62,501 nucleotides of DNA, from the NCBI GenBank assembly GCA_018062425.1, contig JAGOSH010000003.1, positions 1 to 62,501 of the forward strand, given 5' to 3'. The DNA comes from Minisyncoccota bacterium. GTDB taxonomy: Bacteria > Patescibacteriota > Minisyncoccia > Phycocordibacterales > UBA9973. The notes beneath the pieces are model-generated. The model saw nothing but the letters and a program-made list of their open reading frames with translations, searched no databases and was not told the origin of the DNA. Each line of letters starts with the position of its first letter. Position 1 is the first letter of the stretch. Position numbers and translations under genes: made by a program. Positions 1-62,501 of this stretch are shown piece after piece.

Positions 1-22
1 CTCCTTTGGTGGGGATTAAAAG

Positions 23-532
23 TTAAACTTTACCGAAAGCGTCTTCTGTATCTTTTTTTGATATTTTATCAATCCCATTATAAGGGTCATCTAATTCAGA
101 AGCGACTTCCCATAAAAGATACAGCACAAACATGGTTGTCCATACTGTGATTATTCCCGCATAGGTTGTAATAAACGGGAAAAACAAAAAAACAGAAAAG
201 AAAATCAATGAGAAAACACCTAAAAGCATTTTTACCGCGGGATGAATTCTGACACAGATGTTTTCATTAAACATCTTTTCATCCTTTAAAAAAATAGCTG
301 TTTTTATTTTCTGGTATTTTTCATTGGCTGCCTGTATTTGGGTTGAAGCAATCAGGCCGTGTACAACACCAATTACACCAAGTAATGGTTCAAAAATCCC
401 GATATCGTGGGATTCAATAGCTATATTCTCTCTGAGAAAGAACCAAATAGCTGAACCAAAAAAACCTAATATAGTTGGTCTAATTAGCAAGGTGGCATAC
501 TGCCACCACTGTTTTGAAATCTCAATCTTCAT
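23..532 (-). CDS. hypothetical multi-pass membrane protein
   Basis: 169-aa ORF with several hydrophobic segments (TILGFFGSAIWFFL, LLGVIGVVHGLIA, LLGVFSLIFFSVFLFFPFI, IITVWTTMFVLYLLW). No family recognised. Confidence 0.5.
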   Translation of the reverse strand: MKIEISKQWWQYATLLIRPTILGFFGSAIWFFLRENIAIESHDIGIFEPLLGVIGVVHGLIASTQIQAANEKYQKIKTAIFLKDEKMFNENICVRIHPAVKMLLGVFSLIFFSVFLFFPFITTYAGIITVWTTMFVLYLLWEVASELDDPYNGIDKISKKDTEDAFGKV

Positions 533-640
533 TTTGAAACAAGTTTAATTATGGAAGGACAAAGATATGATCATCCAAATACTACTGTATATGTGTAAAA
601 TATACAAATAAACACCTATTTAAAATAAGATTCAAGAATG

Positions 641-775
641 TGGCGGGCGATGAGACCTGCCTGCCGGCAGTCAGGGAATCGGTCACGAGTATTTTTCTGA
701 TGAAAAATCTCGCTACCCCGCCTCGCGCCGTCGCGCTCCGGCTTTCGATATCTCTCCCTGCCTCGCAACGACAAC
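641..775. other. GC-rich, helix-dense non-coding island (candidate structured RNA or relic of a tRNA-targeted event)
   Basis: Strikingly G+C-rich compared with its AT-rich flanks. Helices seen by eye: ggcggg/cccgcc, cgag-attttt/aaaaat-ctcg, cctg-ctgcc/ggcag-cagg. On the minus strand it ends in tctcatcgcccgcca, repeating the 3' end of the adjacent tRNA-Trp. The only ORF (582..791) has an implausible composition. Confidence 0.3.
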
Positions 776-780
776 AAATA

Positions 781-804
781 AAAACAGGCATTTAGCCTGT
801 TTTT
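781..804. terminator. bidirectional intrinsic terminator hairpin
   Basis: aaaacaggc-attta-gcctgtttt, flanked by an A-run on one side and a T-run on the other. Lies directly 3' of tRNA-Trp on the minus strand. Confidence 0.6.
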
Positions 805-815
805 ATTTTTCGTAG

Positions 816-886
816 CGGGCGATGAGAGAATCGAACTCCCGCCAACGGTTTTGGAGACCGTTGTTCTGCCACTAAACTAATCGCCC
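816..886 (-). tRNA. trnW: tRNA-Trp (anticodon CCA)
   Basis: Minus-strand cloverleaf read by eye: acceptor GGGCGAT/ATCGCCC, anticodon stem ACGGT/ACCGT with loop CTCCAAA, T arm GGGAG-TTCGATT-CTCTC, discriminator G. CCA is not encoded. Confidence 0.9.
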
Positions 887-889
887 AAA

Positions 890-945
890 GCCTCCACCCT
901 AGGGTGGAGGCTTTGAGGACGCAAAATAAAAAATATTGCGTCCTA
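890..945 (-). terminator. two strong hairpins between rpmG and tRNA-Trp
   Basis: Perfect 22-nt palindrome gcctccaccct/agggtggaggc (890-911), then aggacgcaa...ttgcgtcct (917-945). Their role as terminator, processing site or leader is unresolved. Confidence 0.4.
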
Positions 946-1033
946 TATATAGAGCCGAAGCTCCATACAAAGAACACGCTAGCGGACTACCCGCTGCCGA
1001 TTCATTATATCAGAAATAAAAAAGAATACGAAA

Positions 1034-1195
1034 CTATTTTTTAAGTTCCTTGTGCTTAGTCTTTGCCTTGCACCATTTGCAGTACTTCGCTAGTTCGAGC
1101 TTTTCGGTTACTGTTTTTTTGTTTTTACTTGACCAATAATTGGTTCTCTTGCACTTGCTGCAGGCGAACTTAATAAGTCTAACTTGTTTAGCCAT
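1034..1195 (-). CDS. rpmG: 50S ribosomal protein L33
   Basis: 53-aa ORF below the ORF-track cutoff, translated by hand: MAKQVRLIKFACSKCKRTNYWSSKNKKTVTEKLELAKYCKWCKAKTKHKELKK. Shows the typical L33 CxxC...CxxC pattern and size. Confidence 0.9.
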   Translation of the reverse strand: MAKQVRLIKFACSKCKRTNYWSSKNKKTVTEKLELAKYCKWCKAKTKHKELKK

Positions 1196-1265
1196 GGGTA
1201 CAGATTAGCTCAAAATACGAGAAAAGGCAAGTTATCTTAACAATTACCCTATAATCCTAAGGGTT

Positions 1266-2432
1266 TTATTGCTGACCCTTGGCGCCGCCAGCTTGTTTTA
1301 AAATTTCTGAGTCGAAAGTATAGGTTGTGCTCTTTTGTTTATTGAAACGATCCTCTGCCAAAGCCACTAGCTTGGTTACCAGCTCTACCCCCGAGATTCC
1401 TATCTTTTTCCAATTGTGAGCATAAAGACTACCTGGAAGGGTGTTAACCTCGTTTACATAGACTTTCTTTGATCCATCGTCAATAAGGAAATCTACCCTA
1501 GAAATACCAGTACAGCCGAGTGTTTTGTATGTTTTTCTGCCCAAGTCCGCTACTTCTTTTAAAAGTCCTTCCTCGATATTGGCAGGGATTTCACTGTATT
1601 GATTGTTTACTCCGCCATCCCCTTTCTTGCCTCCACTTGAAAGATATTTATCTTTGAAATCAAAAAATTCTGTATTATTAAGCGGGCGTTCTATTGCAGC
1701 CAGTTGCAGTTCATCGTTGCCTATAATAGGCAGGGTTACTTCGATCAAATTCTGTACTCCTTCTTCTACTAAAACTTTATCGTCGTAGTGCAGAGCTACC
1801 TCTATGGCGTTTTCTAATAAGGATTCGTCTTTAACCTTGGATATACCAATACTAGAACCCAAGTGTACCGGTTTTACAAAAAGTGGATATTTTAATTTTG
1901 AAATTTGACTCTTGAAATCCTCTTTGTTTTTTTCCCAATCTGACTTTGTAAACCAAACATATGGAACCACGGGCACTCCAACAGCCGAAATGACTTGCTT
2001 GGTTAAAACCTTGTCCATGGCAACAGCAGAAGCAAATAAATCACACCCCACAAAAGGAATATCTGCCATTCGAAGCACCCCCATAAGTGACCCATCTTCT
2101 CCGTACGTGCCATGCATTGCGGTAAAAGCAACATCAATCTTTGTAGTTTTTTGTATCAACCCCGGCCAGATAATATGTAGTCCGTTATCGAACAGTATCT
2201 GAACCTTTTTTTGTTTTGCTAAAATAGCTTCTAAATCATCCTGCTTGAAATATGCCAGGTCATTCATTTTCTGGTCAGAATACCAAGATCCATCTTTCGC
2301 AATATATACAGGCCACACTTCAAAAACATCCGTCGCCAAGAGTGATTCTATGATAGGTGTATGTGCAGTAATGATAGAAACGTCATGCTCAGCACTTCTA
2401 CCTCCGAAAAATACAGCGATGTTTCTTTTCAT
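1266..2432 (-). CDS. ddl: D-alanine--D-alanine ligase
   Basis: N-terminus MKRNIAVFFGGRSAEHDVS, an ATP-grasp core, and C-terminal EVNTLPG motifs typical of Ddl. Confidence 0.93.
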   Translation of the reverse strand: MKRNIAVFFGGRSAEHDVSIITAHTPIIESLLATDVFEVWPVYIAKDGSWYSDQKMNDLAYFKQDDLEAILAKQKKVQILFDNGLHIIWPGLIQKTTKIDVAFTAMHGTYGEDGSLMGVLRMADIPFVGCDLFASAVAMDKVLTKQVISAVGVPVVPYVWFTKSDWEKNKEDFKSQISKLKYPLFVKPVHLGSSIGISKVKDESLLENAIEVALHYDDKVLVEEGVQNLIEVTLPIIGNDELQLAAIERPLNNTEFFDFKDKYLSSGGKKGDGGVNNQYSEIPANIEEGLLKEVADLGRKTYKTLGCTGISRVDFLIDDGSKKVYVNEVNTLPGSLYAHNWKKIGISGVELVTKLVALAEDRFNKQKSTTYTFDSEILKQAGGAKGQQ

Positions 2433-2463
2433 GTTTTAGATAAATTAAAACTGGTAATACTGA

Positions 2464-3909
2464 CTAATAATATTGATCTGGCCAGTCGTTCTGTAATAAT
2501 ACCACATCACCCTTCACAGTTAAATGAGGCAGTGCGGCAAAAGCTTTCAAGCCCGTTTCAAACCAAAGGATTTCACCTTTATATGAACCCTCCTTTAAGC
2601 CTTGCTCGATGTAGCCAGTGACAGAATTTTTTATTAAAACAACTTTTTCTATACCGGAACTTGCTAGCTGTCTACCTATCTCTCGATGAACTTCTACGGT
2701 TCTGTGGCCCATTTCCACCAGACCTGGAGTTACATAAAATCTTCTATGTCCTTTTAGAGATACTAAAAATTCTATGACCGCTCTCGCTCCATCCGGGTTA
2801 CCATTGTAGCTATCATCTATTATGGTAACTCCCGATGGATCAGTGCGAGGTTCGAGCCTGTGAACGAAAGGTTTAGTGTTACTAACTCCTTTTTGAATTT
2901 TCTCCATAGGTATACCCAGGAGAAGAGCAATATGAATAGAAGCAAAGAGCGGACCGACTTGATGAAGTCCAAGGAGCTTGGAAGTTAATTTAAATTTATT
3001 ATTGTCTTTTACTAAACTAAAATATGTACCGGTTAGATCAGAACGAGGTTTCTCTACCTTCCATTCATTTATACCATTTCGCGAATACACTAAATGATTT
3101 TTAAACGAGTGTCCTTTTGTTAAAGTATTTTCTCCGTTTACATACACAGGTTTATTCCCCAAATAATCCGAAAGCTCAAAAATAGTGCTAGCTGTTATTT
3201 CTAAACTTTTAAATTTCTCCAAATGGGCTTCGTTGACCCCAGTTATAACGCCCAAATCTGGTTGTACAAATTCACACATCTCCTTGATATCACCTTTATA
3301 ATACTCACCAAATTCAAAAATTAAAACTTCTTCATTCCCCTTCAAACTTTTTATAAAACTACTCATGCCGAGCATGGTGTTGTGGTTCTCGGGCGGAGCA
3401 GCCACCTTTTTGCCTTCCATTAGAACCATTTTCAGTATCTCTCGCATGGTTGTCTTGCCGTAGCTTCCAGCAACAGCTATCTTGAAAGCTTTATGCTTTC
3501 TCAGCTTACTTTTTGCGCTGCTGATTACCCAATATTCAATCGGTTTTTGTATTAAAACTTTTATTAGAAACACTGGAACAGCTATCCCACAGGCTAAAAC
3601 AAAAGGTAATAAAACAACAACCAACGCCATCAGCACATACTGACCAGAATCAAGAAAAAATACAGCTAGCGCGATAATGGTTACAACAAACACCCATGCC
3701 ACCACAAGCAGAAGCAAGGCTTTTTTTGTAGGGACGAATTTTTTTCTAACTTCAACTTTTTTGAAACTTTTTATATTTTTTAACCATTTAAAATAACCCT
3801 CGAGTTTGTACTCGCTCGCCTGGAGCATATAAACTATCGAACGGGGGTATTGGATATTGTAAGCAGATAGCCATTTTGCAAATATATTTTTTTGTATATT
3901 TTTCAGCAT
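2464..3909 (-). CDS. murF: Mur ligase, MurF-like (UDP-MurNAc-tripeptide--D-Ala-D-Ala ligase) with hydrophobic N-terminal region
   Basis: P-loop AVAGSYGKTTMREIL, Mur ligase middle domain, C-terminal DDSYNGNPDGARAVIEFL. Sits next to ddl. Residues around 60-125 are strongly hydrophobic where the usual MurF N-domain would be. Confidence 0.7.
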   Translation of the reverse strand: MLKNIQKNIFAKWLSAYNIQYPRSIVYMLQASEYKLEGYFKWLKNIKSFKKVEVRKKFVPTKKALLLLVVAWVFVVTIIALAVFFLDSGQYVLMALVVVLLPFVLACGIAVPVFLIKVLIQKPIEYWVISSAKSKLRKHKAFKIAVAGSYGKTTMREILKMVLMEGKKVAAPPENHNTMLGMSSFIKSLKGNEEVLIFEFGEYYKGDIKEMCEFVQPDLGVITGVNEAHLEKFKSLEITASTIFELSDYLGNKPVYVNGENTLTKGHSFKNHLVYSRNGINEWKVEKPRSDLTGTYFSLVKDNNKFKLTSKLLGLHQVGPLFASIHIALLLGIPMEKIQKGVSNTKPFVHRLEPRTDPSGVTIIDDSYNGNPDGARAVIEFLVSLKGHRRFYVTPGLVEMGHRTVEVHREIGRQLASSGIEKVVLIKNSVTGYIEQGLKEGSYKGEILWFETGLKAFAALPHLTVKGDVVLLQNDWPDQYY

Positions 3910-3912
3910 AAT

Positions 3913-4665
3913 TTATCTCAAAAATTCTCGTATTAATCCTGATACTTCTCTGGGTTTTTGCTTATGTACGAAATGGTCTGCTTTTTCTAAAACTTCTAAT
4001 CTAGAGTTTCTGATCATCGTATTTAACCTTTGTCCGTCAGAAAGCGGAGTCTCGGTGTCGTCTGCCCCCCAAATCAAAATTGTCGGTACTTCTATTTGTC
4101 TAGCGTACTCACTCAAGTCTTCTTTTATAACCTTAACAAAAGTATTCTTCAGCGCACCGGTGTTGAGGTAGTCACCACCCACAAAACTATACAGCTTTTT
4201 CTTTAAAGAATTTCGATAAAAATAAAAAGGTGGTATGTATGTAACGAGCTTTCCAGTTTTTGCGATAATTTTAAAAACATAATTCTTTAGGGTTTTCCTC
4301 TTTGCGATACCTGCAGATGCTACTAAAACAAGCTTTTCTGAATTTAACTTTCTTTCTGATACACCCTTGATAATGATTCTTCCACCAAAAGAATGCCCAA
4401 TCAAAGCGTAAGGCGATATGTTTAACTTGGCGATAAAACTGCCGACAAAATCTATATAGTCGTCTAAGTCCCAGGTTTCTTTAGGTATTTGTGTTTTTCC
4501 AAATCCGGGCAGATCAAGTCTAATGACCCTATATTCAGAGTTTAAAATAGAACCGATATCGTTAAAACTATCTAAACTATCCTTCCATCCATGCAGAAAA
4601 AGCAGGACTTTACCCGCACCTTCGTCCTCATATTCAGTTACCAGATTATCTACTATTACTTTCAC
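3913..4665 (-). CDS. alpha/beta-fold hydrolase
   Basis: Oxyanion motif HGW and nucleophile elbow GHSFGG, with late Asp and His (ADHFVH). Confidence 0.75.
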   Translation of the reverse strand: MKVIVDNLVTEYEDEGAGKVLLFLHGWKDSLDSFNDIGSILNSEYRVIRLDLPGFGKTQIPKETWDLDDYIDFVGSFIAKLNISPYALIGHSFGGRIIIKGVSERKLNSEKLVLVASAGIAKRKTLKNYVFKIIAKTGKLVTYIPPFYFYRNSLKKKLYSFVGGDYLNTGALKNTFVKVIKEDLSEYARQIEVPTILIWGADDTETPLSDGQRLNTMIRNSRLEVLEKADHFVHKQKPREVSGLIREFLR

Positions 4666-5393
4666 ACTTCTAATATAACACTTTCCAAATCCTTCGGCAC
4701 ATTGGTGAGATTTTTATAGCCATTCTTGGTTATTAGGATCATGTCCTCGATGCGCACACCACCAAAGCCTGGCAGGTAGATGCCTGGCTCGATAGTCATC
4801 ACGCACCCTACGGGTAAAATGTCTGTAGTCTTGGGCTTGAAACCTGGCCATTCGTGGATGACGGTACCTACTCCGTGGCCTAGGCCATGTTGGAAATTGT
4901 CTTTATATTTTCTAGCCAGAAATGCCCGGGCTGATGTATCTATTTTCTTTGCATTCTTCTCACCTTTAGCTATAGTAGCGAACGCGCGATTCATAGCCTC
5001 TAAAACATCTAAATATACTTTCTTCTGCTTGGCGCTCGGCTCACCCCAGAAATACGTACGTGTCATGTCAGAACAATAATGCTCAACTGTCGTTCCAAAA
5101 TCGAGCATTATTATGTCCCCTTTCTTTAATTTAACTTTTCCTGGTTCATGGTGAATATCCGCCGAGCCTTTACCGAAGGCAACTATGGGAGAGAAAGAAA
5201 GTATTGGTGCACCATACTTCACAAAAGATTTTTTGATGAAATTTGCTACCTCTATCTCAGTAATTCCAGTCTTTAAATACACTAATACGTCCCGAAGCAC
5301 TTCCTCTGCTATCCATTGCGCTTTCATAATGTTCGCCAACTCCGCTTCGCCCTTTACCGCCCTTACTTCGTGAATTAGTTTAGTTTCAGTCAT
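4662..5393 (-). CDS. M24-family metallopeptidase (Xaa-Pro aminopeptidase-like, catalytic domain only)
   Basis: Pita-bread fold motifs DFG..., HGLGHGVGTVIHEWP and IEPGIY...GGVRIED. Confidence 0.8.
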   Translation of the reverse strand: MTETKLIHEVRAVKGEAELANIMKAQWIAEEVLRDVLVYLKTGITEIEVANFIKKSFVKYGAPILSFSPIVAFGKGSADIHHEPGKVKLKKGDIIMLDFGTTVEHYCSDMTRTYFWGEPSAKQKKVYLDVLEAMNRAFATIAKGEKNAKKIDTSARAFLARKYKDNFQHGLGHGVGTVIHEWPGFKPKTTDILPVGCVMTIEPGIYLPGFGGVRIEDMILITKNGYKNLTNVPKDLESVILEV

Positions 5394-5397
5394 AAAT

Positions 5398-6453
5398 TTA
5401 TGAATTCTTTTTATTCAGTGCTACTAGACATAATTTATACAGAACTCGGGCACCTACATTTCCATCCCATTCGTCATTGCCTGGGGCGACTTCGCATAGG
5501 TCAAAGCCGATTATTTGCTTGCCGGAGGCTAGGACTTTTTCAAAAATATACACCACTTCTTCTAGCGAAAATCCACCCAGAACCGGAGTGCCTGTATTCG
5601 GCGACAAATGTGGAGACAGTCCGTCAATATCAAAAGAGATATAAACCTTTTCGGGTAACTTTGAAACTATCTCCTCGCAAACTTGAGCCCAATTCGATCC
5701 CTCGAAAAGTTTCTTCCTGATATCATACTCAGTAAACATACTGACTCGGCCAGCCTCCTTGTCTACCAGATCCTTTTCACCCTGCGAGAAATCACGTATC
5801 CCCACTTGAACCAACTTCTCTACATTTTTTATCTTGAGAGCGTTATTAAAAATAGATGCGTGGGAGTATTCAAAACCTTCATAGGCATCCCGCAGGTCCG
5901 CGTGCGCATCAATGTGTAAAATTCCAAATGAATCATACTTTTCTGCGAGTGCTTCCATGTAGCCGAGCGGAGTGCTATGGTCCCCACCAACGACTCCAAC
6001 TATTTTACCTTCCGCGAGTAGTGAGGCAGTTTTATTTTTTACATCTATTTTGAAAGCCAAACACGCTTCGTTAATTTCATTTTTTAGATTTTCATCCACC
6101 TCGCCTTCTGTGTATTTTCCTAAATATTTTTCTACTTTGATTCGTATTTCTTTATTTTTTACAATCAAATCATTAGGGATGTCTAGCATTGCTATCCCAC
6201 TCTGCCAAGCGCTAGGATTTATAGGATCATACAGATCAATCTGCTGTGACGCGTCGAGTATAGCCTGCGGACCGTCTGCGGTACCGGCTTTATACGACAC
6301 TGTGGCTTCCCAAGGAAGGGGTACGAGAACAAGCTCCGATTCCTCTACACCAAAAGGTAATCCGAAAATTCCATGGTCATGTAAACCATTTTCATTTTGA
6401 TTAAAATTGGCTAATTTTTCTAACCTCTTTTGTTCTCTTTGTTGTTGATCCAT
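5398..6453 (-). CDS. speB: agmatinase / ureohydrolase family
   Basis: Arginase-fold Mn-binding motifs GGDHS, HIDAHADL and SFDIDGL. Its context with carboxynorspermidine genes favours agmatinase. Confidence 0.75.
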   Translation of the reverse strand: MDQQQREQKRLEKLANFNQNENGLHDHGIFGLPFGVEESELVLVPLPWEATVSYKAGTADGPQAILDASQQIDLYDPINPSAWQSGIAMLDIPNDLIVKNKEIRIKVEKYLGKYTEGEVDENLKNEINEACLAFKIDVKNKTASLLAEGKIVGVVGGDHSTPLGYMEALAEKYDSFGILHIDAHADLRDAYEGFEYSHASIFNNALKIKNVEKLVQVGIRDFSQGEKDLVDKEAGRVSMFTEYDIRKKLFEGSNWAQVCEEIVSKLPEKVYISFDIDGLSPHLSPNTGTPVLGGFSLEEVVYIFEKVLASGKQIIGFDLCEVAPGNDEWDGNVGARVLYKLCLVALNKKNS

Positions 6454-6455
6454 AA

Positions 6456-6770
6456 TTATTTGAATTCTATCACAATATCGCGGAAATTCTCTATCCTGTC
6501 TTTACTATCTATTTTTATGCCTTCTTTTTTATAAAGCGCCATGCGGTCCTTCCTGTGCTTGTCATCAATCCAAATCTTGCCCCCTGCGTAGACTATCCTA
6601 TGAAATGGAATCTTTGTCTCGCCAGCCATGTAGGCCTTGCCTAATATATTCGTAATGCTCTGCGAAGCCATGGTTCCACCACCCGCTGCGCGAGAAATGT
6701 TGCCATACGTCGTCACCCGTCCCTTGGGAATCGATAATGCAATTTTTACCACTCGTTCGCTGAAGGTCAT
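6456..6770 (-). CDS. alkyltransferase-like (ATL) protein, MGMT DNA-binding domain without catalytic Cys
   Basis: MGMT-type HTH region (YGNISRAAGGG...). The active-site PCHR motif reads IPFHRIV, with Phe replacing Cys. Confidence 0.7.
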   Translation of the reverse strand: MTFSERVVKIALSIPKGRVTTYGNISRAAGGGTMASQSITNILGKAYMAGETKIPFHRIVYAGGKIWIDDKHRKDRMALYKKEGIKIDSKDRIENFRDIVIEFK

Positions 6771-6773
6771 TTT

Positions 6774-7961
6774 TTACGACAACCTATCTTTAAAATCTTT
6801 GTAATCAAACTCACGTACAACTTTGATTTCCCTATCTTTATTCATGATGGCAATCGACGGCAGGTTTACACCATTGAAAGTATTATTTTTCACCATTGTG
6901 TATATAGCCATGTTTAGGAACACAACTTTCTGTCCGATTTCGAGTTTGGCTGGGAAAGAATAGTCGCCAATCACATCTCCCGTCAGACAGGTTGGACCGA
7001 CAAGTCGGAAAATATTTTGATCCCCGTCCTTTGCTTGTTTTGCTCCAATAATATGTGGTGAATATGGAATTTCTAGCACATCGGGCATGTGGCAAGTCGG
7101 TGACACATCGAGCACTGCAATATCCATGCCGTTGTGTAGAATATCAACAACCGAGCCAACCAAGACTCCAGCATTCAATGCTACTGCTTCTCCGGGTTCG
7201 AGGTAAACAGTCAAATTAGGATAACGAGATTTGAAGTCATTGAGTGTGTCTTTCAAAAGTTCGAGGTTGTAGTCATCACGAGTTATGTGGTGTCCACCAC
7301 CGAAATTCACCCACTTCATGTTAGGCAGAAATTCACCAAATTTTGATTCAAAAACGGCCAAACTACGCACGAACGCCTCGGCGCTGGATTCGCATAGATT
7401 GTGAAAATGCAGGCCTTCTAATCCTTCGATACTGTTTGGCTCAAAATTGTCGCGAGTAACTCCGAAATGTGAATTTGGCTTCGACGGGTCGTACATTTCT
7501 ACGTCAGCTTCTCGGTGTTCCAGATTCACCCGCATACCACAGGAAGCACCTTTATCGAGGGCGATATCTTTGAATTTTTTCCACTGAGAAAAAGAATTAA
7601 AAACCAGGTGGTCTGCGTATTTCAGATATTCGTGAATGTTTTCATCTGTATATGAAGGACAGAAAACATGGGTTTCTTTGCCAAATTCTTCATGGCCTAA
7701 CCGCGCTTCGAATACCGAACTAGCCTCACTACCCGAAAGATACTTCTGTGCAATATGGAACGTTGAAAACATAGAAAAACCTTTCAGCGCTGCTAGAACC
7801 CGGGCCCCGGTATCCTGCTCTACTTCGTTTAAAATATCCAAATTACTTTCTAGTTTTTCTTCCGACACTACATACACTGGAGTTGCCACATTGGCAAAAT
7901 CATCCGCCATCCAACCCTCCTCGGTGACCCACGGCTCTATAAATTTTTCGGTGTCTTTCAT
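6774..7961 (-). CDS. nspC: carboxynorspermidine/carboxyspermidine decarboxylase
   Basis: 395 aa with an Orn/DAP/Arg decarboxylase-type fold and an NspC-like N-terminus (PVYVVSEEKLESNLDIL). Adjacent to the dehydrogenase partner gene. Confidence 0.8.
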   Translation of the reverse strand: MKDTEKFIEPWVTEEGWMADDFANVATPVYVVSEEKLESNLDILNEVEQDTGARVLAALKGFSMFSTFHIAQKYLSGSEASSVFEARLGHEEFGKETHVFCPSYTDENIHEYLKYADHLVFNSFSQWKKFKDIALDKGASCGMRVNLEHREADVEMYDPSKPNSHFGVTRDNFEPNSIEGLEGLHFHNLCESSAEAFVRSLAVFESKFGEFLPNMKWVNFGGGHHITRDDYNLELLKDTLNDFKSRYPNLTVYLEPGEAVALNAGVLVGSVVDILHNGMDIAVLDVSPTCHMPDVLEIPYSPHIIGAKQAKDGDQNIFRLVGPTCLTGDVIGDYSFPAKLEIGQKVVFLNMAIYTMVKNNTFNGVNLPSIAIMNKDREIKVVREFDYKDFKDRLS

Positions 7962-8057
7962 GGTATTTGTATTTAAAAAATTATGAAAATAAATTTTTTA
8001 CACGGTCTGGGGATTTTTTCCGAGGACCTGGAAAAAATTTGATTTTCTTAATTTTAA

Positions 8058-9317
8058 CTAATAATTCTGCTTAAGTGCCTTCGGTAAATCTTTAAGTTTC
8101 TTCACCACTGTTGTGAGCCCAGTTTTCGCCATTTCATCGATGTAGACTTTTGAATCGAAAGATTTGTCTTCGGTGTTTTTTACCCCGACGCCTCCCCATT
8201 TGCCTTGAAGAACAAGCTTTGCCGTGGTTACCGTCGGAATAGCTGTGGTGTAACCTATAGCGTTACCATTGGTTTCTTTGAAGGCTTTCTGGTGGTCGCA
8301 AACGTTGTATATATACATGTATTGCTTCTTCCCTTTCTTGGTTCCAGAAATAATATTTCCGATGTTGGTCTTACCTTTGTAGCCTGCGTTGAAGTCAGCC
8401 CCGGTTGGGAGAATCTTCTTTAGGAATTTTACTGGCACTACTTTCTTGCCTTCATAATCCACCTCATCGATACGAGTCATGCCTACTTCGTAGAGTACGC
8501 GTAGATATGTCAGGTACGCCGGAGAGAATGTCATCCAAAACCTGATTTGTTTCAATCCTGGGATGTGTTTCGGAATAGTCTCGAGCTCTTCGTGGTACAT
8601 CAGATACGGGGTAAACTTTCCTGCTTCTGGGAAATCGAATTCGAAGAACGCTGCATCTTCATCGATAAGCTTTCCCCTCTTTACCCATTTGCCATTCTTC
8701 CAGTATTCGATAGGTAGAATCAATTCACGGAGGTTGATCTCTGGGTCGAAGTTCGGTGCGAATTTTATTTTCTTGTCTTTACTTCCACCATTACAGTCCA
8801 ATATGTCTATTGTTTCTACTTTATCAAAAAGGTAATCCCGAGCATAAGCAGAATAAATATTTGAAACTCCCGGGTCGAATCCTGATCCTAGAATACCGAG
8901 AAGTCCCTTTTTCTTCCAATCATCATTTTTTGCAAGCTGTTGTTTGTACGAAAATCCGTATTTCTCTGGGTCTTCATAACAAGCAGTATCTATATAGTTC
9001 ACTCCGTATTCATAACAGGCGTCCATAACCACCAGGTTGTCATACGGTGAGCCCCAGTTCACGACTAATGTTGGTTCAACTCTGCCGAGTAAACTTAGAA
9101 AGAATTCTTTGTTACCCACGTTGCCTTCATGTAGGTGAAGTTTTACCTTGCCTTTTGATTTCTTGAGCACGGAATCACGCACTGTTTCCATTTTTTTTAG
9201 CGTACGCGACACTAGATGAATCTCCGAAAATATTTCTGGACTTTGTGCCATTTTATGCAAGCCAACAGCCCCCACATTTCCACAACCGATAACCAAAATT
9301 TTATTATATGTATTCAT
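8058..9317 (-). CDS. saccharopine dehydrogenase-family carboxynorspermidine synthase (dehydrogenase)
   Basis: Rossmann N-terminus KILVIGCGNVGAVG. At 419 aa it has the typical size and is paired with nspC. Confidence 0.8.
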   Translation of the reverse strand: MNTYNKILVIGCGNVGAVGLHKMAQSPEIFSEIHLVSRTLKKMETVRDSVLKKSKGKVKLHLHEGNVGNKEFFLSLLGRVEPTLVVNWGSPYDNLVVMDACYEYGVNYIDTACYEDPEKYGFSYKQQLAKNDDWKKKGLLGILGSGFDPGVSNIYSAYARDYLFDKVETIDILDCNGGSKDKKIKFAPNFDPEINLRELILPIEYWKNGKWVKRGKLIDEDAAFFEFDFPEAGKFTPYLMYHEELETIPKHIPGLKQIRFWMTFSPAYLTYLRVLYEVGMTRIDEVDYEGKKVVPVKFLKKILPTGADFNAGYKGKTNIGNIISGTKKGKKQYMYIYNVCDHQKAFKETNGNAIGYTTAIPTVTTAKLVLQGKWGGVGVKNTEDKSFDSKVYIDEMAKTGLTTVVKKLKDLPKALKQNY

Positions 9318-9375
9318 TGATTTTTCCTTGAATTGTTATATATTTACAAGGTAAGTTTAGCGTCAATTAACTAGC

Positions 9376-10536
9376 ATGTCAAAGAAAATAATCATCAACA
9401 AATTCGGTGGCGGAATCCTCAAAAAGGAACTAATTCCCTTCATGGAAAAGCGCATCAAAGAACAATTGAAAGCGGGCTTTGCGCCCGTAGTTGTAGTGTC
9501 GGCACTGCCTGGAGTAACAGACAAACTACTCGGTGAAGCAGCTGGCAAAAGTATGCAGATGAAAGACAAGATAATTTCCAGTGGTGAAAAAGAGTCTGCT
9601 CAAATGTTTGCAAAGTATTTGTGTGACCTAGGCATGCCGGCAGAAGTAGTGCCAGCCGAGGAAATGATAGTTACCGATGATAACTTTGGAAATGCAAACA
9701 TCATCTATAAAATTTCTGAAAAGAATGTACAGAGAAAACTATCATCATTGGAAAAAATCCCGGTCATTCCTGGGTTCATCGGTAAAACAAAAAATGGCGA
9801 GACTACAACCCTCGGCCGTGGAGGCACCGACACTACTGCCTGCTTTGTGGGAGCAGCACTTCGTGCAGAGAAAGTTGTGCTTTGGAAAGATGTCGACGGA
9901 GTCATGTCTGCAAATCCAAAGATTGTTAAATCTGCAAAAACTGTACCATTTGTCAGCTATCAGGAAGCCGAAGAAGCTGGCAAAATAATCCACGACAAAG
10001 CTATCCAGTATGTGAAAATGCATGACACCCCGATAGAAATAGCATCCCTCGTAGATCCAAAACAAAAGACTGTAGTTGGTAAGGCTAAGAAGTTAAAGCA
10101 TGGCACCAAGATAGTTAGTTACAAAAAAGACCTAGTCCTGTTCACTATTACCGACGAAAGTAAAAAAGAAAATGGATTACTAGCTATCAGCAGTAATGCA
10201 TTCTTTAAACACAAGGTGGACATAATCCTCATCAGTAATACTCAATACAGTATTCAAATAGTTGCTGATAATGCCAACGGCAAAGCGGAGGAAGTTTATG
10301 AAGAAATAAATAAAAAAGTAAAAGAAGTAGAGATGCATCCAGTATCTATGATCTATCTCATCGGAAGCTTTGATGTGTATGATGTGAATGACTTCAACGC
10401 CATGTTGATAAAAATGAAAGCGGACCTCGAAATCAGCGCCTTCCTGTACAAAAACTGCACCCGACTGGAAGCGATAATCAAAGAACAAAATATAGATAAA
10501 ATTATAAATTCATTACACAAAAAGTTTATTAAGTAA
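9376..10536 (+). CDS. aspartate kinase
   Basis: KFGGGIL, VVVVSALPGVTDKLL and GRGGTDTTA motifs, with a C-terminal ACT-like region. Confidence 0.85.
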   Translation: MSKKIIINKFGGGILKKELIPFMEKRIKEQLKAGFAPVVVVSALPGVTDKLLGEAAGKSMQMKDKIISSGEKESAQMFAKYLCDLGMPAEVVPAEEMIVTDDNFGNANIIYKISEKNVQRKLSSLEKIPVIPGFIGKTKNGETTTLGRGGTDTTACFVGAALRAEKVVLWKDVDGVMSANPKIVKSAKTVPFVSYQEAEEAGKIIHDKAIQYVKMHDTPIEIASLVDPKQKTVVGKAKKLKHGTKIVSYKKDLVLFTITDESKKENGLLAISSNAFFKHKVDIILISNTQYSIQIVADNANGKAEEVYEEINKKVKEVEMHPVSMIYLIGSFDVYDVNDFNAMLIKMKADLEISAFLYKNCTRLEAIIKEQNIDKIINSLHKKFIK

Positions 10537-10540
10537 TCCC

Positions 10541-10578
10541 AGACGTCGGACATCTGGGATTCTTGATGTCCGACGTCT
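10541..10578 (+). promoter_or_regulatory. 14-bp perfect inverted repeat between aspartate kinase and asd
   Basis: agacgtcggacatc (10541-10554) pairs with gatgtccgacgtct (10565-10578). A competing hairpin atcccaga/tctgggat (10536-10560) shares the left arm. Confidence 0.5.
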
Positions 10579-10588
10579 AAACTAAAAC

Positions 10589-11680
10589 ATGGCAAAGAAA
10601 TTCAAAGTTGGCGTATTGGGGGCGACAGGGATGGTTGGACAAAATTATATACGACTACTCGACGGACATCCGTGGTTTGATGTGGTGTATGTAGCAGCAT
10701 CGGCAAACTCTGCTGGAGCTAGCTACGGTGAATCAGTAAAAGGACGCTGGCAAATGCACTCGCCTATTCCAGCGAATGTTGCTGGGCTTACAGTAGAAGA
10801 TGTAGCGAGCATAGAAAAAGCAAAAGAAGTTTGTGACTTTGTATTTTCTGCTTTTGAAATGTCCGACAAAGAACTGATAAAAGAAACCGAAAAGAAATAT
10901 GCCGAGGCTGGACTACCAGTAGTATCAAACGCTTCCGCCAACAGATGGACAGATGACGTGCCAATGCTCATACCCGAGATAAACGCTGACCATGCAGAGA
11001 TAATTAAAACTCAACAAGCAAACCATGGCTGGAACAAGGGTTTTATAGCTGTGAAGCCGAACTGTTCTATACAAAGTTACCTCACCCCGATACATGCGCT
11101 CGAGGCTGCTGGATACGAGATTGAGAAAATTATGATCACTACCATGCAGGCAGTGTCTGGTGCCGGATACCCGGGTGTACCATCACTCGATATGATCGAT
11201 AACATCGTGCCCTTCATCGGTGGAGAAGAAGAAAAGACAGAGAAAGAACCTCTAAAGATTCTAGGAAAAATTGTCGATGGAAAATTTGTAAACAGAGATG
11301 GGTTGAAGATATCTGCTACTTGTACTCGTGTGCCAGTGACTGATGGGCACACCGCAACTGTAAACATTTTATTTAAAGACAAAAAGCCAACCAAAGAAGA
11401 AATACTAGAAATATGGAGAAATTTCAAAAGTGTTCCCCAAGAACTCGACCTACCTTTCGCGCCAGTGCAACCAATACATTACACAGAAGAAGAAAATAGA
11501 CCCCAGCCGAAAAAGGACCGCGACTCTGACAAAGGCATGGCAGTAACAGTCGGACGTCTACGACCTTGTAATGTTTTTGATTTCAAATTTGTAGCCCTAT
11601 CCCACAACACCGTTCGTGGGGCAGCCGGTGGTGGAATTCTTAACGCAGAACTCTTGGTTAAGAAAGGATATATAAGTTAG
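10589..11680 (+). CDS. asd: aspartate-semialdehyde dehydrogenase
   Basis: GATGMVGQ Rossmann motif, active-site KPNCSIQ and [10 protein letters not shown]. Confidence 0.93.
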
Positions 11681-12768
11681 ATTCCTTCTTCTTTTAGTTT
11701 TTCTACGAGCTCTTTTTCTTTTCTGGAAAGTTTAGGTATTTTTATATTAAGTTTAACTAGCAAATCTCCGCGTCGGCCTTTGTTCGGCACACCCCGGCCT
11801 TTGACTCGCAATACTTCATTCACAGAGATACCTTCTGGTATATTGATATCTATTTTGCCGTCCAATGTTTCGATTGAATATTTTGCACCGAGCAGTGCGT
11901 CCGTAAGTTTGATGTCGAGGTTCATATACAGGTCACTACCTTCACGTTTGAATGTAGGATGTGGCATTACTCGTATTTTGATATACAAATCTCCAGCCGT
12001 ACCATTTGGCACAGCCTCCCCCGCACCGGTCATACGCAAAGAGTCTCCATTGTTGATGCCTTCGGGTACATTGATTGTGATTTCTTCTTGTTTGTGTAAA
12101 ACACCCTTGCCTTTGCATGTGTCGCAATGTTCTTTGGGTACTTCACCTCGTCCAGCACAAGTGTCGCAGACCTTGGTGCTAGATATGGTTCCCAGGATTG
12201 TCCTCTTGGCTTCTTGAACCTTACCTTTACCTTTACAGGTTTTGCAGGTTTCCATTTTGGTTCCGGGCTTAGCGCCGTCTCCGTTACAAGTAGAACACTT
12301 AGAAGTTTTAGATAAAAGTATTTTTTGAGTCACACCGAAAACAGAATCTGCAAAAGAGATTTGTATTTCGGTTGAGATGTCTCGTCCTTTTCTTTTTTGA
12401 GTACGACTGCCACCTCCACCAAAGAAGTCACTGAAGATGTCGTTCAAATCGAATTCCATTCCCCCGCCATTTTGAAAACCAGAAAAGTCGAAACCTTCGA
12501 ATCCACCGAATCCACCTTGGTAGCCACCCTGTTGGCCGCCGCCGAAGCCGCCCATGTTTTGGTAATTAGAACCAAATTGGTCGTATTGGGCGCGTTTCTG
12601 ATCGTCGGAAAGGGTCTGGTAAGCCTCGTTTACTTCCTTGAATTTCTTTTCATCGCCCTCCTTTTTGTCTGGGTGATATTTGTGCGCCAACTTATAAAAA
12701 GCCTTCTTTATTTCTTCTTTAGAAGCTTTTTTATCAACGCCCAATAATGCATAGTAATCCTTACTCAT
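11677..12768 (-). CDS. dnaJ: molecular chaperone DnaJ
   Basis: J domain with HPD (KYHPDKK), a G/F-rich linker and four CxxCxGxG repeats. Confidence 0.95.
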
Positions 12769-12776
12769 GGTTAGGT

Positions 12777-12804
12777 ATTATACTCATGGACGATAATAGG
12801 TCAA
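12777..12804 (-). promoter_or_regulatory. sigma70-type promoter of dnaJ (near-leaderless)
   Basis: Minus strand reads TTGACC (12804-12799), a 16-nt spacer, TATAAT (12782-12777), then 8 nt to the ATG at 12768. Confidence 0.5.
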
Positions 12805-12844
12805 TATTTCTGCGCCCGCGGAATTTAGGTTTACCCTATCACTC

Positions 12845-12871
12845 GCCCTGCTCATTCGCGAATGACGGGGC
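12845..12871 (-). terminator. GC-rich hairpin after the 579-aa Cys-rich gene
   Basis: gccctgc-tcattcg/cgaatga-cggggc, containing the perfect palindrome tcattcgcgaatga. No clear T-run follows, so terminator function is uncertain. Confidence 0.35.
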
Positions 12872-12886
12872 TCGCGAGCGAAGGAG

Positions 12887-14626
12887 TTAGTATACTTCCT
12901 GCTGGTAACATTTTTCGCAGTACACAATCTCCGGTCGGTCTGGGGCATAACTGGTTTCGAATTCTACATTACACTGACCTTGATGATTGGGGTGATTTTC
13001 TTTACCACACATACATTGACGATGCCAAAGTTTTAAAGGGGTACGTTTTTGTAACCTTTCATAATGTCGTGCATTAGGAGATTTTCTGGGAATTGGTACA
13101 TTCATTCTTTTATAAAAATTAAATTCACCAGGAGTAATGTTAAAAACTTTGGTTGAATAAAATTCTGTCGAATCCAAACAATCAAAAGCTTCTTTTAAAA
13201 TATCTTCTGAAACTTCCTTAATATCATCTGGGATATTTTCTAGACTCATGGTTGATTTATTATTTGTCTCTTGCGCGTTACCCCATAAAAATCCTTTTTT
13301 ATGGGTTTCTTCTTCGCTTAACACAGGAAAATACTCTTGCGCAATAGTTTTATTATAAGGAAATGGACTAAGTTCTCCTGGAAAAAATTCACCGAAACCG
13401 TATTTCGCTCCTCTCCTATCAACGTAAGGCATATCGTCCATGTGTTTCTTTATTTTTTCTACTATTTCGAAATAATCGTCTTTTGTATATTGTTTATTAA
13501 AAATACAGTATTGTTTTTTGTGTACTCCAATACAACCAAATAAATTTTCTGAATTATGACAAAACAACGAGTAACTCACGTTGTACCCTCCCCAACAACT
13601 TAACGAAAACAAAAGTTTACTACCGTTATCTCCTGAATCTATAACCTCGTACATTTGTTCTGCTGTAGCACCAGCGCCATACACATCATGGGTATCCTTA
13701 AGCCCAGCTGCACCACTTACACAATAAGAGCAATCCTCAGCATTATCTAGATCAAAAGATTTTTTGCAATTTTTTGTATTTGTAAAATAATCACCAGTGG
13801 AATTTACGGCATTTGTCTGATGAGAGTATTTATGAACTGCATTGATGCACAATTCATCAAACTCCTCTTTCAATTCAACAATCGAATTATAAGAACCTAA
13901 ATTCAATTCTTTTATTTTTTTATCATACTCAGGTTTACTTAATTGAATATTTCTAAAAACATATTGTTTGTTTCTTAAATTACTAGACATAAAACAATCT
14001 GTACATCCACGACAATCAAATAAAAAATAACTAGTAGTAATATTTACAGAATCTACTAAGTACTTACTTCCATAGCAACTTTGGCAATTAACCAAATCGT
14101 AACAAAAATCACATTTTATTGACCAATACAAATCAAGAGAATCTTTACTGTTTACGACTTTAGAACAATACATTACATCATCGCACCCCCACATTCCAAA
14201 AGACATAAAAACATTTTTGAGCTCACCGGCGTAATTAGTATAAGGACTATTGAAACTTTTAGCGTTAAAAAGAGGAATACTCGGTACTGTATTAAGAAGT
14301 TCTTTCCATTGCTGGAAAAAAGGCTTAGAAAAATCATAGTCTTTACCATAAGAAAGTGAATCAAATTTGTCACTCCACCAATAATCTCGATCCACTATAC
14401 TAACACCTGATTCTTCAGAAAAAGAAGTTATAACAGATTTACCAGTAAGCGAACATTTCCGTTTATATAAAAACCTTTCTCCTCTCCAAGCCATTCTCCT
14501 AACCAATCTACACTCCGGACAAAAAGTCGGTGGTGGAACTTTTATCTTTTCATAGAAAGAAAAGTCGTCTTCTTCTATAACGAAATCTTTTTTACAATTT
14601 TGGCAGTTTTTATTTTCGCTTGGCAT
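12887..14626 (-). CDS. cysteine-rich protein with terminal zinc-ribbon modules (paralog A, 579 aa)
   Basis: The N-terminus has CQNC-x24-CPEC. Two central repeats end in CFMSSNLRNKQY and LFGCIGVHKKQYCIFNKQYTKDDY. The C-terminus reads ...SYAPDRPEIVYCEKCYQQEVY. Paralogous to 17469..19214 and 19218..20915. Confidence 0.7.
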   Translation of the reverse strand: MPSENKNCQNCKKDFVIEEDDFSFYEKIKVPPPTFCPECRLVRRMAWRGERFLYKRKCSLTGKSVITSFSEESGVSIVDRDYWWSDKFDSLSYGKDYDFSKPFFQQWKELLNTVPSIPLFNAKSFNSPYTNYAGELKNVFMSFGMWGCDDVMYCSKVVNSKDSLDLYWSIKCDFCYDLVNCQSCYGSKYLVDSVNITTSYFLFDCRGCTDCFMSSNLRNKQYVFRNIQLSKPEYDKKIKELNLGSYNSIVELKEEFDELCINAVHKYSHQTNAVNSTGDYFTNTKNCKKSFDLDNAEDCSYCVSGAAGLKDTHDVYGAGATAEQMYEVIDSGDNGSKLLFSLSCWGGYNVSYSLFCHNSENLFGCIGVHKKQYCIFNKQYTKDDYFEIVEKIKKHMDDMPYVDRRGAKYGFGEFFPGELSPFPYNKTIAQEYFPVLSEEETHKKGFLWGNAQETNNKSTMSLENIPDDIKEVSEDILKEAFDCLDSTEFYSTKVFNITPGEFNFYKRMNVPIPRKSPNARHYERLQKRTPLKLWHRQCMCGKENHPNHQGQCNVEFETSYAPDRPEIVYCEKCYQQEVY

Positions 14627-14677
14627 TTTTTTATTCTGGTATTCTGCAGAATATGAGAATATTCATTAATCTTTGAA

Positions 14678-16126
14678 CTATATCATCGGTTCGGCTTCTT
14701 GTTCTTTGGGTGTATCGTCCTTTTTCTTACCAGATATTGCTTCTTTTTCTTCTTTACTACGGATAATGGTGGCTTCTTCTTCGGCTATCAATTTCTGGGC
14801 ATCATCTTTGGAGATAGAATATTTCCTGCGAGAAGATGCAATTATTTCTTCCTTGGAAGATTTATATGGTGGTGGTAGGACCCGAAGCGTTTCCGCCGAA
14901 AACGGGTCATACGATTCCCCATCGATGGTCATCTTGATATAGATTTCACCTACCGCCAGGTTGATCATATCTTTCACATCAAAAACTGGAGCGAATTCTG
15001 GCTTCAGTTTTACAGCGTCTTCACCACCCACCCGGAAAGAAATAATACTTCCCGTGTTTCCAAGCACTGCTTGATAAATCTTGGGATTAATCTGCCCCAC
15101 GTATTGGTGCGCCATAGTTAGATTTAGCCCATATTTACGCGCCTCAGACAGGATGTTTTCAAATGTTTGAGTCACTATATTTTGAAACTCGTCTACGTAC
15201 ACATAGAAATCATTGCGGTCCTTCTCTGCGATGTTGGCACGCTCCATACCGGCTTGTTTGATCTTGGTCAAGAACATCGAACCGAAGAAGCTGGAATTCT
15301 CTTCCCCGATTTTACCTTTAGAAAGATTAATGAAGATAATTTTCTTCTCATTCATCAATGTCGAAATATCAATTTTGTTTTGCTTCTGTCCGAAAATATT
15401 ACGGAGCAATGGGTCGGATAGAAACTGTCCGAGTTTGTTGACCAGTGGGATAATAGCGTCAGTGTCGAATTTCTCCGACCAGTCGGCGAATTCGATAGCG
15501 AAGAAACGCTTCACCATGTCGTCTTGAATGTACTCCACTACCTTCTGTCTATAATTTCTGTCGGTCAACATGGAGATCATCCCGCGCATAGTGGCATACG
15601 GATAGTCTAGTAACGCCAGACAAGTAAACCGGAAAACGTGTTCGAGACGTGGTCCCCAGTTGGAACCGAATTGTTTCTGTAAAACTTCGATGAGTCCTTG
15701 AGTAAGTTGAAATTTGAATTGCGGATCAACGTTCGCCAGCGGGTTAAAAGAAACTGGGAAGTCTCTGTCCGACGGATCAATGATACATACGTCTTCGATA
15801 CGCTCCTTTGGAATGTAGTCGAGCATTGCGTCTATCACATCGCCGTGCGGGTCAATGAGACATAGTCCGTGTCCGTAGGTGATGTCCTGGCGGAGCATGA
15901 GCTCTAGGAGTTTGGTTTTGCCGACTCCTGACTTGCCGATGATGTACAGATGGCGACGACGGTCTACGCGTTTGATACCGAAAATAAACTTCTTTTCTTC
16001 GAGTGCCGCTACATAGTTTGTCCGCCCGATAAAGGACACGTCCTCGGGATTCACCTTGCCGAAAATAGGTAACTCCGGTGGTGGAGGCGCGTATTTGATT
16101 ATCTGGACTCTGTTTAGTTTCGACAT
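14678..16126 (-). CDS. soluble VirD4/TraD-like (T4SS coupling-protein family) P-loop ATPase, 482 aa
   Basis: Walker A GKSGVGKT followed by IDPHGD, Walker B FYVYVDEFQN, and the AHQYVGQ motif. No TM helices. Paralog of 20908..23178. Confidence 0.75.
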   Translation of the reverse strand: MSKLNRVQIIKYAPPPPELPIFGKVNPEDVSFIGRTNYVAALEEKKFIFGIKRVDRRRHLYIIGKSGVGKTKLLELMLRQDITYGHGLCLIDPHGDVIDAMLDYIPKERIEDVCIIDPSDRDFPVSFNPLANVDPQFKFQLTQGLIEVLQKQFGSNWGPRLEHVFRFTCLALLDYPYATMRGMISMLTDRNYRQKVVEYIQDDMVKRFFAIEFADWSEKFDTDAIIPLVNKLGQFLSDPLLRNIFGQKQNKIDISTLMNEKKIIFINLSKGKIGEENSSFFGSMFLTKIKQAGMERANIAEKDRNDFYVYVDEFQNIVTQTFENILSEARKYGLNLTMAHQYVGQINPKIYQAVLGNTGSIISFRVGGEDAVKLKPEFAPVFDVKDMINLAVGEIYIKMTIDGESYDPFSAETLRVLPPPYKSSKEEIIASSRRKYSISKDDAQKLIAEEEATIIRSKEEKEAISGKKKDDTPKEQEAEPMI

Positions 16127-16148
16127 ATTGCCTACTTAGTGTATCATA

Positions 16149-16850
16149 ATGAGTATGAAAATACACCGATTTATTGGAGACTTTAATTTAACTGGAAAAG
16201 AGGTAGATATTACTGACCCCGAAAATATCAAACAAATAAAGGCTGTTTTGAGGATGGAAGTTGGAGACGAACTAATCCTGTCCGATGGGATAGGTGCAGA
16301 GGCCAGGGTAAAAATTATTGAAATATCCAAATCCAAAATGGTGTGTGAGGTTCTGGAAACAAAGAAAACAGAAGAGTCTGACAAGACAGTAAGTCTGTAC
16401 CTGGCGATTTTGAAAAAAGAAAACTTTGAACTCGCGGTGCAGAAAGCAGTGGAATGCGGGGTGGCACAAATAATCCCTGTCATCACCGAACGTACGGTCA
16501 AAGTCGGACTAAACATGGAAAGGCTGGAAAAAATAATAAAAGAAGCAAGTGAACAGTCTGGCAGAAGTATCCTACCGAAACTTTTTGAGACGATGAATTT
16601 CGTCGAGGCATTAGAGCATGGTAAAGAAAATCAAGAAAAAGTAATTTTTCATCTAGTAGATACAGAATACCTACCCGAAAAAAATGCATCCTCGGTTAGT
16701 ATTTTTGTCGGGCCTGAAGGCGGATTTAACGAAAGCGAAGTAAATCTAGCAAAAGAATCCGGCTACACTGTCGCCTCTCTGGGCACACTCACCCTCCGTG
16801 GTGAAACCGCAGCAATAGTAGCCACCTACCGAGCAGTGCAAGGAATTTAA
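16149..16850 (+). CDS. rsmE: 16S rRNA (uracil1498-N3)-methyltransferase
   Basis: RsmE-like N-terminus (M)KIHRF..., a PUA-like domain, and the C-terminal SPOUT motifs GPEGGF and LGTLTLRGETA. The true start may be the ATG at 16155, 7-8 nt after TATCAT at 16142-16147. Confidence 0.85.
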   Translation: MSMKIHRFIGDFNLTGKEVDITDPENIKQIKAVLRMEVGDELILSDGIGAEARVKIIEISKSKMVCEVLETKKTEESDKTVSLYLAILKKENFELAVQKAVECGVAQIIPVITERTVKVGLNMERLEKIIKEASEQSGRSILPKLFETMNFVEALEHGKENQEKVIFHLVDTEYLPEKNASSVSIFVGPEGGFNESEVNLAKESGYTVASLGTLTLRGETAAIVATYRAVQGI

Positions 16851-17458
16851 CTCTTGTTTTTGTATTTTAATCGCAAGATAAGAACAGTTACTATGAAAGT
16901 CGAGATGACAGACCGCGAACCATAAACTATGGGTAGTAACGACATTGTTTTTATCGGTTCAACCAAACCAAAAAGAGAGGCTGCGCAGTTGGTGGACCAC
17001 ATCCCGACAGATTCAGTATTTTCTGTAGCTTTCCATAATTGCACCAAGGTAGGCAAATAAGCAATAACGAGTATGGCTTGGACAGCTAAATGTGCCAAAA
17101 TGTTTTGACCACTTATAATCCATGCAATAAAAACAAAAACCACAGCGCCCAAACAACGTTTTTCAAACGTATTAAAAATCTTTCTGGAGTCATTCCTGGA
17201 CAAAATAACTCCGCATATAATAAATACCGAAAGTGTATCAACAACATTATAAGAATTAGCCAACAAACCCGGAACACCACTTTCTTTAAAATTGGTAACA
17301 AGACTGAGTAAAGTTGCAAACACAAAGAAAATCCACGTCGCTAGTACCGGCTTCACTTTTCCTTTTTCAATACCAACCAAATATATAATAGTGTAGGCCA
17401 GGACGCACAACACCATAGCAATCTGAGGCAAAAATTTTATTATTGGGAATAACGTCAT
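16847..17458 (-). CDS. hypothetical polytopic membrane protein
   Basis: About 6 hydrophobic helices. The start is placed at internal Met (MTLFPII...), 10 nt after the stop of the upstream Cys-rich gene. The longer ORF (to 17563) would overlap that gene. Confidence 0.55.
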   Translation of the reverse strand: MTLFPIIKFLPQIAMVLCVLAYTIIYLVGIEKGKVKPVLATWIFFVFATLLSLVTNFKESGVPGLLANSYNVVDTLSVFIICGVILSRNDSRKIFNTFEKRCLGAVVFVFIAWIISGQNILAHLAVQAILVIAYLPTLVQLWKATENTESVGMWSTNCAASLFGLVEPIKTMSLLPIVYGSRSVISTFIVTVLILRLKYKNKS

Positions 17459-17468
17459 TGAATTAGGT

Positions 17469-19214
17469 TTAATACACCTCTTGCTGATAACACTTTTCAC
17501 AATACAGTGTGTAGCCTTGTTTCGGGTCAAAGAGGGACGAGATGCTTTGGTTACACTTTGCACACTCAGCCTTGTACGAAATACCTAGCGGTACCATGGT
17601 AAAATGATTTTGAATACGCAAAGAAGGATGCACCAATGGAATCGGCAATTGCATGACCCGATAAAATTGGAGTTCGCTTTCGGTAATTCGAAAAGGCCTT
17701 CCAGTTACTTCACATTTGATGGCAAAATTTATAATGTCATCTTTAGTACCCTCTATCGTTTCTGGAATATCGCTACCAGATAAAACTTTGGTGACTCCTG
17801 CATTAGTATCGGGCTCTGACGCTATATACCCGCCAAGCTTTATAATTTCCTCGTCAGTAAGCGGAAAGGAAACTTGAGCGTGGGAAAAGTTGTATGCTTG
17901 CGCAGAAAATTCAAACCCTAATCCGTCTCCATACTCTCCCCTTTGCATCATGTCTGTTTTAATTGTGTCTACCAAGGCGAAATACTCTTCTGGTATGTAT
18001 TGTTTATTGAGCACGCAATAAGATTTATTTTGCAATCCAAAACACATGAAAGAATTGCTGACATTTCGGCAGTTAAAAATAAACTCGGAATCGGTGCAGA
18101 ATTTGCCCGCCACCGAAAACTTTACATTGTTAGATGACGAACCAATGTTAGTGGCGCTATAGAGCAAGCTTGAACCACCAGAGAATGTGACATCCATCGA
18201 GTCTTTGTGGGCAATGCACCCATCTGAGTGGCGAATATGTTCGGATTTTTCTGAATCAGTGACATTGATAAGGTCTTTACTGTTTTCAAGGAGAACACCA
18301 TCAACCCCGTTAACGACGGTGTTCATAGATGCATTGACCGGGGTTTGCTTTACCAGGGCCCAGAAACTTTTATCATACTGTTTTATTTTGTCTCTGGTGA
18401 GGGGGTACACAGCCTGCATAAAATTTTCATATGCTTCTTTTGAAAGCTGCTCATTCCACACACGATACTTTGCATTACGGAGCCCTACACAACCAAAACA
18501 ATTTGTAGAGTTGCGACAGTCAAATAAAAACATACTGTCGGTACAATCTTTGGAAAAATACATAAAAGCCGACTTGTAAGAATTATCAACAAAGGCGCTG
18601 CAGTATATATGATCCGAACTATGAATTGCCCGAGAATCCATAATGTCTTTACTTTTATTAACCAAGCTACAGTACCAAGCATTTTCTACAGAAAAACAAC
18701 CTCCGGCATAATATACATTCTTGGTATCTCTTCCTCCGTTTGAATATTCACTGTTGATGCTGGCTGGGTCACGATTTAGAAACGATGGAACAGGAAAAGA
18801 CTTTCGCATAGTAGATAGAACACCCATAGGACCTTCGTCTTCTTTGTACAATACACCGTACAAGAATGGATCAAATTCACCACCAGTGAAATACTTGTAA
18901 TCAAAAACAGGGAAAGGACATTCCTCTGAAAAGACTGAAATCATCGACTCGGTATGCCCTGTCGCATCACACGGCCTCTTGAAAAGTCGGAGTAGTCCCA
19001 TGTGTACAAAACGTCGCATTCGCCGACAAGTTGGGCAAAAGTTTGGCGGTGGAACACGAAATGTTTTCAAGAACCCAATGTCTCCTTCCTCAATATTAAA
19101 TTCTCCTTCACAATGTTTATGTTCGCCTTTCCATCTGCAAGTACGCGCATGAGGAACCAGATCTTTTAAGACTTCGTCGATTAATGCGTCGAATTTTGGG
19201 GTTTTGGATTCCAT
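17469..19214 (-). CDS. cysteine-rich protein with terminal zinc-ribbon modules (paralog C, 581 aa)
   Basis: The N-terminus has ...PPPNFCPTCRRMRR. Central motifs are NCFGCVGLRNAKY and FMCFGLQNKSYCVLNKQY. The C-terminus has CAKC-x17-CEKCYQQEVY. Confidence 0.7.
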   Translation of the reverse strand: MESKTPKFDALIDEVLKDLVPHARTCRWKGEHKHCEGEFNIEEGDIGFLKTFRVPPPNFCPTCRRMRRFVHMGLLRLFKRPCDATGHTESMISVFSEECPFPVFDYKYFTGGEFDPFLYGVLYKEDEGPMGVLSTMRKSFPVPSFLNRDPASINSEYSNGGRDTKNVYYAGGCFSVENAWYCSLVNKSKDIMDSRAIHSSDHIYCSAFVDNSYKSAFMYFSKDCTDSMFLFDCRNSTNCFGCVGLRNAKYRVWNEQLSKEAYENFMQAVYPLTRDKIKQYDKSFWALVKQTPVNASMNTVVNGVDGVLLENSKDLINVTDSEKSEHIRHSDGCIAHKDSMDVTFSGGSSLLYSATNIGSSSNNVKFSVAGKFCTDSEFIFNCRNVSNSFMCFGLQNKSYCVLNKQYIPEEYFALVDTIKTDMMQRGEYGDGLGFEFSAQAYNFSHAQVSFPLTDEEIIKLGGYIASEPDTNAGVTKVLSGSDIPETIEGTKDDIINFAIKCEVTGRPFRITESELQFYRVMQLPIPLVHPSLRIQNHFTMVPLGISYKAECAKCNQSISSLFDPKQGYTLYCEKCYQQEVY

Positions 19215-19217
19215 ATT

Positions 19218-20915
19218 TTAATATACCTCTTGCTGATAACACTTTTCACAATACACTATTTCCGGTCGTTCGGGAGCATAGCTAGTTTGGATTGAAATTT
19301 GGCATTTACCGCAATTCCTCTCAAAAAGCCGCCATTTGTTAACTCTGTCGATCCGTCTGTTGTGTCTGCAATTGGGACAACTCCGCGGAACGGGTAATGA
19401 TAAGCGTTTTAATAATTCCAACTCACCAAGTGCTATACGATAAGGTTTAGTACACAGAGTACAAGCCAACACTTCTTTGGTAACAGCATCTGTAATATCG
19501 GAAATACTATCAGGCAAGTCAGCAGTATTTTTGGTTATATTGTGTTCTCCGCTTTTAATCTCTGAAAAGATAAAACCCTTGTTTTGAATTTCTTCTTTCG
19601 TCATTGGAAAGTATTGGATAGCATAAGACGCGTTGTAAGAAAATGGCGACAAATCATAAGGCATAAACTCACCGTATTTGAATATTCTTCCTTGACTATC
19701 CACATAAGGGTTCGCTTCTAGACTATTTATTATTTGTTCTCGCAACTTCTGGTATTCTTCTTTTGAATACTGCTTGTTTAAAATACAATACTGTTTGTTG
19801 CGCAAACCCACGCAACCAAAGCAGTCACTCGAGTTTATTACATACATACTGTATTCAACGTTTTTAACATTACTCCACACACCCGAAGAATACTTCACCT
19901 GGTATATACCTTCACCTGCCGTTATAGAATCAACACAAGACTCTACACCGCTACCCCATTCGCTGATATCATATGAGTCTTTAAATGAAGGCAAGGTTAT
20001 AAACTGGCAATATTTGGCATCATCTGCAGAAGCAGTCATGTAAGAATTCTTAACATTTTTAGAAGCGTATACATACTCACCGGTTACGTTTACGTTCATC
20101 CGGCCGTACATGAAACGACGGGGAAACTTATTCCAAAAGTCATGAATACTTGATTGAATCAATTTATGGTAAGAATATTTGTCTAAATTCATACTTTTTA
20201 TTTTTTCTAAATATTCTTCTTTAGAGTATGCTTGGTTGAATATGTGGTAGCTTTTATTACGCAAATTTACACATCCAAAGCAATTCGTACAACTGACACA
20301 ATCTTTGGAATACCATACATCGACTGATTCTGCACAATTTTCAGAAAAGAAAATCCGTGACCCATCACCACCAATACATTCGTAAGCAAATTCAGTCTTA
20401 TTCATCATCAAGCAGTCAGCAACATCTTTAGAATGGTTTACGATGGTAGAATAGTATACATTTTCGCAAAAGTCGGCATTGAATAGCAGGTAACAATTTT
20501 TACATCCGCCTGCGTGATTTATGTAATCACTGTTTTTGAGGGTAGAATAAGTAACTACCAAATTCATTTTGGGAGTTTTTAACATCAGATCCTTCAGTTG
20601 GTCAAAAAAGTTACGACTCGAGTCGTATTCCATTGCATACTCTGTACCATCCCAGGAGTCACCCCACCAACAAGATCCACAATATATAGTTTTATGTATC
20701 TCGGGATCAAAAATAGTAACTACATTTTTAGTGCACAGATCACAAACAGCTTTGTAAAGTGTTCGCTCATTGCGAAAAGCCATCCGTCTTTGCAATCTGC
20801 ATTCCGGACAAAAAGTCGGTGGTGGAACTTTTATCTTTTCGTAGAAAGAAAAGTCTTCGGGTTCGATGATAAAATCTGTTTTGCAATTTTGGCAGTTCTT
20901 GGTTTCGTTATTCAT
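19218..20915 (-). CDS. cysteine-rich protein with complete N- and C-terminal 8-Cys zinc-ribbon modules (paralog B, 565 aa)
   Basis: N-terminal module: CQNC-x24-CPEC-x18-CDLC-x17-CGSC. C-terminal module: CTLC-x24-CPNC-x18-CGKC-x17-CEKC. Central motifs are NCFGCVNLRNKSY and DCFGCVGLRNKQYCILNKQYSKEEY. Its start overlaps the ATPase stop by 8 nt. Confidence 0.75.
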   Translation of the reverse strand: MNNETKNCQNCKTDFIIEPEDFSFYEKIKVPPPTFCPECRLQRRMAFRNERTLYKAVCDLCTKNVVTIFDPEIHKTIYCGSCWWGDSWDGTEYAMEYDSSRNFFDQLKDLMLKTPKMNLVVTYSTLKNSDYINHAGGCKNCYLLFNADFCENVYYSTIVNHSKDVADCLMMNKTEFAYECIGGDGSRIFFSENCAESVDVWYSKDCVSCTNCFGCVNLRNKSYHIFNQAYSKEEYLEKIKSMNLDKYSYHKLIQSSIHDFWNKFPRRFMYGRMNVNVTGEYVYASKNVKNSYMTASADDAKYCQFITLPSFKDSYDISEWGSGVESCVDSITAGEGIYQVKYSSGVWSNVKNVEYSMYVINSSDCFGCVGLRNKQYCILNKQYSKEEYQKLREQIINSLEANPYVDSQGRIFKYGEFMPYDLSPFSYNASYAIQYFPMTKEEIQNKGFIFSEIKSGEHNITKNTADLPDSISDITDAVTKEVLACTLCTKPYRIALGELELLKRLSLPVPRSCPNCRHNRRIDRVNKWRLFERNCGKCQISIQTSYAPERPEIVYCEKCYQQEVY

Positions 20916-23178
20916 CGCCGTTTAGGATTTTGCGTAGTACATCTTCGGGAACTTCTTTCGGTGTTTCGCTTACAGGCGGAGCTTTTGGTGGTTCGGGCGG
21001 TTTTGGAACTGGTGGCGGTATTGGAGTTGGATCTGTCTCGGTCACCTGAGTATCATCTTTAACCAAAGTCGGTTTTGGTTCAATTTTTGGAAGCTCTACT
21101 TTTGGAGGTTCTACTTTAACCGGCTCGGGAGCCTTTACTGGTTCAACTTTAATTGGTTGTGGTTCTGGCTTTGCCTCGCTGAAGTCTTTGACGAAAGCGG
21201 GTTGTGGGTTTGTTGGCTCTACTTGAGTTTTATCGATTAGGTTTTTGAGTGCATTCATTTTGTCTTCGCCGGCACTGCGGTCGGATGGATTACTCACTGG
21301 CTTCTCTATCGGCTTCAACGCTGAAAGTGAAATAGGTGCTACTTTTTCGGGTTCTACTTTAACCTCCTCGGTTATAGCGCCAGTTTGTAGTGCGGTAGCT
21401 AGTGCAGATTTGAGCGATGTTTTTTGTCCGGCTTCGTATTGTTTCTTTACCCTCTCGTCTTTGTTAAATATTTTTTTAAGATTACCAAAAACTCCAGGCT
21501 TGTGTGGCCTATTGTCTACTGGTATGTCAGTACGTCTGGTATCGTGGGCTTGATTTGGACGATCCGGATGTGGACGTGGGGGCCTAGATTCTTCCCTTCT
21601 TTCTGGTTCGAATTCTATACCCAAATCAGCCAAAGGTTTGTAATAAATAGCCTTGTTCTTGGCAGTGTCTGATTCATTTTTCAAAGGTTTCAATTCCCCT
21701 GCTTTTATCTTCGCTATACAATCCTTACAGTAAACTGGTCGTCCTGGTTGAGGCTCGAACGGCACAAAAGTTTCATTACCACAAACAGAACACTGGGCTT
21801 TGAATTTATCACCACCAGAGCCGGCTCCGCCTGATTTGCTCGTGCCTGTGCCACCCTCACTCGCAGCTACGGTACCGCTCCATTCCACTATATCTGCTTC
21901 GACTTCTTCACGATTGCGACAATACAGAGCACGGGAACTTTCAATAACTGCTTGCTCAATTTCTTTGTTCACTGTTTTAATAAGCGGGGGCATGGTCTTG
22001 GCAGAAAATGGACGTGAGGTCATACCGTCTACCATCAGCTTCAAATATATTTTGAAGTTTGGCAGGTTGACTATGTCTCCTGGGGTGAATTCTGGATCAA
22101 ATTCTTTCTCTAAATATTTTGTATCCTCCGCACCTGTGCGGAAGATGATCATGGTACCGATGTTACCGAAAATAGAATCTCGCATAGAGGAGCTTTCGCG
22201 AGTTACCAGCTGGGCTGTATACTGGTGTGCTACAGTCAGAGACAAACGGTATTTGCGAGCTTCCGATAGGATGCTGGCGAAAGAGTCCGTCACAAAGTTC
22301 TGGAACTCGTCGACATACAGATAGAAATCCCTACGCTCATCCTCTGGGATACGTACGCGCTCCATAGCAGCGAGCTGGATTTTGGTAATCAACATTCCAC
22401 CAATTAGACGCGAGTTGTCCTCGCCGATGCGGCCTTTGGATACGTTCACCAGCAATATCTTGCCCTGGTTCATCAGGTCGAAAATATTGATGGTGCTTTT
22501 TGACTGACCGACGATGTTACGAATGACGAAAGTGGATAGGAATTGACCTACTTTGTTCTGAATCGGCGCGATGGCTTCATTACGGAACTTGTCCTGCCAG
22601 GCTTCGTACTCGTGCACCCAGAAAGCTTTAATCACCGGGTCTTTCAAATTACCGATAATCATCTGGCGGTAATCCTTGTCCACAAGCATACGGGTAACAC
22701 CGAGCAGTGTGGTACCAGGAGTGTCGAGGAGCGCCAGGATGGTGTTGTTCAAAATGTATTCCATACGAGCAGACCAAGCGTTGGCCCAAATCTTGGTAAA
22801 TATACCCATGAGTCCGGATGCTACCAAGTGTTTATGTTCGGGATTTTCTATTTCGAGTACGTTGAATCCGATATGAAAATCTGTGTCTGACGGGTTGAAA
22901 TACACCACGTCTTTGATACGCTCTGGAGGAATGGAAGATAAAATAGTTTCCACCAGCTCACCGTGCGGGTCCACTACGCCGACACCCTCGCCGTTCATGA
23001 TGTTCTGATAAACCATGTTGGTCATCAATCCGGATTTACCAGTACCGGATTTGCCGAGTATGTACATGTGCTGACGACGGTCCTTGCGCTTGATGCCAAA
23101 GAGCTGATTCTGATCGCGATAAGTAGAGTAACCGATATAAGTTATATCCCGATTCTCCGGGAGACCTGGAATTGCCAT
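20908..23178 (-). CDS. soluble VirD4/TraD-like P-loop ATPase with C-terminal CxxC-x17-CxxC zinc ribbon and Pro/Lys/Glu-rich tail, 756 aa
   Basis: Walker A GKSGTGKS, VDPHGE, Walker B FYLYVDEFQN, and AHQYTAQ. Further C-terminal come CSVC-x17-CKDC and a low-complexity region of roughly 250 aa (PEPVKVEPPKVELPKIEPKP...). Confidence 0.8.
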   Translation of the reverse strand: MAIPGLPENRDITYIGYSTYRDQNQLFGIKRKDRRQHMYILGKSGTGKSGLMTNMVYQNIMNGEGVGVVDPHGELVETILSSIPPERIKDVVYFNPSDTDFHIGFNVLEIENPEHKHLVASGLMGIFTKIWANAWSARMEYILNNTILALLDTPGTTLLGVTRMLVDKDYRQMIIGNLKDPVIKAFWVHEYEAWQDKFRNEAIAPIQNKVGQFLSTFVIRNIVGQSKSTINIFDLMNQGKILLVNVSKGRIGEDNSRLIGGMLITKIQLAAMERVRIPEDERRDFYLYVDEFQNFVTDSFASILSEARKYRLSLTVAHQYTAQLVTRESSSMRDSIFGNIGTMIIFRTGAEDTKYLEKEFDPEFTPGDIVNLPNFKIYLKLMVDGMTSRPFSAKTMPPLIKTVNKEIEQAVIESSRALYCRNREEVEADIVEWSGTVAASEGGTGTSKSGGAGSGGDKFKAQCSVCGNETFVPFEPQPGRPVYCKDCIAKIKAGELKPLKNESDTAKNKAIYYKPLADLGIEFEPERREESRPPRPHPDRPNQAHDTRRTDIPVDNRPHKPGVFGNLKKIFNKDERVKKQYEAGQKTSLKSALATALQTGAITEEVKVEPEKVAPISLSALKPIEKPVSNPSDRSAGEDKMNALKNLIDKTQVEPTNPQPAFVKDFSEAKPEPQPIKVEPVKAPEPVKVEPPKVELPKIEPKPTLVKDDTQVTETDPTPIPPPVPKPPEPPKAPPVSETPKEVPEDVLRKILNGDE

Positions 23179-23184
23179 GAGGAA

Positions 23185-23193
23185 ATTATAGCA
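23185..23193 (-). promoter_or_regulatory. extended -10 box (TGCTATAAT) 6 nt upstream of the ATPase start
   Basis: Minus strand reads tgcTATAATttcctcATG with no Shine-Dalgarno sequence, which implies a leaderless transcript. Confidence 0.55.
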
Positions 23194-23200
23194 TGCAACT

Positions 23201-23238
23201 AGCCGAAAAAAAGCCCAGGTAGGGGCTTTTTTTCGGCT
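23201..23238 (-). terminator. intrinsic terminator after the DUF3467-like gene
   Basis: 16-bp stem agccgaaaaaaagccc/gggctttttttcggct with a short loop. Confidence 0.7.
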
Positions 23239-23254
23239 TTCTTTTATAAAACTT

Positions 23255-23521
23255 CTATTTGTTCAAATCTGACATTTGAATTGGACTTTGCACGGATGGC
23301 GGGTTCATGTCTATGGCGCCGAATTGCTTCTCGTAGCTTGCAACCTGAGAACTCATCCAGTCTGCAATGCTTTTCATCACCTGCGGAGTTGTGGCGAAAG
23401 CGTCCAAGGCGTTGCCAGAGGTAAAAGCGAAAGAGAAAAACTCTTTACCGAAAGCTCCCATGGCTCCATCTACAAACTTCTTTGGTAACTGATTCATATC
23501 TACTTTTGTTGGGTCTATCAT
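23255..23521 (-). CDS. DUF3467-like small protein
   Basis: The 88-aa C-terminal half (...TPQVMKSIADWMSSQVASYEKQFGAI) resembles the DUF3467 consensus as I recall it. Confidence 0.5.
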   Translation of the reverse strand: MIDPTKVDMNQLPKKFVDGAMGAFGKEFFSFAFTSGNALDAFATTPQVMKSIADWMSSQVASYEKQFGAIDMNPPSVQSPIQMSDLNK

Positions 23522-23671
23522 ATATTTTTTGTTATTTTTATAATCTACTCTAACCTTATCACAGTTTAGAACTTCTTAATAACTTTCTTTTTCTTGGGTT
23601 TTTTGGCAGAGATTTGGCAATATCAATTAGAATTTCGACCAGGTTTGGGACTTGAGAAACCTGGGACTCTT

Positions 23672-24004
23672 TTACTTAGGAATAATTCCTCCTAACGAAT
23701 CTACGTCACTAGCAATTTTTTCTCCAGCTAAACTTTTTAAGTGTTTCTGTCCTAAATACTGTTTATATTTTTTTTGTAATTGTTTTAAAACATCACTATG
23801 TGAAGGCATTTCACTTTCGAAATTATTTATTTTGTTATCAAAATCATTGCTATACACCGTACTGCCTTCAGGATTTATTTTCGTATTAAAATCTTCGGTA
23901 CTATATATACCAACACCAAAAAGATAGTCGCGTTGTGTTTTATTCAGACCTAATCCATCAAAAGGATCATTCTTCATTTCATTATTAAAGTTAAAATCTT
24001 CCAT
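23672..24004 (-). CDS. hypothetical protein (110 aa)
   Basis: ORF only. The N-terminus MEDFNFNNEMKND resembles that of the neighbouring 286-aa ORF. Confidence 0.45.
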   Translation of the reverse strand: MEDFNFNNEMKNDPFDGLGLNKTQRDYLFGVGIYSTEDFNTKINPEGSTVYSNDFDNKINNFESEMPSHSDVLKQLQKKYKQYLGQKHLKSLAGEKIASDVDSLGGIIPK

Positions 24005-24070
24005 AAAGATAATTTAGACAAGTAAATATTAATATTTTGTTTATATTTTTATTATACACAAGCGCTTCCA

Positions 24071-24119
24071 GCCCTACAACTTTCCCATCTCCATACAATG
24101 CATACTCTCCAAACATCGC
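24071..24119 (-). pseudogene. TfoX N-terminal domain gene fragment
   Basis: Encodes AMFGEYALYGDGKVVGL, against AMFGEYALYCDGKVVGL in the intact gene at 27024..27407. My hand alignment gives 41/50 nt identity to 27290-27339. Confidence 0.55.
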
Positions 24120-24980
24120 TTACGAACTAAATCCATCTTTTTCATCTTTTGGTTTGTTAGGGTTATGAAAAATCCCTCTTTCCATTGATTTTGTTATCGG
24201 ATTATACGTAAATGACTTTAACCCTTCTATATTTGGTAAATCTGCTTCTGATGTAGGAGTGATGGTTATACCGCCATTTACAACATCTCCTTCTTTTACC
24301 ATGTTTCCTCTTAGTTCCATGTGTTGGTCTAATGGTCTTCCTATTGAATCTTCTAGTGCGGACTGCTTTGCAAATAAATGCCTACCTACTGGTTTATCAA
24401 GCAAAGAGCGCTTTTCCATTCCCTTGTAAGGTTCTCCTTTACGCCACCATGTTGTATCTTTGCCAAATCTATCCTTTTTTATTTGTCCCATGTCATTATG
24501 AATAATCCAGTTATCTAAATTATCAATAGATTCGTCGTAACTATAAAATTCATTTCTAGGAATTGCTTCGGTCGTAGCAGAAAGACCATATTTTTTTTGA
24601 AAAGCAACTCTTCTTTTGTATTCGCGACGAGAAAGATACTTATCCGGTATAAAATCTTTAGTATTATCTCTAAGTTCAAAACCACCCTTATATTCCATAA
24701 GGAAATACATTTTATCCCCAATATTTGCAAAATGAGAACCATGAATGTTAATTATCTTGGTTCCTTCAGGTAAAGTAGGAGTAGTTCCTGAAAAAGATTC
24801 ATTGGGTGCAACTAGTTCTTCTTCTAATATGCGATTGGCATACAGATTACCTGCCAAAGTTTCATCCATTTTACTTTTATCCATTGCTTTAGATAAAAAT
24901 ATGCTTTTAACAAAATTTGATACTTTGTTTGGAGCAGGTTTTTTTTGGTCATTCTTTTTACCTAGATTAAAATTTTCCAT
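24120..24980 (-). CDS. hypothetical protein (286 aa)
   Basis: ORF only. Its stop codon is followed in frame by the TfoX fragment. Confidence 0.5.
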   Translation of the reverse strand: MENFNLGKKNDQKKPAPNKVSNFVKSIFLSKAMDKSKMDETLAGNLYANRILEEELVAPNESFSGTTPTLPEGTKIINIHGSHFANIGDKMYFLMEYKGGFELRDNTKDFIPDKYLSRREYKRRVAFQKKYGLSATTEAIPRNEFYSYDESIDNLDNWIIHNDMGQIKKDRFGKDTTWWRKGEPYKGMEKRSLLDKPVGRHLFAKQSALEDSIGRPLDQHMELRGNMVKEGDVVNGGITITPTSEADLPNIEGLKSFTYNPITKSMERGIFHNPNKPKDEKDGFSS

Positions 24981-24995
24981 AAAAGTATTATGTGG

Positions 24996-25676
24996 TTATG
25001 ACAACCTCCTTCCTTTGCGGTTAATAGTAATCTCTGTTATCTCTATTTGCTTTGGCAATTTTAATAGATACAAGACTATATCTGCTACATCATTCGGATC
25101 CATCCATTCTGTTGGGTCTTCTATCTTCTTTCCGTAATCCTTTTCATGCATTTGCGTATTCATTCCACCGCAGTGAACATAGATATTTCTACTTTTTGTT
25201 TTTGCTAACTCTAGTCCAATATTATATGAACCACCACGCAATCCATATTTTGTTGAAGTATATGCCAGCTGATCATTAAATCCGGATTTCAAATCTGCCG
25301 TTGTGCCGATATTCAATATATCCGCTTCATTTTTGACAATGTTATCAAATAAGGAAGATAGAAAATACAGTGGCGCAATAGTGTTAACTTTGAAGGCTCT
25401 TTCGAACTTAGAATAAGTAATTCCGTTTATCTTTTCCATCGCCACAATTGCTGCACAATTTATAATTGCATCAAAATCACTATGGTTTTCTTTGATTATA
25501 TTAACAGCATTATCAATGTCTTTTTCCACTGCAAGGTCACAAGCAATATTAATGACACCCAATACATCGCAAGACGTTCTGCTCACATTAATCACTTCCA
25601 GCTTTTCAGTTTTACACAAGCTTGCAATCGCCTTGCCAAGACCATCACTAGCTCCTAATATAATTATTTTCTTCAT
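24996..25676 (-). CDS. short-chain dehydrogenase/reductase (SDR)
   Basis: ILGASDGLGKAIA (TGxxxGxG-type motif), NCAA, and the catalytic YTSTK (YxxxK). Confidence 0.85.
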   Translation of the reverse strand: MKKIIILGASDGLGKAIASLCKTEKLEVINVSRTSCDVLGVINIACDLAVEKDIDNAVNIIKENHSDFDAIINCAAIVAMEKINGITYSKFERAFKVNTIAPLYFLSSLFDNIVKNEADILNIGTTADLKSGFNDQLAYTSTKYGLRGGSYNIGLELAKTKSRNIYVHCGGMNTQMHEKDYGKKIEDPTEWMDPNDVADIVLYLLKLPKQIEITEITINRKGRRLS

Positions 25677-25692
25677 ATATATATATTAATTA

Positions 25693-26061
25693 TTACTTCA
25701 TAAACCACCATTGCCTAAATTCAACACAATTCTTGGAATCATCAAATTTTACCACAAATACACCATCTAAATGGTAACGCTTATCTTGATAAGTATATTT
25801 ATTTACCCAATGAATAAACGCAACACCATTTTCAATGGTATATATTTCGTAATCTAGAGTAATGTCAGTAAGATTATCTATATCATTCCAGTAACTTTGA
25901 ATTTCTTCCTTTGTGGTCGCGGACTTAAAAGGTCTCTCGTAATAATTCTTGGTTTTAGAAAACAAACTCAACACACTATCTTTATTCTTATTGACCCAGG
26001 CGTTCTTAAACTCTTCCATCCATTTTACAACATCATTTTTTGTAATCATATTGGTAGACAT
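25693..26061 (-). CDS. NTF2-like / SnoaL-like small protein
   Basis: 122 aa with W-rich motifs at both ends (VVKWMEEFKNAW..., ...FRQWW), typical of the NTF2-like fold. Weak call. Confidence 0.45.
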   Translation of the reverse strand: MSTNMITKNDVVKWMEEFKNAWVNKNKDSVLSLFSKTKNYYERPFKSATTKEEIQSYWNDIDNLTDITLDYEIYTIENGVAFIHWVNKYTYQDKRYHLDGVFVVKFDDSKNCVEFRQWWFMK

Positions 26062-26065
26062 AGTA

Positions 26066-26551
26066 TTAGATGACTTTTTTTAATTCTGCTAAATCTAACT
26101 CTGTTCTACTGTCAATATAATTCCCTTCTATTTCGCCCGAACCATTAATCCAAACCTTTTCTGGAATAAATTTATAAACTCTTCTTGGATATGATGTCAG
26201 GAACATAGCAACATCTTTCATTTTATGTTTAGTCCTAGTGTAGTGACACTTAAGCCCCACAATAATATCTATAGGATTAGTTAATTCGTAAGCCTTACCC
26301 TGAAAATAAACCCCAACCCCAGTGCCTGATGGAACGGTGGAATCATAAATGGTAATAAAAGTATTTGAATTGTTTCTTATATTTTTTGAGTGCTGGTTTT
26401 CCTTCCAAGATAATATATAAAAATTAAGCTCTTTATCATAAGAGCAATACACAGGAGTATTCCAAGGCAAATTGTCTGGAGTTATTGTAGCCAGATTAAG
26501 ATACTCGATTTTTTCTATTATTTTACTTGCAGCTCTTATAAGCTCTTCCAT
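26066..26551 (-). CDS. pyridoxamine 5'-phosphate oxidase-family (FMN-binding split barrel) protein
   Basis: The pattern LATITPDNLPWNTPVY...FITIYD... is typical of the family. Confidence 0.55.
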   Translation of the reverse strand: MEELIRAASKIIEKIEYLNLATITPDNLPWNTPVYCSYDKELNFYILSWKENQHSKNIRNNSNTFITIYDSTVPSGTGVGVYFQGKAYELTNPIDIIVGLKCHYTRTKHKMKDVAMFLTSYPRRVYKFIPEKVWINGSGEIEGNYIDSRTELDLAELKKVI

Positions 26552-26608
26552 ATCTGTTTATTATACACAAAACCACTTCTTTTTGGGTGGACATTTAATG
26601 TATCATTT

Positions 26609-26983
26609 TTATGATTTATTTGATTCTTTATCTTTTTTTGTTGGATGACTCACATAGCTTCTTTGCATGTTTTTCTCCATTTTCTCTTGATACACCAAAG
26701 AAAACTCTTCACTAGTAAAATGAAAGCTGTTTAAAATGTCAGCTAGATACATATAGCAGTCGGCTATTTCTTCTAACATTTCTAGTCTAACTTCTGGATT
26801 ACTAACAATTTGTTCTGTTTTTTTCTTTTTTATAATATCGATAACTTCGCCAACCTCTGCCACCAAATAAGCCACCCAAGCAAGTCCTGTTTCTGGATCC
26901 ATGGCTGGCCACTTATCTTTATTTTTCTCGTAAAGTTCTTTTGACAAAGAGAGCATTTTGTCAACGCTAATATTCTTTTCCAT
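26609..26983 (-). CDS. MazG-like nucleotide pyrophosphohydrolase
   Basis: EVGEV...EEIADCYMYL pattern (the EExxE/D metal-binding helices of all-alpha NTP-PPases). Confidence 0.6.
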   Translation of the reverse strand: MEKNISVDKMLSLSKELYEKNKDKWPAMDPETGLAWVAYLVAEVGEVIDIIKKKKTEQIVSNPEVRLEMLEEIADCYMYLADILNSFHFTSEEFSLVYQEKMEKNMQRSYVSHPTKKDKESNKS

Positions 26984-27023
26984 GTTTAGATTATATCAAA
27001 GTAAATAAATAAACTGAAAACCC

Positions 27024-27407
27024 CTATTTACGGGACTTCTTGCTGACTTTCTTTACTTGGCTCGCCGAAGCCTTGCGCGTAGGCGGCTTTGGTTTCTTGG
27101 GTTTCTTGTCTGGCAAAGACTTCGCTATATCAAGCAGTATTTCCGGAAGATTTTTCAATTTTGAAAGTTGCACTTCCTCTACGACGTAAAAAGGCTTCGA
27201 GCCCGGATATGCTTCATCCTTGTCACAAATCCCCTCCAGCTCCGCCGACGCAGGCAGTATCTTCACATATAACTGATCATCACACACCAGCCCAACGACT
27301 TTGCCGTCACAATACAATGCATATTCCCCAAACATCGCCCGAGTAGTGAATCTATTGTCATCAAGTTTTTCTAGAATGAATTCTATTGTTTCCTTTTGGG
27401 TGGACAT
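27024..27407 (-). CDS. TfoX N-terminal domain protein with Lys-rich tail
   Basis: RAMFGEYALYCDGKVVGLVCDDQLYVK matches the TfoX_N core. Confidence 0.7.
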   Translation of the reverse strand: MSTQKETIEFILEKLDDNRFTTRAMFGEYALYCDGKVVGLVCDDQLYVKILPASAELEGICDKDEAYPGSKPFYVVEEVQLSKLKNLPEILLDIAKSLPDKKPKKPKPPTRKASASQVKKVSKKSRK

Positions 27408-27416
27408 TGCAAATTT

Positions 27417-28250
27417 CTATTCTTTAATTAAAAGTTTCTCGTTTAAAATTGCACACTCAAGAAAATGCAAAACCATATAAGCAAACGTAGTAGCAATTAA
27501 AAATGGGAAATTACCTTTCCTCGGGATATTTTTATGAATAATCTTTTCGTTTCTCAAGATCCTTCCATTATTTATCCCTTTAACTAAGTCCTCAGTTACT
27601 CCAAAAATACTGAGTTTATTTTTGTTTTCAAAAAGAAATCTTAATTTATTTCCTATTTTTCCTTTATTTTTTAATTCATTATCCAAATTAAGAATACTAT
27701 CAAGCAGCGTTACTGATTCTGTAATAAGTCCATCAGAATCTTCTTGTTCGTATTTATTCTCTATTAATTCCAAAGAAGAAGCTATAAGCTTAGTTCTATC
27801 TTCTTTAGCTGTTTGTTCAACTAACCAAATCGGCACAATACGTTTTTCAGAAATTTTATTTTTAAGTTTATTTCTTGCCGAAGAAAAGGCTACTTTAGCG
27901 TAATAAAAACTACCTGCTAAAATATAATTTTCTGTTATTTTTGGATAAAATCCGAAAGTTACTTCTTGTTGGAATGGACCTATAGAATTCACTGTTGCAT
28001 ATTCTTCCTCGTTACTACCTGGCATTAAAATGTTGCGTTTTATTTTTACTTTTTCAGTCTTTGTTCTAAAATGATCTAAAAAATTACGAATAATCACAGA
28101 ATCAACTCCAATTTCATAAAAAAGATTTATACAATCAGAAATCCAGTCAATTATTTTGTGTTCTTTGTAAGTAGCTATATTTTTATCTTGGGCGAATTTC
28201 CCAAGACTCTCTAATCTTTCTTCGAATTGTTTCAATTGAATGCTGTTCAT
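27417..28250 (-). CDS. Abi_C / HEPN-like hypothetical protein
   Basis: The C-terminal INNGRILRNEKIIHKN fits the HEPN Rx4-6H motif in an Abi_C-like context. Confidence 0.4.
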   Translation of the reverse strand: MNSIQLKQFEERLESLGKFAQDKNIATYKEHKIIDWISDCINLFYEIGVDSVIIRNFLDHFRTKTEKVKIKRNILMPGSNEEEYATVNSIGPFQQEVTFGFYPKITENYILAGSFYYAKVAFSSARNKLKNKISEKRIVPIWLVEQTAKEDRTKLIASSLELIENKYEQEDSDGLITESVTLLDSILNLDNELKNKGKIGNKLRFLFENKNKLSIFGVTEDLVKGINNGRILRNEKIIHKNIPRKGNFPFLIATTFAYMVLHFLECAILNEKLLIKE

Positions 28251-28280
28251 AACTTTATGTTTACTCTAAAAGAGTATAAA

Positions 28281-29111
28281 TTATTTTTCTGTTTCTTCTG
28301 TAAAACGAACCACAGCGTGAATAGTTGCTAAATAAAAATAAAACATCCAACTCAACCAAATGTTCTTATTGTAATTATTTTTCTGTTTATCATTATGATG
28401 CCTCACGGCAAAATTATTGGCTATGTTAAAGATATCTGAGTCATCTTTTTTTGATAATTTAACTTTTATTTCAGATTTTAAAAACTCCAAACAATCTGCT
28501 AATTGCCTAACAGCATAACCTCTGTCTTCAAGAGTAGAGCCATATTTCCTAAATTTATTTACAGCACTATCAATTTTTTCTTGAATTGATTTATCTATAT
28601 TTGAAGGTACCTTAGATTCAAAAAGTACTTTAAATTCTTCTTTTACCAAAGAAAGCATCTCTCCTTTGAGACTTAACTCGTAACCACCTTCATAATCATT
28701 TAAAAATTCATTTAAAGCATTAATATATTCAGTCCTCCCTATTTCATCATCAAAATTTTTATAATGCCATCCACAATTATCCCAACTATGAAAATTAGCT
28801 TCATTTTCTAAAGGTGCCGAAATATGATCATAAATAAACTCAATCATATCGAACAAGTCTTCTTCAGAGTAAAAATATATCCAAGTGCTTATTGGCCATA
28901 AATTAGTTTTACGTATTTTTCTCATAACGTAAGCATCAATATCTTTCCCTGCAAGACCTTCGATAAAGCCGTCTGTGCATTCAACACCTAAATATTTCTG
29001 GAAATAGCCCTTTGAACTAAATTCATTAAAAATATTTAAAAAAACTTTCTTAAGAAAATCAAGATCGATACTAGGTTTATTTCCTTTTCTTTGTGAAAAA
29101 TATTTTCTCAT
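28281..29111 (-). CDS. AbiJ-like hypothetical protein
   Basis: The N-terminus MRKYFSQRKGNKP resembles the AbiJ N-terminal FSxRxG signature. The C-terminus has FNIANNFAVRHHND followed by a helical hydrophobic end. Confidence 0.35.
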   Translation of the reverse strand: MRKYFSQRKGNKPSIDLDFLKKVFLNIFNEFSSKGYFQKYLGVECTDGFIEGLAGKDIDAYVMRKIRKTNLWPISTWIYFYSEEDLFDMIEFIYDHISAPLENEANFHSWDNCGWHYKNFDDEIGRTEYINALNEFLNDYEGGYELSLKGEMLSLVKEEFKVLFESKVPSNIDKSIQEKIDSAVNKFRKYGSTLEDRGYAVRQLADCLEFLKSEIKVKLSKKDDSDIFNIANNFAVRHHNDKQKNNYNKNIWLSWMFYFYLATIHAVVRFTEETEK

Positions 29112-29179
29112 TACTTTAACCTTAAACTTTTTATGAATAAAAACTAAACAAATTATACATCAAAAAAATAAGTAAAACG

Positions 29180-29200
29180 AAAACCCCCTTGCGGGGGCTT
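29180..29200 (-). terminator. intrinsic terminator after dnaK
   Basis: Minus strand reads agccccc-gcaa-gggggtttt followed by a T-rich run. Confidence 0.7.
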
Positions 29201-29205
29201 TGTTG

Positions 29206-31113
29206 TTACGCTTTCGGTTCTTCTCCTTCCTGATGCTCGTGGTCGTTGACTTCGGTTGGTTGTTCTTCCATTGTCGCGCCGGAGCTTTCAGCGGAGGCGG
29301 AGTCGGCTCCTCCGGCTTTTTGAACGGCTTCACCAATCTTAGACATTTCGTTTGAAAGTTCTTCGGTGGCTTTCTTGATAGCTTCAGCGTCGGTGCCGTC
29401 TTTGAGTCCACGAAGAGCGGTAATCTTTGCATTCACTTCATCCTTTAATTCCTGTGGAATCTTGGCATCGTTATCTTTCAACGCTTTCTCGGCTGTATAC
29501 ATGATCATCTCTGCAGTGTTTTTCACATCTACAACTTCTTTCTTTTTCATGTCTTCTTCGGCGTGAAGTTCTGCATCGGCCTGCATCTTCTTGATCTCAT
29601 CTTCCTTCAGTCCAGAGCTTGCTTCGATCTTGATAGAGTTCGCTTTGCCTGATGCTTTGTCCTTGGCAGTCACATTTAGAATTCCGTTGACGTCTACATC
29701 AAATGAAACTTCAACCTGTGGCATACCGCGAGGTGCTGGTGGCACTCCGTCGAGGATGAACCGGCCGAGGGATTTGTTGTCAGATGCCATCGGGCGCTCG
29801 CCTTGGACGATGTGGATTTCTACACTGGTTTGGTTGTCCGCTGCGGTCGAGAATACTTGGGATTTGTTGGCAGGGATGGTGGTGTTCCTTTCGATAAGCT
29901 TGGTAGCTACACCGCCGAGAGTTTCGATACCAAGTGATAGCGGGATAACGTCGAGCAGTAGAACGTCTCGTACATCGCCTTGTAGAACTCCAGCCTGTAC
30001 CGCAGCGCCGAGCGCTACGACTTCGTCAGGGTTGATGGATAGGTTTGGAGTCTTGCCGAATACTTTCTTCACTTCTTCTAGAATCTTTGGCATTCTGGTC
30101 TGACCTCCAACCATAATGATTTCATTCATGTCTTCCATTTTGAATCCAGAAGCAGCCATAGCACGCTTGGTGATCTCGATAGATCGAGTTATGTATTCGT
30201 CAGCAATAGACTCGAGCTGGGCGCGAGTCATCTTGAGCAGTAAGTGTTGTGGACCCTCTGCGGTTGAGGTTATAAACGGAATATTGATTTCAGTTTCGAT
30301 AGCAGTAGATAGCTCAATCTTGGCTTTTTCTGCGGCTTCGTCGAGGCGTTGCAATGCTAGGGCGTCTTTGCGTACATCTACACCCGAAGTCTTTTTGAAT
30401 TCGTCCGCAATCCAAGCGATGATCTTGTGGTCGATGTCACGTCCTCCGAGGTGAGAGTCTCCGTCGGTAGATTTAACTTCGATAACATCATCCCCGATTT
30501 CAAGTACTGACACGTCGAATGTTCCTCCTCCAAAGTCGTACACCACAATCTTCTCATTCTTCTTTTTGTTAAATCCGTATGCGAGTGCTGCTGCTGTAGG
30601 CTCGTTGATGATACGCTTCACATCTAGTCCGGCGATAGCTCCAGCGTCTTTGGTGGCCTTTCTCTGTGCATCGTTAAAGTATGCAGGCACCGTGATGACT
30701 GCTTCGGTAATCTTTTCTCCGAGTTTTGCTTCTACGTCAGCTTTAATCTTGCCGAGTATCATCGCGGACACTTCTTCTGGGCGCATCCATTTGTCGCCGA
30801 TTTTTACTTCGACTCCGCCGTTTGCTCCCTTTTGGATTTTGAAAGACATATTCTTCAAATCCTTCTGTACTTCTGGATCTTCGAAGTTGTGGCCCATGAA
30901 CCTTTTAATTCCGTAGATTGTGTTTTCTGGGTTTGTTACTGCCTGACGCTTGGCCAAGAGTCCCACCAATCTATCCATATTCTTTGCAATCGAAACAATC
31001 GACGGGGTGGTACGAGCACCCTCTACGTTTTCTATAATTTTCGGTGCACCACCTTCGATGATGGCTACTGCCGAGTTAGTTGTACCCAAGTCTATACCTA
31101 TGATTTTTGACAT
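29206..31113 (-). CDS. dnaK: molecular chaperone DnaK
   Basis: [18 protein letters not shown], and a full-length Hsp70 architecture. Confidence 0.97.
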
Positions 31114-31289
31114 AATATTTTCTTTGGCTCGCCGTAGCTTTATGCGTAGGCGGCTATTTTAACTTATAATTTTGTGTGATTAATAATGATTTCCACAAGC
31201 TTTTCGTGGTCGCGAAATACTTGTTAAATGTAGTATATATGATAGGATAGAAGCATGTCAACCCCGCCAAGCGGGGTAAGGTCAAAGTT

Positions 31290-31805
31290 ATGAAAAAACT
31301 AGATTATTCCAAGAAAATATTGAAAACTTTGGCCGAAAAGCCAGCAATTTCAATCGAAACTTTAAAAGAAAACCGGGACAAAAAGGCCTGCTATGCCATA
31401 GCTCGTGCATTAAAAAGCCTAGTTGAGAACGGTTATGCAGAAATCCACAATTCTGAAAATAGTAAATTCATAAAAATAACCAAAAAAGGTAAAAATAAAT
31501 TAAACAGTATTAAACTTGAAGCCGAAGAAGCATTGGTTGCTGGATCTTGGGATGGAAAATGGAGAATAATTATACTTGATTTAGATGAGGGTAGAAAAAA
31601 CGAACGTGAATCTCTGCGCTACTTACTGAAAAAAGCTGGGTTTGTGTGTGTCAAAAATACAGTTTGGGTTTCACCATATCCGTACGAAAACCTTTTTATG
31701 AATATCAAAAAAGACCTGAATCTTACCACCGAACTCATGATTATAGTAACTGATCATATAGATCCAGCAACGCAACTTGCTTTCTTTGAAGCTATTAAAA
31801 AATAG
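31290..31805 (+). CDS. PaaX-like winged-helix regulator
   Basis: SWDGKWRIIILDLDEGRKNERESLRYLLKKAGFVCVKNTVWVSP matches the PaaX C-terminal pattern. Confidence 0.55.
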   Translation: MKKLDYSKKILKTLAEKPAISIETLKENRDKKACYAIARALKSLVENGYAEIHNSENSKFIKITKKGKNKLNSIKLEAEEALVAGSWDGKWRIIILDLDEGRKNERESLRYLLKKAGFVCVKNTVWVSPYPYENLFMNIKKDLNLTTELMIIVTDHIDPATQLAFFEAIKK

Positions 31806-32111
31806 TTACTCCAGCTCCCCGGCCATCCATTCCCTATATTCTCGATTTAATCTACGGATATCTACTCCGGCAATTATTGGTGTTGAATAGGTATGATTCT
31901 GTGCAATCAATTCATGCACTTCTTCAAGTTTAGACTCGAGAGTTGTGACCACAAGCATCATTTGCTCGCGTTCTTCTAGTTTCCCCTGCCAATGATACAT
32001 GGATTGTATGGGCCAAAAATCCACGCACGCACCAAGCTTGCTTTCAATAATTATCTTACCGAGCCTTTTTGCGTCATCAGTGTTCTCGCAAGTTGTATAA
32101 ATAAATACCAC
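31806..32111 (-). CDS. cutA: divalent-cation tolerance protein CutA
   Basis: 101 aa with a CutA-like core: LGACVDFWPIQSMYHWQGKLEE. Confidence 0.85.
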   Translation of the reverse strand: MVFIYTTCENTDDAKRLGKIIIESKLGACVDFWPIQSMYHWQGKLEEREQMMLVVTTLESKLEEVHELIAQNHTYSTPIIAGVDIRRLNREYREWMAGELE

Positions 32112-32149
32112 ATCTTATTTATAACACTAAAAACATATCTAGTCAATAT

Positions 32150-32755
32150 TTAATTTCTTTCTTGGCTTTTATATTCAAACAAATTCACCCTAGCTGGGCG
32201 AAGGACTCTGTCCCCTAGTTTGTAACCTTGTTGAATGACGACTGCGATTTTGTGATCTTGATCCTTGTCTTCTGTTTCTACCATCTCTATAGATTCATGG
32301 ATATTCGGATCGAAAGTGTCCCCTACAACGCCAAAGGATTTCACTCCATATTCTTCAAATACGCCTTGCATCTGCGCATAGATGTATTCCACGCCCTTTC
32401 TCCAGCCAGCGTCTACCTTCTCCCAAGCTTCACGGTTGGCAAAAGCCATGTTGAAGCTATCTGTCACGGTTAAAAACCGGGACAGAATTCGTTCGCGCAT
32501 AGATTCTGAAAGCATGATTTTTCTATCATCTTCTTGCTTCTTGTAGTTCGCAAAGTCGGCCCGTTCTTTCTGCCAACCAGTCAGGTATTCTTCCTTTTCT
32601 TTTTTGGCAACTTTTAAATCAGCTCGTAATTTCTTAAGAGTTTTTTTGAGGTCTTCTTCCCCGTCTTCGTTGTATTCAAATTCCACTACATCGTCGTCGT
32701 CTTCTGTTTCGGGAATTATCTCGCCGGTTTTTATTTCTTTTTCTTCGTCTTGCAT
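32150..32755 (-). CDS. grpE: nucleotide exchange factor GrpE
   Basis: Coiled-coil N-terminus, RADFANYKKQ, and the C-terminal beta domain ...GYKLGDRVLRPARV. Confidence 0.9.
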   Translation of the reverse strand: MQDEEKEIKTGEIIPETEDDDDVVEFEYNEDGEEDLKKTLKKLRADLKVAKKEKEEYLTGWQKERADFANYKKQEDDRKIMLSESMRERILSRFLTVTDSFNMAFANREAWEKVDAGWRKGVEYIYAQMQGVFEEYGVKSFGVVGDTFDPNIHESIEMVETEDKDQDHKIAVVIQQGYKLGDRVLRPARVNLFEYKSQERN

Positions 32756-32774
32756 AACGCTATCTTAACATAAA

Positions 32775-32798
32775 AACACCCCTTTTTAAAGGGGTGTT
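32775..32798. terminator. bidirectional terminator between rpsI and grpE
   Basis: aacacccctt-ttta-aaggggtgtt, flanked by A and T runs. Confidence 0.65.
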
Positions 32799-32812
32799 TT
32801 TTGAGTATAGAA

Positions 32813-33241
32813 TTATCTTTTTGACCACTTTGGTGCCTTACGAGCTTTCTTGAGTCCGAATTTTCGTCGTTCCTTGGCTCGTGGATCACGCTTTAGGAAT
32901 CCGAGATCTTTCAATTCTCCGCGTAGTCCTGCGTTTGACAGTACTAGTGCTCGGGATAGTCCGTGTCGTACAGCTTCTGACTGAGAGTGCATACCACCAC
33001 CAGAAACACGAGCTTCTACTGCCCATTTGGATGAAGGATCTTCGAGTTTCATGATAGGGTCCATGATGAGCGCTCGCTCGTCTGCAGTCTTGAAGTATTC
33101 TTTTGCATCCATGTCGTTCACCACGAAAGCATTCTTGGAAGCTGGTGTTATTCGCACGCGAGCAGTTGATGTCTTTCTGCGTCCTACTCCTTCAAAATAT
33201 TTGTCTTTTTTGTCTGTAGTAGTCATCTTATTATTCTTCAA
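32813..33241 (-). CDS. rpsI: 30S ribosomal protein S9
   Basis: GGGMHSQSEAVRHGLSRAL and a C-terminus ending ...KWSKR. Confidence 0.95.
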   Translation of the reverse strand: MKNNKMTTTDKKDKYFEGVGRRKTSTARVRITPASKNAFVVNDMDAKEYFKTADERALIMDPIMKLEDPSSKWAVEARVSGGGMHSQSEAVRHGLSRALVLSNAGLRGELKDLGFLKRDPRAKERRKFGLKKARKAPKWSKR

Positions 33242-33605
33242 CTTTTAAATTTTTCATCATTTCTCGACGTAGTTTGTTACCTGGTAGCATGTGATATACA
33301 GAAAGCTTTACTAGTTCAGCAAAACCTTTGGATTTCACAGTCTCACTAGCTTTCAAAATACGCAAACCACCTGGGTGACCAGAGTATCGGGTGTGGTATA
33401 TCTGTTCTAGTTTCTTTGGAGTTATCTTGATCTGACCTGCGTTCAATACTCGTACTGGAAATCCAGAATACGCTTCACGCTTGTAAGCTGCGGAGTTCTT
33501 GCCCATAAGTAGTGTTGCTATTTCACTGGCTACACGACCGAGGGTTCGTCCTTTTGCATCTACGGTTAATTCTTTTTTTGCTTCAACTTTTTTCATATTA
33601 TACAA
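33231..33605 (-). CDS. rplM: 50S ribosomal protein L13
   Basis: GRTLGRVASEIATLLMGK, and its position upstream of rpsI. Confidence 0.92.
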   Translation of the reverse strand: MYNMKKVEAKKELTVDAKGRTLGRVASEIATLLMGKNSAAYKREAYSGFPVRVLNAGQIKITPKKLEQIYHTRYSGHPGGLRILKASETVKSKGFAELVKLSVYHMLPGNKLRREMMKNLKVEE

Positions 33606-33951
33606 ATTCTATTATCGCGATTTCTGCCCCGTCCGACTTGCGTGGGTTTAATTTAAGGATTCGAGTATAGCCACCCTTACGATCTTTGTAAGCTGGGGTA
33701 ATAGTTTCGAAAAGCTTCTTGGTTTCGCGAGCTTTGTTTCCGAGTCTAGCAGATATCAAACGGCGGTTTGCAAGGTTGTCTGTCTTTGCACGAGTCACCA
33801 TCTTTTCTATGAATGGGCGGAGCTCTTTTGCCTTGGCTAAAGTTGTACGGATTTTACCGCGGATGATCAAGTTAAGTGCCAAAGACTCAAGCAAAGCTTC
33901 TCTCTGGTTTTTACTGCGACCGAATTTTCTTTTGTTGCTGTGATGTCTCAT
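33598..33951 (-). CDS. rplQ: 50S ribosomal protein L17
   Basis: MRHHSNKRKFGRSKNQREALL... is a canonical L17 N-terminus. Confidence 0.95.
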   Translation of the reverse strand: MRHHSNKRKFGRSKNQREALLESLALNLIIRGKIRTTLAKAKELRPFIEKMVTRAKTDNLANRRLISARLGNKARETKKLFETITPAYKDRKGGYTRILKLNPRKSDGAEIAIIEFV

Positions 33952-33965
33952 CGTAATTTAATTAA

Positions 33966-34952
33966 TTATTCTTTCAAACTCAAGCCGAATTTGGTTAGAA
34001 CTTTCTTTATTTCAGAAATTCCCTTCTCGCCAATACCTTCGACTTCAAGCAAATCCTCTCTCTTCTTACGAGCCAATCCGCCAAGTGTTCGGATGTTAGC
34101 TTGTGTTAGAGAATTCAAGGTTCGGGTTGAAAGGTCTAGTGCGTCGATGCGAGTCTTTAGTACATCAGTCAGGTCTTCTTTGTCTTCCTTATCTTCTTTG
34201 TCATCTTCTGCGTCTTCTTTCTTTGCTTTCTTTGGAGCTACTACTTCTTCTTCCATTGCAGACTCTTTGAAACCTACAACAGCTTTCAACTGTTCGATCA
34301 TAGTGATGACAGAGTTTGAAAGTGCTTCACGAGGTGTCAGTGTACCATCAGTTTCGATAGCGATACGTAGACGGTTGTGGTTGGTATTGTCGCCAACACG
34401 CATGTTTTCAACTTCGTAGGATACTCGTCTGATAGGTGTGAAAATAGCATCCACAGCAATAGTGCCTATGTCTACTTTGTCCTTTTGCATCATTTCTTTG
34501 GAAATGAAACCAAGGCCTCTTTCAATCCGAAGTTCAATATTCAAATTTATCTTGCCAGTTACTTCGGCTATGTATGATTCAGGATTCAAAACTTCAACCT
34601 GACCAGTAGTTTCGATGTCGGCAGCGGTTACTGCTTTTGGTCCTTTTACAGACAAGGTTACAGTTTGTGGTTCATCAGTCAGGAGCTTGAAACGAACTTT
34701 CTTTAAGTTCAAAATCATAACGATGACGTCTTCTTTGACGCCTTCCATAGTCTGGAACTCATGAGAAACACCTTCGATCTTTATAGAAACAACACTAGCG
34801 CCTGGAATTGAGGAAAGGATAATGCGGCGAAGACTGTTGCCGAGTGTGTGTCCGTAGCCAGGATACAATCCATCAATTTCAAATACTCCCTTGTTACCTT
34901 CTTCGGTTACAACTCTTGGTTTTGAAGGCAAAATTATTTTATAGTCAGGCAT
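33966..34952 (-). CDS. rpoA: DNA-directed RNA polymerase subunit alpha
   Basis: GYGHTLGNSLRRILLSS-type motif (GYGHTLGNSLRRIILSSIPG) and a C-terminal HhH domain (LSTRTLNSL). Confidence 0.96.
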   Translation of the reverse strand: MPDYKIILPSKPRVVTEEGNKGVFEIDGLYPGYGHTLGNSLRRIILSSIPGASVVSIKIEGVSHEFQTMEGVKEDVIVMILNLKKVRFKLLTDEPQTVTLSVKGPKAVTAADIETTGQVEVLNPESYIAEVTGKINLNIELRIERGLGFISKEMMQKDKVDIGTIAVDAIFTPIRRVSYEVENMRVGDNTNHNRLRIAIETDGTLTPREALSNSVITMIEQLKAVVGFKESAMEEEVVAPKKAKKEDAEDDKEDKEDKEDLTDVLKTRIDALDLSTRTLNSLTQANIRTLGGLARKKREDLLEVEGIGEKGISEIKKVLTKFGLSLKE

Positions 34953-35016
34953 GTTATATAAAAATTTATCTAATAATGTTTCGCTGTCGCGAAAATAAAA
35001 AATTAATTAAACCAGA

Positions 35017-35616
35017 TTAACGACTGTAGAACTCAAACACAGCGTTCAGGTCTAGGAATGTGTCCATCTGTTTCGGCTTTGCGGTCACTTTTCCTTCCAT
35101 CTTGTTTACATCGAAATTCAACCAAGCTGGAGCAGTGTAGTCTTTCAATTTTTCTGCCAAGGTAGTAAAGGTCTTTTTGCTCTTTGATCCTTCGCGAACG
35201 GTAACAGTGTCACCGATTTTGATTGCATAAGAAGGTACAGTTACTTTCTTGCCGTGGACGATGAAATGCCCGTGGGAAACCATCTGTCTAGCTTCACGAC
35301 GAGAACAAGCTATACCCATGCGGTAAACTACGTTGTCGAGTCGGAGCTCTAGACTTTCATAAAATTTCTCTACCGCGCCTGCACCTTTGTTCTGAGACGC
35401 TTTTTTAACATAGTTAGAAAGTTGCTTTTCAGTTATACCGTAAGAGAATCGAACTTTCTGCTTTTCCAAGAGCTGAGTACCGAATTCAGAAAGTGCCTTT
35501 GGGCGCTTGGTAGGACGGACGTTACTAATAGAAGCAGAAAACTTTGGAGTTTGACATTTGTCATAAACTCCAGCACCCAATCTCTTTCCAACTTTATACT
35601 TTGGTTTCTTGATCAT
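35017..35616 (-). CDS. rpsD: 30S ribosomal protein S4
   Basis: S4 domain (RLDNVVYRMG...ARQMVSHGH) in its operon position. Confidence 0.95.
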   Translation of the reverse strand: MIKKPKYKVGKRLGAGVYDKCQTPKFSASISNVRPTKRPKALSEFGTQLLEKQKVRFSYGITEKQLSNYVKKASQNKGAGAVEKFYESLELRLDNVVYRMGIACSRREARQMVSHGHFIVHGKKVTVPSYAIKIGDTVTVREGSKSKKTFTTLAEKLKDYTAPAWLNFDVNKMEGKVTAKPKQMDTFLDLNAVFEFYSR

Positions 35617-35629
35617 ATTTTTTCAAAAA

Positions 35630-36076
35630 TTATACTCGTCGCGGTTTCTTTGGTTTTGGACCGTTATGTGGTACTGGAGTTACGTCTTTGATAGAAGTAA
35701 GTTCAACACCATGTGCCATAAATGCACGCACTGCCGGCTCGCGACCAGAACCAACACCTTTAATAACAACGTCAGCTTCTTTTACTCCGAGAGTCTGTGC
35801 CTTGTCTCCTATGATATCTCCAACCTTGGAAGCAGCGAAAGGTGTGCCCTTCTTTGCTCCTTTGAATCCGAGAGACCCAGAAGAAGACCAGAATAATGTA
35901 TTACCTGATTTATCAGAGAATGTAACTTTGGTGTTGTTGAAAGTAGCTTCCACAGAAAGAATACCAGCAGTGATTTTCCTCTTGCCAGCTTTTCCTTTGG
36001 TGACCTTGGTTTCAGTAGCCTCGGCTCCTTCCACCACCTTTTCTTCTTCTTTTTCGTTAACTTTTGTATTTGGCAT
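35630..36076 (-). CDS. rpsK: 30S ribosomal protein S11 (with Lys/Glu-rich N-terminal extension)
   Basis: SSGSLGFKGAKKGTPFAA ... GVGSGREPAVRA ... VTPVPHNG. Confidence 0.95.
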   Translation of the reverse strand: MPNTKVNEKEEEKVVEGAEATETKVTKGKAGKRKITAGILSVEATFNNTKVTFSDKSGNTLFWSSSGSLGFKGAKKGTPFAASKVGDIIGDKAQTLGVKEADVVIKGVGSGREPAVRAFMAHGVELTSIKDVTPVPHNGPKPKKPRRV

Positions 36077-36082
36077 ATTATT

Positions 36083-36463
36083 TTATGTCTTACTTTCCTT
36101 GCGGCGTCCTGAGGCCATAGTCTTTCGTACATTGCCACGCACAGTACGTGAATTGGTTTTGGTACGTTGACCACGAACCGGCAAACGCTTCATGTGACGA
36201 GTACCGCGATAACTTTTAATATCCTTGAGCCTCTTGATGTTGGCTGAAATTTCTCTTTTTAGGTTTCCTTCGGTGCTGAGTCCTTCTACTAGGGCACGGA
36301 TTTTGTTCTCTTCTTCTTCGGTCAGTTCTTTAGCTTTCTTCTCAACTTGGATGTTAGCTGCTTTTAGTATTTTTTTAGCAGATGAATAACCTATGCCGTA
36401 AATTGCGGTTAGACCATACTCGAGCCTCTTCTCGTCCGGGATTGTTATGCCAAGAATTCTCAT
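36083..36463 (-). CDS. rpsM: 30S ribosomal protein S13
   Basis: MRILGITIP...YGIGYSSAKKIL...YRGTRH. Confidence 0.95.
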   Translation of the reverse strand: MRILGITIPDEKRLEYGLTAIYGIGYSSAKKILKAANIQVEKKAKELTEEEENKIRALVEGLSTEGNLKREISANIKRLKDIKSYRGTRHMKRLPVRGQRTKTNSRTVRGNVRKTMASGRRKESKT

Positions 36464-36466
36464 ATC

Positions 36467-36577
36467 TTATTGCTTCTGCTTATGCTTTGGGTTAGAACAA
36501 ATCACTAGCAAATGTCTTTTGCGTTTAACCATCTTACATTTTGCGCAAATCTTTTTAACTGATGCTTTGATCTTCAT
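36467..36577 (-). CDS. rpmJ: 50S ribosomal protein L36
   Basis: 36-aa ORF translated by hand (below the ORF-track cutoff): [36 protein letters not shown]. Confidence 0.93.
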
Positions 36578-36701
36578 ACCGCTGCTATGTTAATTACTAA
36601 AATAATCAAAATAAAACGAAAATAAGGAAAAAACCCTTATTTTTTATCACTAAATCGCTCTATCTGAATGTGGAATGTATCATACACTACTTTCAAAAAA
36701 A

Positions 36702-36923
36702 TTACAACCTTTTTATGATTCTGCCTTTTCCACCGTACGGGTCGAGCACAATTTCAACCTTGTCGCCCACCAAAACCTTGATTCGGTGCATACGCATTTT
36801 ACCTCCAAGGTAAGCAAGCAATCCTTCGCCGGATTCCAACTCAACACGAAACAAAGTTGAAGGCAAAGCTTCGGTTACTACGCCACGTGCGGTTAATAAT
36901 TTATCGTCTTTTAGGTTGCTCAT
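36702..36923 (-). CDS. infA: translation initiation factor IF-1
   Basis: S1-like fold sequence: GVVTEALPSTLFRVELESGEGLLAYLGGKMRMHRIKVLVGDKV. Confidence 0.95.
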   Translation of the reverse strand: MSNLKDDKLLTARGVVTEALPSTLFRVELESGEGLLAYLGGKMRMHRIKVLVGDKVEIVLDPYGGKGRIIKRL

Positions 36924-36975
36924 TTAGCTGTGGAAAATATAATATAAAAAGGTCCCAATGTCAATCAAAGGAGTC

Positions 36976-38322
36976 TTATTTATCTCCATAATTGACTATG
37001 ATTTTTATACGCTTTAGCTTGTCTGGTAGTTTCGTCCTCCAAACTGGTCGTAAAACGAGTTCAGCACTTTCGATGTTTTTGTTCTCAGCCAAGATCTTCT
37101 TGAAATCATCCTTCTTGCGCGACAACAACTGCCCAGCTATCTCGTCTTCGTTAATTTTATAAACCACCTTGCCGGTTCCAGTCAGCCTGAAATTAAGGTT
37201 TTTTGAATCCACCGACAGGGCGTCTTTGTTGCCGAAAGCAAGAATGAATTTTTGTAGCTCCGGAATAAAAACTTCTTCTCCGTTGTAGTCTGGAACTGCT
37301 ATTTTTGCTACTTTCTTTACCAAGTCAGACTCCTTGAATAGGAAACCGAACACAGAGCCGGTCACCGAAACAGGAGCGGATTCTTCTTTTTGAGTAGCAC
37401 TAACATTTGAACTCCCTTCCTTGAAAATTAGTGAGTCCTTGAAAAGCACATAGTCCTCAGGTACTTGCTCTAATACCTTTTTAGTTAAATTGTCTTTTAG
37501 GGTCATGGTCAAACCAGAAGACACCTTTGTTTTTTCCTCTTCGGAAACTACATAAAATTTACCCGACAGGCCTCCGGTTATGTCGCCCTCACTGCGAGCG
37601 TAAAATTTGTCATATTTGCCAGTACCACGAAAACCGAAAACTTTAAAATCAAGCGGACCGCTGTTGTATTCCTCCCCCGGTTCGTAACCATATACACCAA
37701 CCTTGGTGAAACCAGGTGCATCCCCAGTCATTCCTGGTATTACCACTTCCTTCTCGGTTTTATAAATTTTGCCATTGGAACCTTCGAGACGAGTATCGAT
37801 GGAGAGTTTCTGTGGAGACGCGCCGTATTTGTTGTAAATCAAAACTTGACCACGGGCTGGAGTTTTCATATCTTTTTGCGTGGTTGCTGTAATGTTGGTA
37901 CTTTCACTACCTTCCATGGAAACTATTTCAAAAGACAAGTCTGGACCCTCTACGCTACCGCGCACCGCACTCAAAAGTTCTTCTAGTTTAAAATCTTTTG
38001 ATTTTGGAGTAATGGTGACTTTGGCCGAAGAAAAATTTGAAGAAAGGGCAAGAAACAAAACCAAAACAGCAAATAAGGCTACGAACCACAGTGACTTGTG
38101 GCCTTTGTGTGGCTCTCCCACTGGTCCTTCAAAAGCATCTTTTTCAATGTCTACCCTGGGCGCCACGTCATCGTTCTTTTTCTTCAGCAGGTGTAATTTG
38201 TTCAGACGCTCGTCTATCTTTGTGTTTTCTTCTTTTTCAGATACAAATCTTTTCACGGTCTTACGACTCTCGGTTTGGGAGCTATTCTTGGAAACCATAT
38301 CTGACATAATTTTTTTAACCAT
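36976..38322 (-). CDS. hypothetical single-pass membrane-anchored protein (448 aa)
   Basis: A charged N-terminus is followed by one TM helix (LWFVALFAVLVLFLALS) and a large extracytoplasmic domain. No family recognised. Confidence 0.5.
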   Translation of the reverse strand: MVKKIMSDMVSKNSSQTESRKTVKRFVSEKEENTKIDERLNKLHLLKKKNDDVAPRVDIEKDAFEGPVGEPHKGHKSLWFVALFAVLVLFLALSSNFSSAKVTITPKSKDFKLEELLSAVRGSVEGPDLSFEIVSMEGSESTNITATTQKDMKTPARGQVLIYNKYGASPQKLSIDTRLEGSNGKIYKTEKEVVIPGMTGDAPGFTKVGVYGYEPGEEYNSGPLDFKVFGFRGTGKYDKFYARSEGDITGGLSGKFYVVSEEEKTKVSSGLTMTLKDNLTKKVLEQVPEDYVLFKDSLIFKEGSSNVSATQKEESAPVSVTGSVFGFLFKESDLVKKVAKIAVPDYNGEEVFIPELQKFILAFGNKDALSVDSKNLNFRLTGTGKVVYKINEDEIAGQLLSRKKDDFKKILAENKNIESAELVLRPVWRTKLPDKLKRIKIIVNYGDK

Positions 38323-38333
38323 ATGCTTGAATT

Positions 38334-39512
38334 TTAACGGAGAAATTGATTAATGTAAATCGACTCGATTATAAGGAATGGGTCTCGAACAACATCATCC
38401 TTTACAATAGCTATACCGTGCAGAGATTCTATGCTTAGAAACAACATGCGGAATTTGGATTCGGTAAGGGTGTATTGGTTCAACTGTTCGGTCTTGATTG
38501 TTTTCGAAAAGAAATCAGCCAAATCTTTGTTGACGGTAATAAAAATGGTTGCTGGAATAGAAATGTCGTTAGTTAGATTTCGGAGTGACTCTTGAAAGTT
38601 TCTGAGCCATTCGGTTCTGATCTCGGTGACCACAGGATCAACCTTTTTTAAAAGAGTGTCTGCCATGTGGCCTTCATTGTAAATTGTCATGAACGACTGA
38701 GCTTCGTCGAAAGTTGTTTTTAGGACTTTTGCTAATCTACGCACGATGAAATTCTCCCCAATCGGGAACGAGATAGATTCGCGAATAACTTCTTTTTTGA
38801 CCATGGATATGTCGGTCACCTCACCGCCAATGTTCACCAACAAGAAACTCTCCTGGTTTACAAACATGTCTCGTGCCACAGCAAAGGAAGCCATAGCGAA
38901 TGAAGTAAACTTAATTTCCGGCACATTAAAATGCCGAATTATGGATTTCTCTATTTCTGTAAGTAGGCTTTCCTGGCTCATTGAGATAAAAATCGACATT
39001 TCAAGTTCTTTGGCTTTTTGACCAAAAGGTTTAGCTGTCTTGTAACCATTCAATGTTGTGCTCATGGTTTTGAGCTCGATGGCTCGCACGCGATTCATAT
39101 CTTCACCGTATTTTTTTGCATGTTCTTCTTGAAATAGTTTCATCTCTTTTTCAATCAAACCATCAGCTAGCTTTGAGGTGAATACAAACGGAACATTCTT
39201 CTCGAGCTTTATGACTCGGGTCTGAGAAGCGAACCAAGGAGAAGACAACACACAGTAAACTTCGCTCGGTTTGCCGTGCCCAGCAAGACAGATTTTGCCG
39301 GCTATTTCTCTCAAGGTTTTCAAAGTTGTTTCGAAAAACTTTTGATGGTCTAGTTCAGCTTCGAGTTTTATGATTTCGCGCAAGGTATAAAGGATTTTCG
39401 GAGCTCCACCTTGTTGTCGCAAAAAAAGCGCTCCGCCGACGGACGAAGAACCAATATCAAAAACTAAAACGAGTGTTTCTTTTTGTTTTTTTGATTTAGA
39501 AAATATCTGCAC
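38334..39512 (-). CDS. actin-like ATPase (FtsA/PilM-type fold)
   Basis: Phosphate-1-like VFDIGSSSVGGALF and LLVNIGGEVTDISMV. The start is reassigned to GTG at 39512, 6 nt downstream of TGCTATAAT. The ATG at 39590 would overlap alaS by 41 nt. Confidence 0.5.
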   Translation of the reverse strand: MQIFSKSKKQKETLVLVFDIGSSSVGGALFLRQQGGAPKILYTLREIIKLEAELDHQKFFETTLKTLREIAGKICLAGHGKPSEVYCVLSSPWFASQTRVIKLEKNVPFVFTSKLADGLIEKEMKLFQEEHAKKYGEDMNRVRAIELKTMSTTLNGYKTAKPFGQKAKELEMSIFISMSQESLLTEIEKSIIRHFNVPEIKFTSFAMASFAVARDMFVNQESFLLVNIGGEVTDISMVKKEVIRESISFPIGENFIVRRLAKVLKTTFDEAQSFMTIYNEGHMADTLLKKVDPVVTEIRTEWLRNFQESLRNLTNDISIPATIFITVNKDLADFFSKTIKTEQLNQYTLTESKFRMLFLSIESLHGIAIVKDDVVRDPFLIIESIYINQFLR

Positions 39513-39518
39513 AGAGTA

Positions 39519-39527
39519 ATTATAGCA
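39519..39527 (-). promoter_or_regulatory. extended -10 box (TGCTATAAT) 6 nt upstream of a GTG start
   Basis: Minus strand reads ttgtgcTATAATtactctGTGcag. This matches the architecture at 23185-23193. Confidence 0.5.
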
Positions 39528-39549
39528 CAACGAAAAACATGCGTCACAA

Positions 39550-41289
39550 CTAAACGAGTACAGCTTTGATACGTCGGATACCTTGAGCAACGGCTTCTTC
39601 TTTTAAAATCTTGAACGTGCTCAATTCTTGAGTGTTTTTCACATGAGGGCCACCGCAGAATTCTTTGGAAATTGCGTTCTCTAGATTCTCTCCGACGAAA
39701 TACACAGACACCATGTCTGGATACTTTGCACCGAACTCCATCTGAGCTCCTACCTTCTCTGCTTCTTCACGAGGTATTTCTACCCGAGTCATTGGAAGTT
39801 TTCCTTGGATCCAACCATTTACCAGTCCTTCAACTTTTACCAACTCTTCTGGAGTTACTTTTTGTGGGTGCAAGAAGTCTATGCGGAGCCTCTCTGCGGT
39901 GATGTTACTACCCCTCTGATGTACGTGGTCACCGAGCACCTGCCTGAGCGCTGCTAGGAGCAAGTGGTGCGCCGTATGTAACCTTATTGTAGCTTCACTA
40001 GTGTCTGCCAGACCACCTTTGAACATACCAGATGAGGATGTTTGTGAAAGTTTCTGGTGTTCAGCCATCTTTTTATTAAAATCTTCTTTATCAATAACCT
40101 GGCCTTTATCCTGAGCCAACTCTTCGGTAAGTTCTATCGGAAAGCCGTATGTCGTTGCCAATATGAACGGATCTGTACCTTTTTCAAATTCTTTTTTACC
40201 TTCGGCAAGAGTGGTAGAAAACTTTTGCTCCTCAGCATTGAAAACAGAGGCAATGTCTACCTCGGTAACCCGCGGATAAACATCTGAGTAAAAATTAACA
40301 AAGTAATTAATCATGTCTCCAGCTGTTGCTTGCTCGAGTCCGAGTTTCTTCATGTAAAAAACAGCACGCCTGATCAAACGACGAAGCACGTATCCTTGGC
40401 TTTTATTTGCTGGAATTACTCCATCAGCAATAAGCATAGTGGAGGCACGCATGTGGTCAACCACAATACGAGCAGAACGTTCATCAAAATTTTTAGCATT
40501 CTGGCGTATCAAATCCATCACAGTCTTTAGCATATCTGTCTCGTAACCTGTTCGTTGTCCTTGCATTACTGCAGAGATTCTTTCGAGTCCAGCACCAGTA
40601 TCTACATTTTTCTGGCTTAGCTTACCTATGACTTTACCGTCTTTCTTTTCAAATTCCATGAACACGTCATTCCAGATTTCAACCACAGTTTCTTTTTTGA
40701 GAGCCTGCAAAAATTCCTCGTGTGACAAGTCGCCAACATCGCCAGTCATATCATAAAACATCTCACTACATGGGCCACATGGACCGTTGTCCCCAGGACT
40801 CCACCAGTTGTCATCTGCAGGTAGTGCATACACGCGGTTCTCGGGAATTCCTAAACTCATCCAAATATCCTTGGACTCTTGATCAAACGGAGCGTCTTCG
40901 TTGCCTTCAAATACGGTTACATACAATTTCTTTGGATCAAGTCCTAGACCTTCTTCTTTTGAAGTTAAAAATTCATAACTCCAGGTTATAGCTTCTTGTT
41001 TGAAATAATCTCCCAGAGACCAATTACCCATCATTTCAAAAAATGAGAAGTGTCGGTTGTCTCCTATGTCGTCGAGGTCACCTGTTCTGACACATTTCTG
41101 TACATCAGCAATACGAGTACCCATCGGATGTTTCTGTCCTAGAAGATAAGGTACTAAAGGCTGCATGCCGGCAGTATTGAAAAGCACCGAAGGATCATTC
41201 TCGGGTACGAGTGAAGTGGAAGGAATAACAGCGTGTCCCCTCTTTTCGAAAAATTTTAAAAATCGTGTGCGTATTTCTTGCGAGTTCAT
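39550..41289 (-). CDS. alaS: alanine--tRNA ligase, short form lacking the C-terminal C-Ala/DHHA1 region
   Basis: MNSQEIRTRFLKFFEKRGH..., FNTAGMQ, an editing-domain HxxxH (HTAHHLL), and a C-terminus ending ...GIRRIKAVLV. The start is taken at the Met giving the canonical N-terminus, which avoids overlap with the upstream gene. Confidence 0.9.
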   Translation of the reverse strand: MNSQEIRTRFLKFFEKRGHAVIPSTSLVPENDPSVLFNTAGMQPLVPYLLGQKHPMGTRIADVQKCVRTGDLDDIGDNRHFSFFEMMGNWSLGDYFKQEAITWSYEFLTSKEEGLGLDPKKLYVTVFEGNEDAPFDQESKDIWMSLGIPENRVYALPADDNWWSPGDNGPCGPCSEMFYDMTGDVGDLSHEEFLQALKKETVVEIWNDVFMEFEKKDGKVIGKLSQKNVDTGAGLERISAVMQGQRTGYETDMLKTVMDLIRQNAKNFDERSARIVVDHMRASTMLIADGVIPANKSQGYVLRRLIRRAVFYMKKLGLEQATAGDMINYFVNFYSDVYPRVTEVDIASVFNAEEQKFSTTLAEGKKEFEKGTDPFILATTYGFPIELTEELAQDKGQVIDKEDFNKKMAEHQKLSQTSSSGMFKGGLADTSEATIRLHTAHHLLLAALRQVLGDHVHQRGSNITAERLRIDFLHPQKVTPEELVKVEGLVNGWIQGKLPMTRVEIPREEAEKVGAQMEFGAKYPDMVSVYFVGENLENAISKEFCGGPHVKNTQELSTFKILKEEAVAQGIRRIKAVLV

Positions 41290-41290
41290 T

Positions 41291-41755
41291 TTATTGGAGT
41301 TTGTCGTCGGTGTGATCCCTCTTTTCAACCATATTTATGACCGGTCGTTCCACCATGGAAATAAATACGAAGATAAGGAGCACGAAGACGGTAGTTAATA
41401 CTGCTAAATTAAATAATCCGAAACCAGCGGCCATACCTATACCTGCAGTTACCCAGAATCCACTGGCAGTAGTTAGACCCTTGAGTCTGTTACCTTGAAA
41501 TATTATCGAGCCTGCACCCATGAAGCCTATGCCGACAATGATCTGCGAAGCCATGCGAGACGCGTCGAAACCACCAATGTCAGCGTATTTGGCCGCGAGC
41601 GCTTCTGAGATGATGATAAAAAGCGCGGCACCCATCGAAACCATGGCATGAGTTTTCATACCCGCTTCCTTGTGCCCTAGTAAACGCTCGAAACCGATAA
41701 CCATACCGAGTAATATAGCCAACCCTAGCCTCACGATTATTTCACTGTTTTCCAT
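41291..41755 (-). CDS. MgtC/SapB-family membrane protein
   Basis: GFERLLGHKEAGMKTHALV-type motif (GFERLLGHKEAGMKTHAMVSMGAALF). Confidence 0.8.
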   Translation of the reverse strand: MENSEIIVRLGLAILLGMVIGFERLLGHKEAGMKTHAMVSMGAALFIIISEALAAKYADIGGFDASRMASQIIVGIGFMGAGSIIFQGNRLKGLTTASGFWVTAGIGMAAGFGLFNLAVLTTVFVLLIFVFISMVERPVINMVEKRDHTDDKLQ

Positions 41756-41812
41756 AAGAATATTCTATACTAGAGTAGGGAAAAAACAAACCAGTTACTG
41801 GTTTGGAGGATT

Positions 41813-42334
41813 TTACAGAAAACTATCCATCACCTCTTTAAGAAAAGTTTCATTTTCTCTGCACCACATAGATTGATCAAATTCATCGGGAGACAACCAC
41901 ATTCTGCCATGCGCGTCTTCGTTACCTTCGAACAACTCTTCACTTTCCAAGTCACACAAATAATAAAGCATATAACCGGTAGGATATGGGTATCTAGAAT
42001 TTTCTGGTTTTTCTGTATGGGTCGTAATCTTTAGATAACCAACGAGCTTTGGATTGTTCACATGAACACCGGTTTCTTCGAAAGTTTCCCTGACTGCAGT
42101 ATCTCTAGGATGCTCGCCTTCATCTATGTGTCCGCCTGGAATATCGAACCTCCGCTCTGGCCTCTCGCCTTCTTTGAGTTCGGTTTGTAAAAATTTACCG
42201 TCTTTAAATACAAAAGCATACGATGCAGTACACAGAGATAAATCCGGAAGTTCATCTGACATATACAATTCTACGGTATTGTTCTGCCCGTCTATCCAGT
42301 ATAAATCCTTTTTAGTTTCTATTAGTTTTTTCAT
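41813..42334 (-). CDS. NUDIX hydrolase
   Basis: Nudix box GGHIDEGEHPRDTAVRETFEETG. Confidence 0.85.
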   Translation of the reverse strand: MKKLIETKKDLYWIDGQNNTVELYMSDELPDLSLCTASYAFVFKDGKFLQTELKEGERPERRFDIPGGHIDEGEHPRDTAVRETFEETGVHVNNPKLVGYLKITTHTEKPENSRYPYPTGYMLYYLCDLESEELFEGNEDAHGRMWLSPDEFDQSMWCRENETFLKEVMDSFL

Positions 42335-42335
42335 T

Positions 42336-42764
42336 TTAGTTCTGTATAATTACGATTCCATCTTTATCCATCGAAAACTTTTTCTTATTTCTTATATATT
42401 TAAAGACACTGAACAATTTCCGATGTTTTAAATATTCTGGATCGTTATGATGTAAATATGCTTCCTGCTCAAGGGCAGAATAGTGATAAGCTTCATAAGC
42501 GGACATATTCAAAAAGATTCTTGCATAAATTTGCTCACAAACATACAACACCAACACACCTATAAAAAGCAGATCGTATGTTTGTCTGAGATGAATGAGC
42601 TCGTGGTTTACAATCCAAGACTCTTCGAATTTTTCATCAGCAAAGAAAATAAAAGGTGGCCACGTTGATGCTCTCATCTCCTTTTTTCCTCCCATTAAAA
42701 ATCTATCGATCTTAATTGGAAGAGTATCGCCATACACCGCAATATAACCTTTTTTAAATTTCAT
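42336..42764 (-). CDS. hypothetical protein with HExxH metallopeptidase-like motif
   Basis: VNHELIHLRQ, plus a hydrophobic helix immediately after it. Confidence 0.4.
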   Translation of the reverse strand: MKFKKGYIAVYGDTLPIKIDRFLMGGKKEMRASTWPPFIFFADEKFEESWIVNHELIHLRQTYDLLFIGVLVLYVCEQIYARIFLNMSAYEAYHYSALEQEAYLHHNDPEYLKHRKLFSVFKYIRNKKKFSMDKDGIVIIQN

Positions 42765-42804
42765 ATTTTATAAGTTTTATCATAGCAAGACTTTGGCAGA
42801 TATA

Positions 42805-43569
42805 CTAAAGTGTAAAAACAAACCCATTTCTACTCCAAAACCACAAAGGTGGATGCATCTCTATTGGAGTGATTCCAGAGCCCCTAAGTAAAATTCTCCA
42901 TTTTTCTGAAATGTCATCCTTGGATAATTTTACTGCTTCATCTTTTGTAATCACTCCTAGCAACACTGAACATTGTGTTATGTGAGTATCGGGAGCTATT
43001 TCTATATATTCTTTGTTCTCTAACTCTACCTTTCCATACTCTCCTAAAATAAAAGACCAATAATTAAAAATCTTTGGTCCCGAAAGGTAGGGAAATTGTT
43101 TTTTGTGCTTTACTTGAACCATATCTTTGAGAACCAAAAAATCATCGCTCGCTGCCTTAACGAAGTTAGTAAAACTTCCCCACTCTTTTACGATAGTGTT
43201 TGCAATACTTTTCCATGTGGCAATGTGTTTATTCGGCTGTAAGGCAACTTTGTATTTAGTTAAACAACTTCTAAGCTCATCGTCGGACATTTTTGAAACT
43301 TCATTCACATCAAAGACCTTTCTTGTTTCTTTATCTTGCCAAGTTTTTAAAACACTTTCCCAAAGCTTGTAACTATCTCGTTGGTAGTTTAAAGCCATAG
43401 GCAATGTAAAATATGCGAATCTCATTTCAACCTCATTGTCCGAAAAACCAGGGTTACTATCCTCCGGCATTTTGGTTTGGCCTAAATCACCATTTCTATA
43501 TGCTTCAAGCAGTTTTTTGCAATTTTGATGAAATACATTGATCATAATTGTTTTTTCTATCTCGATCAA
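42805..43569 (-). CDS. hypothetical protein, possibly HhH-GPD-superfamily-like
   Basis: FPYLSGPKIFNYW ... IAPDTHI resembles uncharacterised glycosylase-like families. Weak call. Confidence 0.35.
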   Translation of the reverse strand: MIEIEKTIMINVFHQNCKKLLEAYRNGDLGQTKMPEDSNPGFSDNEVEMRFAYFTLPMALNYQRDSYKLWESVLKTWQDKETRKVFDVNEVSKMSDDELRSCLTKYKVALQPNKHIATWKSIANTIVKEWGSFTNFVKAASDDFLVLKDMVQVKHKKQFPYLSGPKIFNYWSFILGEYGKVELENKEYIEIAPDTHITQCSVLLGVITKDEAVKLSKDDISEKWRILLRGSGITPIEMHPPLWFWSRNGFVFTL

Positions 43570-43578
43570 GAACTTCTT

Positions 43579-44076
43579 TTACTCTAGGGAGTCTAGCAAT
43601 TTATTAATTTCTTTATTATTCCTAACGATATAAACTTGGGATTGATTTTTGTATTCATTTACCAAAACACGCATCTCTGTTTGTGGAAAGTTTAATATCC
43701 TACTAACTAAACCGCTACTAATTTTTTGTTGAGCACCGTCTGGTAAATGAAACTGCGGAGTGCGATTAAATATACGAATAAAGGACCGCCATAGTGCTCG
43801 CCATTTTGGAAAATCCAAAAACACAATAACATCAGCCCTGCTCAACCTTATTTCTAGAGAACTTTGGTAATTGCCGTCCATTATCCATTCATCTCTGTCA
43901 GCTATGGTCTGAACAAAACCTTTCCATTCAATCCTGGTCGGATACCTCTTTTTCCAATCACTTGTCCAGTATTCTTTGTCTAAATGAATTACAGGTCGGT
44001 CGAGTTTTTTACCAAGTTTATTAGCAAAAGTTGATTTTCCCGAACCCGATATTCCAATTATTGCAATTCGTTTCAT
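43579..44076 (-). CDS. P-loop NMP-kinase-like protein (topology-modulation/adenylate-kinase-like)
   Basis: MKRIAIIGISGSGKSTFANKL; 165 aa. Confidence 0.65.
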   Translation of the reverse strand: MKRIAIIGISGSGKSTFANKLGKKLDRPVIHLDKEYWTSDWKKRYPTRIEWKGFVQTIADRDEWIMDGNYQSSLEIRLSRADVIVFLDFPKWRALWRSFIRIFNRTPQFHLPDGAQQKISSGLVSRILNFPQTEMRVLVNEYKNQSQVYIVRNNKEINKLLDSLE

Positions 44077-44098
44077 TGTATTATTTTTATGCTTTAAA

Positions 44099-44470
44099 TT
44101 AATTATTTATAGACCTCGTCGCAACCTCAATAACGTATCCATCTGGATCCTTGAAGTCTATAGTAAGAGCTGAATTACCTTTATAAGTGTATTCGATTGG
44201 CCCTCGTATAATATCGGCATTTTGATCTATTAAAAATTTAGAAACTTTTTCTAAAACTTCTTTTGAATCCGCTTCAAAACAAATATGTCTGGGCCCAATA
44301 TTTTCATTAAACAAAACTTTTTTCTCTAGAAAATATATTTTTGTAGTACTATAGTGAAATCCGTTTTCATGATATCTTTCCCAACCAATTAATTCAAAAA
44401 GCTCTTCGTAGAAAGACAGCGACTTTTTTAGATTTGAAACCCAAAACTCTATGTGCTTTATTCCTGCCAT
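44099..44470 (-). CDS. VOC/glyoxalase-family protein
   Basis: IKHIEFWVSNLKKSLSFYE ... FKDPDGYVIEV. Confidence 0.75.
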   Translation of the reverse strand: MAGIKHIEFWVSNLKKSLSFYEELFELIGWERYHENGFHYSTTKIYFLEKKVLFNENIGPRHICFEADSKEVLEKVSKFLIDQNADIIRGPIEYTYKGNSALTIDFKDPDGYVIEVATRSINN

Positions 44471-44471
44471 T

Positions 44472-44906
44472 TTATTTATCAGTCGAAGTTAGAATCATCT
44501 TGCCGTTAGGGGTAGTCCAATCAGTGAACCGCCACCAGGTGGGAGTGAAAGTAAAATATACTTGTTCTACGCCGTATGACTTGGCGAGTTTTTCAGGAAA
44601 TTTTCCAAAGTAAACTTCCTTGAATTTTTCTTTCTCTGATTCGGGCACCAGCCGTACTTGCCCGTCTAGTTGTAGTGTTTTCATATCATTCGCATCAGAG
44701 CCTACAACAAATGATGCCCGGACTGATTCTTTACTTAATATTGGTTCAGATTTTCTATAGTCTTTCGAGGTTTCAAAGTAGAAAACTAAAGGGTTTTCTG
44801 CTTGAGCAAAGTGCAATGTTGCGGCATGTGGTGACCCATCTAACATTTCCACCGCAAGCACTCCCACCCTCTGCGTTTTTAAATAATTTATTATTTCTTG
44901 TTTCAT
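44472..44906 (-). CDS. pyridoxamine 5'-phosphate oxidase-family protein
   Basis: VGVLAVEMLDGSPHAATLHFA... split-barrel pattern. Confidence 0.6.
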   Translation of the reverse strand: MKQEIINYLKTQRVGVLAVEMLDGSPHAATLHFAQAENPLVFYFETSKDYRKSEPILSKESVRASFVVGSDANDMKTLQLDGQVRLVPESEKEKFKEVYFGKFPEKLAKSYGVEQVYFTFTPTWWRFTDWTTPNGKMILTSTDK

Positions 44907-44918
44907 AAATTTATTTTA

Positions 44919-45980
44919 TCACGCAACTATCCCGCCACCTAAAACTACATCTTTGTCGTAAACCACAATGGACTGTCCGGAAGCTACCAGTACTGGTTTT
45001 TCAAATACCACCTCTGTGGATCCGAATATTATTTTACAGGGTAGAAATTCTCCATGATAGCGGATTTGGGCGGTATACCTTTTATTTTCTTTTGGAACTT
45101 CAGAAATCCAATTTACTTTTTCTAACTGAATAGTTTTGGAGAGTGTATTGGTGAAACTTTGTTTATTTTGACTTACCACCAAAATATTTTTATTTATGTC
45201 TTTGCTCACAATATAATACGGTTTATCCTCGGGGGTCTTTTGGGTAATAGTGAAACCGTGTCTAGCGCCCAAGGTGCTGAATACTGCTCCATCGTGGAAA
45301 CCAATTTCTTCTCCTTTCTCGCTGAGAACCTTGCCGTTTTTTTCTTTTATATAATGCTTCAAAAAATCTTTCAGATCTATGTCTCCCAGGAAGCAGATAC
45401 CCTGACTGTCTTTCTTGTCCGCTACAGGCAGTTTGAATTTATTTGCGAGCTTGCGCACTTCTGTCTTTTTTAAATGTCCAATCGGGAAAATAATTTTAGA
45501 AAGTTGTTCTTGGTTAACGGTCCAGAGGAAATACACTTGGTCTTTTGTAGCATCAAGGCTTCTTATCAGGCAATATTTTTTCTCGAGAATGTCCTGCTTT
45601 GCGTAGTGCCCCGTCGCCACATAGTCGGCGCCCATAGCGAGAGCTTTTTTTAGGAAAGCGCCAAACTTAACTTCTTTGTTGCACATTACGTCTGGATTCG
45701 GAGTACGGCCGGACTTGTATTCCTCTATCATGTAGTCTGCCACACCCTTTTTATACTCATCTTCCAAATCAAAAGTTAAAAAAGGAATGTCCAAATGCGC
45801 CGCGACACGCATAGCGTCGCGGCGCTCTTCCTCCTCGTTACATTCTATAAAATCCGGATGCCAGGTACGGATAAAAACCCCAACCACCCTGTAGCCTTGG
45901 GCTTTAAGCATCGCTGCGGACACAGAAGAATCCACCCCACCAGAGAGGCCGACAAACACGGTTTTAACTGCTTTTTTCAT
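44919..45980 (-). CDS. mnmA: tRNA 2-thiouridine(34) synthase
   Basis: PP-loop VGLSGGVDSSV, TPNPDVMCN and DSQGICFLG. Confidence 0.93.
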   Translation of the reverse strand: MKKAVKTVFVGLSGGVDSSVSAAMLKAQGYRVVGVFIRTWHPDFIECNEEEERRDAMRVAAHLDIPFLTFDLEDEYKKGVADYMIEEYKSGRTPNPDVMCNKEVKFGAFLKKALAMGADYVATGHYAKQDILEKKYCLIRSLDATKDQVYFLWTVNQEQLSKIIFPIGHLKKTEVRKLANKFKLPVADKKDSQGICFLGDIDLKDFLKHYIKEKNGKVLSEKGEEIGFHDGAVFSTLGARHGFTITQKTPEDKPYYIVSKDINKNILVVSQNKQSFTNTLSKTIQLEKVNWISEVPKENKRYTAQIRYHGEFLPCKIIFGSTEVVFEKPVLVASGQSIVVYDKDVVLGGGIVA

Positions 45981-45987
45981 TAGTTTT

Positions 45988-46914
45988 CTATTTTAGATAT
46001 TTATTTATGTTTTGTCGATGTTCGCTAAAGCTTTTAGCGTAGTAGGTATTGCCTTCTTTGTCGTGTATATAATACAAATATTTAGAACTTTTTGGATAAA
46101 AAGCAGCCTTGATTGTGTCCAAGCCTGGGTTGGAAGCCGGAGCGTCTGGTAATCCTTTTTCTTTGTAGGTTGTAGGCACGGCATCCACCTGGAGCGGCAT
46201 CCCTATTTTTATGCGTTGCCAAAGTATGCCAGAAATTATTTCTCTATCTCTTTCCCCACTAGCTTCTTCTTCCAAAATAGAAGCCATTATGACAATCTCT
46301 CTAGTGTCTCTGCCCGATGCTCGAACAGCGTCGAACACTTCCTTGGTTTTATTTTTAAAATTTTTACTCATTAACTGCATTACCGAACTTTCGTCATCAG
46401 TAGTAGAAAAAAAGTAAGTATCCGGAAATAGGTATCCCTGCTCTCCACTAGCTAAAGATAAAAATCTTTCTTTATTAAAATTTTTCAATTTTAAATCACA
46501 GACTTCGGCAATCTCATGATTGTCGAAACCCTCGGGTATGGTTATCTTTACCAGTCCCATTTGCCGGTCTCCGGTGGCCATTTTTTTAGCAAGAGACGTA
46601 ACAGAAATACGATTTGGGAAAATATAGTCGCCAACTACCAAATGTTTTTCTCCACCATAAAATATAACCAGCGTTTCAAAGGCAACCCGAGAACGTATAA
46701 AACCACCATCCTTTAATCTAAAAGACAGCTTCCTCAAACTATCTCCTTCTTCTATTGAAAAAATCTCTCCGACTTTAAAATCACGCGGAGGTAGAATCAT
46801 AAAAAAATACACTCCGAGAAAACCCAGAATTACAAAAATAAAAACATACACCCACCTATAGGTAACGAGTTTCTTGGTTTCCTTTATATCAACTACAGGG
46901 ACTTGGTTTTCCAT
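45988..46914 (-). CDS. mltG: endolytic murein transglycosylase MltG (YceG-like)
   Basis: An N-terminal TM helix, then ITIPEGF, ASILEEE and GLPDAPASNPG. Confidence 0.88.
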   Translation of the reverse strand: MENQVPVVDIKETKKLVTYRWVYVFIFVILGFLGVYFFMILPPRDFKVGEIFSIEEGDSLRKLSFRLKDGGFIRSRVAFETLVIFYGGEKHLVVGDYIFPNRISVTSLAKKMATGDRQMGLVKITIPEGFDNHEIAEVCDLKLKNFNKERFLSLASGEQGYLFPDTYFFSTTDDESSVMQLMSKNFKNKTKEVFDAVRASGRDTREIVIMASILEEEASGERDREIISGILWQRIKIGMPLQVDAVPTTYKEKGLPDAPASNPGLDTIKAAFYPKSSKYLYYIHDKEGNTYYAKSFSEHRQNINKYLK

Positions 46915-46917
46915 ATG

Positions 46918-48303
46918 CTAAGTCGGCAAATTAGTTGGTGGAGCAGCTTCTTTGGATTCAATACGTTCAAGGGTTGGAACTTTAAGCATCTGACCTGGAA
47001 AGTGCCACAATGTAGCTATTTCCTCTACATTCATGACTTGAGTTTTTGATTCAAAAAAAGTAAGGGTAAAATACGGCGTAATAGGCCAAAACAAGAAATT
47101 ACGCAAAATTTTCTTTCTAAGCGATCCATTGAAAAAGCCTCGATTTCGATAATCTTTGAGCATTCGATTGCACAGAATCGTAACCTTCTCTGGAGAAAGC
47201 AAGAAGAAACTCCCAAAAAATCCTCCTCCCGCTAAGGAGTCTGCCTGAGTTCCATTTATACGAACCAGCTCATTTACCGGCGTATTCGCATACTGACGAA
47301 AGATTAGGCGGATGTCGCGCCGGTGATTCATGTCCCAGGCTTCTTTTTTGGCAACATAACAAGCACGGATACCAGTGTCAAAACCAATCTTTGACATTTT
47401 TGCCATAACTCCTTTTACGGCAGGATCCTGAGGAGCGAAACCGGCTGGGCGAACAGGATCACCCTCTCCTGGTGACTGATACCTTTTAAGTAATGCATTC
47501 AACACGTCTTCAGATTCTTTAACCCAATCATGTACACCCTTACCGTCTGCGTCTGGAAATTCTTTCTTGCTAGGTCTGACAACTATCTGAAGCCACATTT
47601 GTTCACCTTTCTTTATCGATCCAAAAAGTTCAATCAACGGCGAAATCGGATCTATTTTGTATTCTTCTTTTGGATCTTTATCGAGTCCATAATCTACATA
47701 AGTTTTAATAGGAAAAGCTTCTGGTTTGGCCAGAGCGAATTCACAACCCCACAGCTTCCACTCACCATCATCGACTATTTTATCAACTGCCAAAGTGTAG
47801 TCATCTACAAGTTTGATTTGCGCTTGTGGGTATTGAGCATACATTTGTGTTTCAATCAAATCTTTTAAACGGCTAGGGGTGCGTATATAAAAATGGACTT
47901 GGCCTTCAATCGAAACAATTTCCAACGAATACCAAAACCATATGGCGCCTTGCCAGTACAGCTCCAATCCTCCTTTGTTACTATGGTGATAGAGAGCATT
48001 AGTAAAGAAGAGTTCCATCGCCTTCGGAGACCGCAGAACTTCTCGTGGTGGAACGATTTCTAGCATGACCCAGGTTATACCTGATTTAAAATCCTGCTGA
48101 ACATAATGCATCCAAATTTTAAAAGCCCATTTCAGCAAGAAATAAAAAGCAACAAGCTCGAGCATGAGCTCTCGGTTAACAAAGAAAAGTATAACTGCTA
48201 ACGTAAACAAAATAATACCAACTATATTGTCGGCAATTAAAGAAAGTATATCGGTAAAAACACTGTCCTCAGTTTTTGCATCTTTTTTAGCAGGGTCAGC
48301 CAT
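46918..48303 (-). CDS. hypothetical membrane protein (2 N-terminal TM helices plus large soluble domain)
   Basis: TM helices IVGIILFTLAVILFF and LELVAFYFLLKWAF. The domain begins LEIVPPREVLRSPKAMELFF. No family name recalled with confidence. Confidence 0.5.
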   Translation of the reverse strand: MADPAKKDAKTEDSVFTDILSLIADNIVGIILFTLAVILFFVNRELMLELVAFYFLLKWAFKIWMHYVQQDFKSGITWVMLEIVPPREVLRSPKAMELFFTNALYHHSNKGGLELYWQGAIWFWYSLEIVSIEGQVHFYIRTPSRLKDLIETQMYAQYPQAQIKLVDDYTLAVDKIVDDGEWKLWGCEFALAKPEAFPIKTYVDYGLDKDPKEEYKIDPISPLIELFGSIKKGEQMWLQIVVRPSKKEFPDADGKGVHDWVKESEDVLNALLKRYQSPGEGDPVRPAGFAPQDPAVKGVMAKMSKIGFDTGIRACYVAKKEAWDMNHRRDIRLIFRQYANTPVNELVRINGTQADSLAGGGFFGSFFLLSPEKVTILCNRMLKDYRNRGFFNGSLRKKILRNFLFWPITPYFTLTFFESKTQVMNVEEIATLWHFPGQMLKVPTLERIESKEAAPPTNLPT

Positions 48304-48348
48304 GCAAACATTTTACTACAAAAAAATAGCAAAAAGAAGAAGGAAAAG

Positions 48349-49380
48349 TTAATTCACGCCGTAAAGACCTTTTTTGTCTTTTTTGAAATACTTAGTGTTG
48401 AGCAAATTTACTAAAATAGTGTTCTTTTTGAAATAGCGTTCCTTCATGACTTTGTCTACAATCTCGTCTTTGGACATAGGACCTTCTTTTTCTAAGATGT
48501 CGCGAATAACGTCCCTGGCGATGCCTGTTTTGTATCCCCATTCAGATAAAGCGTATAAACCACGACCCACCAATACAAAGCGTTTATCTTTGATAAGTTC
48601 GTTGTGAACTGTGGCAAAATGAGTTTTGCGACCGAAGGTTTTGCTTATAGAATCTGCTACTTCTTTGAAGTGCATTGGGGATCCATGTTTACGCATGACC
48701 AAAAAGGCATAGTCTTTGACACCTCTTGTTTTAACATTCTGGGAATCAGCCTTACCCCATTCACCGAGTGGATTCTTGCCGATAGATTTTGAAATAGACA
48801 ACCATCGTTTTGCGACTTCTTCGTCTTTGTATTCACTAGCAACTTCTTTCATCTGGTCAAAAAACTTTTTAATCATTTCTGTTTCTGGAACCAAATCTTC
48901 ATCGCCGAGACTCTTGTAAAGCTGGTGAAGTGAGCTGTGTACATCCTCTGCTAGTTTGTCGTCTACGCTCCAGCGAGTTTTGAAATGATCATTCTCGCGG
49001 TGCTTGGTAAAGTAATCTGAAAGAGTTAAATGAAAATGGACGTGATTCTGGGTTAGTTTATCTTTCGCAAAATGTTCTAGGAGTTCTGTTTCTGCAACGA
49101 TGGAACCGAGGGATTTAACCACATCTTTTAGTTCATCAAAAAAAGTCTGCTCAGCTTTAAATGCTGGAGACTTCTTTATCAAACTCAAAGCATTTTCTTC
49201 GATTTGTCTGACACGCTCGCGAGTGATTTTGTATTTCTGACCGATTTCTTCTAGAGTCTTGCGTTCTACATCTTCGGCGTTTAGTCCAAACCGATTTAAA
49301 ATAACATCTAGCGGTCGGTCTGCTAGATGTGAAGTGATCTTCTTTGTAATCTGTTTTGGTTTGAAAGATTTAGTTTGCAT
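48349..49380 (-). CDS. sigma-70 region-4-like HTH plus HARE-HTH domain protein
   Basis: TLEEIGQKYKITRERVRQIEENAL (sigma r4 signature). C-terminal FKEVADSISK...LVGRGLYALSEWGY (HARE-HTH-like). Confidence 0.55.
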   Translation of the reverse strand: MQTKSFKPKQITKKITSHLADRPLDVILNRFGLNAEDVERKTLEEIGQKYKITRERVRQIEENALSLIKKSPAFKAEQTFFDELKDVVKSLGSIVAETELLEHFAKDKLTQNHVHFHLTLSDYFTKHRENDHFKTRWSVDDKLAEDVHSSLHQLYKSLGDEDLVPETEMIKKFFDQMKEVASEYKDEEVAKRWLSISKSIGKNPLGEWGKADSQNVKTRGVKDYAFLVMRKHGSPMHFKEVADSISKTFGRKTHFATVHNELIKDKRFVLVGRGLYALSEWGYKTGIARDVIRDILEKEGPMSKDEIVDKVMKERYFKKNTILVNLLNTKYFKKDKKGLYGVN

Positions 49381-49443
49381 TTTTTTTATTATCTAATGTG
49401 ATTTTATCAATTAATCAAAACGTGTCAATAAGTTTTTTAAAAA

Positions 49444-51255
49444 TTATTTTGGATTGTTACGCAATGACCTAACTCTGTCTAATTCGGTTAAAAATTTCTT
49501 GCGTAGTCTGACTGAATTTGGAGTGATTTCCAAATATTCGTCTTCACCCATGACTTCGAGCCCTCTCTCGATACTGAGAGCGAATGCAGGCTTGAGCACA
49601 ATGGCGTCGTCTGTACCGGATGCTCGCATGTTTGTGAGCTGTTTACCCTTGGTTGGGTTAACGGACATTTCTTCGCCTTTAAGTACGTTACCTATGACCA
49701 TTCCTTCGTATACTTCAGCACCGTGATCTATGTATAATATACCACGTTCTTGCAAATTTGCAAGGGAGAAGGCTACGGCTTTGCCAGAAACCATTGAAGA
49801 CATTGAGCCATATTCGCGTTTCTTGATCTCGCCAGCGTAAGTATTGAAAGCTGTAAAGCGTGAAGACATGATCCCCTCGCCTTTGGTGTCTATTATAAAT
49901 TCGCCTCTGTAGCCGAGTAATCCGCGAGTTGGGATGTCAAAAATAACACGGACGATACCCTCCTTCTCTATCATGGACTTCATGAGGCCCTTACGTTTAC
50001 CGATCTTCTCGATGACTGTACCAGAGAATTCCATCGGAACATCAACAACTAGTTCTTCGTACGGTTCGAGTTTAACACCGCCCTCTTCTTTCACGATAAC
50101 TTCTGGTTGAGATACCTGCATTTCATAACCTTCACGTCGCATGTTCTCAAGCAATACCGCCAAGTGCAGTTCACCGCGGCCGTACACTTTGAAAAAGCTT
50201 GGGCCCGAATTAGTACCCTGTTCTGGAGAAAAGTCTACACGTAGACCCACGTTCATTTCTAATTCTTTTTCCAATCTTTCTTTCAATTGTCGTGAGGTTA
50301 CGAATTTACCTTCGCGTCCAGCAAAAGGAGAATCGTTCACCAAGAAGTTGAGCGACAGTGTCGGCTCGTCGATGGCGATGTGTGGTAAAGCGACAACACT
50401 TTCGTCTTCACACAAAGTCTCACCGATGAATATGTCTGGTATACCGGCAAGGAGCACGATGTCTCCTGATTCAGCGGATGCAGTTTCTACACGGTTAATA
50501 CCTTCAAAACTAAAAAGTTTGGTTATCTTACCCATACGAGATTTGTCATCGTTTTTTACCACAACTTGTTTACCGGAAACAATTTGTCCACCGTACACAC
50601 GCACGATAGCCAAACGTCCCAAAAAGTTGTCATAACCTAGGTTAAAAACCTGAGCGGACATTTTTTCTGACTGGTGGTTTGAAGCTACTGGAACTTTCTC
50701 TAAAATCAAATCTAGTAGCGGAGACAAGTCTTGTGAATCATCACCAATCTTTCTGAACGCTTTACCTTCACGTCCTATGGCGTAAATAGTTTCGAAATCT
50801 ATTTGATTATTGTCGGCACCGAGTTCCAAGAAAAGCTCGAGGACTTCCTCGTGCACACGATCAGGATCTGCAGCTGGTTTGTCTATTTTGTTTATAACTA
50901 CAATCGGTTTCAATCCAAGCTCTAGAGACTTCTTCAGCACGAAACGTGTCTGTGGCATCGGGCCTTCAACTGCGTCCACAAGTAGTAACACAGAATCGAT
51001 AGCACGTAGCACGCGTTCCACCTCGGAACCGAAGTCTGCGTGACCTGGGGTGTCTACGATGTTTATCTTGGTACCTTTATAAGTAATAGAAGTGTTTTTG
51101 GAGTAAATTGTGATACCTCGCTCTTTTTCAATGTCGTTTGAGTCCATTGATGCATTTACATCTTTGGCTGCGCCGTTTTGCTGCATTAGGGCATCTGTAA
51201 GTGTGGTTTTGCCGTGGTCCACGTGCGCGATAATAGCTATGTTTCTGATTTCCAT
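49444..51255 (-). CDS. typA: translational GTPase TypA/BipA
   Basis: [17 protein letters not shown] and DTPGHADF; 603 aa with the BipA C-terminal domain. Confidence 0.95.
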
Positions 51256-51401
51256 ATTGTGTGTGTTGGGTTAAAAATAAAAAGCCCTCGGGCTCGAAAA
51301 TTGATAAAAATATAATAGCACACATTTTAAAAATATACAAATCTACCCCAAAAATATCAAAAGCCCGAACTCCATTGTGAATTCGGGCTTCTCTTTAAAT
51401 T

Positions 51402-51689
51402 CTAATTCATGGTCCACGTTGGCCTCCATATGAAAGCCTCGCAGTCATCGCACTGCAGTTGAATCATAAAAAGAACCCTGTTTCCGGTTTCCCTGTAACT
51501 TAAGTGATCACAGGTTAGCGGATTCTTACCAACTTTGTCTAACAGTTCTTGTGACAATTCACAAAAACTGTTTTTTGCAGGACAAGGTTCATTTACCTTG
51601 CGATTGCAAAATTTGCAATATTTTCTTCCCATAAGAAAAATTTTATGGTTGAAGAATATTTTTTTACTCAATATTAATGTCGCACCCAT
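51402..51689 (-). CDS. small zinc-ribbon protein (probable start at internal Met, 51632)
   Basis: MGRKYCKFCNRKVNEPC...CDDCEAFIW. Paralogous to 51725..51976. Confidence 0.45.
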   Translation of the reverse strand: MGATLILSKKIFFNHKIFLMGRKYCKFCNRKVNEPCPAKNSFCELSQELLDKVGKNPLTCDHLSYRETGNRVLFMIQLQCDDCEAFIWRPTWTMN

Positions 51690-51724
51690 CTCTACTTACT
51701 CAGTATGTGGTTCTTGTTTTCTGC

Positions 51725-51976
51725 TCAGAGTCCATGTATACGCACCCATTTTTCAGCACCGCATTGGCACACCATTTTTTCGGTTTCATTTAATACCGAC
51801 ACAATGCCGGTAAACCTAAATTCATGATCATGATTATTGGGGCAGTTCTTTTGATCTTTCTCCTTCCTACAAGGAAAGAGAACCTTCTGCTTGCATGTAT
51901 TACATGTAACATGATTCCTTTTTACCTCTTTCATGTTATGAAAAATTAGAAATGAATAAAATATTATTAGCATCAA
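51725..51976 (-). CDS. small zinc-ribbon protein (probable start at internal Met, 51934)
   Basis: MKEVKRNHVTCNTCKQKVLFPC...CQCGAEKW. Paralogous to 51402..51689. Confidence 0.45.
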   Translation of the reverse strand: MMLIIFYSFLIFHNMKEVKRNHVTCNTCKQKVLFPCRKEKDQKNCPNNHDHEFRFTGIVSVLNETEKMVCQCGAEKWVRIHGL

Positions 51977-52133
51977 TTAATGTCAAAAATTTTACTTCAG
52001 TACTAGGCACTATTATTACTCTATATTTTTCACAGGTACATTGACCTGGTTTTTTATTTTTCAAAGATCTAATATCTATAACGACACACATTATACCTTC
52101 TGTAAAATTTTGCAAGGACATGCCCTGACTAGT

Positions 52134-52162
52134 TTGACAAAGTTATAAATCCATGGGAATAT
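52134..52162 (+). promoter_or_regulatory. sigma70-type promoter, copy 1 of a duplicated promoter element
   Basis: TTGACA (52134-52139), a 17-nt spacer, then tgg-GAATAT (52157-52162). About 24/33 nt identical to 53116-53148. Confidence 0.5.
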
Positions 52163-52188
52163 CCAGGCGAATCAAATAAACTTGTACC

Positions 52189-52386
52189 ATGAAAAAAATA
52201 GGCTGGCCGGACATAGTTGCCGGCACCTTTACCCTACTTTGGGAAGGAACCTCCACCTTTATCTTGTTCCAGCAATGGAACACCCTCGAAAAAACCGATG
52301 TTTTCGTTCTAGTGTTTTTTATGTTTCTTGTCCCTTTGATTTTCTGGGGTAAGGAAATAAAAAAGTTGCTCGAAAAAGAAAACTAA
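52189..52386 (+). CDS. small two-helix membrane protein (65 aa)
   Basis: Two hydrophobic segments (IVAGTFTLLW..., VFVLVFFMFLVPLIFW). Confidence 0.45.
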   Translation: MKKIGWPDIVAGTFTLLWEGTSTFILFQQWNTLEKTDVFVLVFFMFLVPLIFWGKEIKKLLEKEN

Positions 52387-52442
52387 AAATTCATTCACGC
52401 CCTCCTTCGGGATGGGTAATTCTTTAACTAAACTCAACACAC

Positions 52443-53054
52443 TTGGTTATGAAAAACCTCCGCCTTTGTGCACTCGCTACCCTTCTGCTCCTTGGTTTTA
52501 CCGAAACACACGCACAGACCAACGCAATGACTCCCAAACAAATCTTTTACAGACTCATTCAGCCCATTGTAAACGACACGGATGGAATTCATCCCATCTT
52601 GTACGCAGGAGCATTCGCTGTAAAAAACCACGACGAACACACCTACTACGAATGGGACGCAACCAGCGTCGGACTGGAACTCAGGGGTACGTTCGAGCAT
52701 TTCGAAAACTTGTTCGTATACACAGAACTCTTTTACAGAGTGTCTGAACAGGAGAACAAGTATTACACCCCTTCCACTTTCACAAGAGATCAGGGAGTCG
52801 AGGTGGAATTCGGAGCCGGAATGAAGTTCCCGGTAGCTATCGGAGACACAGGGTTTTTTATTGAAGGAGAATTAACTTCCCCTTTCAACTTCTTTAACCC
52901 AGCCTTGGCCGCGAACCTGAAATGGGAGAACAAATCCGAAAACCTGAGCGTTAGCTTTGGTAACCGGATTATTGCCAGAGACGCAAGTATCTGGAACCCT
53001 GGATTTCATTTTGAATACCGGATATTACCGAGAAAACACTCGAAAAAAAAGTAA
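52443..53054 (+). CDS. exported beta-strand-rich protein (203 aa)
   Basis: Signal peptide MVMKNLRLCALATLLLLGFTETHAQ and alternating-polarity strands (VEVEFGAGMKF, LSVSFGNRII, FHFEYRI). More G+C-rich than its neighbours. Confidence 0.55.
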   Translation: MVMKNLRLCALATLLLLGFTETHAQTNAMTPKQIFYRLIQPIVNDTDGIHPILYAGAFAVKNHDEHTYYEWDATSVGLELRGTFEHFENLFVYTELFYRVSEQENKYYTPSTFTRDQGVEVEFGAGMKFPVAIGDTGFFIEGELTSPFNFFNPALAANLKWENKSENLSVSFGNRIIARDASIWNPGFHFEYRILPRKHSKKK

Positions 53055-53079
53055 CGACGAATTTAATGAAACAATCATG

Positions 53080-53110
53080 ACCGCCGGAGCGTACCTAACG
53101 CGCCGGCGGT
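53080..53110 (+). terminator. GC-rich terminator hairpin
   Basis: accgccggagcg-tacctaa-cgcgccggcggt, followed by ttatcgttt. Confidence 0.6.
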
Positions 53111-53117
53111 TTATCGT

Positions 53118-53146
53118 TTGACAGAAAAGTAAACTCATGGGAGTAT
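53118..53146 (+). promoter_or_regulatory. sigma70-type promoter, copy 2 of a duplicated promoter element
   Basis: TTGACA (53118-53123), a 17-nt spacer, then tgg-GAGTAT (53141-53146). Confidence 0.5.
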
Positions 53147-53175
53147 CAAAATGAATCTTTTAAACACTTTGTTCT

Positions 53176-53637
53176 ATGAAAAAACTCATGACCTTGTTAG
53201 CATTATTTTGCTGGCAAAATGCACAAACTCAAGAAGTTGATTTTGATTACTTTTGGTTAATTGAAACTACTTCATACCCTTCATTCGAAAACCAATACCC
53301 TCAATCAATTGAAAAAAGTATTACTTTTGCGTTTGAAGACAATACATCCTTTCACTATTTTTCGCTAAACACGTCAGGATCAATCTCAAGTATAAATGGT
53401 TTTATTTTGAAAAAATTTGACCCTTATATTAACTTGAGTTGTAACCCAAAAACATTTGAATGGTACAGTAGTATTGGGGTTTCGAAAAGCCTTATGCTTT
53501 CAGAAAAAATAAATTGTACTGCATACCTAGAACTTGGTATCTTTGATATTGTACCAAAAAGTTGGTGCCTTAATATAGGTATGATTCATTACATTGAGTT
53601 GCCTAATTTTAAAAAAAATAGGAAATGGGTATTCTAG
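53176..53637 (+). CDS. exported beta-strand-rich protein (153 aa)
   Basis: Signal peptide MKKLMTLLALFCWQNAQTQ. The C-terminus ends ...RKWVF. Confidence 0.5.
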   Translation: MKKLMTLLALFCWQNAQTQEVDFDYFWLIETTSYPSFENQYPQSIEKSITFAFEDNTSFHYFSLNTSGSISSINGFILKKFDPYINLSCNPKTFEWYSSIGVSKSLMLSEKINCTAYLELGIFDIVPKSWCLNIGMIHYIELPNFKKNRKWVF

Positions 53638-53828
53638 TTTCTTTATTAGGTGGATTTATACTTGTACAAGCCTTAAAACAAACCTGGGAAACCTTTAGTA
53701 AAGAAAAAAACTTAAGTAATCAAGAGTTTTTTTCTGAATACGGCATGGAAAACAATCTAAATTTCCTTTTAATCGCCCTGTCGCTAATATTTATAATAGC
53801 TGGGCTTCTGATCTTCAAATACACCTAA
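53625..53828 (+). CDS. small two-helix membrane protein (67 aa)
   Basis: GILVSLLGGFILVQAL and FLLIALSLIFIIAGLLIF. Overlaps the upstream ORF by 13 nt. Confidence 0.45.
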   Translation: MGILVSLLGGFILVQALKQTWETFSKEKNLSNQEFFSEYGMENNLNFLLIALSLIFIIAGLLIFKYT

Positions 53829-53859
53829 ACGCAACAGCGCGCGAAGGTGTATTTTTTAT

Positions 53860-54993
53860 TTACACTGACTTTGCTACAGCTTGGGCGAGGCCTTTGTCGA
53901 ACATGGTTGGGAGGATTTTTTCAGTAGTTGGCTTTTTCACAAATTTGGCTATAGCTTCTGCCGCACGGATAAAAACTTCTTCACTAAATTGCTTTTTCTT
54001 GTCGATGATTCCACGAAAAAGTCCGGGAAAGCCAAGAGAATTGTTTAATTGATTTGGAAAGTCTGATCTACCTGTGGCTACGATAAATGCGCCTGCTTTC
54101 TTGGCCACATCTGGCATCACCTCTGGTATTGGATTCGCCAAAGCAAAGATTATCGGGTGTTCGGCCATAGTTTTTATAATTTCTTCGTTTAAAGTATTTG
54201 CTTTAGATAACCCGACGAATACATGGGCACCCACAAGTGCGTCCTTTAACTCACCTTTTATGTTCTCCTTGTTTGTTTTGATAGCTAAGACTTTTTTATA
54301 TTCATTTAAATCTTCTCTGCCTGTATATATCGCACCCTTAGTGTCACAGACGGTTATATTTTTGAACCCATAAGCGAGCAACAGGTTCGCTACAGCTATA
54401 CCGGCTGAGCCTGCACCATTGATAACCACTTTTGCAACTTCCTTTTTGATTTTACGCAAACGCAGTGAATTAATGAGCCCAGCCAACACCACGGTAGCTG
54501 TGCCATGTTGGTCGTCATGCATGACGGGTATATCTAATTCTTTTCGTAGACGTTCTTCGATTTCAAAACATCGTGGCGCAGAAATGTCCTCTAGGTTTAT
54601 TCCACCGAAAACTGGGGCGATGTTTTTCACAATTTTTATTATCTCTTCGGTATCTTGAGTTTCGAGACATATCGGGAATGCATCCACTCCGCCGAAAACT
54701 TTGAATATTGCCGCCTTGCCTTCCATCACCGGTATGGCTCCATAAGCACCCAGGTTTCCGAGTCCAAGCACCGCCGAACCATCGGATACTATGGCTACTG
54801 TATTTTTCTTGAGCGTATACACATGTGCTAGTTTTTTATCTTTTGCTACTTCAAGCGACACTCCAGCAACTCCAGGAGTATAAGCCAGAGACAAGTCACC
54901 TTTGTTGGCCAACTTCACTTTGCTTTTAAGTTCGATCTTCCCGCTGTGTTTTTTGTGTAATGCTAATGATTGTTTGTAGAAATTGTTTTTCAT
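53860..54993 (-). CDS. NAD(P)-dependent malic enzyme (short form)
   Basis: LSLAYTPGVA, VAIVSDGSAVLGLGNLG, INGAGSAGIA. Confidence 0.9.
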   Translation of the reverse strand: MKNNFYKQSLALHKKHSGKIELKSKVKLANKGDLSLAYTPGVAGVSLEVAKDKKLAHVYTLKKNTVAIVSDGSAVLGLGNLGAYGAIPVMEGKAAIFKVFGGVDAFPICLETQDTEEIIKIVKNIAPVFGGINLEDISAPRCFEIEERLRKELDIPVMHDDQHGTATVVLAGLINSLRLRKIKKEVAKVVINGAGSAGIAVANLLLAYGFKNITVCDTKGAIYTGREDLNEYKKVLAIKTNKENIKGELKDALVGAHVFVGLSKANTLNEEIIKTMAEHPIIFALANPIPEVMPDVAKKAGAFIVATGRSDFPNQLNNSLGFPGLFRGIIDKKKQFSEEVFIRAAEAIAKFVKKPTTEKILPTMFDKGLAQAVAKSV

Positions 54994-55116
54994 AACTTGC
55001 CTAGTATAACATAAAAAATCCGGTAGAAAGTTACCAAAACACGTGCAAAGAAAATGATTTTATGTTATAAAGTTTGACAAGTCCCAAGGCAGAACAATCC
55101 GCCTTGGGGCGGTTAA

Positions 55117-55202
55117 GCGTCGGTGGTAGAGTGGTCAATTACAACAGACTGTAAATCTGTCGCCTTAGGGCTACGAAGGTTCGAATCCTTCCCGACGCAC
55201 CA
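55117..55202 (+). tRNA. trnY: tRNA-Tyr (anticodon GTA), long variable arm, CCA encoded
   Basis: Acceptor GCGTCGG/CCGACGC, anticodon stem ACAGA/TCTGT with loop CTGTAAA, T arm GAAGG-TTCGAAT-CCTTC, and an ACCA end. Confidence 0.9.
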
Positions 55203-55207
55203 AAAAA

Positions 55208-55233
55208 GAAAAGCCCCTATTTAGGGGCTTTTC
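55208..55233. terminator. bidirectional terminator (tRNA-Tyr / clpB)
   Basis: gaaaagcccct-attt-aggggcttttc. Confidence 0.7.
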
Positions 55234-55238
55234 TTTTT

Positions 55239-57923
55239 CTACGCAGTCGCTTTGGCTTTGCCTGCTATATGACTTCGAACCTTTTTCTTTTTTTCGATAA
55301 CCAACTCCGATCCTTTCATTTCTACACCCACGGTGTCACCCTTCTTTACGCCGTTTGATATGATGTAGCTTGCTATAGGGTCCAGGATTTTGTTTTGGAT
55401 AAGTCTATTAAGTGGTCTAGCACCATAATGCGGGTCGTAACCGGTTTTTGCCAAAAAGTCTAAAGCTTGATCTGTAACTACAAGGCCGATGCCTTTGGAA
55501 AGCAACCTATCTCGTACAACTCGCATGCGGATGTCTACGATTTCACGAATGGCTTTCTCGGAGAGAATATCAAAGAGAACTATCTCGTCTATACGGTTTA
55601 GGAATTCCGGACGGAAATGGTCTTTGAGAGCATCCATCACCTTTTCTTTTACTTGACCGTAGTCGGCGGATTGGGTGTTGTTTGAAAATCCGATGGATTC
55701 CATTTTCTCAATGAACTGCGAACCAATGTTCGAGGTCATGATGATGATAGTGTTTTTGAAATTCACAACTCTACCCTTACCATCAGTTAGTCGGCCATCG
55801 TCGAGTACTTGGAGGAGCATGTTAAATACTTCTGGATGCGCTTTCTCTATCTCGTCGAACAGTACTACTGCATATGGTCGGTGACGTACGGCTTCGGTTA
55901 ATTGTCCGGATTCATCGTAACCCACATAACCCGGAGGTGAACCGATGAGTTTGGAAATCGAATGCCTTTCCATGTATTCAGACATGTCTACTCGGATGAT
56001 GGACTTCTCGTCGTTGAATATGAACTGTCCCAAAGCTTTGGTAAGTTCAGTTTTACCAACCCCTGTTGGGCCAAGGAATATAAAAGATCCGATGGGTCGT
56101 TTCGGGTCGCCAATACCAGCACGATTGCGACGAATTACGTTCGCCACTCTAGCTATCGCTTCGTCTTGTCCAATAACTCTGCTCTTTAATTCGCCTTCCA
56201 TTTTTTCAAGTTTCTCGCGTTCTTCTTCGAGCATTTTGGTCAGCGGTATACCGGTCCAGCGAGCTACGACTTCGGCCACGTCTTCGGTGGTGATTTCTTC
56301 TTTCAGTATTCGTCGTGATTTTTGCAATTTTTTCAAACGAGCTAGCTTGGTATCAAGTTCTTTTTTGAGGCTTGGTACTTTGCCATAACGTATCTCTGCT
56401 GCACGAGCTAGGTCCGAACGCATTTCAGCATTTTCAGCCTCGATGCGCATAGCTTCGAGCTCTTTTTTGATTGCTCGAATTTCCACTACGATCTCGCGCT
56501 CGTTGTTCCATTTTAGTTCGAGCTCCTTTGTCTTTTCATTCAAGTCCGCCATCTCTTTTTCTATTTCTTTCAGGCGTGCTTTGATTTCTTTTTCTTTGTG
56601 TTTATCTTCTTCACCTTCGGCTTCTTTCTTGAGCGCTTCTTTTTCTATTTCAAAACGCATTATTTTGCGATGTGCTTCCTCGAGTGCTGGTGGTTTGTTC
56701 TCAAGCGCGATTTTGAGCGATGACGAAGCTTCGTCGATCAAATCTACAGCTTTATCCGGCAAGAAACGATTGGTGATGTACCTAGCAGACAAATTAACCG
56801 CAGATACAATAGCATCATCGGTAATACGAACCCCGTGAAAAAGTTCATACCTTTCTTTGAGGCCTCTTAGTATTGCTACGGCATCTTCAATTGAAGGTTC
56901 TTCTATATACACTGGTTGAAAACGTCGAGCTAGTGCTGGGTCTTTCTCTATGTGCTTTTGATACTCTTTCAGAGTTGTTGCGCCAATAGCTCGCAGTTCA
57001 CCTCTGGCTAATGCCGGTTTCAACATGTTCGATGCATCGACTGTACCCTCGGCTCCTCCTGCTCCGACGATAGTGTGAATCTCGTCGATAAAAAGTATTA
57101 TTTTCCCGTCGGTCTTTTCTATCTCTTTCATTATACCTTTCAACCTTTCTTCAAATTCACCTCGATATTTTGTACCGGCAATGAGCATACCCAAGTCGAG
57201 CGATACCAACTCCTTGTCGCGGAGAGACTCCGGCACAGTGCCTTTAACTATCCTACTTGCTAGACCTTCTACTACTGCGGTCTTACCTGTACCTGCCTCA
57301 CCGATCAATATCGGATTATTCTTGGTCCGACGAGAAAGTATCTGCATGATCCGCATTATTTCGCTTTCCCGGCCGATAACAGGATCTAGTTTGTCTTCTT
57401 TGGCGAGTTTGGTTAGGTTCCTGGTGTATTTCAAAATGAGTCTTGGCTTCTTGGATTCTGGTGCGTCAGTTATATTTTGATTTTTGAATTCTTCTACAAC
57501 TTTCAAAACATCTTCTTTTTTTATGGCAAACCTAGCCAAGCTTTCACGTACATCGCTAGTAACATCAAACATGGATATAAATAAATGTTCGGTGGAAACA
57601 AATTCATCTTTCATGCTCTCAGCGATTTTCAAAGAATACTCAATAACTTGAGCTAAATCAGGATTCAAATATATCTGATACGAAGGCGAAACCGTGCTCT
57701 GTGATTCTGGAGACTCTATCGATTCGAGCACCGAGTCCGTCAGCACCATGGTGTCAATCTCGAGCCTGTCTAAAATAGACACAACCATACTTTCTTCTCC
57801 TAAAAGCAATGCTGCAAGCAAATGCATAGAAGACACGTGGTTTTGTCCTCGTTCGATGGCGAGTTCATGAGCTTTTTTGATAGCTTCCCTAGCTTTGATT
57901 GTAAATTTATTGAGCGGTGGCAT
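55239..57923 (-). CDS. clpB: ATP-dependent chaperone ClpB
   Basis: Clp N domain, two AAA+ modules ([18 protein letters not shown]), and a long coiled-coil middle domain. Confidence 0.96.
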
Positions 57924-58413
57924 TGTTTGTTTCTTCTTTTACTTCGTTAATTTTTTTTACTTCTTTACCTATCTGTACAATGGTGAAACCGTCACCTGGG
58001 GAAACTTTCACAACCTCGTGTTCACCCATAATGCCATTCACTATATACACTTCATTTTCCTTTGGTTCCGGTATAACTGTATTTAGAATAATTTTATCCT
58101 CGCCGAGCAGAAGTCCAGAACCGAGCAACTTATTTTCAGTTTCTCCTTTCAAATAAACCGAGACACTCAGATTCTGTACAGATTTCAAATCTTCGAGCAG
58201 TTTTTTTTCTTCGTTGGTTAGTGCTTCAGTAGACTCTGCTGGTACGATACGCTCGACAGTTTGCTTTACTATTTTAGTTATTGGAGTTGAAATTGACTTG
58301 GGTGCCTGATCCATCAGGGAAACCACCGTGATGCCGGTCACCACAGAAGTTATGAAACTCACCAAAAGCGCAAGCAAAAGAAGTTGTGATTTATTTAAAT
58401 CCTTTATATCCAT
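57907..58413 (-). CDS. hypothetical membrane-anchored protein
   Basis: N-terminal TM helix [40 protein letters not shown] faintly recalls a trypsin-like fold but shows no catalytic residues. Confidence 0.45.
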
Positions 58414-58450
58414 ATGTACTATACATTATAGCACGGAAGTCAAATATTTT

Positions 58451-58873
58451 CTATTTAGAAACCATCTTCTGTCGGATTATTTTTTCAATCGCATAGGGGT
58501 TAGAAATGGCAACAAATTCAACTTCAATTTTGTCCGATCCAGAGGTGTCGAACTTCAAGTTTCCGATACCGATGATGTTTTCAAAAAAAGTTTGACTAAC
58601 TTCTACATTTTGAATATTTTCGTATTCCATGTATTTACGGTGCGTCGAGAAAAGTTTGTAACCACGAGCAATACCACTATCCAACAAATAAAAAGTTGTG
58701 GCATTGCGGACAACTCCCGCTAACAAAAATATAAAAACACCGAGGATGATTACCGGCCATTCCCAAACAATGCCAACTGCAATGAGAATAATACCGACGA
58801 AGTACAAAGAAAAATAATGCAGTGGGTGTGAATGAAACTTTTTAATTATCTGATCTTCTATGTGTGCGTCCAT
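58451..58873 (-). CDS. bacterial PH-domain (YdbS/DUF304-like) membrane protein
   Basis: Two TM helices, then ...YENIQNVEVSQTFFENIIGIGNLKFDTSG. Confidence 0.65.
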   Translation of the reverse strand: MDAHIEDQIIKKFHSHPLHYFSLYFVGIILIAVGIVWEWPVIILGVFIFLLAGVVRNATTFYLLDSGIARGYKLFSTHRKYMEYENIQNVEVSQTFFENIIGIGNLKFDTSGSDKIEVEFVAISNPYAIEKIIRQKMVSK

Positions 58874-58876
58874 TGG

Positions 58877-60022
58877 TTAATGATACCATTCTTTGAGTTT
58901 AAGCAAAATCTCTGCGAGAGATTTCAGAGTGTATTCAACTTCTTTTTTAGTCGTACTTTTACCCAGAGAAAACCTGAGTCCGCCAATATCTTTCAGAATT
59001 TCTGGACGAATGGCCGCTATAACATAAGAACCTTCGCTCCTGCTACTCTGACAAGCACTTTTAGAAGCCACCATTACACCCCTTTCGGATAGTTCAAGTA
59101 CCAAAAGCTCACTTGGAATTTTCGGAAAAGTAATATTTATATTGTTTGGCAATCTGTATTCCAAACTACCATTTACAACCACACCACATTCTTTGAATAT
59201 CTTTCGTTTATTTAGTTCACGAAAAAAATAATCTCTGAGCGTTGTTAATCTTTTTATTTCTTTTCCTTGTGTTTTACTTATACCCTGCAAAGCTTTGCCC
59301 AGACTTGTGATAGCTCCTGTATTTTCTGTACCCGGACGCAAACCGAATTCTTGCTCACCACCATGCATGATTGGGGCAAGTGGTACATCCTTCCTTTTCC
59401 ACAAAACACCAGAACCCCGGGCACCTTCCACTTTTGCACCAGAAAATGTCAACAAATCAACTCCTAATTTCTCGACATTGATTGGCACATAGTTTACTGC
59501 CTGCACTGCGTCAGTATGAAAATACAGGTTGCTTCGTCCGCTTGTTTTTTTATAGTGTCTTATTGTTTTTGCAATTTCGTCTATGGGTTGTACTGTACCG
59601 ATTTCGTTATTGGCATACATCACAGAAACCAAAATCGTGTTGTCAGTTATTGCGGATTTTATTTTCTTCGGATCAACTACCCCACTTTCTTCCACGGGTA
59701 CAATGGTCGAGGTTATCATTCCTCTTTTAGTCAAAGCACGAACTGTTTCCAAAACCGAAGGATGTTCGATGTTAGTAGTAACGACATGCGGAACAAACTC
59801 AGAAAGATTTGACCAGACCAGCCCGCTTATTGCTAAATTATTAGATTCGGTTCCACTGGCGGTAAAGATTATTTCATTCGGGCGAGCATGGATAAATTCA
59901 GCCACTTTCATCCTTGTATCGTCCAAAGATTTACGAGCTAACACACCAGAAGCGTGAATAGAACTCGGATTTGGCTCCGCACTCCCCGCAAAATCAAGAT
60001 ATACTAAGTTTGATTTAACCAT
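58877..60022 (-). CDS. cysteine desulfurase (class V aminotransferase, NifS/IscS-like)
   Basis: FTASGTESNN, HTDAVQA, FSGAKVEG(PLP-Lys), SACQS active-site Cys. Confidence 0.88.
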   Translation of the reverse strand: MVKSNLVYLDFAGSAEPNPSSIHASGVLARKSLDDTRMKVAEFIHARPNEIIFTASGTESNNLAISGLVWSNLSEFVPHVVTTNIEHPSVLETVRALTKRGMITSTIVPVEESGVVDPKKIKSAITDNTILVSVMYANNEIGTVQPIDEIAKTIRHYKKTSGRSNLYFHTDAVQAVNYVPINVEKLGVDLLTFSGAKVEGARGSGVLWKRKDVPLAPIMHGGEQEFGLRPGTENTGAITSLGKALQGISKTQGKEIKRLTTLRDYFFRELNKRKIFKECGVVVNGSLEYRLPNNINITFPKIPSELLVLELSERGVMVASKSACQSSRSEGSYVIAAIRPEILKDIGGLRFSLGKSTTKKEVEYTLKSLAEILLKLKEWYH

Positions 60023-60046
60023 AAAATTAGTATATATTGAAACGAC

Positions 60047-60520
60047 ATGAATCCAAAGCTCGATAATATTTTCTTTTTGGCTTTTTTTGTTTTACTGGGA
60101 ATCTTGGCCATAGCTCAAGCTTTCTGGGCTTTTCGTACCGAACGTAGGTTAAAGAGATTTTTCTTAGGAAAAAAAGCAAAGGATTTAGAAGACACCATCA
60201 CTCTGCTTCAGGCCGATATCGCCAAATTAACCAGTGCCCGAGACCAAGCCGAAAAGGACATCGAGCTTATCAACAAGAAATTAGAGAAAAGCATTCGTGG
60301 ACTTGAAGTTATTCGCTTCAATCCTTTCCCAGACCAGGGTGGCAATCAAAGCTTCGCCATCGGATTGTTAAACGAAGTTGGTGACGGTGTTGTACTTTCG
60401 AGCTTATATTCCCGTGAACGGATGAGTATCTTCGCAAAACCAGTAAAGGCAGGCAAATCAGAATTCGAACTCTCTGATGAAGAAAAAGAAGTTTTAACTC
60501 GAGCAAAAGTAAATGAATAA
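60047..60520 (+). CDS. DUF4446-like protein
   Basis: An N-terminal TM helix, a coiled coil, and IRFNPFPDQGGNQSFAIGLL. Confidence 0.6.
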   Translation: MNPKLDNIFFLAFFVLLGILAIAQAFWAFRTERRLKRFFLGKKAKDLEDTITLLQADIAKLTSARDQAEKDIELINKKLEKSIRGLEVIRFNPFPDQGGNQSFAIGLLNEVGDGVVLSSLYSRERMSIFAKPVKAGKSEFELSDEEKEVLTRAKVNE

Positions 60521-62015
60521 AAATAAAGATACAAAAAAAGATAGTGCAGGCGGAGTGACCGAACGGCCACCAGTGGTAGCTGTGATGGGACACATCGACC
60601 ACGGCAAATCTACCCTCCTCGACTACATCCGCAAAACCAACATCGTCGACCGCGAAGCCGGTGGTATAACTCAAGCCGTCTCTGCCTACGAAGTATTATT
60701 CAAAGGCAAAAAAATAACCTTCATCGACACTCCAGGCCATGCAGCATTTACCAAAATGAGAGAACGCAGTGCCAACGTAGCCGACATCGCCATACTGGTA
60801 GTTTCTGCAGAAGACGGGGTGAAGCCTCAGACTGTGGAAGCTTGGAAAACTATTACCGAAAGTAATACTCCTTTTATAGTTGCCATCAACAAAATAGACA
60901 AACCCGAAGCTAGCATAGAAAAAACCAAAGTAGGCTTGGCTGAAAATGGAATATACCTAGAAAACTATGGTGGCAATATACCTTTTGTTCCTATCTCGGC
61001 TAAAGCGGGTACCAATATAGACGAACTACTTTCCATGATTGAGTTAATAGCCGAAGTAGAGAGCTTTACCGGCAACAGCAAGAAACTAGCAGAAGGTTTC
61101 GTAATCGAGGCCAACATGGATCCAAAGCGTGGTATCCAAGCTACCCTCATCATCAAAGACGGCTATATAGACAAAACCCTCTGGGCATCTGCTGGAGGGG
61201 CAACTTGTAAGGTTCGAATCATGGAAGACTTCCTGGGCAAGAGCGCGGAGAAAATGAGCTTTTCCTCCCCTCTTCGTTTGGTTGGTTTCGACCAGATGCC
61301 AAAAGTCGGTGCACCTTTCAAATGTTTTGATAATAAAGACGAAGCATCAGCTTACGCAAAGTCTGAACAAGTAAGCACCAGCGAAGAGTCTTTTAATTTC
61401 TCTGGTAACAAAAAAGTTATCCCTGTTATTTTAAAAGCCGATACCACAGGATCAATCGAAGCCATAGAAAAAGAAATCAGTAAAATAAAAAATGATAGCG
61501 CTCTATTCCGGATAGTACAAAAAGGTGAAGGTAAAATAACCGAAGGTAATATCAAAAGTATTTCTGACGGAGAAGAAGCTTTGGTTATCGGTTTCAATGT
61601 CAAAGCTGACAACTCAGCAACTGAACTCGCTGAGAGGCGTGGAGTGAAAATAGCCTATTTTGATATCATCTACAAACTTTCTGAGTGGCTAGAAAAAGAA
61701 ATGGAGGCACGCCGTCCTCGCGTAGAAACCGAAGAAACAGTTGGTCGTGCCAAAATACTCAAAGCTTTTAGTAAAACTAAAGAAAAGCAGGTTCTGGGGG
61801 CCAAGGTAGTAGAAGGCAAGATCAGCCTCTCCTCTATGGTCAAAATAATCCGCCGAGAAAACGCCATCGGTCAAGGTAAAATAGTAAACCTAGAGAAAAA
61901 TAAAATGAAAGTAGGGTCTGTCGAAGAAGGTACAGAATTCGGAATGATGCTCGAATCCAAGCTCGACATTGTACCCGGTGATGTAATTGAAACTTTTGCA
62001 ATAGTTAAAAGATAA
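60513..62015 (+). CDS. infB: translation initiation factor IF-2 (short N-terminus)
   Basis: [16 protein letters not shown]-type motif ([17 protein letters not shown]), DTPGHAAF and NKID; 500 aa. Confidence 0.95.
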
Positions 62016-62024
62016 ATAATTTAT

Positions 62025-62366
62025 ATGGATACAAGAAACGACCTGCCTACCGGCAGGCAGGAAAAGATAGCCAATTTACTTCGCGAGCTGACAGCTCAGT
62101 TTTTGGCACGTGAAGCTAACCGAACATCGCTCCTCACCGTTACGTCGACAAACGTATCCGCTGATTTAAAGAAAGGTACAGTATACATCTCAGTTTTACC
62201 CGCCTCGGCTGAAAAGGCGGCACTCGATTTTTGCAAAAGACAGCGAAGCGCGTTGAGAGACCATTTAAAGAAAAACATGGAAACCAAGAGTGTTCCCTTT
62301 CTCGACTTTGAGATTGATTATGGAGAGAAGAATCGCCAAAGGATTGACGAGCTACTCCGAGAATAG
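62025..62366 (+). CDS. rbfA: ribosome-binding factor A
   Basis: RQEKIANLLRELTAQFL... matches the RbfA N-terminus, and the gene follows infB. The first ~10 codons overlap a GC-rich palindrome, so the exact start is uncertain. Confidence 0.85.
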   Translation: MDTRNDLPTGRQEKIANLLRELTAQFLAREANRTSLLTVTSTNVSADLKKGTVYISVLPASAEKAALDFCKRQRSALRDHLKKNMETKSVPFLDFEIDYGEKNRQRIDELLRE

Positions 62367-62416
62367 TTGATAGACTGGTATTTATAAGTTATAGTTGAAA
62401 ACAGTTTTTCAAAAAA

Positions 62417-62491
62417 GGCCTGGTCGTCAAGTGGTAAGACAAGAGTCTGCAAAACTCTTATACGGCGGTTCGATTCCGCCCCAGGCCTCCA
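62417..62491 (+). tRNA. trnC: tRNA-Cys (anticodon GCA), CCA encoded
   Basis: Acceptor GGCCTGG/CCAGGCC, anticodon stem AGAGT/ACTCT with loop CTGCAAA, T arm GGCGG-TTCGATT-CCGCC, and discriminator T followed by CCA. Confidence 0.9.
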
Positions 62492-62501
62492 AAAAATAAA
62501 T

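Follow-up and report, generated by a model that had tools for sequence, protein, structure and literature searches.

The closest described relatives of the ATPases reported here are the coupling proteins of type IV secretion systems (T4CPs), including TrwB of R388, VirD4, TraD, Cag-beta, and DotL, which share a P-loop domain of the RecA type, a helical insertion separating Walker A from Walker B, and, after Walker B, the motif set E..RK......AHQ..Q (PF12696). One subunit of a coupling complex, DotN, binds zinc. In Xanthomonas X-Tfe proteins (XVIPCD) and in the Legionella DotL-IcmSW-LvgA-DotN system, a conserved terminal recognition module is joined to an otherwise variable protein, and both repertoires comprise many paralogues with genes near the coupling ATPase. 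TraJ of the conjugative plasmid pIP501 is a T4CP without a TM domain, for which TraI, a small two-TM protein, is the proposed anchor in trans (PMC12857230). [quoted passage not shown]

The window (the whole stretch of 62,501 nucleotides that was analyzed) contains five minus-strand ORFs that encode two such ATPases and three Cys-rich proteins: the long ATPase AL (20908..23178, 756 aa), C565 (19218..20915), its divergent paralogue C581 (17469..19214; second N-terminal Zn site degenerate), the short ATPase AS (14678..16126, 482 aa), and C579 (12887..14626), downstream of AS. AL and C565 overlap by 8 nt, and the gaps from C565 to C581 and from AS to C579 are 3 nt and 51 nt; no further copies of either family were found in the window. 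Coordinates and pairwise comparison bear out the ORFs, spacing, motifs, and paralogies given in an earlier note on this DNA, which also called the Cys-rich proteins giant, a word that does not suit proteins of 565 to 581 aa. The 16S rRNA methyltransferase gene rsmE (16149..16850, plus strand; Pfam Methyltrans_RNA and PUA_4) sits between the AL-Cys-Cys unit and AS, as it does in about 16 other loci, and its insertion on the opposite strand makes the cassette in the window two transcription units. Just upstream of AL, a GC-rich hairpin (23201..23238, assigned to neither strand) with a 16-bp stem and A/T runs on its flanks probably acts as a terminator in both directions, delimiting the AL-C565-C581 unit.

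AL and AS are 43% identical over 438 aa (E = 5e-129), both have GKSGxGK, DPHG[DE], FYxYVDEFQN, and AHQY, and they retain the Walker A, Walker B, and arginine/glutamine motifs as well as the T4CP motif set after Walker B; their Cys content is 0.6 to 0.7%. Both score above the Pfam gathering scores for PF10412, PF02534, and PF12696 (AL, TrwB_AAD_bind 53.2 bits and TraG-D_C 30.2 bits; AS, T4SS-DNA_transf 29.1, TrwB_AAD_bind 28.7, and TraG-D_C 24.2). The best Foldseek match of the AF2 model of AS is TrwB (E = 6e-14, TM 0.62 to 0.66, ~410 columns), followed by HerA, Cag-beta, and DotL, and the T4CP-like helical insert spans aa 135 to 259. Profile and predicted fold therefore support the earlier assignment of both ATPases as T4CP-like, of the TrwB/VirD4 kind. 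Unlike known T4CPs, they occur as two differentiated paralogues per genome with housekeeping-level conservation, are unlinked to VirB4, a relaxase, or any mobile element, and, in AL, carry a zinc ribbon and a long tail. In AL, the ATPase domain (aa 1 to 445; nt 21844-23178) is followed by the ribbon, CxxC-x17-CxxC (aa 459 to 491; nt 21706-21804), which is present in 54 of 56 AL homologues and passes both TIGR04272 (49.2; cut-off, 36) and PF23477 (zf_Tbcl_2, 46.5 bits). The tail that follows is K/P/E-rich and disordered and ends in ...EVPEDVLRKILNGDE; among AL homologues its median length is 223 aa, with a conserved terminal peptide, KEVPEDVLRKILE. AS likewise ends in a conserved peptide, ...EAEPMI. 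These extreme C-terminal peptides bring to mind the tail of TraD, which in the F system binds TraM. Across 80 metagenome loci, AS shows 81 to 96% identity, compared with a DnaK median of 82%; at the level of sequence, AS is thus as conserved as DnaK and far more conserved than AL, and the two are ancient, differentiated paralogues.

Ordinary coupling proteins left behind or carried by a conjugative or other mobile element would account for the T4CP Pfam domains and for the best NCBIfam matches, which are conjugative families (CD1115, SXT TraD, and TOL TraD), but every equivalog cut-off is missed widely (e.g., 53 versus 250). The surroundings instead support a core-chromosome locus, with dnaK (29206..31113, minus strand; HSP70 E = 6e-243), dnaJ (11677..12768, minus strand; Pfam DnaJ, DnaJ_C, and DnaJ_CXXCXGXG), grpE (32150..32755), rsmE, clpB, alaS, and infB. 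The GC content of the cassette is that of its surroundings, there is no tRNA-flanked island around it, and in thousands of relatives both its position and its sequence have been conserved. No VirB4, relaxase, or integrase was found among the ~45 larger ORFs of the window that were scanned; a pilin or a small integrase would lie among the small ORFs. These observations agree with the earlier view that this is not a canonical conjugation or T4SS locus, and a mobile-element origin, to which we give next to no credence, is refuted for practical purposes.

A role in anti-phage defense or conflict, which the earlier note had listed among its options, would make the ATPases HerA- or mad8-like motors working with variable sensor or effector proteins. 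There are matches to PADLOC mad8 (2e-13 and 7.5e-14) and weak ones to HerA; the variable paralogues form arrays, and a homologue is found in Bacillus phage G and in phrog_5156. Defense genes, however, are patchy and fast evolving, whereas AS is conserved at the DnaK level, 96% of Patescibacteria genomes have VirD4-type homologues, in about two copies, the location on the core chromosome is fixed, and the paralogues are old and orthologous between genomes. Furthermore, 2.9 million viral contigs yielded a single, fragmentary match to the Cys-rich family, and no effector domain, whether nuclease, Sir2, TIR, or another, came to light. We consider defense very unlikely, given the conservation of AS.

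The Cys-rich proteins (4.0 to 5.5% Cys) belong to a family of cytoplasmic proteins of ~565 aa that, at 50% identity, falls into 5,307 clusters or more, with about 10 old paralogues per genome that differ in their bodies. C565 and C579 are 39% identical (E = 7e-144), and C581 is 28 to 32% identical to both (E = 1e-71 to 1e-77); an orthologue of C581 with 74.5% identity in another locus indicates that it is an old, retained subfamily. The AF2 model of C565 (pLDDT 87.9, pTM 0.87) has double Zn-ribbon modules at both ends (aa 1 to 95 and 471 to 565) and, between them, a beta-helix-like repeat (~113 to 231), helices, a second repeat (~263 to 384), and a conserved segment (403 to 470), with internal duplications detected by hhalign (E = 3.7e-24 and 1e-29). 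Across the family, conservation is highest in the terminal modules and variability greatest in the middle; entropy is lowest in the outermost modules, whose Zn ligands show 88 to 99% conservation. Small Methanosarcina proteins with the CxxC-x17-CxxC motif bind zinc (PMC12704099). The TIGR04272-type ribbon that had been expected here is clear in AL, whereas C565 passes only PF23477, and narrowly (28.0; cut-off, 27), scoring 18.8 against the 36 needed for TIGR04272, and C581 falls below both cut-offs.

No characterized enzyme, family, or fold that would explain these proteins was matched in profile, sequence, or structure searches, and the architecture of four ribbons and a double repeat has no counterpart in PDB or BFVD. 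The strands of the central repeats have a period of 6, as in left-handed beta-helix (hexapeptide) proteins, but there is no Hexapep Pfam match, the fold matches to LpxA, LpxD, GlmU, and gamma-carbonic anhydrase are weak (Foldseek E 0.07 or worse, TM about 0.1), and no acyltransferase catalytic residues were identified.

The earlier note had called the ATPases soluble. Indeed, no TM-like segment was found in AL, AS, or the Cys-rich family, with one or two exceptions among 56, 103, and 258 homologues, respectively. Instead of the N-terminal TM helices of T4CPs, however, the family has a ~350-aa N-terminal DUF8128 domain, here encoded by a separate gene (46918..48303, minus strand; 461 aa), and the two predicted N-terminal TM helices of this protein (windows from aa 14 to 38 onward) qualify that description. 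We infer that it represents the ancestral N-terminal half of AL and AS, now split off, and that it anchors them to the membrane. Its relatives carry the precomputed annotation PF26449, and in five loci a DUF8128 homologue is found immediately upstream of AS or AL. It aligns with aa 49 to 245 of phage G gp156 (hhalign probability 96%, E = 1.5e-9), a fused DUF8128-ATPase adjacent to the VirB4-like ATPase gp155, with no Cys-family gene seen there; phrog_5156 likewise has the DUF8128 and AS/AL domains on one protein. In a divergent lineage, two loci on Patescibacteria-like contigs encode fused forms of 746 to 747 aa; these share 52% identity with AS, terminate in EEPLI, and adjoin arrays of five to seven Cys-family genes. 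No TM segment was found in the fused DUF8128-ATPases, so membrane anchoring is not universal. A precedent is pIP501, where ATPase and anchor are also encoded separately in a monoderm-type system (PMC12857230), although TraI is small compared with the 460 or so residues here and pIP501, as a conjugative plasmid, encodes a relaxase but no Cys-rich partner family.

Comparison across genomes showed one conserved AL-(Cys)n-AS cassette on one strand, which on gene order and sequence is a chromosomal system of Paceibacteria (Patescibacteria): AL, zero to five Cys genes, AS, and sometimes more Cys genes. The cassette replaces the twice-repeated ATPase-Cys module of the earlier note, since in the window-like clade AS is followed by a close Cys gene, the C579 position, in only 3 of 62 loci (8 of 23 in the GTDB set), whereas AL precedes a Cys gene in 21 of 42 and a Cys gene precedes AS in 33 of 65. 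The pairing itself is conserved and survives rearrangement: orders differ by lineage (AL-Cn-AS, AS-C-C-AL, AS-C9, and Cn-AL), but ATPases and Cys families stay together, with one to nine Cys-family genes beside the ATPases. Among 80 loci found through AS, 58 of 62 testable ones carry, on the same strand and no more than 1 kb upstream, either a Cys gene (43 loci) or AL (15 loci); AL is present in 27 of 29 with 8 kb of flank, and all 244 genes are codirectional. In 80 species-representative loci found through the Cys family, no other family is nearly as frequent as the ATPase, which is present in 28, versus at most 10 for any other. We found no paper describing this linkage. Of the three possibilities that the earlier note had raised against its own proposal, namely, a pairing not conserved in relatives, a standard conjugative or T4SS element around the genes, and a Cys-rich family matching an unrelated enzyme, none is borne out by these results.

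In the window-like clade, the cassette occupies precisely the interval from dnaK to dnaJ; dnaJ follows AS in 73 of 80 loci, dnaK precedes AL in 26, and some twelve loci have the plain order dnaK-AL-AS-dnaJ without intervening genes. The window also holds grpE and clpB, and DnaJ itself uses a Cys-rich zinc domain. The ATPases might then unfold or remodel proteins with DnaK, DnaJ, and GrpE, with the Cys-rich zinc proteins as redox- or zinc-sensitive cochaperones or clients. We regard such a proteostasis machine as improbable. The link is clade specific, with no dnaK or dnaJ near the AS-C-C-AL, AS-Cn, or fused-ATPase loci; in the window, a strong promoter-like site (12804..12777, 11 of 12 matches) serves dnaJ separately, AL comes after a strong hairpin, and ~6 kb of low-GC ORFs lie between dnaK and AL. 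Regional synteny (cysS, recR, dnaB, and rplU) is conserved in the same loci, so the adjacency may be inherited, and dnaK and dnaJ are probably context rather than components.

A cytoplasmic nucleic-acid machine independent of any T4SS deserves more weight, although we consider it rather unlikely. AL and AS would be DNA or RNA/RNP translocases like FtsK, HerA, and TrwB, and the Cys-rich proteins zinc-ribbon loaders or accessory factors, possibly tied to ribosome and RNA metabolism or to the handling of imported DNA. DNA is the ancestral substrate of TrwB, FtsK, and HerA, the best structural matches, and the housekeeping-level conservation of AS, the core-chromosome setting, and the repeated presence of rsmE inside the cassette fit such a role. 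Treble-clef and zinc-ribbon modules are often nucleic-acid binders, and JGI names some family members "Zn ribbon nucleic-acid-binding protein." In other bacteria, divergent single-copy members without a nearby ATPase follow Der, precede YchF, or lie near TrmD, MnmA, MiaB, or RNase III; two others are beside NUDIX genes, and one is fused to a GNAT domain, suggesting an intrinsic cytoplasmic role of the family. However, housekeeping neighbors are to be expected by chance in genomes of 0.6 to 1 Mb, and no nucleic-acid-binding domain was detected in the Cys-rich proteins by profile or fold beyond generic zinc ribbons, the closest hint for the C-terminal ribbon being a LIM-type protein-interaction finger (E = 0.02, not significant). 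About 10 old paralogues with variable bodies would be odd for a loader. More genomes contain VirD4-type homologues (2,918) than VirB4 (2,407 assemblies), but these proportions (96% versus 79%) are also expected from incomplete MAGs when two genes are compared with one.

The reading we prefer, tentatively and at somewhat less than even confidence, is that a split coupling-type ATPase, possibly in the service of the Patescibacterial T4SS, has the Cys-rich proteins as its clients, whether as cargo or as adaptors. AL and AS would form one or more ring ATPases, tethered to the membrane through DUF8128 in the lineage of the window; the terminal zinc-ribbon modules would be handles gripped by the ring or by the C-terminal peptides of AL and AS, with AL bearing one such ribbon in cis, and ATP hydrolysis would thread or remodel the Cys-rich proteins. 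These would most likely be passed, as cargo or cargo adaptors, to the T4SS, whose loci in Patescibacteria seem almost never to encode a coupling protein of their own. The idea of handles follows from the conserved outermost modules, the PF23477 ribbon common to AL, and the conserved terminal peptides. Many old paralogues with a variable body recall effector or adaptor repertoires such as those of X-Tfe and DotL, by analogy only, as no sequence or fold relationship was found and the Cys family has folded ribbons at both ends and no toxin or immunity domains. The position of gp156 beside the VirB4-like gp155 and the VirD4-type homologues in most Patescibacteria genomes, few of them near virB4, are in keeping with a T4SS connection.

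Several observations weigh against clients. Folded, zinc-bound ends are unlike the disordered tails typical of T4SS signals, zinc-stabilized domains would resist unfolding, and coupling proteins are not usually conserved at the level of DnaK, as AS is. VirB4 was seen neither in the window scan nor in any locus examined, single-copy relatives in other bacteria have no ATPase nearby, many of the Cys genes in Paceibacteria are >8 kb away from the nearest ATPase, and the fused DUF8128-ATPases lack TM segments. In "Ca. Southlakia epibionticum," as cited in PMC12102498, the T4CP homologue was reported to be nonessential despite an essential T4SS. Overall, the cluster joins two highly conserved conjugation-type motors and a separate membrane partner to a large, uncharacterized family of zinc-binding beta-helix proteins.

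All five open reading frames (ORFs) lie on the minus strand at the coordinates that the earlier note had claimed: a long coupling-protein-like ATPase (AL; A756 in the window, 20908 to 23178), a short one (AS; A482, 14678 to 16126), and the Cys-rich proteins C565 (19218 to 20915), C581 (17469 to 19214), and C579 (12887 to 14626). The 8-nt overlap of A756 with C565, the 3-nt gap between C565 and C581, and the 51-nt gap between A482 and C579 were likewise recovered. The ATPases, proposed to be paralogues, are 43% identical across 438 residues (E = 5e-129) and both carry the four motifs attributed to them, and the three Cys-rich proteins, also proposed to be paralogous, are 28 to 39% identical over their full lengths, with Cys contents of 4.0 to 5.5% versus 0.6 to 0.7% in the ATPases. 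No extra copies of either family were found elsewhere in the window, and Rfam and tRNA scans detected no RNA features in the cassette region. The window belongs to the ordinary core chromosome of a Patescibacterium with low GC (~40%) and includes ddl, a Mur ligase, lysine-pathway genes, dnaJ, rsmE, dnaK, grpE, rpoA, the gene for ribosomal protein S4, alaS, mnmA, mltG, typA, clpB, infB, and three tRNAs, and the idea that the cassette is the remnant of a mobile element seems to us scarcely credible. The claim that VirB4 and relaxase genes are missing held among the ~45 larger window ORFs compared with Pfam, and neither gene was found in three further annotated loci (L162, L170, and L172). Elsewhere in the window, at 36976 to 39590 (minus strand), a 418-aa FtsA/PilM-like protein (weak PF14450 match) is followed by a 448-aa protein without a family; the pair also occurs in L162 and could be a divisome or pilus-assembly pair.

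Gene order was compared in two sets of loci, one of 80 species-representative genome loci anchored on Cys-rich genes (Cys genes) and the other of 80 metagenome loci anchored on AS. Named relatives all belong to Paceibacteria/Parcubacteria (e.g., Nomurabacteria and Staskawiczbacteria). In the Cys-anchored set, Cys genes stand in tandem on one strand, with as many as nine or ten copies per array, and the commonest other family near them is the ATPase (28 loci, with every other family in 10 or fewer); many Cys genes are located far from any ATPase. In the AS-anchored set, all 244 genes are codirectional (244/244) and the recurrent order is AL-(Cys)0-5-AS. Within 1 kb upstream of AS, on the same strand, there is a Cys gene (43 loci) or AL (15 loci) in 58 of the 62 loci with upstream flanking sequence, and AL is present in 27 of the 29 AS loci with a complete 8-kb flank. 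With the limit set at 400 nt, the gene after AL is a Cys gene in 21 of 42 cases and AS in 11 of 42, and a Cys gene precedes AS in 33 of 65 cases but follows it in only 3 of 62. The twice-repeated module of an ATPase followed by Cys-rich proteins, as the earlier note described it, therefore gives way to a single cassette, which in the window reads AL-C565-C581-[membrane protein, with rsmE at 16149 to 16850 on the opposite strand]-AS-C579. The pairing of ATPase and Cys-rich genes is itself kept across genomes, though in a different unit from the one claimed, and in other lineages the order is AS-C-C-AL, six to nine Cys genes come after AS, or a Cys array leads into AL. Persistence of linkage through such rearrangement argues for a functional connection rather than inherited synteny. 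Cys paralogues have a median best identity of 42% within a locus versus 65% across loci, so the arrays are not recent duplications and the paralogues are old. In short, the observation in the earlier note was sound, and its interpretation is partly supported.

Two membrane proteins accompany these genes in some loci. The one inside the window's cassette (16847 to 17563, minus strand; 238 aa from a GTG start) has multiple transmembrane (TM) segments and no Pfam family, and its homologues occur in 49 of 80 related loci, mostly 3' of dnaJ; because an ORF from the GTG start shares its first 95 nt with the end of C581, a later true start is probable. The other, a 172-aa protein (positions 4223 to 4741 of the homologous locus L066), has a single TM segment and carries an RNDLVH (Rx4H, HEPN-like) motif in a helical domain. 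Of the five loci that encode it (L066, L069, L045, L025, and L004), three place it between DUF8128 and AS and two beside Cys genes. The window lacks a homologue, and the protein matches neither Pfam nor NCBIfam.

In the clade of window-like loci, the cassette lies between dnaK and dnaJ (in the window, 29206 to 31113 and 11677 to 12768, both on the minus strand). DnaJ follows AS in 73 of 80 loci, DnaK precedes AL in 26, and about a dozen loci read dnaK-AL-AS-dnaJ. This embedding would suit a role linked to Hsp70, but it is specific to the clade, other cassette arrangements being free of any dnaK/dnaJ link, and in the window the transcription signals are separate: dnaJ has its own promoter-like site (11/12 matches) and a hairpin with a 16-bp stem stands just ahead of AL. 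We therefore down-weight the chaperone reading and consider it improbable. The dnaK and AL genes of the window are further separated by ~6 kb (23255 to 29111) of ten small minus-strand ORFs, with a GC content of 0.33 to 0.34 versus ~0.41 and hardly any Pfam matches (one SDR and one weak DUF3467); since dnaK and AL are just 41 to 858 nt apart in related loci, this block looks like an insertion.

Both ATPases contain Walker A (GKSGxGK), Walker B (VDEFQN), and RKY...AHQY, and the catalytic motif residues are invariant over AS homologues and A756. Both exceed the Pfam gathering scores of TrwB_AAD_bind, T4SS-DNA_transf, TraG-D_C, and DUF87, and the coupling-protein matches anticipated in the earlier note were obtained for PF12696 (24.2 and 30.2 versus a gathering score of 22) and PF10412 (28.7 and 53.2 versus 20.5). 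Both widely miss the NCBIfam equivalog cutoffs for TraD, VirD4, and CD1115, the best scores being 53.1 versus 250 for CD1115 and 52.3 versus 366 for SXT TraD. The AlphaFold2 model of A482 (modest pLDDT of 76; pTM of 0.77) is built on a RecA-like core into which seven helices (aa 135 to 259) are inserted between Walker A and Walker B. In a Foldseek search of this model against the PDB, the 28 best matches were all TrwB chains (E = 6e-14; TM score, 0.62 to 0.66; ~410 columns), followed by HerA, Cag-beta, and DotL. The predicted fold of AS is thus the coupling-protein (TrwB) fold. Sequence searches of the PDB with single proteins and with Cys-family, AS, and DUF8128 profiles returned just one Walker-A-level TrwB match and one nonsignificant LIM-finger match. 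We rejected membership in the FtsK/SpoIIIE or HerA families: FtsK_SpoIIIE (PF01580) gave no match at E ≤ 0.1, the DUF87 (HerA central domain) match (26.4 and 35.9 bits) covers only the shared P-loop core, and HerA (TM score to the A482 model, 0.39 to 0.49) ranks below TrwB structurally. A place in a defense system of the MADS type is suggested by a PADLOC match to mad8 (E of ~1e-13), the only defense profile matched, but the match is confined to the generic ATPase core and the ATPases are nearly universal and highly conserved in sequence; for these reasons we reject this reading as very unlikely.

AL and AS are differentiated paralogues. AS proteins are ~500 aa long and AL proteins are ~700 aa long. 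Conservation of AS is such that the 120th-ranked database match keeps 82% identity, and across shared loci the median identity to the window protein is 85% for AS (somewhat inflated, as shared loci were picked by AS similarity), 82% for DnaK, 65% for DnaJ, and 61% for AL. A CxxC-x17-CxxC zinc ribbon follows the ATPase domain in 54 of 56 AL homologues, and A756 passes both TIGR04272 (49.2 versus 36) and PF23477 (46.5 versus 27), the ribbon families that had been put forward for checking. Beyond the ribbon, AL has a K/P/E-rich tail of ~220 aa with the conserved terminal peptide KEVPEDVLRKILE, the tail of A756 ending in …EVPEDVLRKILE; the terminal peptide EVPEDVLRK may resemble the FtsZ C-terminal peptide. 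The C terminus of AS is a conserved EAEPMI.

The earlier note remarked that both ATPases lack the N-terminal TM helices of coupling proteins, and indeed a TM-like window is absent from A482 and A756 and present in only 3 of 159 homologues. In five diverse loci, a membrane protein of ~455 aa, which is a candidate for the lost part, is encoded just 5' of AS or AL (0 to 27 nt away in three of them); its window homologue (46918 to 48303, minus strand; 461 aa) lies 24 kb away and has two predicted N-terminal TM helices. A precomputed PF26449 (DUF8128) annotation is carried by all 120 listed homologues of the window protein. In phrog_5156 (824 positions), positions 61 to 186 match DUF8128 and positions 386 to 819 match AS and AL (E = 4e-53 and 1e-66). 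Similarly, gp156 of Bacillus phage G (825 aa) matches the DUF8128 profile at aa 49 to 245 (probability, 96%; E = 1.5e-9), its C-terminal half aligns to AS (26% identity; E = 1e-30), and the neighboring gp155 is a VirB4-like ATPase (P-loop_TraG). Two independent metagenomic contigs (L170 and L172) have five to seven divergent Cys genes, with products 26 to 37% identical to C565, followed by a 746- to 747-aa protein that is annotated with DUF8128, T4SS-DNA_transf, DUF87, and TrwB_AAD_bind, shares 52% identity with AS, and has EEPLI at its C terminus. A junction segment, APPxxLP, is kept at the C terminus of split DUF8128 and at the N terminus of AS. Taken together, phrog_5156, gp156, and the fused proteins of the two contigs indicate that DUF8128 corresponds to the N-terminal half of these ATPases, split off as a gene of its own. 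No TM segment was found in the fused DUF8128-ATPases, so we rejected DUF8128 as a universal membrane anchor and assign anchoring to the split Paceibacterial version rather than to the whole family; there, DUF8128 with its two predicted TM helices may supply the ATPase anchor in trans. There is a precedent in pIP501, whose TM-less coupling protein TraJ is paired with a separate membrane protein, TraI, as its proposed anchor (PMC12857230).

In the jumbo phage G (L163), gp155 and gp156 occupy record positions 89194 to 93336, and more distant homologues occur in SPO1-like Bacillus phages (e.g., gp27.4). Directly upstream of the window's DUF8128 gene, and likewise in L162, is a 343-aa protein with Sigma70 region 4 and HARE-HTH domains (48349 to 49380, minus strand).

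The Cys-rich family is large, with at least 7,984 significant matches among 5.8 billion proteins, and wherever the source supplies a name among the 120 listed matches, it is "hypothetical," a generic zinc-ribbon label, or that of a Patescibacteria-group MAG. Its profile matched at least 5,307 clusters at 50% identity among 1.84 billion cluster representatives (2,241 at E ≤ 1e-30), and nearly all of the best 150 clusters have a common length and architecture. Profile matches are limited to the terminal ribbons (zf_Tbcl and zf_Tbcl_2, mostly near or below cutoff). The ribbon assignment of the earlier note was borne out by PF23477 (cutoff of 27) for C565 (28.0), narrowly missed by C581 (25.6), and not reproduced for C579, which had no match despite keeping the ribbon ligands. 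The CxxC-x17-CxxC ligands are 98 to 99% conserved family-wide and are predicted to bind zinc, as small archaeal CxxC-x17-CxxC proteins do experimentally (PMC12704099). No signal peptide or TM segment was found in the Cys-rich proteins.

The AlphaFold2 model of C565 is confident (pLDDT, 87.9; pTM, 0.87), and a Foldseek search against the PDB and BFVD gave nothing significant. Weak fold matches were to phage zinc-ribbon proteins and left-handed beta-helix proteins (the latter with E of 0.07 to 1 and TM score of ~0.1); strands in the center of the model have a period of six residues, and the proteins have no Hexapep Pfam match. In profile-profile comparison, the N-terminal double-ribbon module (aa 3 to 83) resembles the C-terminal module (probability, 99.6%; E = 3.7e-24), and the first beta-helix-like repeat resembles the second (probability, 99.8%; E = 1e-29), both repeats terminating in CFGCVxLRNKxYxIxNxxYSKEEY. 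Across 274 members, entropy is lowest in the outermost modules (1.4 to 1.6 bits) and highest in the repeats (2.2 to 2.5 bits), and ligands at three zinc sites are 88 to 99% conserved; a fourth site survives in only about half of the members and is degenerate in C579 and C581. Repeat 1 of C565 closes with CxxCxxCxxC (aa 206 to 215; ~20271 to 20300), whose Cys residues are 76 to 96% conserved in the family; repeat 2 keeps just one or two of them, and model pLDDT there is 64 to 74. An Fe-S site at this run, for which there was a weak radical-SAM-pair match (E = 0.009), was rejected given low model confidence and no family match, and a fifth metal site, though possible, has no support. The sole Cys-family match in 2.9 million IMG/VR viral contigs, a short contig-end fragment (L161, 5001 to 5123), is probably misbinned cellular DNA.

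Composition, conservation, the modelled fold of AS, domain fission and fusion, and the architecture and conservation pattern of the Cys-rich family are thus established, and they can be set against what is reported of orphan coupling proteins. A survey by Quinonero-Coronel et al. (PMC12102498) found that 2,918 of the 3,035 Patescibacteria genomes have VirD4-type homologues. Their total of 5,713 amounts to roughly two per genome, in agreement with AL plus AS, and only 148 are near virB4. The survey also detected the Patescibacteria-clade VirB4 in 2,407 assemblies and said that the orphan genes were possibly "exapted for other functions." Full-text searching found no description of the Cys-rich family, DUF8128, or their linkage to the ATPases. 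As far as the searched literature shows, the cassette is undescribed as a system and joins a known kind of ATPase to two uncharacterized partner families.

We propose that AL and AS would form one or more ring ATPases, joined to the membrane in the Paceibacterial lineage by DUF8128. The ATPases may engage the Cys-rich proteins through the conserved terminal ribbon modules, the C-terminal peptides of AL and AS, or both, and the Cys-rich proteins would be clients (cargo or adaptors); the Patescibacterial T4SS, which lacks a linked coupling protein, is a plausible system for them to serve. This client reading, which we hold to be plausible if short of probable, best fits the conserved handles, the variable body, the many old paralogues, and the adjacent coupling-type ATPase. 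Its main rival is a nucleic acid or ribonucleoprotein (RNP) machine independent of the T4SS, which we regard as possible but rather unlikely. Several points favor that rival over clients: the Cys-rich termini are modelled as folded and zinc bound, AS is extremely conserved, no VirB4 linkage was seen, and the VirD4-type homologue of the Saccharibacterial "Ca. S. epibionticum" is, as cited in PMC12102498, not essential. Divergent single-copy Cys-rich members without a nearby ATPase also point that way, as they lie beside Der, YchF, TrmD, or NUDIX genes (two cases), and one is fused to a GNAT domain. A 731-aa member with an N-terminal GNAT acetyltransferase domain (P0495; L165, 8001 to 10196) comes from what looks like a genome from outside Patescibacteria (with IMPDH, GMP synthase, POR, and a flagellar-type ATPase). 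The Der GTPase gene comes immediately before, its stop overlapping the start of the GNAT-bearing gene, and cysteine desulfurase, mnmA, miaB, and RNase III genes lie further upstream.

A large part of bacterial diversity belongs to Patescibacteria, which lead an episymbiotic life, and in the single tractable species the T4SS is essential. Orphan VirD4-type genes now gain a defined genetic system of two differentiated ATPases, one conserved like DnaK, together with a detached DUF8128 N-terminal domain and a tightly linked Cys-rich family. That family comprises at least 5,307 clusters at 50% identity, its architecture is new, and in genomes of <1 Mb a single locus holds as many as ten copies in tandem. 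Arrays of "hypothetical proteins" thereby become cargo or adaptor candidates open to testing, and gene fission offers a source for the apparently missing membrane anchor, which would act in trans. The function of the system is now directly testable. A more doubtful proposal is that the cassette belongs to an undescribed, near-universal Patescibacterial translocation system, in which a ring motor split into DUF8128 and two ATPases of the coupling-protein fold would recognize double zinc-ribbon handles and export, or load onto the essential T4SS, ~10 beta-helix proteins per genome. If this is true, these ~10 proteins would be the effectors or adaptors that have long been sought behind the episymbiosis of Paceibacteria.

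Follow-up and report, generated by a model that had tools for sequence, protein, structure and literature searches.

The window analysed here, the whole 62,501-nt stretch of contig JAGOSH010000003.1 of a Minisyncoccota bacterium, carries on its minus strand, in this order, grpE, dnaK, a low-GC island, a gene for a 756-aa ATPase (20908..23178), p565 (19218..20915), p581 (17469..19214), a gene for a 482-aa ATPase (14678..16126), p579 (12887..14626) and dnaJ. The products of p565, p581 and p579 are paralogs of 565, 581 and 579 aa. The stop codon of the 756-aa ATPase gene overlaps the start codon of p565 by 8 nt (ATGAATAA), p581 begins 3 nt downstream of p565, and p579 lies 51 nt downstream of the 482-aa ATPase gene. 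A 16-bp hairpin (23201-23238) is followed by TGCTATAAT, a site of the extended -10 type that ends 6 nt before the ATG of the 756-aa ATPase; together (23185..23238, minus strand) they likely mark the start of an ATPase-p565-p581 operon.

The p565 protein has 31 Cys residues and all four CxxC..CxxC fingers of its family, with CxxC motifs starting at residues 8, 36, 58 and 79 (N module) and 485, 513, 535 and 556 (C module). The evidence strongly supports a soluble, cytoplasmic protein, with neither a signal peptide nor a hydrophobic segment, laid out as fingers N1 and N2, solenoid A, solenoid B, an acidic linker, and fingers C1 and C2 (coordinates in this paragraph are all on the minus strand). 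Finger N1 (aa 5-50, 20766..20903) reads CQNC-x24-CPEC followed by an Arg-rich helix, and finger N2 (aa 51-95, 20631..20765) reads CDLC-x17-CGSC and is of the zf_Tbcl_2 / TIGR04272 type. Half A of the core (aa 96-245, 20181..20630) is a predicted solenoid of 12-residue turns with a Cys/Ser/Ala ladder; it includes the coil C206-x2-C209-x2-C212-x2-C215 and closes with the cap CFGCVNLRNK..YSKEEY and a helix. Half B (aa 246-400, 19716..20180) is its homologue, in which D316 and G321 are invariant and the cap reads CFGCVGLRNKQYCILNKQYSKEEY. The acidic linker domain (aa 401-478, 19482..19715) covaries with finger C1 (aa 479-528, 19332..19481), a homologue of N1 that reads CTLC-x24-CPNC and is again followed by an Arg-rich helix, and the protein ends with finger C2 (aa 529-565, 19221..19331), CGKC-x17-CEKC plus the terminal helix YQQEVY. 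N1 and C2 are referred to as the outer fingers, N2 and C1 as the inner ones.

The first-pass annotation had pointed to identical Cys spacing at the two ends of p565, and this is borne out, with gaps of 24, 18 and 17 residues in each module. A gap-free BLASTP alignment of the two modules spans 88 residues (25% identity, E 4e-13), and profile-profile comparison by hhalign gives 99.6% probability (E 1.9e-24), so the modules are homologous rather than alike by chance. The alignment also contains the shared stretch h-x-h-h-x-[KR]-h-x-h-P-x-P and, behind the second CxxC, an Arg-rich helix; both features had been proposed, the latter as an RR-rich linker. The earlier term 'mirror-image' suits the order of domains (fingers-core, then core-fingers) but not the modules themselves, which are direct repeats running in the same N-to-C direction. 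The core is internally duplicated, as had been suggested (residues 97-245 against 247-397, hhalign 99.8%, E 2.4e-30), and both halves close with CFGCV[NG]LRNK.Y....N..YSKEEY.

Each module is strongly supported as a CxxC-x24-CPxC treble-clef-like finger followed by a CxxC-x17-CxxC (zf_Tbcl_2) finger. The two CxxC pairs with a 17-residue gap in p565 are C58..C61-x17-C79..C82 and C535..C538-x17-C556..C559, and the C-terminal finger of p581 keeps the same spacing (C551..C554-x17-C572..C575). Against the zf_Tbcl_2 model (PF23477, Pfam cut-off 27 bits), p565 scores 28.0 and p581 just under it at 25.6, while p579 gives no match; the family scores 18.8 and 24.9 bits with NCBIfam TIGR04272, for which the cut-off is 36. 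The zf_Tbcl model (PF13451, gathering cut-off 24 bits) gives 14.9 bits for p565 residues 5-45 and 15.3 for p579 residues 7-44. The N1/C1-type finger covers positions 4-45 of the 48 in this model, and by sequence N1 and C1 resemble zf_Tbcl without belonging to it. The proposal that the modules are metal-loaded holds up to this extent: four predicted zinc sites are plausible, and fingers 2 and 4 reach the Pfam zf_Tbcl_2 threshold. It is plausible, judged from sequence, that p565 holds up to four such sites and that the metal is zinc rather than iron. CxxC-x17-CxxC domain proteins of Methanosarcina mazei bind zinc by ICP-MS (PMC12704099). A fifth metal could be bound by the near-invariant coil C206/C209/C212/C215, a candidate site that lies outside the account proposed below. 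A literature search found no paper naming PF13451, PF23477 or TIGR04272.

The core had been described as solenoid-like with a repeat of about 20 residues. The solenoid is supported by prediction (pLDDT 86.9, pTM 0.87), but the period is 12 residues, not 20. Two AlphaFold models were obtained, with pLDDT 86.9 (p565) and 84.2 and a pTM of 0.87 in both, and the strand spacing in the p565 core corresponds to 12 residues per turn. Coevolution, computed with gap filtering and the zero-sum gauge, peaks at i,i+12 (mean 0.50 against a background of about 0.05); the sample amounts to about 450 effective sequences, at which the finger-core signal is modest. AlphaFold2 may over-predict beta-solenoids for repeat sequences (PMC11795689). 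Taken together, the models and the coevolution strongly support a beta-solenoid that is duplicated and very narrow, each turn taking 12 residues. The 'Cys ladder' of the core is, with similarly strong support, mostly interior packing, because its Cys residues swap freely with Ser, Ala, Val and Thr. Sequence searches of the PDB with p565 and with the family profile returned non-significant matches only, and Foldseek (both models against the PDB, that of p565 also against BFVD) found nothing significant at the level of the whole protein; the local matches were small zinc-ribbon domains only. Against the PDB, all Foldseek matches had E >= 0.046 and TM-scores of at most 0.21, the top weak ones being left-handed beta-helix acyltransferases and gamma-carbonic anhydrases. 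The core differs from the left-handed beta-helix in having a period of 12, not 18, and no Hexapep match in Pfam, and as modelled it is a solenoid without a relative in the PDB. A paper on a 'knotted solenoid' was considered as a possible relative and concerns an unrelated Brevundimonas fold.

Residue pairs that coevolve include D476-K503, R43-E416, R43-D329, E192-R524 and D164-R504, and in family means finger C1 carries a charge of +4.9 against -6.5 for the linker. The Arg-rich helices of the fingers would covary with acidic residues of the linker and core. Judging from pTM and modest coevolution, the fingers may work as zinc staples that dock against linker and core, giving one compact particle. 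All three paralogs share the C-terminus YCEKCYQQEVY, as the first-pass annotation had noted, and this tail is not confined to the present genome: 630 of 666 family members end six residues past the last Cys, with the pattern Y[QN]xE[VI]x. The YQQEVY stretch forms the terminal helix of the last finger in the AlphaFold model (H557-564) and may have a role in docking.

The family comprises at least 7,984 clusters at 90% identity, or 3,880 representatives at 50% identity, and every named record comes from Parcubacteria. Its proteins contain 4-5.5% Cys and are on the whole acidic, with a pI of 5.6-6.3 and a mean net charge of -4.6. PADLOC returned no match for the three paralogs, PHROGs gave only matches of E 0.003 or worse, a tblastn search of 50,697 phage records found no homologue, and no model in PADLOC, PHROGs or NCBIfam covers the family core. 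A literature search likewise found no paper describing this solenoid family. It is a very large, previously unstudied protein family of these ultra-small bacteria.

If the Cys spacing is functionally meaningful, it might be expected to be conserved among homologues. This test, set beforehand, came out in favour: the 16 terminal Cys are 93-100% kept in 120 orthologue clusters. Across the wider family, the Cys of the outer fingers are retained in 631-655 of 666 members (at least 95%), and the inner-finger positions in 332-483, except C58 (577) and C485 (663); finger N2 is absent from about half of the family. The dominant Cys patterns among 167 clusters, counted per finger, are 4444 (66 clusters), 4144 (20), 4044 (19), 4114 (10) and 4414 (9). 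Conservation from paralog to paralog is high in N1, in the caps (201-240 and 361-400) and in C2; in the solenoid bodies and at residues 401-420, sequences agree inside an orthologue group and diverge between groups. The constant, indispensable parts would then be the outer fingers N1 and C2, the tail with its fixed length of six residues, and both solenoid caps, with the inner fingers N2 and C1 apparently dispensable and lost repeatedly.

Ligand losses in p581 and p579 are as first described, the 16 sites reading CCCC CTDY CTHL CCCC and CCCC CTDY CSSA CCCC, respectively, a Cys pattern of 4,1,1,4 in both. The further description of these paralogs as partly degenerate is right about the lost ligands but not about decay. 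The p581 type comprises at least 120 clusters with identities of 55% or more, varies little in length and has conserved replacement ligands of its own (H32, H87, C99 and H529), and its zinc-less fingers are still modelled well (pLDDT about 86-96); it is an old, conserved, zinc-poor subfamily. In p579, the loss of finger C1 is common only to five close orthologue clusters, and this lineage looks like a recent loss. Since inner fingers appear dispensable and repeatedly lost, p581 and p579 are probably working zinc-poor versions rather than decaying genes.

Family genes form tandem cassettes of varying copy number beside two ATPases, with up to nine copies inside 20 kb. Across 83 family-centred loci, no gene other than the ATPase recurs as a neighbour; it accounts for 47 genes in 31 loci, and 30 of the 47 are adjoined by a family gene on the same strand. 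Counted among them are 15 of the 30 ATPases that are less than 78% identical to the window copy, for which the gene order is reversed. In about one-third of the family-centred loci of at least 20 kb there is just one family gene, and a majority of these loci show no ATPase gene inside 10 kb. Among ATPase-centred metagenome loci, 65 of 80 contain family genes, and in 42 of 75 a family gene on the same strand lies directly upstream; these loci are all close relatives (81-96% identity), so that their synteny is not independent evidence. Cassette content turns over quickly. A relative at 83-88% nucleotide identity exactly lacks the p565-p581 block and has another paralog after the 482-aa ATPase gene, and close relatives carry from 0 to 5 family copies between the two ATPases. 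A DUF3467 gene upstream of the ATPase was considered as a cluster member and set aside, being present in 4 of 163 loci only.

The two ATPases are soluble, TrwB/VirD4-like paralogs. The 756-aa protein has a long Pro/Lys/Glu-rich tail and a zf_Tbcl_2 finger, CSVC-x17-CKDC (aa 459-490; 21709..21804, minus strand), that clears the cut-offs of both Pfam zf_Tbcl_2 (46.5 bits) and NCBIfam TIGR04272 (49.2 bits); the 482-aa protein is without this finger. The models TrwB_AAD_bind, T4SS-DNA_transf and TraG-D_C all score above cut-off, the closest solved structure is TrwB (E 5e-7), and scores with NCBIfam equivalog models all stay below cut-off. The P-loop (GKSGTGKS / GKSGVGKT) is close to the N-terminus, at about residues 43-50 (756-aa protein) and 65-72 (482-aa protein), and no N-terminal membrane anchor is seen (top 19-residue Kyte-Doolittle hydropathy 1.16 and 0.92). 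There is no virB4, relaxase or other T4SS gene among the scanned genes of the 62.5-kb window, and no virB4 or relaxase in loci L001-L003. Phage genomes contain only distant relatives of the ATPase, among them Bacillus phage G gp156 and SPO1 gp27.4. A 2025 survey of 2,918 Patescibacteria genomes counted 5,713 VirD4-type T4CP homologues, 148 of them near virB4, and concluded that exaptation 'cannot be ruled out' (PMC12102498).

The preferred reading, drawn from gene order only and given a probability of about 0.45, is that family members are interchangeable partner subunits of the soluble TrwB/VirD4-type ATPase pair, whether as adaptor, regulator or client. In this scheme the constant ends of the family proteins would contact the motor, which has a CxxC-x17-CxxC finger in one of its two copies, and the paralog-specific solenoid faces could give each copy its own target.

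Other explanations have to be weighed against this. Family members could be secreted T4SS effectors, with the ATPases as true coupling proteins that read the fixed C-terminus (..YCExCYQxEV-x) and a VirB4 channel leading into a host. This would fit the nearness of the ATPases to the TrwB and VirD4/TraD models, the rapid cassette turnover among close relatives and the fixed-length tail in 630 of 666 members, and T4SS are widespread in Patescibacteria and reported to be essential in one cultured species. It is nonetheless unlikely, as both ATPases are without a membrane anchor, no T4SS gene is found among the scanned genes of the window and virB4 is close to only 148 of the 5,713 T4CP homologues; a particle that is rigid and holds four predicted zinc sites is poorly suited to unfolding-dependent export, the orthologue groups are well conserved, and the single architecture and length throughout are unlike effector repertoires. 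About equally improbable is a role in handling nucleic acids together with an FtsK/HerA/TrwB-type translocase, in DNA uptake, segregation or repair, with the ribbons binding DNA or RNA. Most FtsK-HerA superfamily ATPases act on DNA, zinc ribbons with Arg-rich helices would suit such a role, and one source labels a member 'Zn ribbon nucleic-acid-binding protein'. Against this, the family is on the whole acidic, its conserved Arg residues covary with acidic residues of the same protein, and structure searches bring up generic zinc-finger likeness only. ComEC adjoins the array in L002/L003 and L011, but this is rare (about 3 of 83 loci), and the TfoX_N gene 4 kb off in the window is inside a low-GC island.

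The flanking grpE-dnaK and dnaJ genes of the window raise the idea that the cluster is part of the Hsp70 system, the ATPases remodelling proteins and the family serving as co-regulated zinc-finger cofactors. DnaJ is indeed found in 72 and DnaK in 31 of 80 ATPase-centred loci, and in five loci (L027, L028, L048, L068 and L071) dnaK is directly upstream of the 756-aa ATPase gene and dnaJ follows the 482-aa one. This arrangement is, however, confined to the clade whose ATPases share 78% identity or more with those of the window, and distant clades retain the ATPase-family linkage without dnaK or dnaJ. A CIRCE operator was searched for in the window and is absent, a strong hairpin precedes the 756-aa ATPase gene, dnaJ has its own promoter-like site, and the window already has ClpB, which together leave a chaperone role improbable to a greater degree than the preceding two. 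Similarly low odds attach to the family acting alone, as a structural, polymer-forming solenoid or a zinc buffer, with ATPase adjacency an inherited order without functional meaning. The many loci with family genes and no ATPase within 10 kb would be explained in this way, as would the high Cys content (4-5.5%), and beta-solenoids such as bactofilins polymerise (PMC4372379). On the other side, the linkage persists through gene-order inversion in distant clades, start and stop codons overlap or almost touch, ATPase and family have a finger domain in common, and the ATPase is the sole recurrent neighbour in 83 family-centred loci. The least probable reading by some distance makes the solenoid an enzyme, such as a beta-helix of acyltransferase type, whose active site would be formed by the KDxxD loops K163/D164/D167 and K312/D313/D316. 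Hints in its favour are the weak Foldseek likeness to gamma-carbonic anhydrases and to acyltransferases with a beta-helix, the invariance of D316 and G321, and an N-terminal GNAT fusion in one member (P0247); every such Foldseek match is non-significant, a turn of 12 residues does not fit the hexapeptide-repeat helix with its 18, no Pfam or NCBIfam enzyme family model matches, and the fusion is a single case that may be a gene-calling artefact.

A wider claim built on the partner-subunit reading, that zinc-capped solenoids and two soluble ATPases make up a previously unrecognised cytoplasmic machine general to Parcubacteria, is tentative and on balance doubtful. If true, such a machine would explain thousands of 'orphan' coupling-protein genes of Patescibacteria that have no T4SS link. 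The solenoid paralogs would be exchangeable specificity cassettes, swapped even among close relatives, and in one clade the motor would have been inserted into the grpE-dnaK-dnaJ operon. Much of bacterial diversity lies in the Patescibacteria, whose lineage-specific proteins mostly have no assigned function; a candidate partner family that shares a zinc-finger domain makes the role of VirD4-type ATPases experimentally approachable. The loss of the inner sites and retention of the outer two also provide a natural experiment on which zinc sites are structural luxuries.

Among known systems, the type IV coupling proteins (TrwB, VirD4, TraD) have a motor domain homologous to that of the ATPases, and in both cases partners are encoded alongside. 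Unlike them, the ATPases are soluble, have no virB4 or relaxase nearby and form two paralogs that bracket the cassettes, and the solenoid family is without a relative among known T4CP adaptors or effectors. The antifreeze protein of the beetle Tenebrio molitor is a narrow beta-helix of 12 residues per turn, and p565 shares with it and with hexapeptide beta-helices a short turn and a tight interior of Cys and small residues, a weak likeness of fold. It differs in being cytoplasmic, with a solenoid that is duplicated, helix-capped and flanked by zinc fingers, and disulfide bracing is unlikely in p565 because of its cytoplasmic location. The LIM domain, a module for interactions between proteins, resembles the p565 module in having eight ligands in two successive fingers. 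The family profile matches the second LIM finger of CRP at C2 (C..C-x17-YC..CY), but not significantly (E 0.022), with E 0.022 or worse for PDB LIM proteins as a whole; the match to the Pfam LIM model (PF00412) has 10.5 bits (E 0.75) against the 22.9 needed, the inter-finger spacer of p565 is 18 residues compared with 2 in LIM, and p565 is without LIM's His/Asp ligand pattern. The two-CxxC pattern common to N1 and C1 is that of zf_Tbcl (PF13451), a probable treble-clef domain. The spacing of N2, C2 and the 756-aa ATPase finger, CxxC-x17-CxxC, is that of the small zinc proteins A00184 and A01980 of M. mazei; those are stand-alone proteins, whereas in p565 the finger is a quarter of a duplicated eight-Cys module carried on a 300-residue solenoid.

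Three paralogs of one Parcubacteria family are found near each other on the reverse strand of the window: p565 (19218-20915), a 565-aa ORF, p581 (17469-19214; 581 aa) and p579 (12887-14626; 579 aa). Full-length pairwise identities are 39% (p565/p579), 28% (p565/p581) and 32% (p581/p579), and no signal peptide or membrane helix segment was found in any of the three (highest 19-residue hydropathy ≤1.0). The CxxC motifs of p565 start at residues 8, 36, 58 and 79 in the N-terminal module and at 485, 513, 535 and 556 in the C-terminal one, with gaps of 24, 18 and 17 residues in each, confirming the identical spacing reported in the first-pass annotation. The two modules align without gaps across 88 residues (BLASTP E 4e-13), and module-against-module comparison of profiles from 122 family members gave a probability of 99.6% (E 1.9e-24). 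Their description as mirror images holds for the order of domains (fingers-core, core-fingers) but not for the modules themselves, which form a direct repeat with both copies running N to C. Each module consists of two fingers, N1 and N2 at the N-terminus and C1 and C2 at the C-terminus. N2 and C2 are CxxC-x17-CxxC domains (Pfam zf_Tbcl_2, 28.0 bits vs a cut-off of 27) that also match TIGR04272, under its cut-off, and N1 and C1 resemble zf_Tbcl (PF13451) at only ~15 bits vs a cut-off of 24.

An alignment of homologs showed the cysteine spacing to be conserved, with each of the 16 terminal cysteines conserved at 93-100% across the 120 closest clusters. Cysteines were then counted per finger in 666 non-identical full-length members, and dominant patterns were determined for 167 single-linkage clusters at ≥52% identity. 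Written in the order N1,N2,C1,C2, the complete pattern 4,4,4,4 is carried by 287/666 members and dominates 66/167 clusters, followed by 4,1,1,4 (130 members, 10 clusters), 4,1,4,4 (71 and 20), 4,0,4,4 (61 and 19) and 4,4,1,4 (13 and 9). Loss of the outer fingers (N1, C2) is very rare across the family, and C58 (577/666) and C485 (663/666) are retained even where the remaining finger cysteines are absent. The ligand losses previously quoted for p581 and p579 were found as described, and p565 is indeed the only complete paralog in the window; these family-wide patterns show, however, that its completeness reflects a family rule and not local decay. The p581 subfamily (at least 120 clusters, 55-94% identity, 581-582 aa) has conserved substitutes of its own (C26-x5-H32-x2-C35, H87, C99 and H529), and its zinc-less finger regions are modelled at pLDDT ~86-96. 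Loss of C1 in p579 (CPNC to SPNA) is shared with no more than five clusters of close orthologues (61-81% identity), in which the surrounding scaffold is retained and, in two of the five, C2 is also gone; the wider p579 subfamily retains C1.

The C-terminal sequence YCEKCYQQEVY is identical in all three proteins, as noted earlier. Across the family, 630/666 members end exactly six residues past the last cysteine with Y[QN]xE[VI]x, and the identical tails thus represent family conservation. The tail is modelled as a helix following the second zinc knuckle (H557-564 in the p565 model), with docking as one possible role. The last finger of p579 (aa ~536-579; window 12887-13020) carries a Cys/His-rich extra loop, CMCGKENHPNHQGQC, in place of a plain CxxC; the corresponding loop in its orthologues reads MCDKKHSHHEGKC. 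This loop may provide an extra metal site or alter the existing one.

The AlphaFold2 models of p565 (pLDDT 86.9, pTM 0.87; 118-sequence alignment) and p581 (pLDDT 84.2, pTM 0.87) bear out the proposed solenoid-like core, as does coevolution. In the models, short strands recur every 12 residues and one helix closes each half. The centre is an internal duplication, as had been proposed, with residues 97-245 homologous to 247-397 (hhalign 99.8%, E 2.4e-30) and a CFGC..LRNK..YSKEEY motif closing both halves. The ~20-residue repeat unit was not upheld. Among 477 gap-filtered members (~450 effective sequences), coevolution peaks sharply at separation 12 (mean 0.50 in half A vs ~0.05 elsewhere), with 26 of the top intra-core coupled pairs at exactly that separation, which sets the repeat at 12 residues. 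Perfect repeats are a known cause of over-predicted solenoids in AlphaFold2 (PMC11795689); those of the p565 core are imperfect, and the couplings are consistent with the solenoid model, although both depend on the same kind of alignment. In most core cysteine columns Ser, Ala, Val, Thr and Leu freely replace Cys, a pattern consistent with small residues that fill a very tight interior and not with metal ligands. This does not apply to C206 (80%), C209, C212 and C215 (96-98%), or to C368 and C377. C206 to C215 form one CxxCxxCxxC coil (window 20271-20300), with a cysteine at every third residue of the 12-residue coil, and this coil at the half A cap may bind a fifth metal; its counterpart in half B retains only C365 (59%), C368 and C377.

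A p565 search limited to 8,000 candidates gave at least 7,984 homologous clusters at the 90% identity level. At the 50% level there were 3,880 representatives, 1,454 of them scoring <1e-30. Named sources are all Parcubacteria/Paceibacteria (e.g., Nomurabacteria, Staskawiczbacteria, Jorgensenbacteria, Sungbacteria, Minisyncoccia) or carry the unspecific labels 'Patescibacteria' or 'bacterium'; nearly all members measure 550-600 aa and have hypothetical-protein annotations. In a single case, a 731-aa metagenome protein (P0247), a GNAT acetyltransferase domain is fused N-terminally and most finger cysteines are lost, which may be a gene-fusion artefact.

Two ATPases of the TrwB/VirD4/TraD family are encoded beside the paralogs on the same strand, one of 756 aa (20908-23178) and one of 482 aa (14678-16126). 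At its stop codon the 756-aa ATPase gene overlaps the beginning of p565 by 8 nt, the p565 stop is 3 nt from the p581 start, and p579 follows the 482-aa ATPase after 51 nt. The 756-aa ATPase has its own zf_Tbcl_2 finger (residues 459-490, 46.5 bits), after which a ~265-residue low-complexity Pro/Lys/Glu-rich tail (aa ~490-756; window 20908-21700) repeats KVEP/KxEP units; the 482-aa ATPase has a short Lys/Glu tail only. Both match the C-terminal half of phrog_5156 (E 1e-66 and 4e-53), a family without an assigned function, and are distant kin of Bacillus phage G gp156 and SPO1 gp27.4. A perfect 16-bp hairpin, flanked by A/T runs at either end and followed by a TGCTATAAT box, occupies 23185-23238. 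The hairpin is terminator-like on either strand, and the box ends just 6 nt ahead of the 756-aa ATPase ATG, suggesting a leaderless or nearly leaderless mRNA. A related locus, L084, aligns collinearly with the window across both ATPases at 83-88% nucleotide identity and lacks exactly the p565-p581 block (window 17460-20898 vs L084 8668-8678). The junction coincides with the stop codon of the ATPase gene, so that a cassette has been precisely gained or lost between closely related genomes. A different paralog occupies the p579 slot in L084, and family genes thus act like cassettes that can be exchanged while their slots are conserved. A 238-aa GTG-start ORF (16847-17563, reverse strand), with a hydrophobic product, shares 95 nt with the 3′ end of p581; the L084 alignment begins at 17459, so the true start of this ORF probably lies shortly after the p581 stop.

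The remainder of the window is ordinary chromosome (grpE, dnaK, dnaJ, clpB, alaS, infB, typA, mur and ddl genes). Within it the classical grpE-dnaK-dnaJ operon is interrupted (11677-32755, reverse strand): grpE (32150-32755) and dnaK (29206-31113) are separated from dnaJ (11677-12768) by ~5 kb of low-GC DNA (33% vs ~41% GC) and then the ATPase/solenoid cluster. The low-GC island (24000-29200) carries SDR, SnoaL-like, PNPOx-like, MazG-like and TfoX_N-domain genes, and two 276-277-aa proteins without a family match. In related genomes the 756-aa-type ATPase comes directly after dnaK, and the island looks like an insertion separating dnaK from the cluster. In a few genomes ComEC (DUF4131/Competence/Lactamase_B) directly follows the family array (L002 15365-17871, L011 and L066).

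The structural account of modules, fingers, core and tail is well supported. Regarding function, the order of the genes, their translational coupling, the finger shared with the ATPase and the pattern of conservation make the family members candidate interchangeable partner subunits of a soluble ATPase pair. The constant ends (N1, caps, C2) would engage the ATPase motor, and paralog-specific solenoid faces, with conservation of 0.6-0.8 within orthologue groups and identity of only 0.15-0.35 between groups, would supply specificity. Rival readings include an autonomous structural protein and an Hsp70-linked role. Across one-per-species genomes, 235 family genes were found in 83 loci (at most nine per 20 kb); the sole recurrent neighbour is the TrwB/VirD4-like ATPase family (47 genes in 31/83 loci), and any other neighbour cluster occurs in ≤10 of the 83. 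A same-strand family gene adjoins 30 of the 47 ATPase genes, among them 15 of the 30 ATPases <78% identical to the window copies, where gene order is inverted (482-type, cassettes, 756-type). Among ATPase-centred metagenome loci, which are close relatives (81-96% identity) and not independent, 65/80 have family genes, one immediately upstream in 42/75, and the usual order is 756-type, 0-5 cassettes, 482-type, dnaJ.

Kinship of the ATPases to coupling proteins also brings in the rival that the family are T4SS substrates; neither ATPase has a membrane anchor by hydropathy, and no secretion-system genes were found among the window genes. A nucleic-acid factor is a further rival, on which charge bears: family-wide, C1 carries +4.9 and the acidic linker between half B and C1 carries -6.5, with an acidic pI of 5.6-6.3 for the proteins as a whole. 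Charge-complementary inter-domain couplings (D476-K503, R43-E416, R43-D329, E192-R524, D164-R504) join Arg-rich finger helices to acidic linker or core residues, and the 'RR-rich linker' would then be an intramolecular docking surface, not a nucleic-acid-binding one. A pTM this high for a multi-domain chain of 565 residues argues for fingers in a fixed arrangement rather than displayed on flexible tethers. Under the last rival the proteins are enzymes. The weak top Foldseek matches are left-handed beta-helix enzymes, none of the PDB relatives being significant for the p565 or p581 model (best E 0.046, TM-score ≤0.21), and matches to viral models are limited to small zinc-ribbon domains. The partner-subunit reading makes the family a concrete candidate partner for orphan coupling-protein-like ATPases.

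Comparison with LIM domains gave a family-profile match to the second LIM finger that was not significant (E 0.022). The individual fingers are established domain types; what is new is the duplication of the eight-Cys module, the double solenoid with its 12-residue repeat, and the association with orphan coupling-protein-like ATPases. These three were not found in the literature searched, and none of the family and defence model libraries searched covers them.
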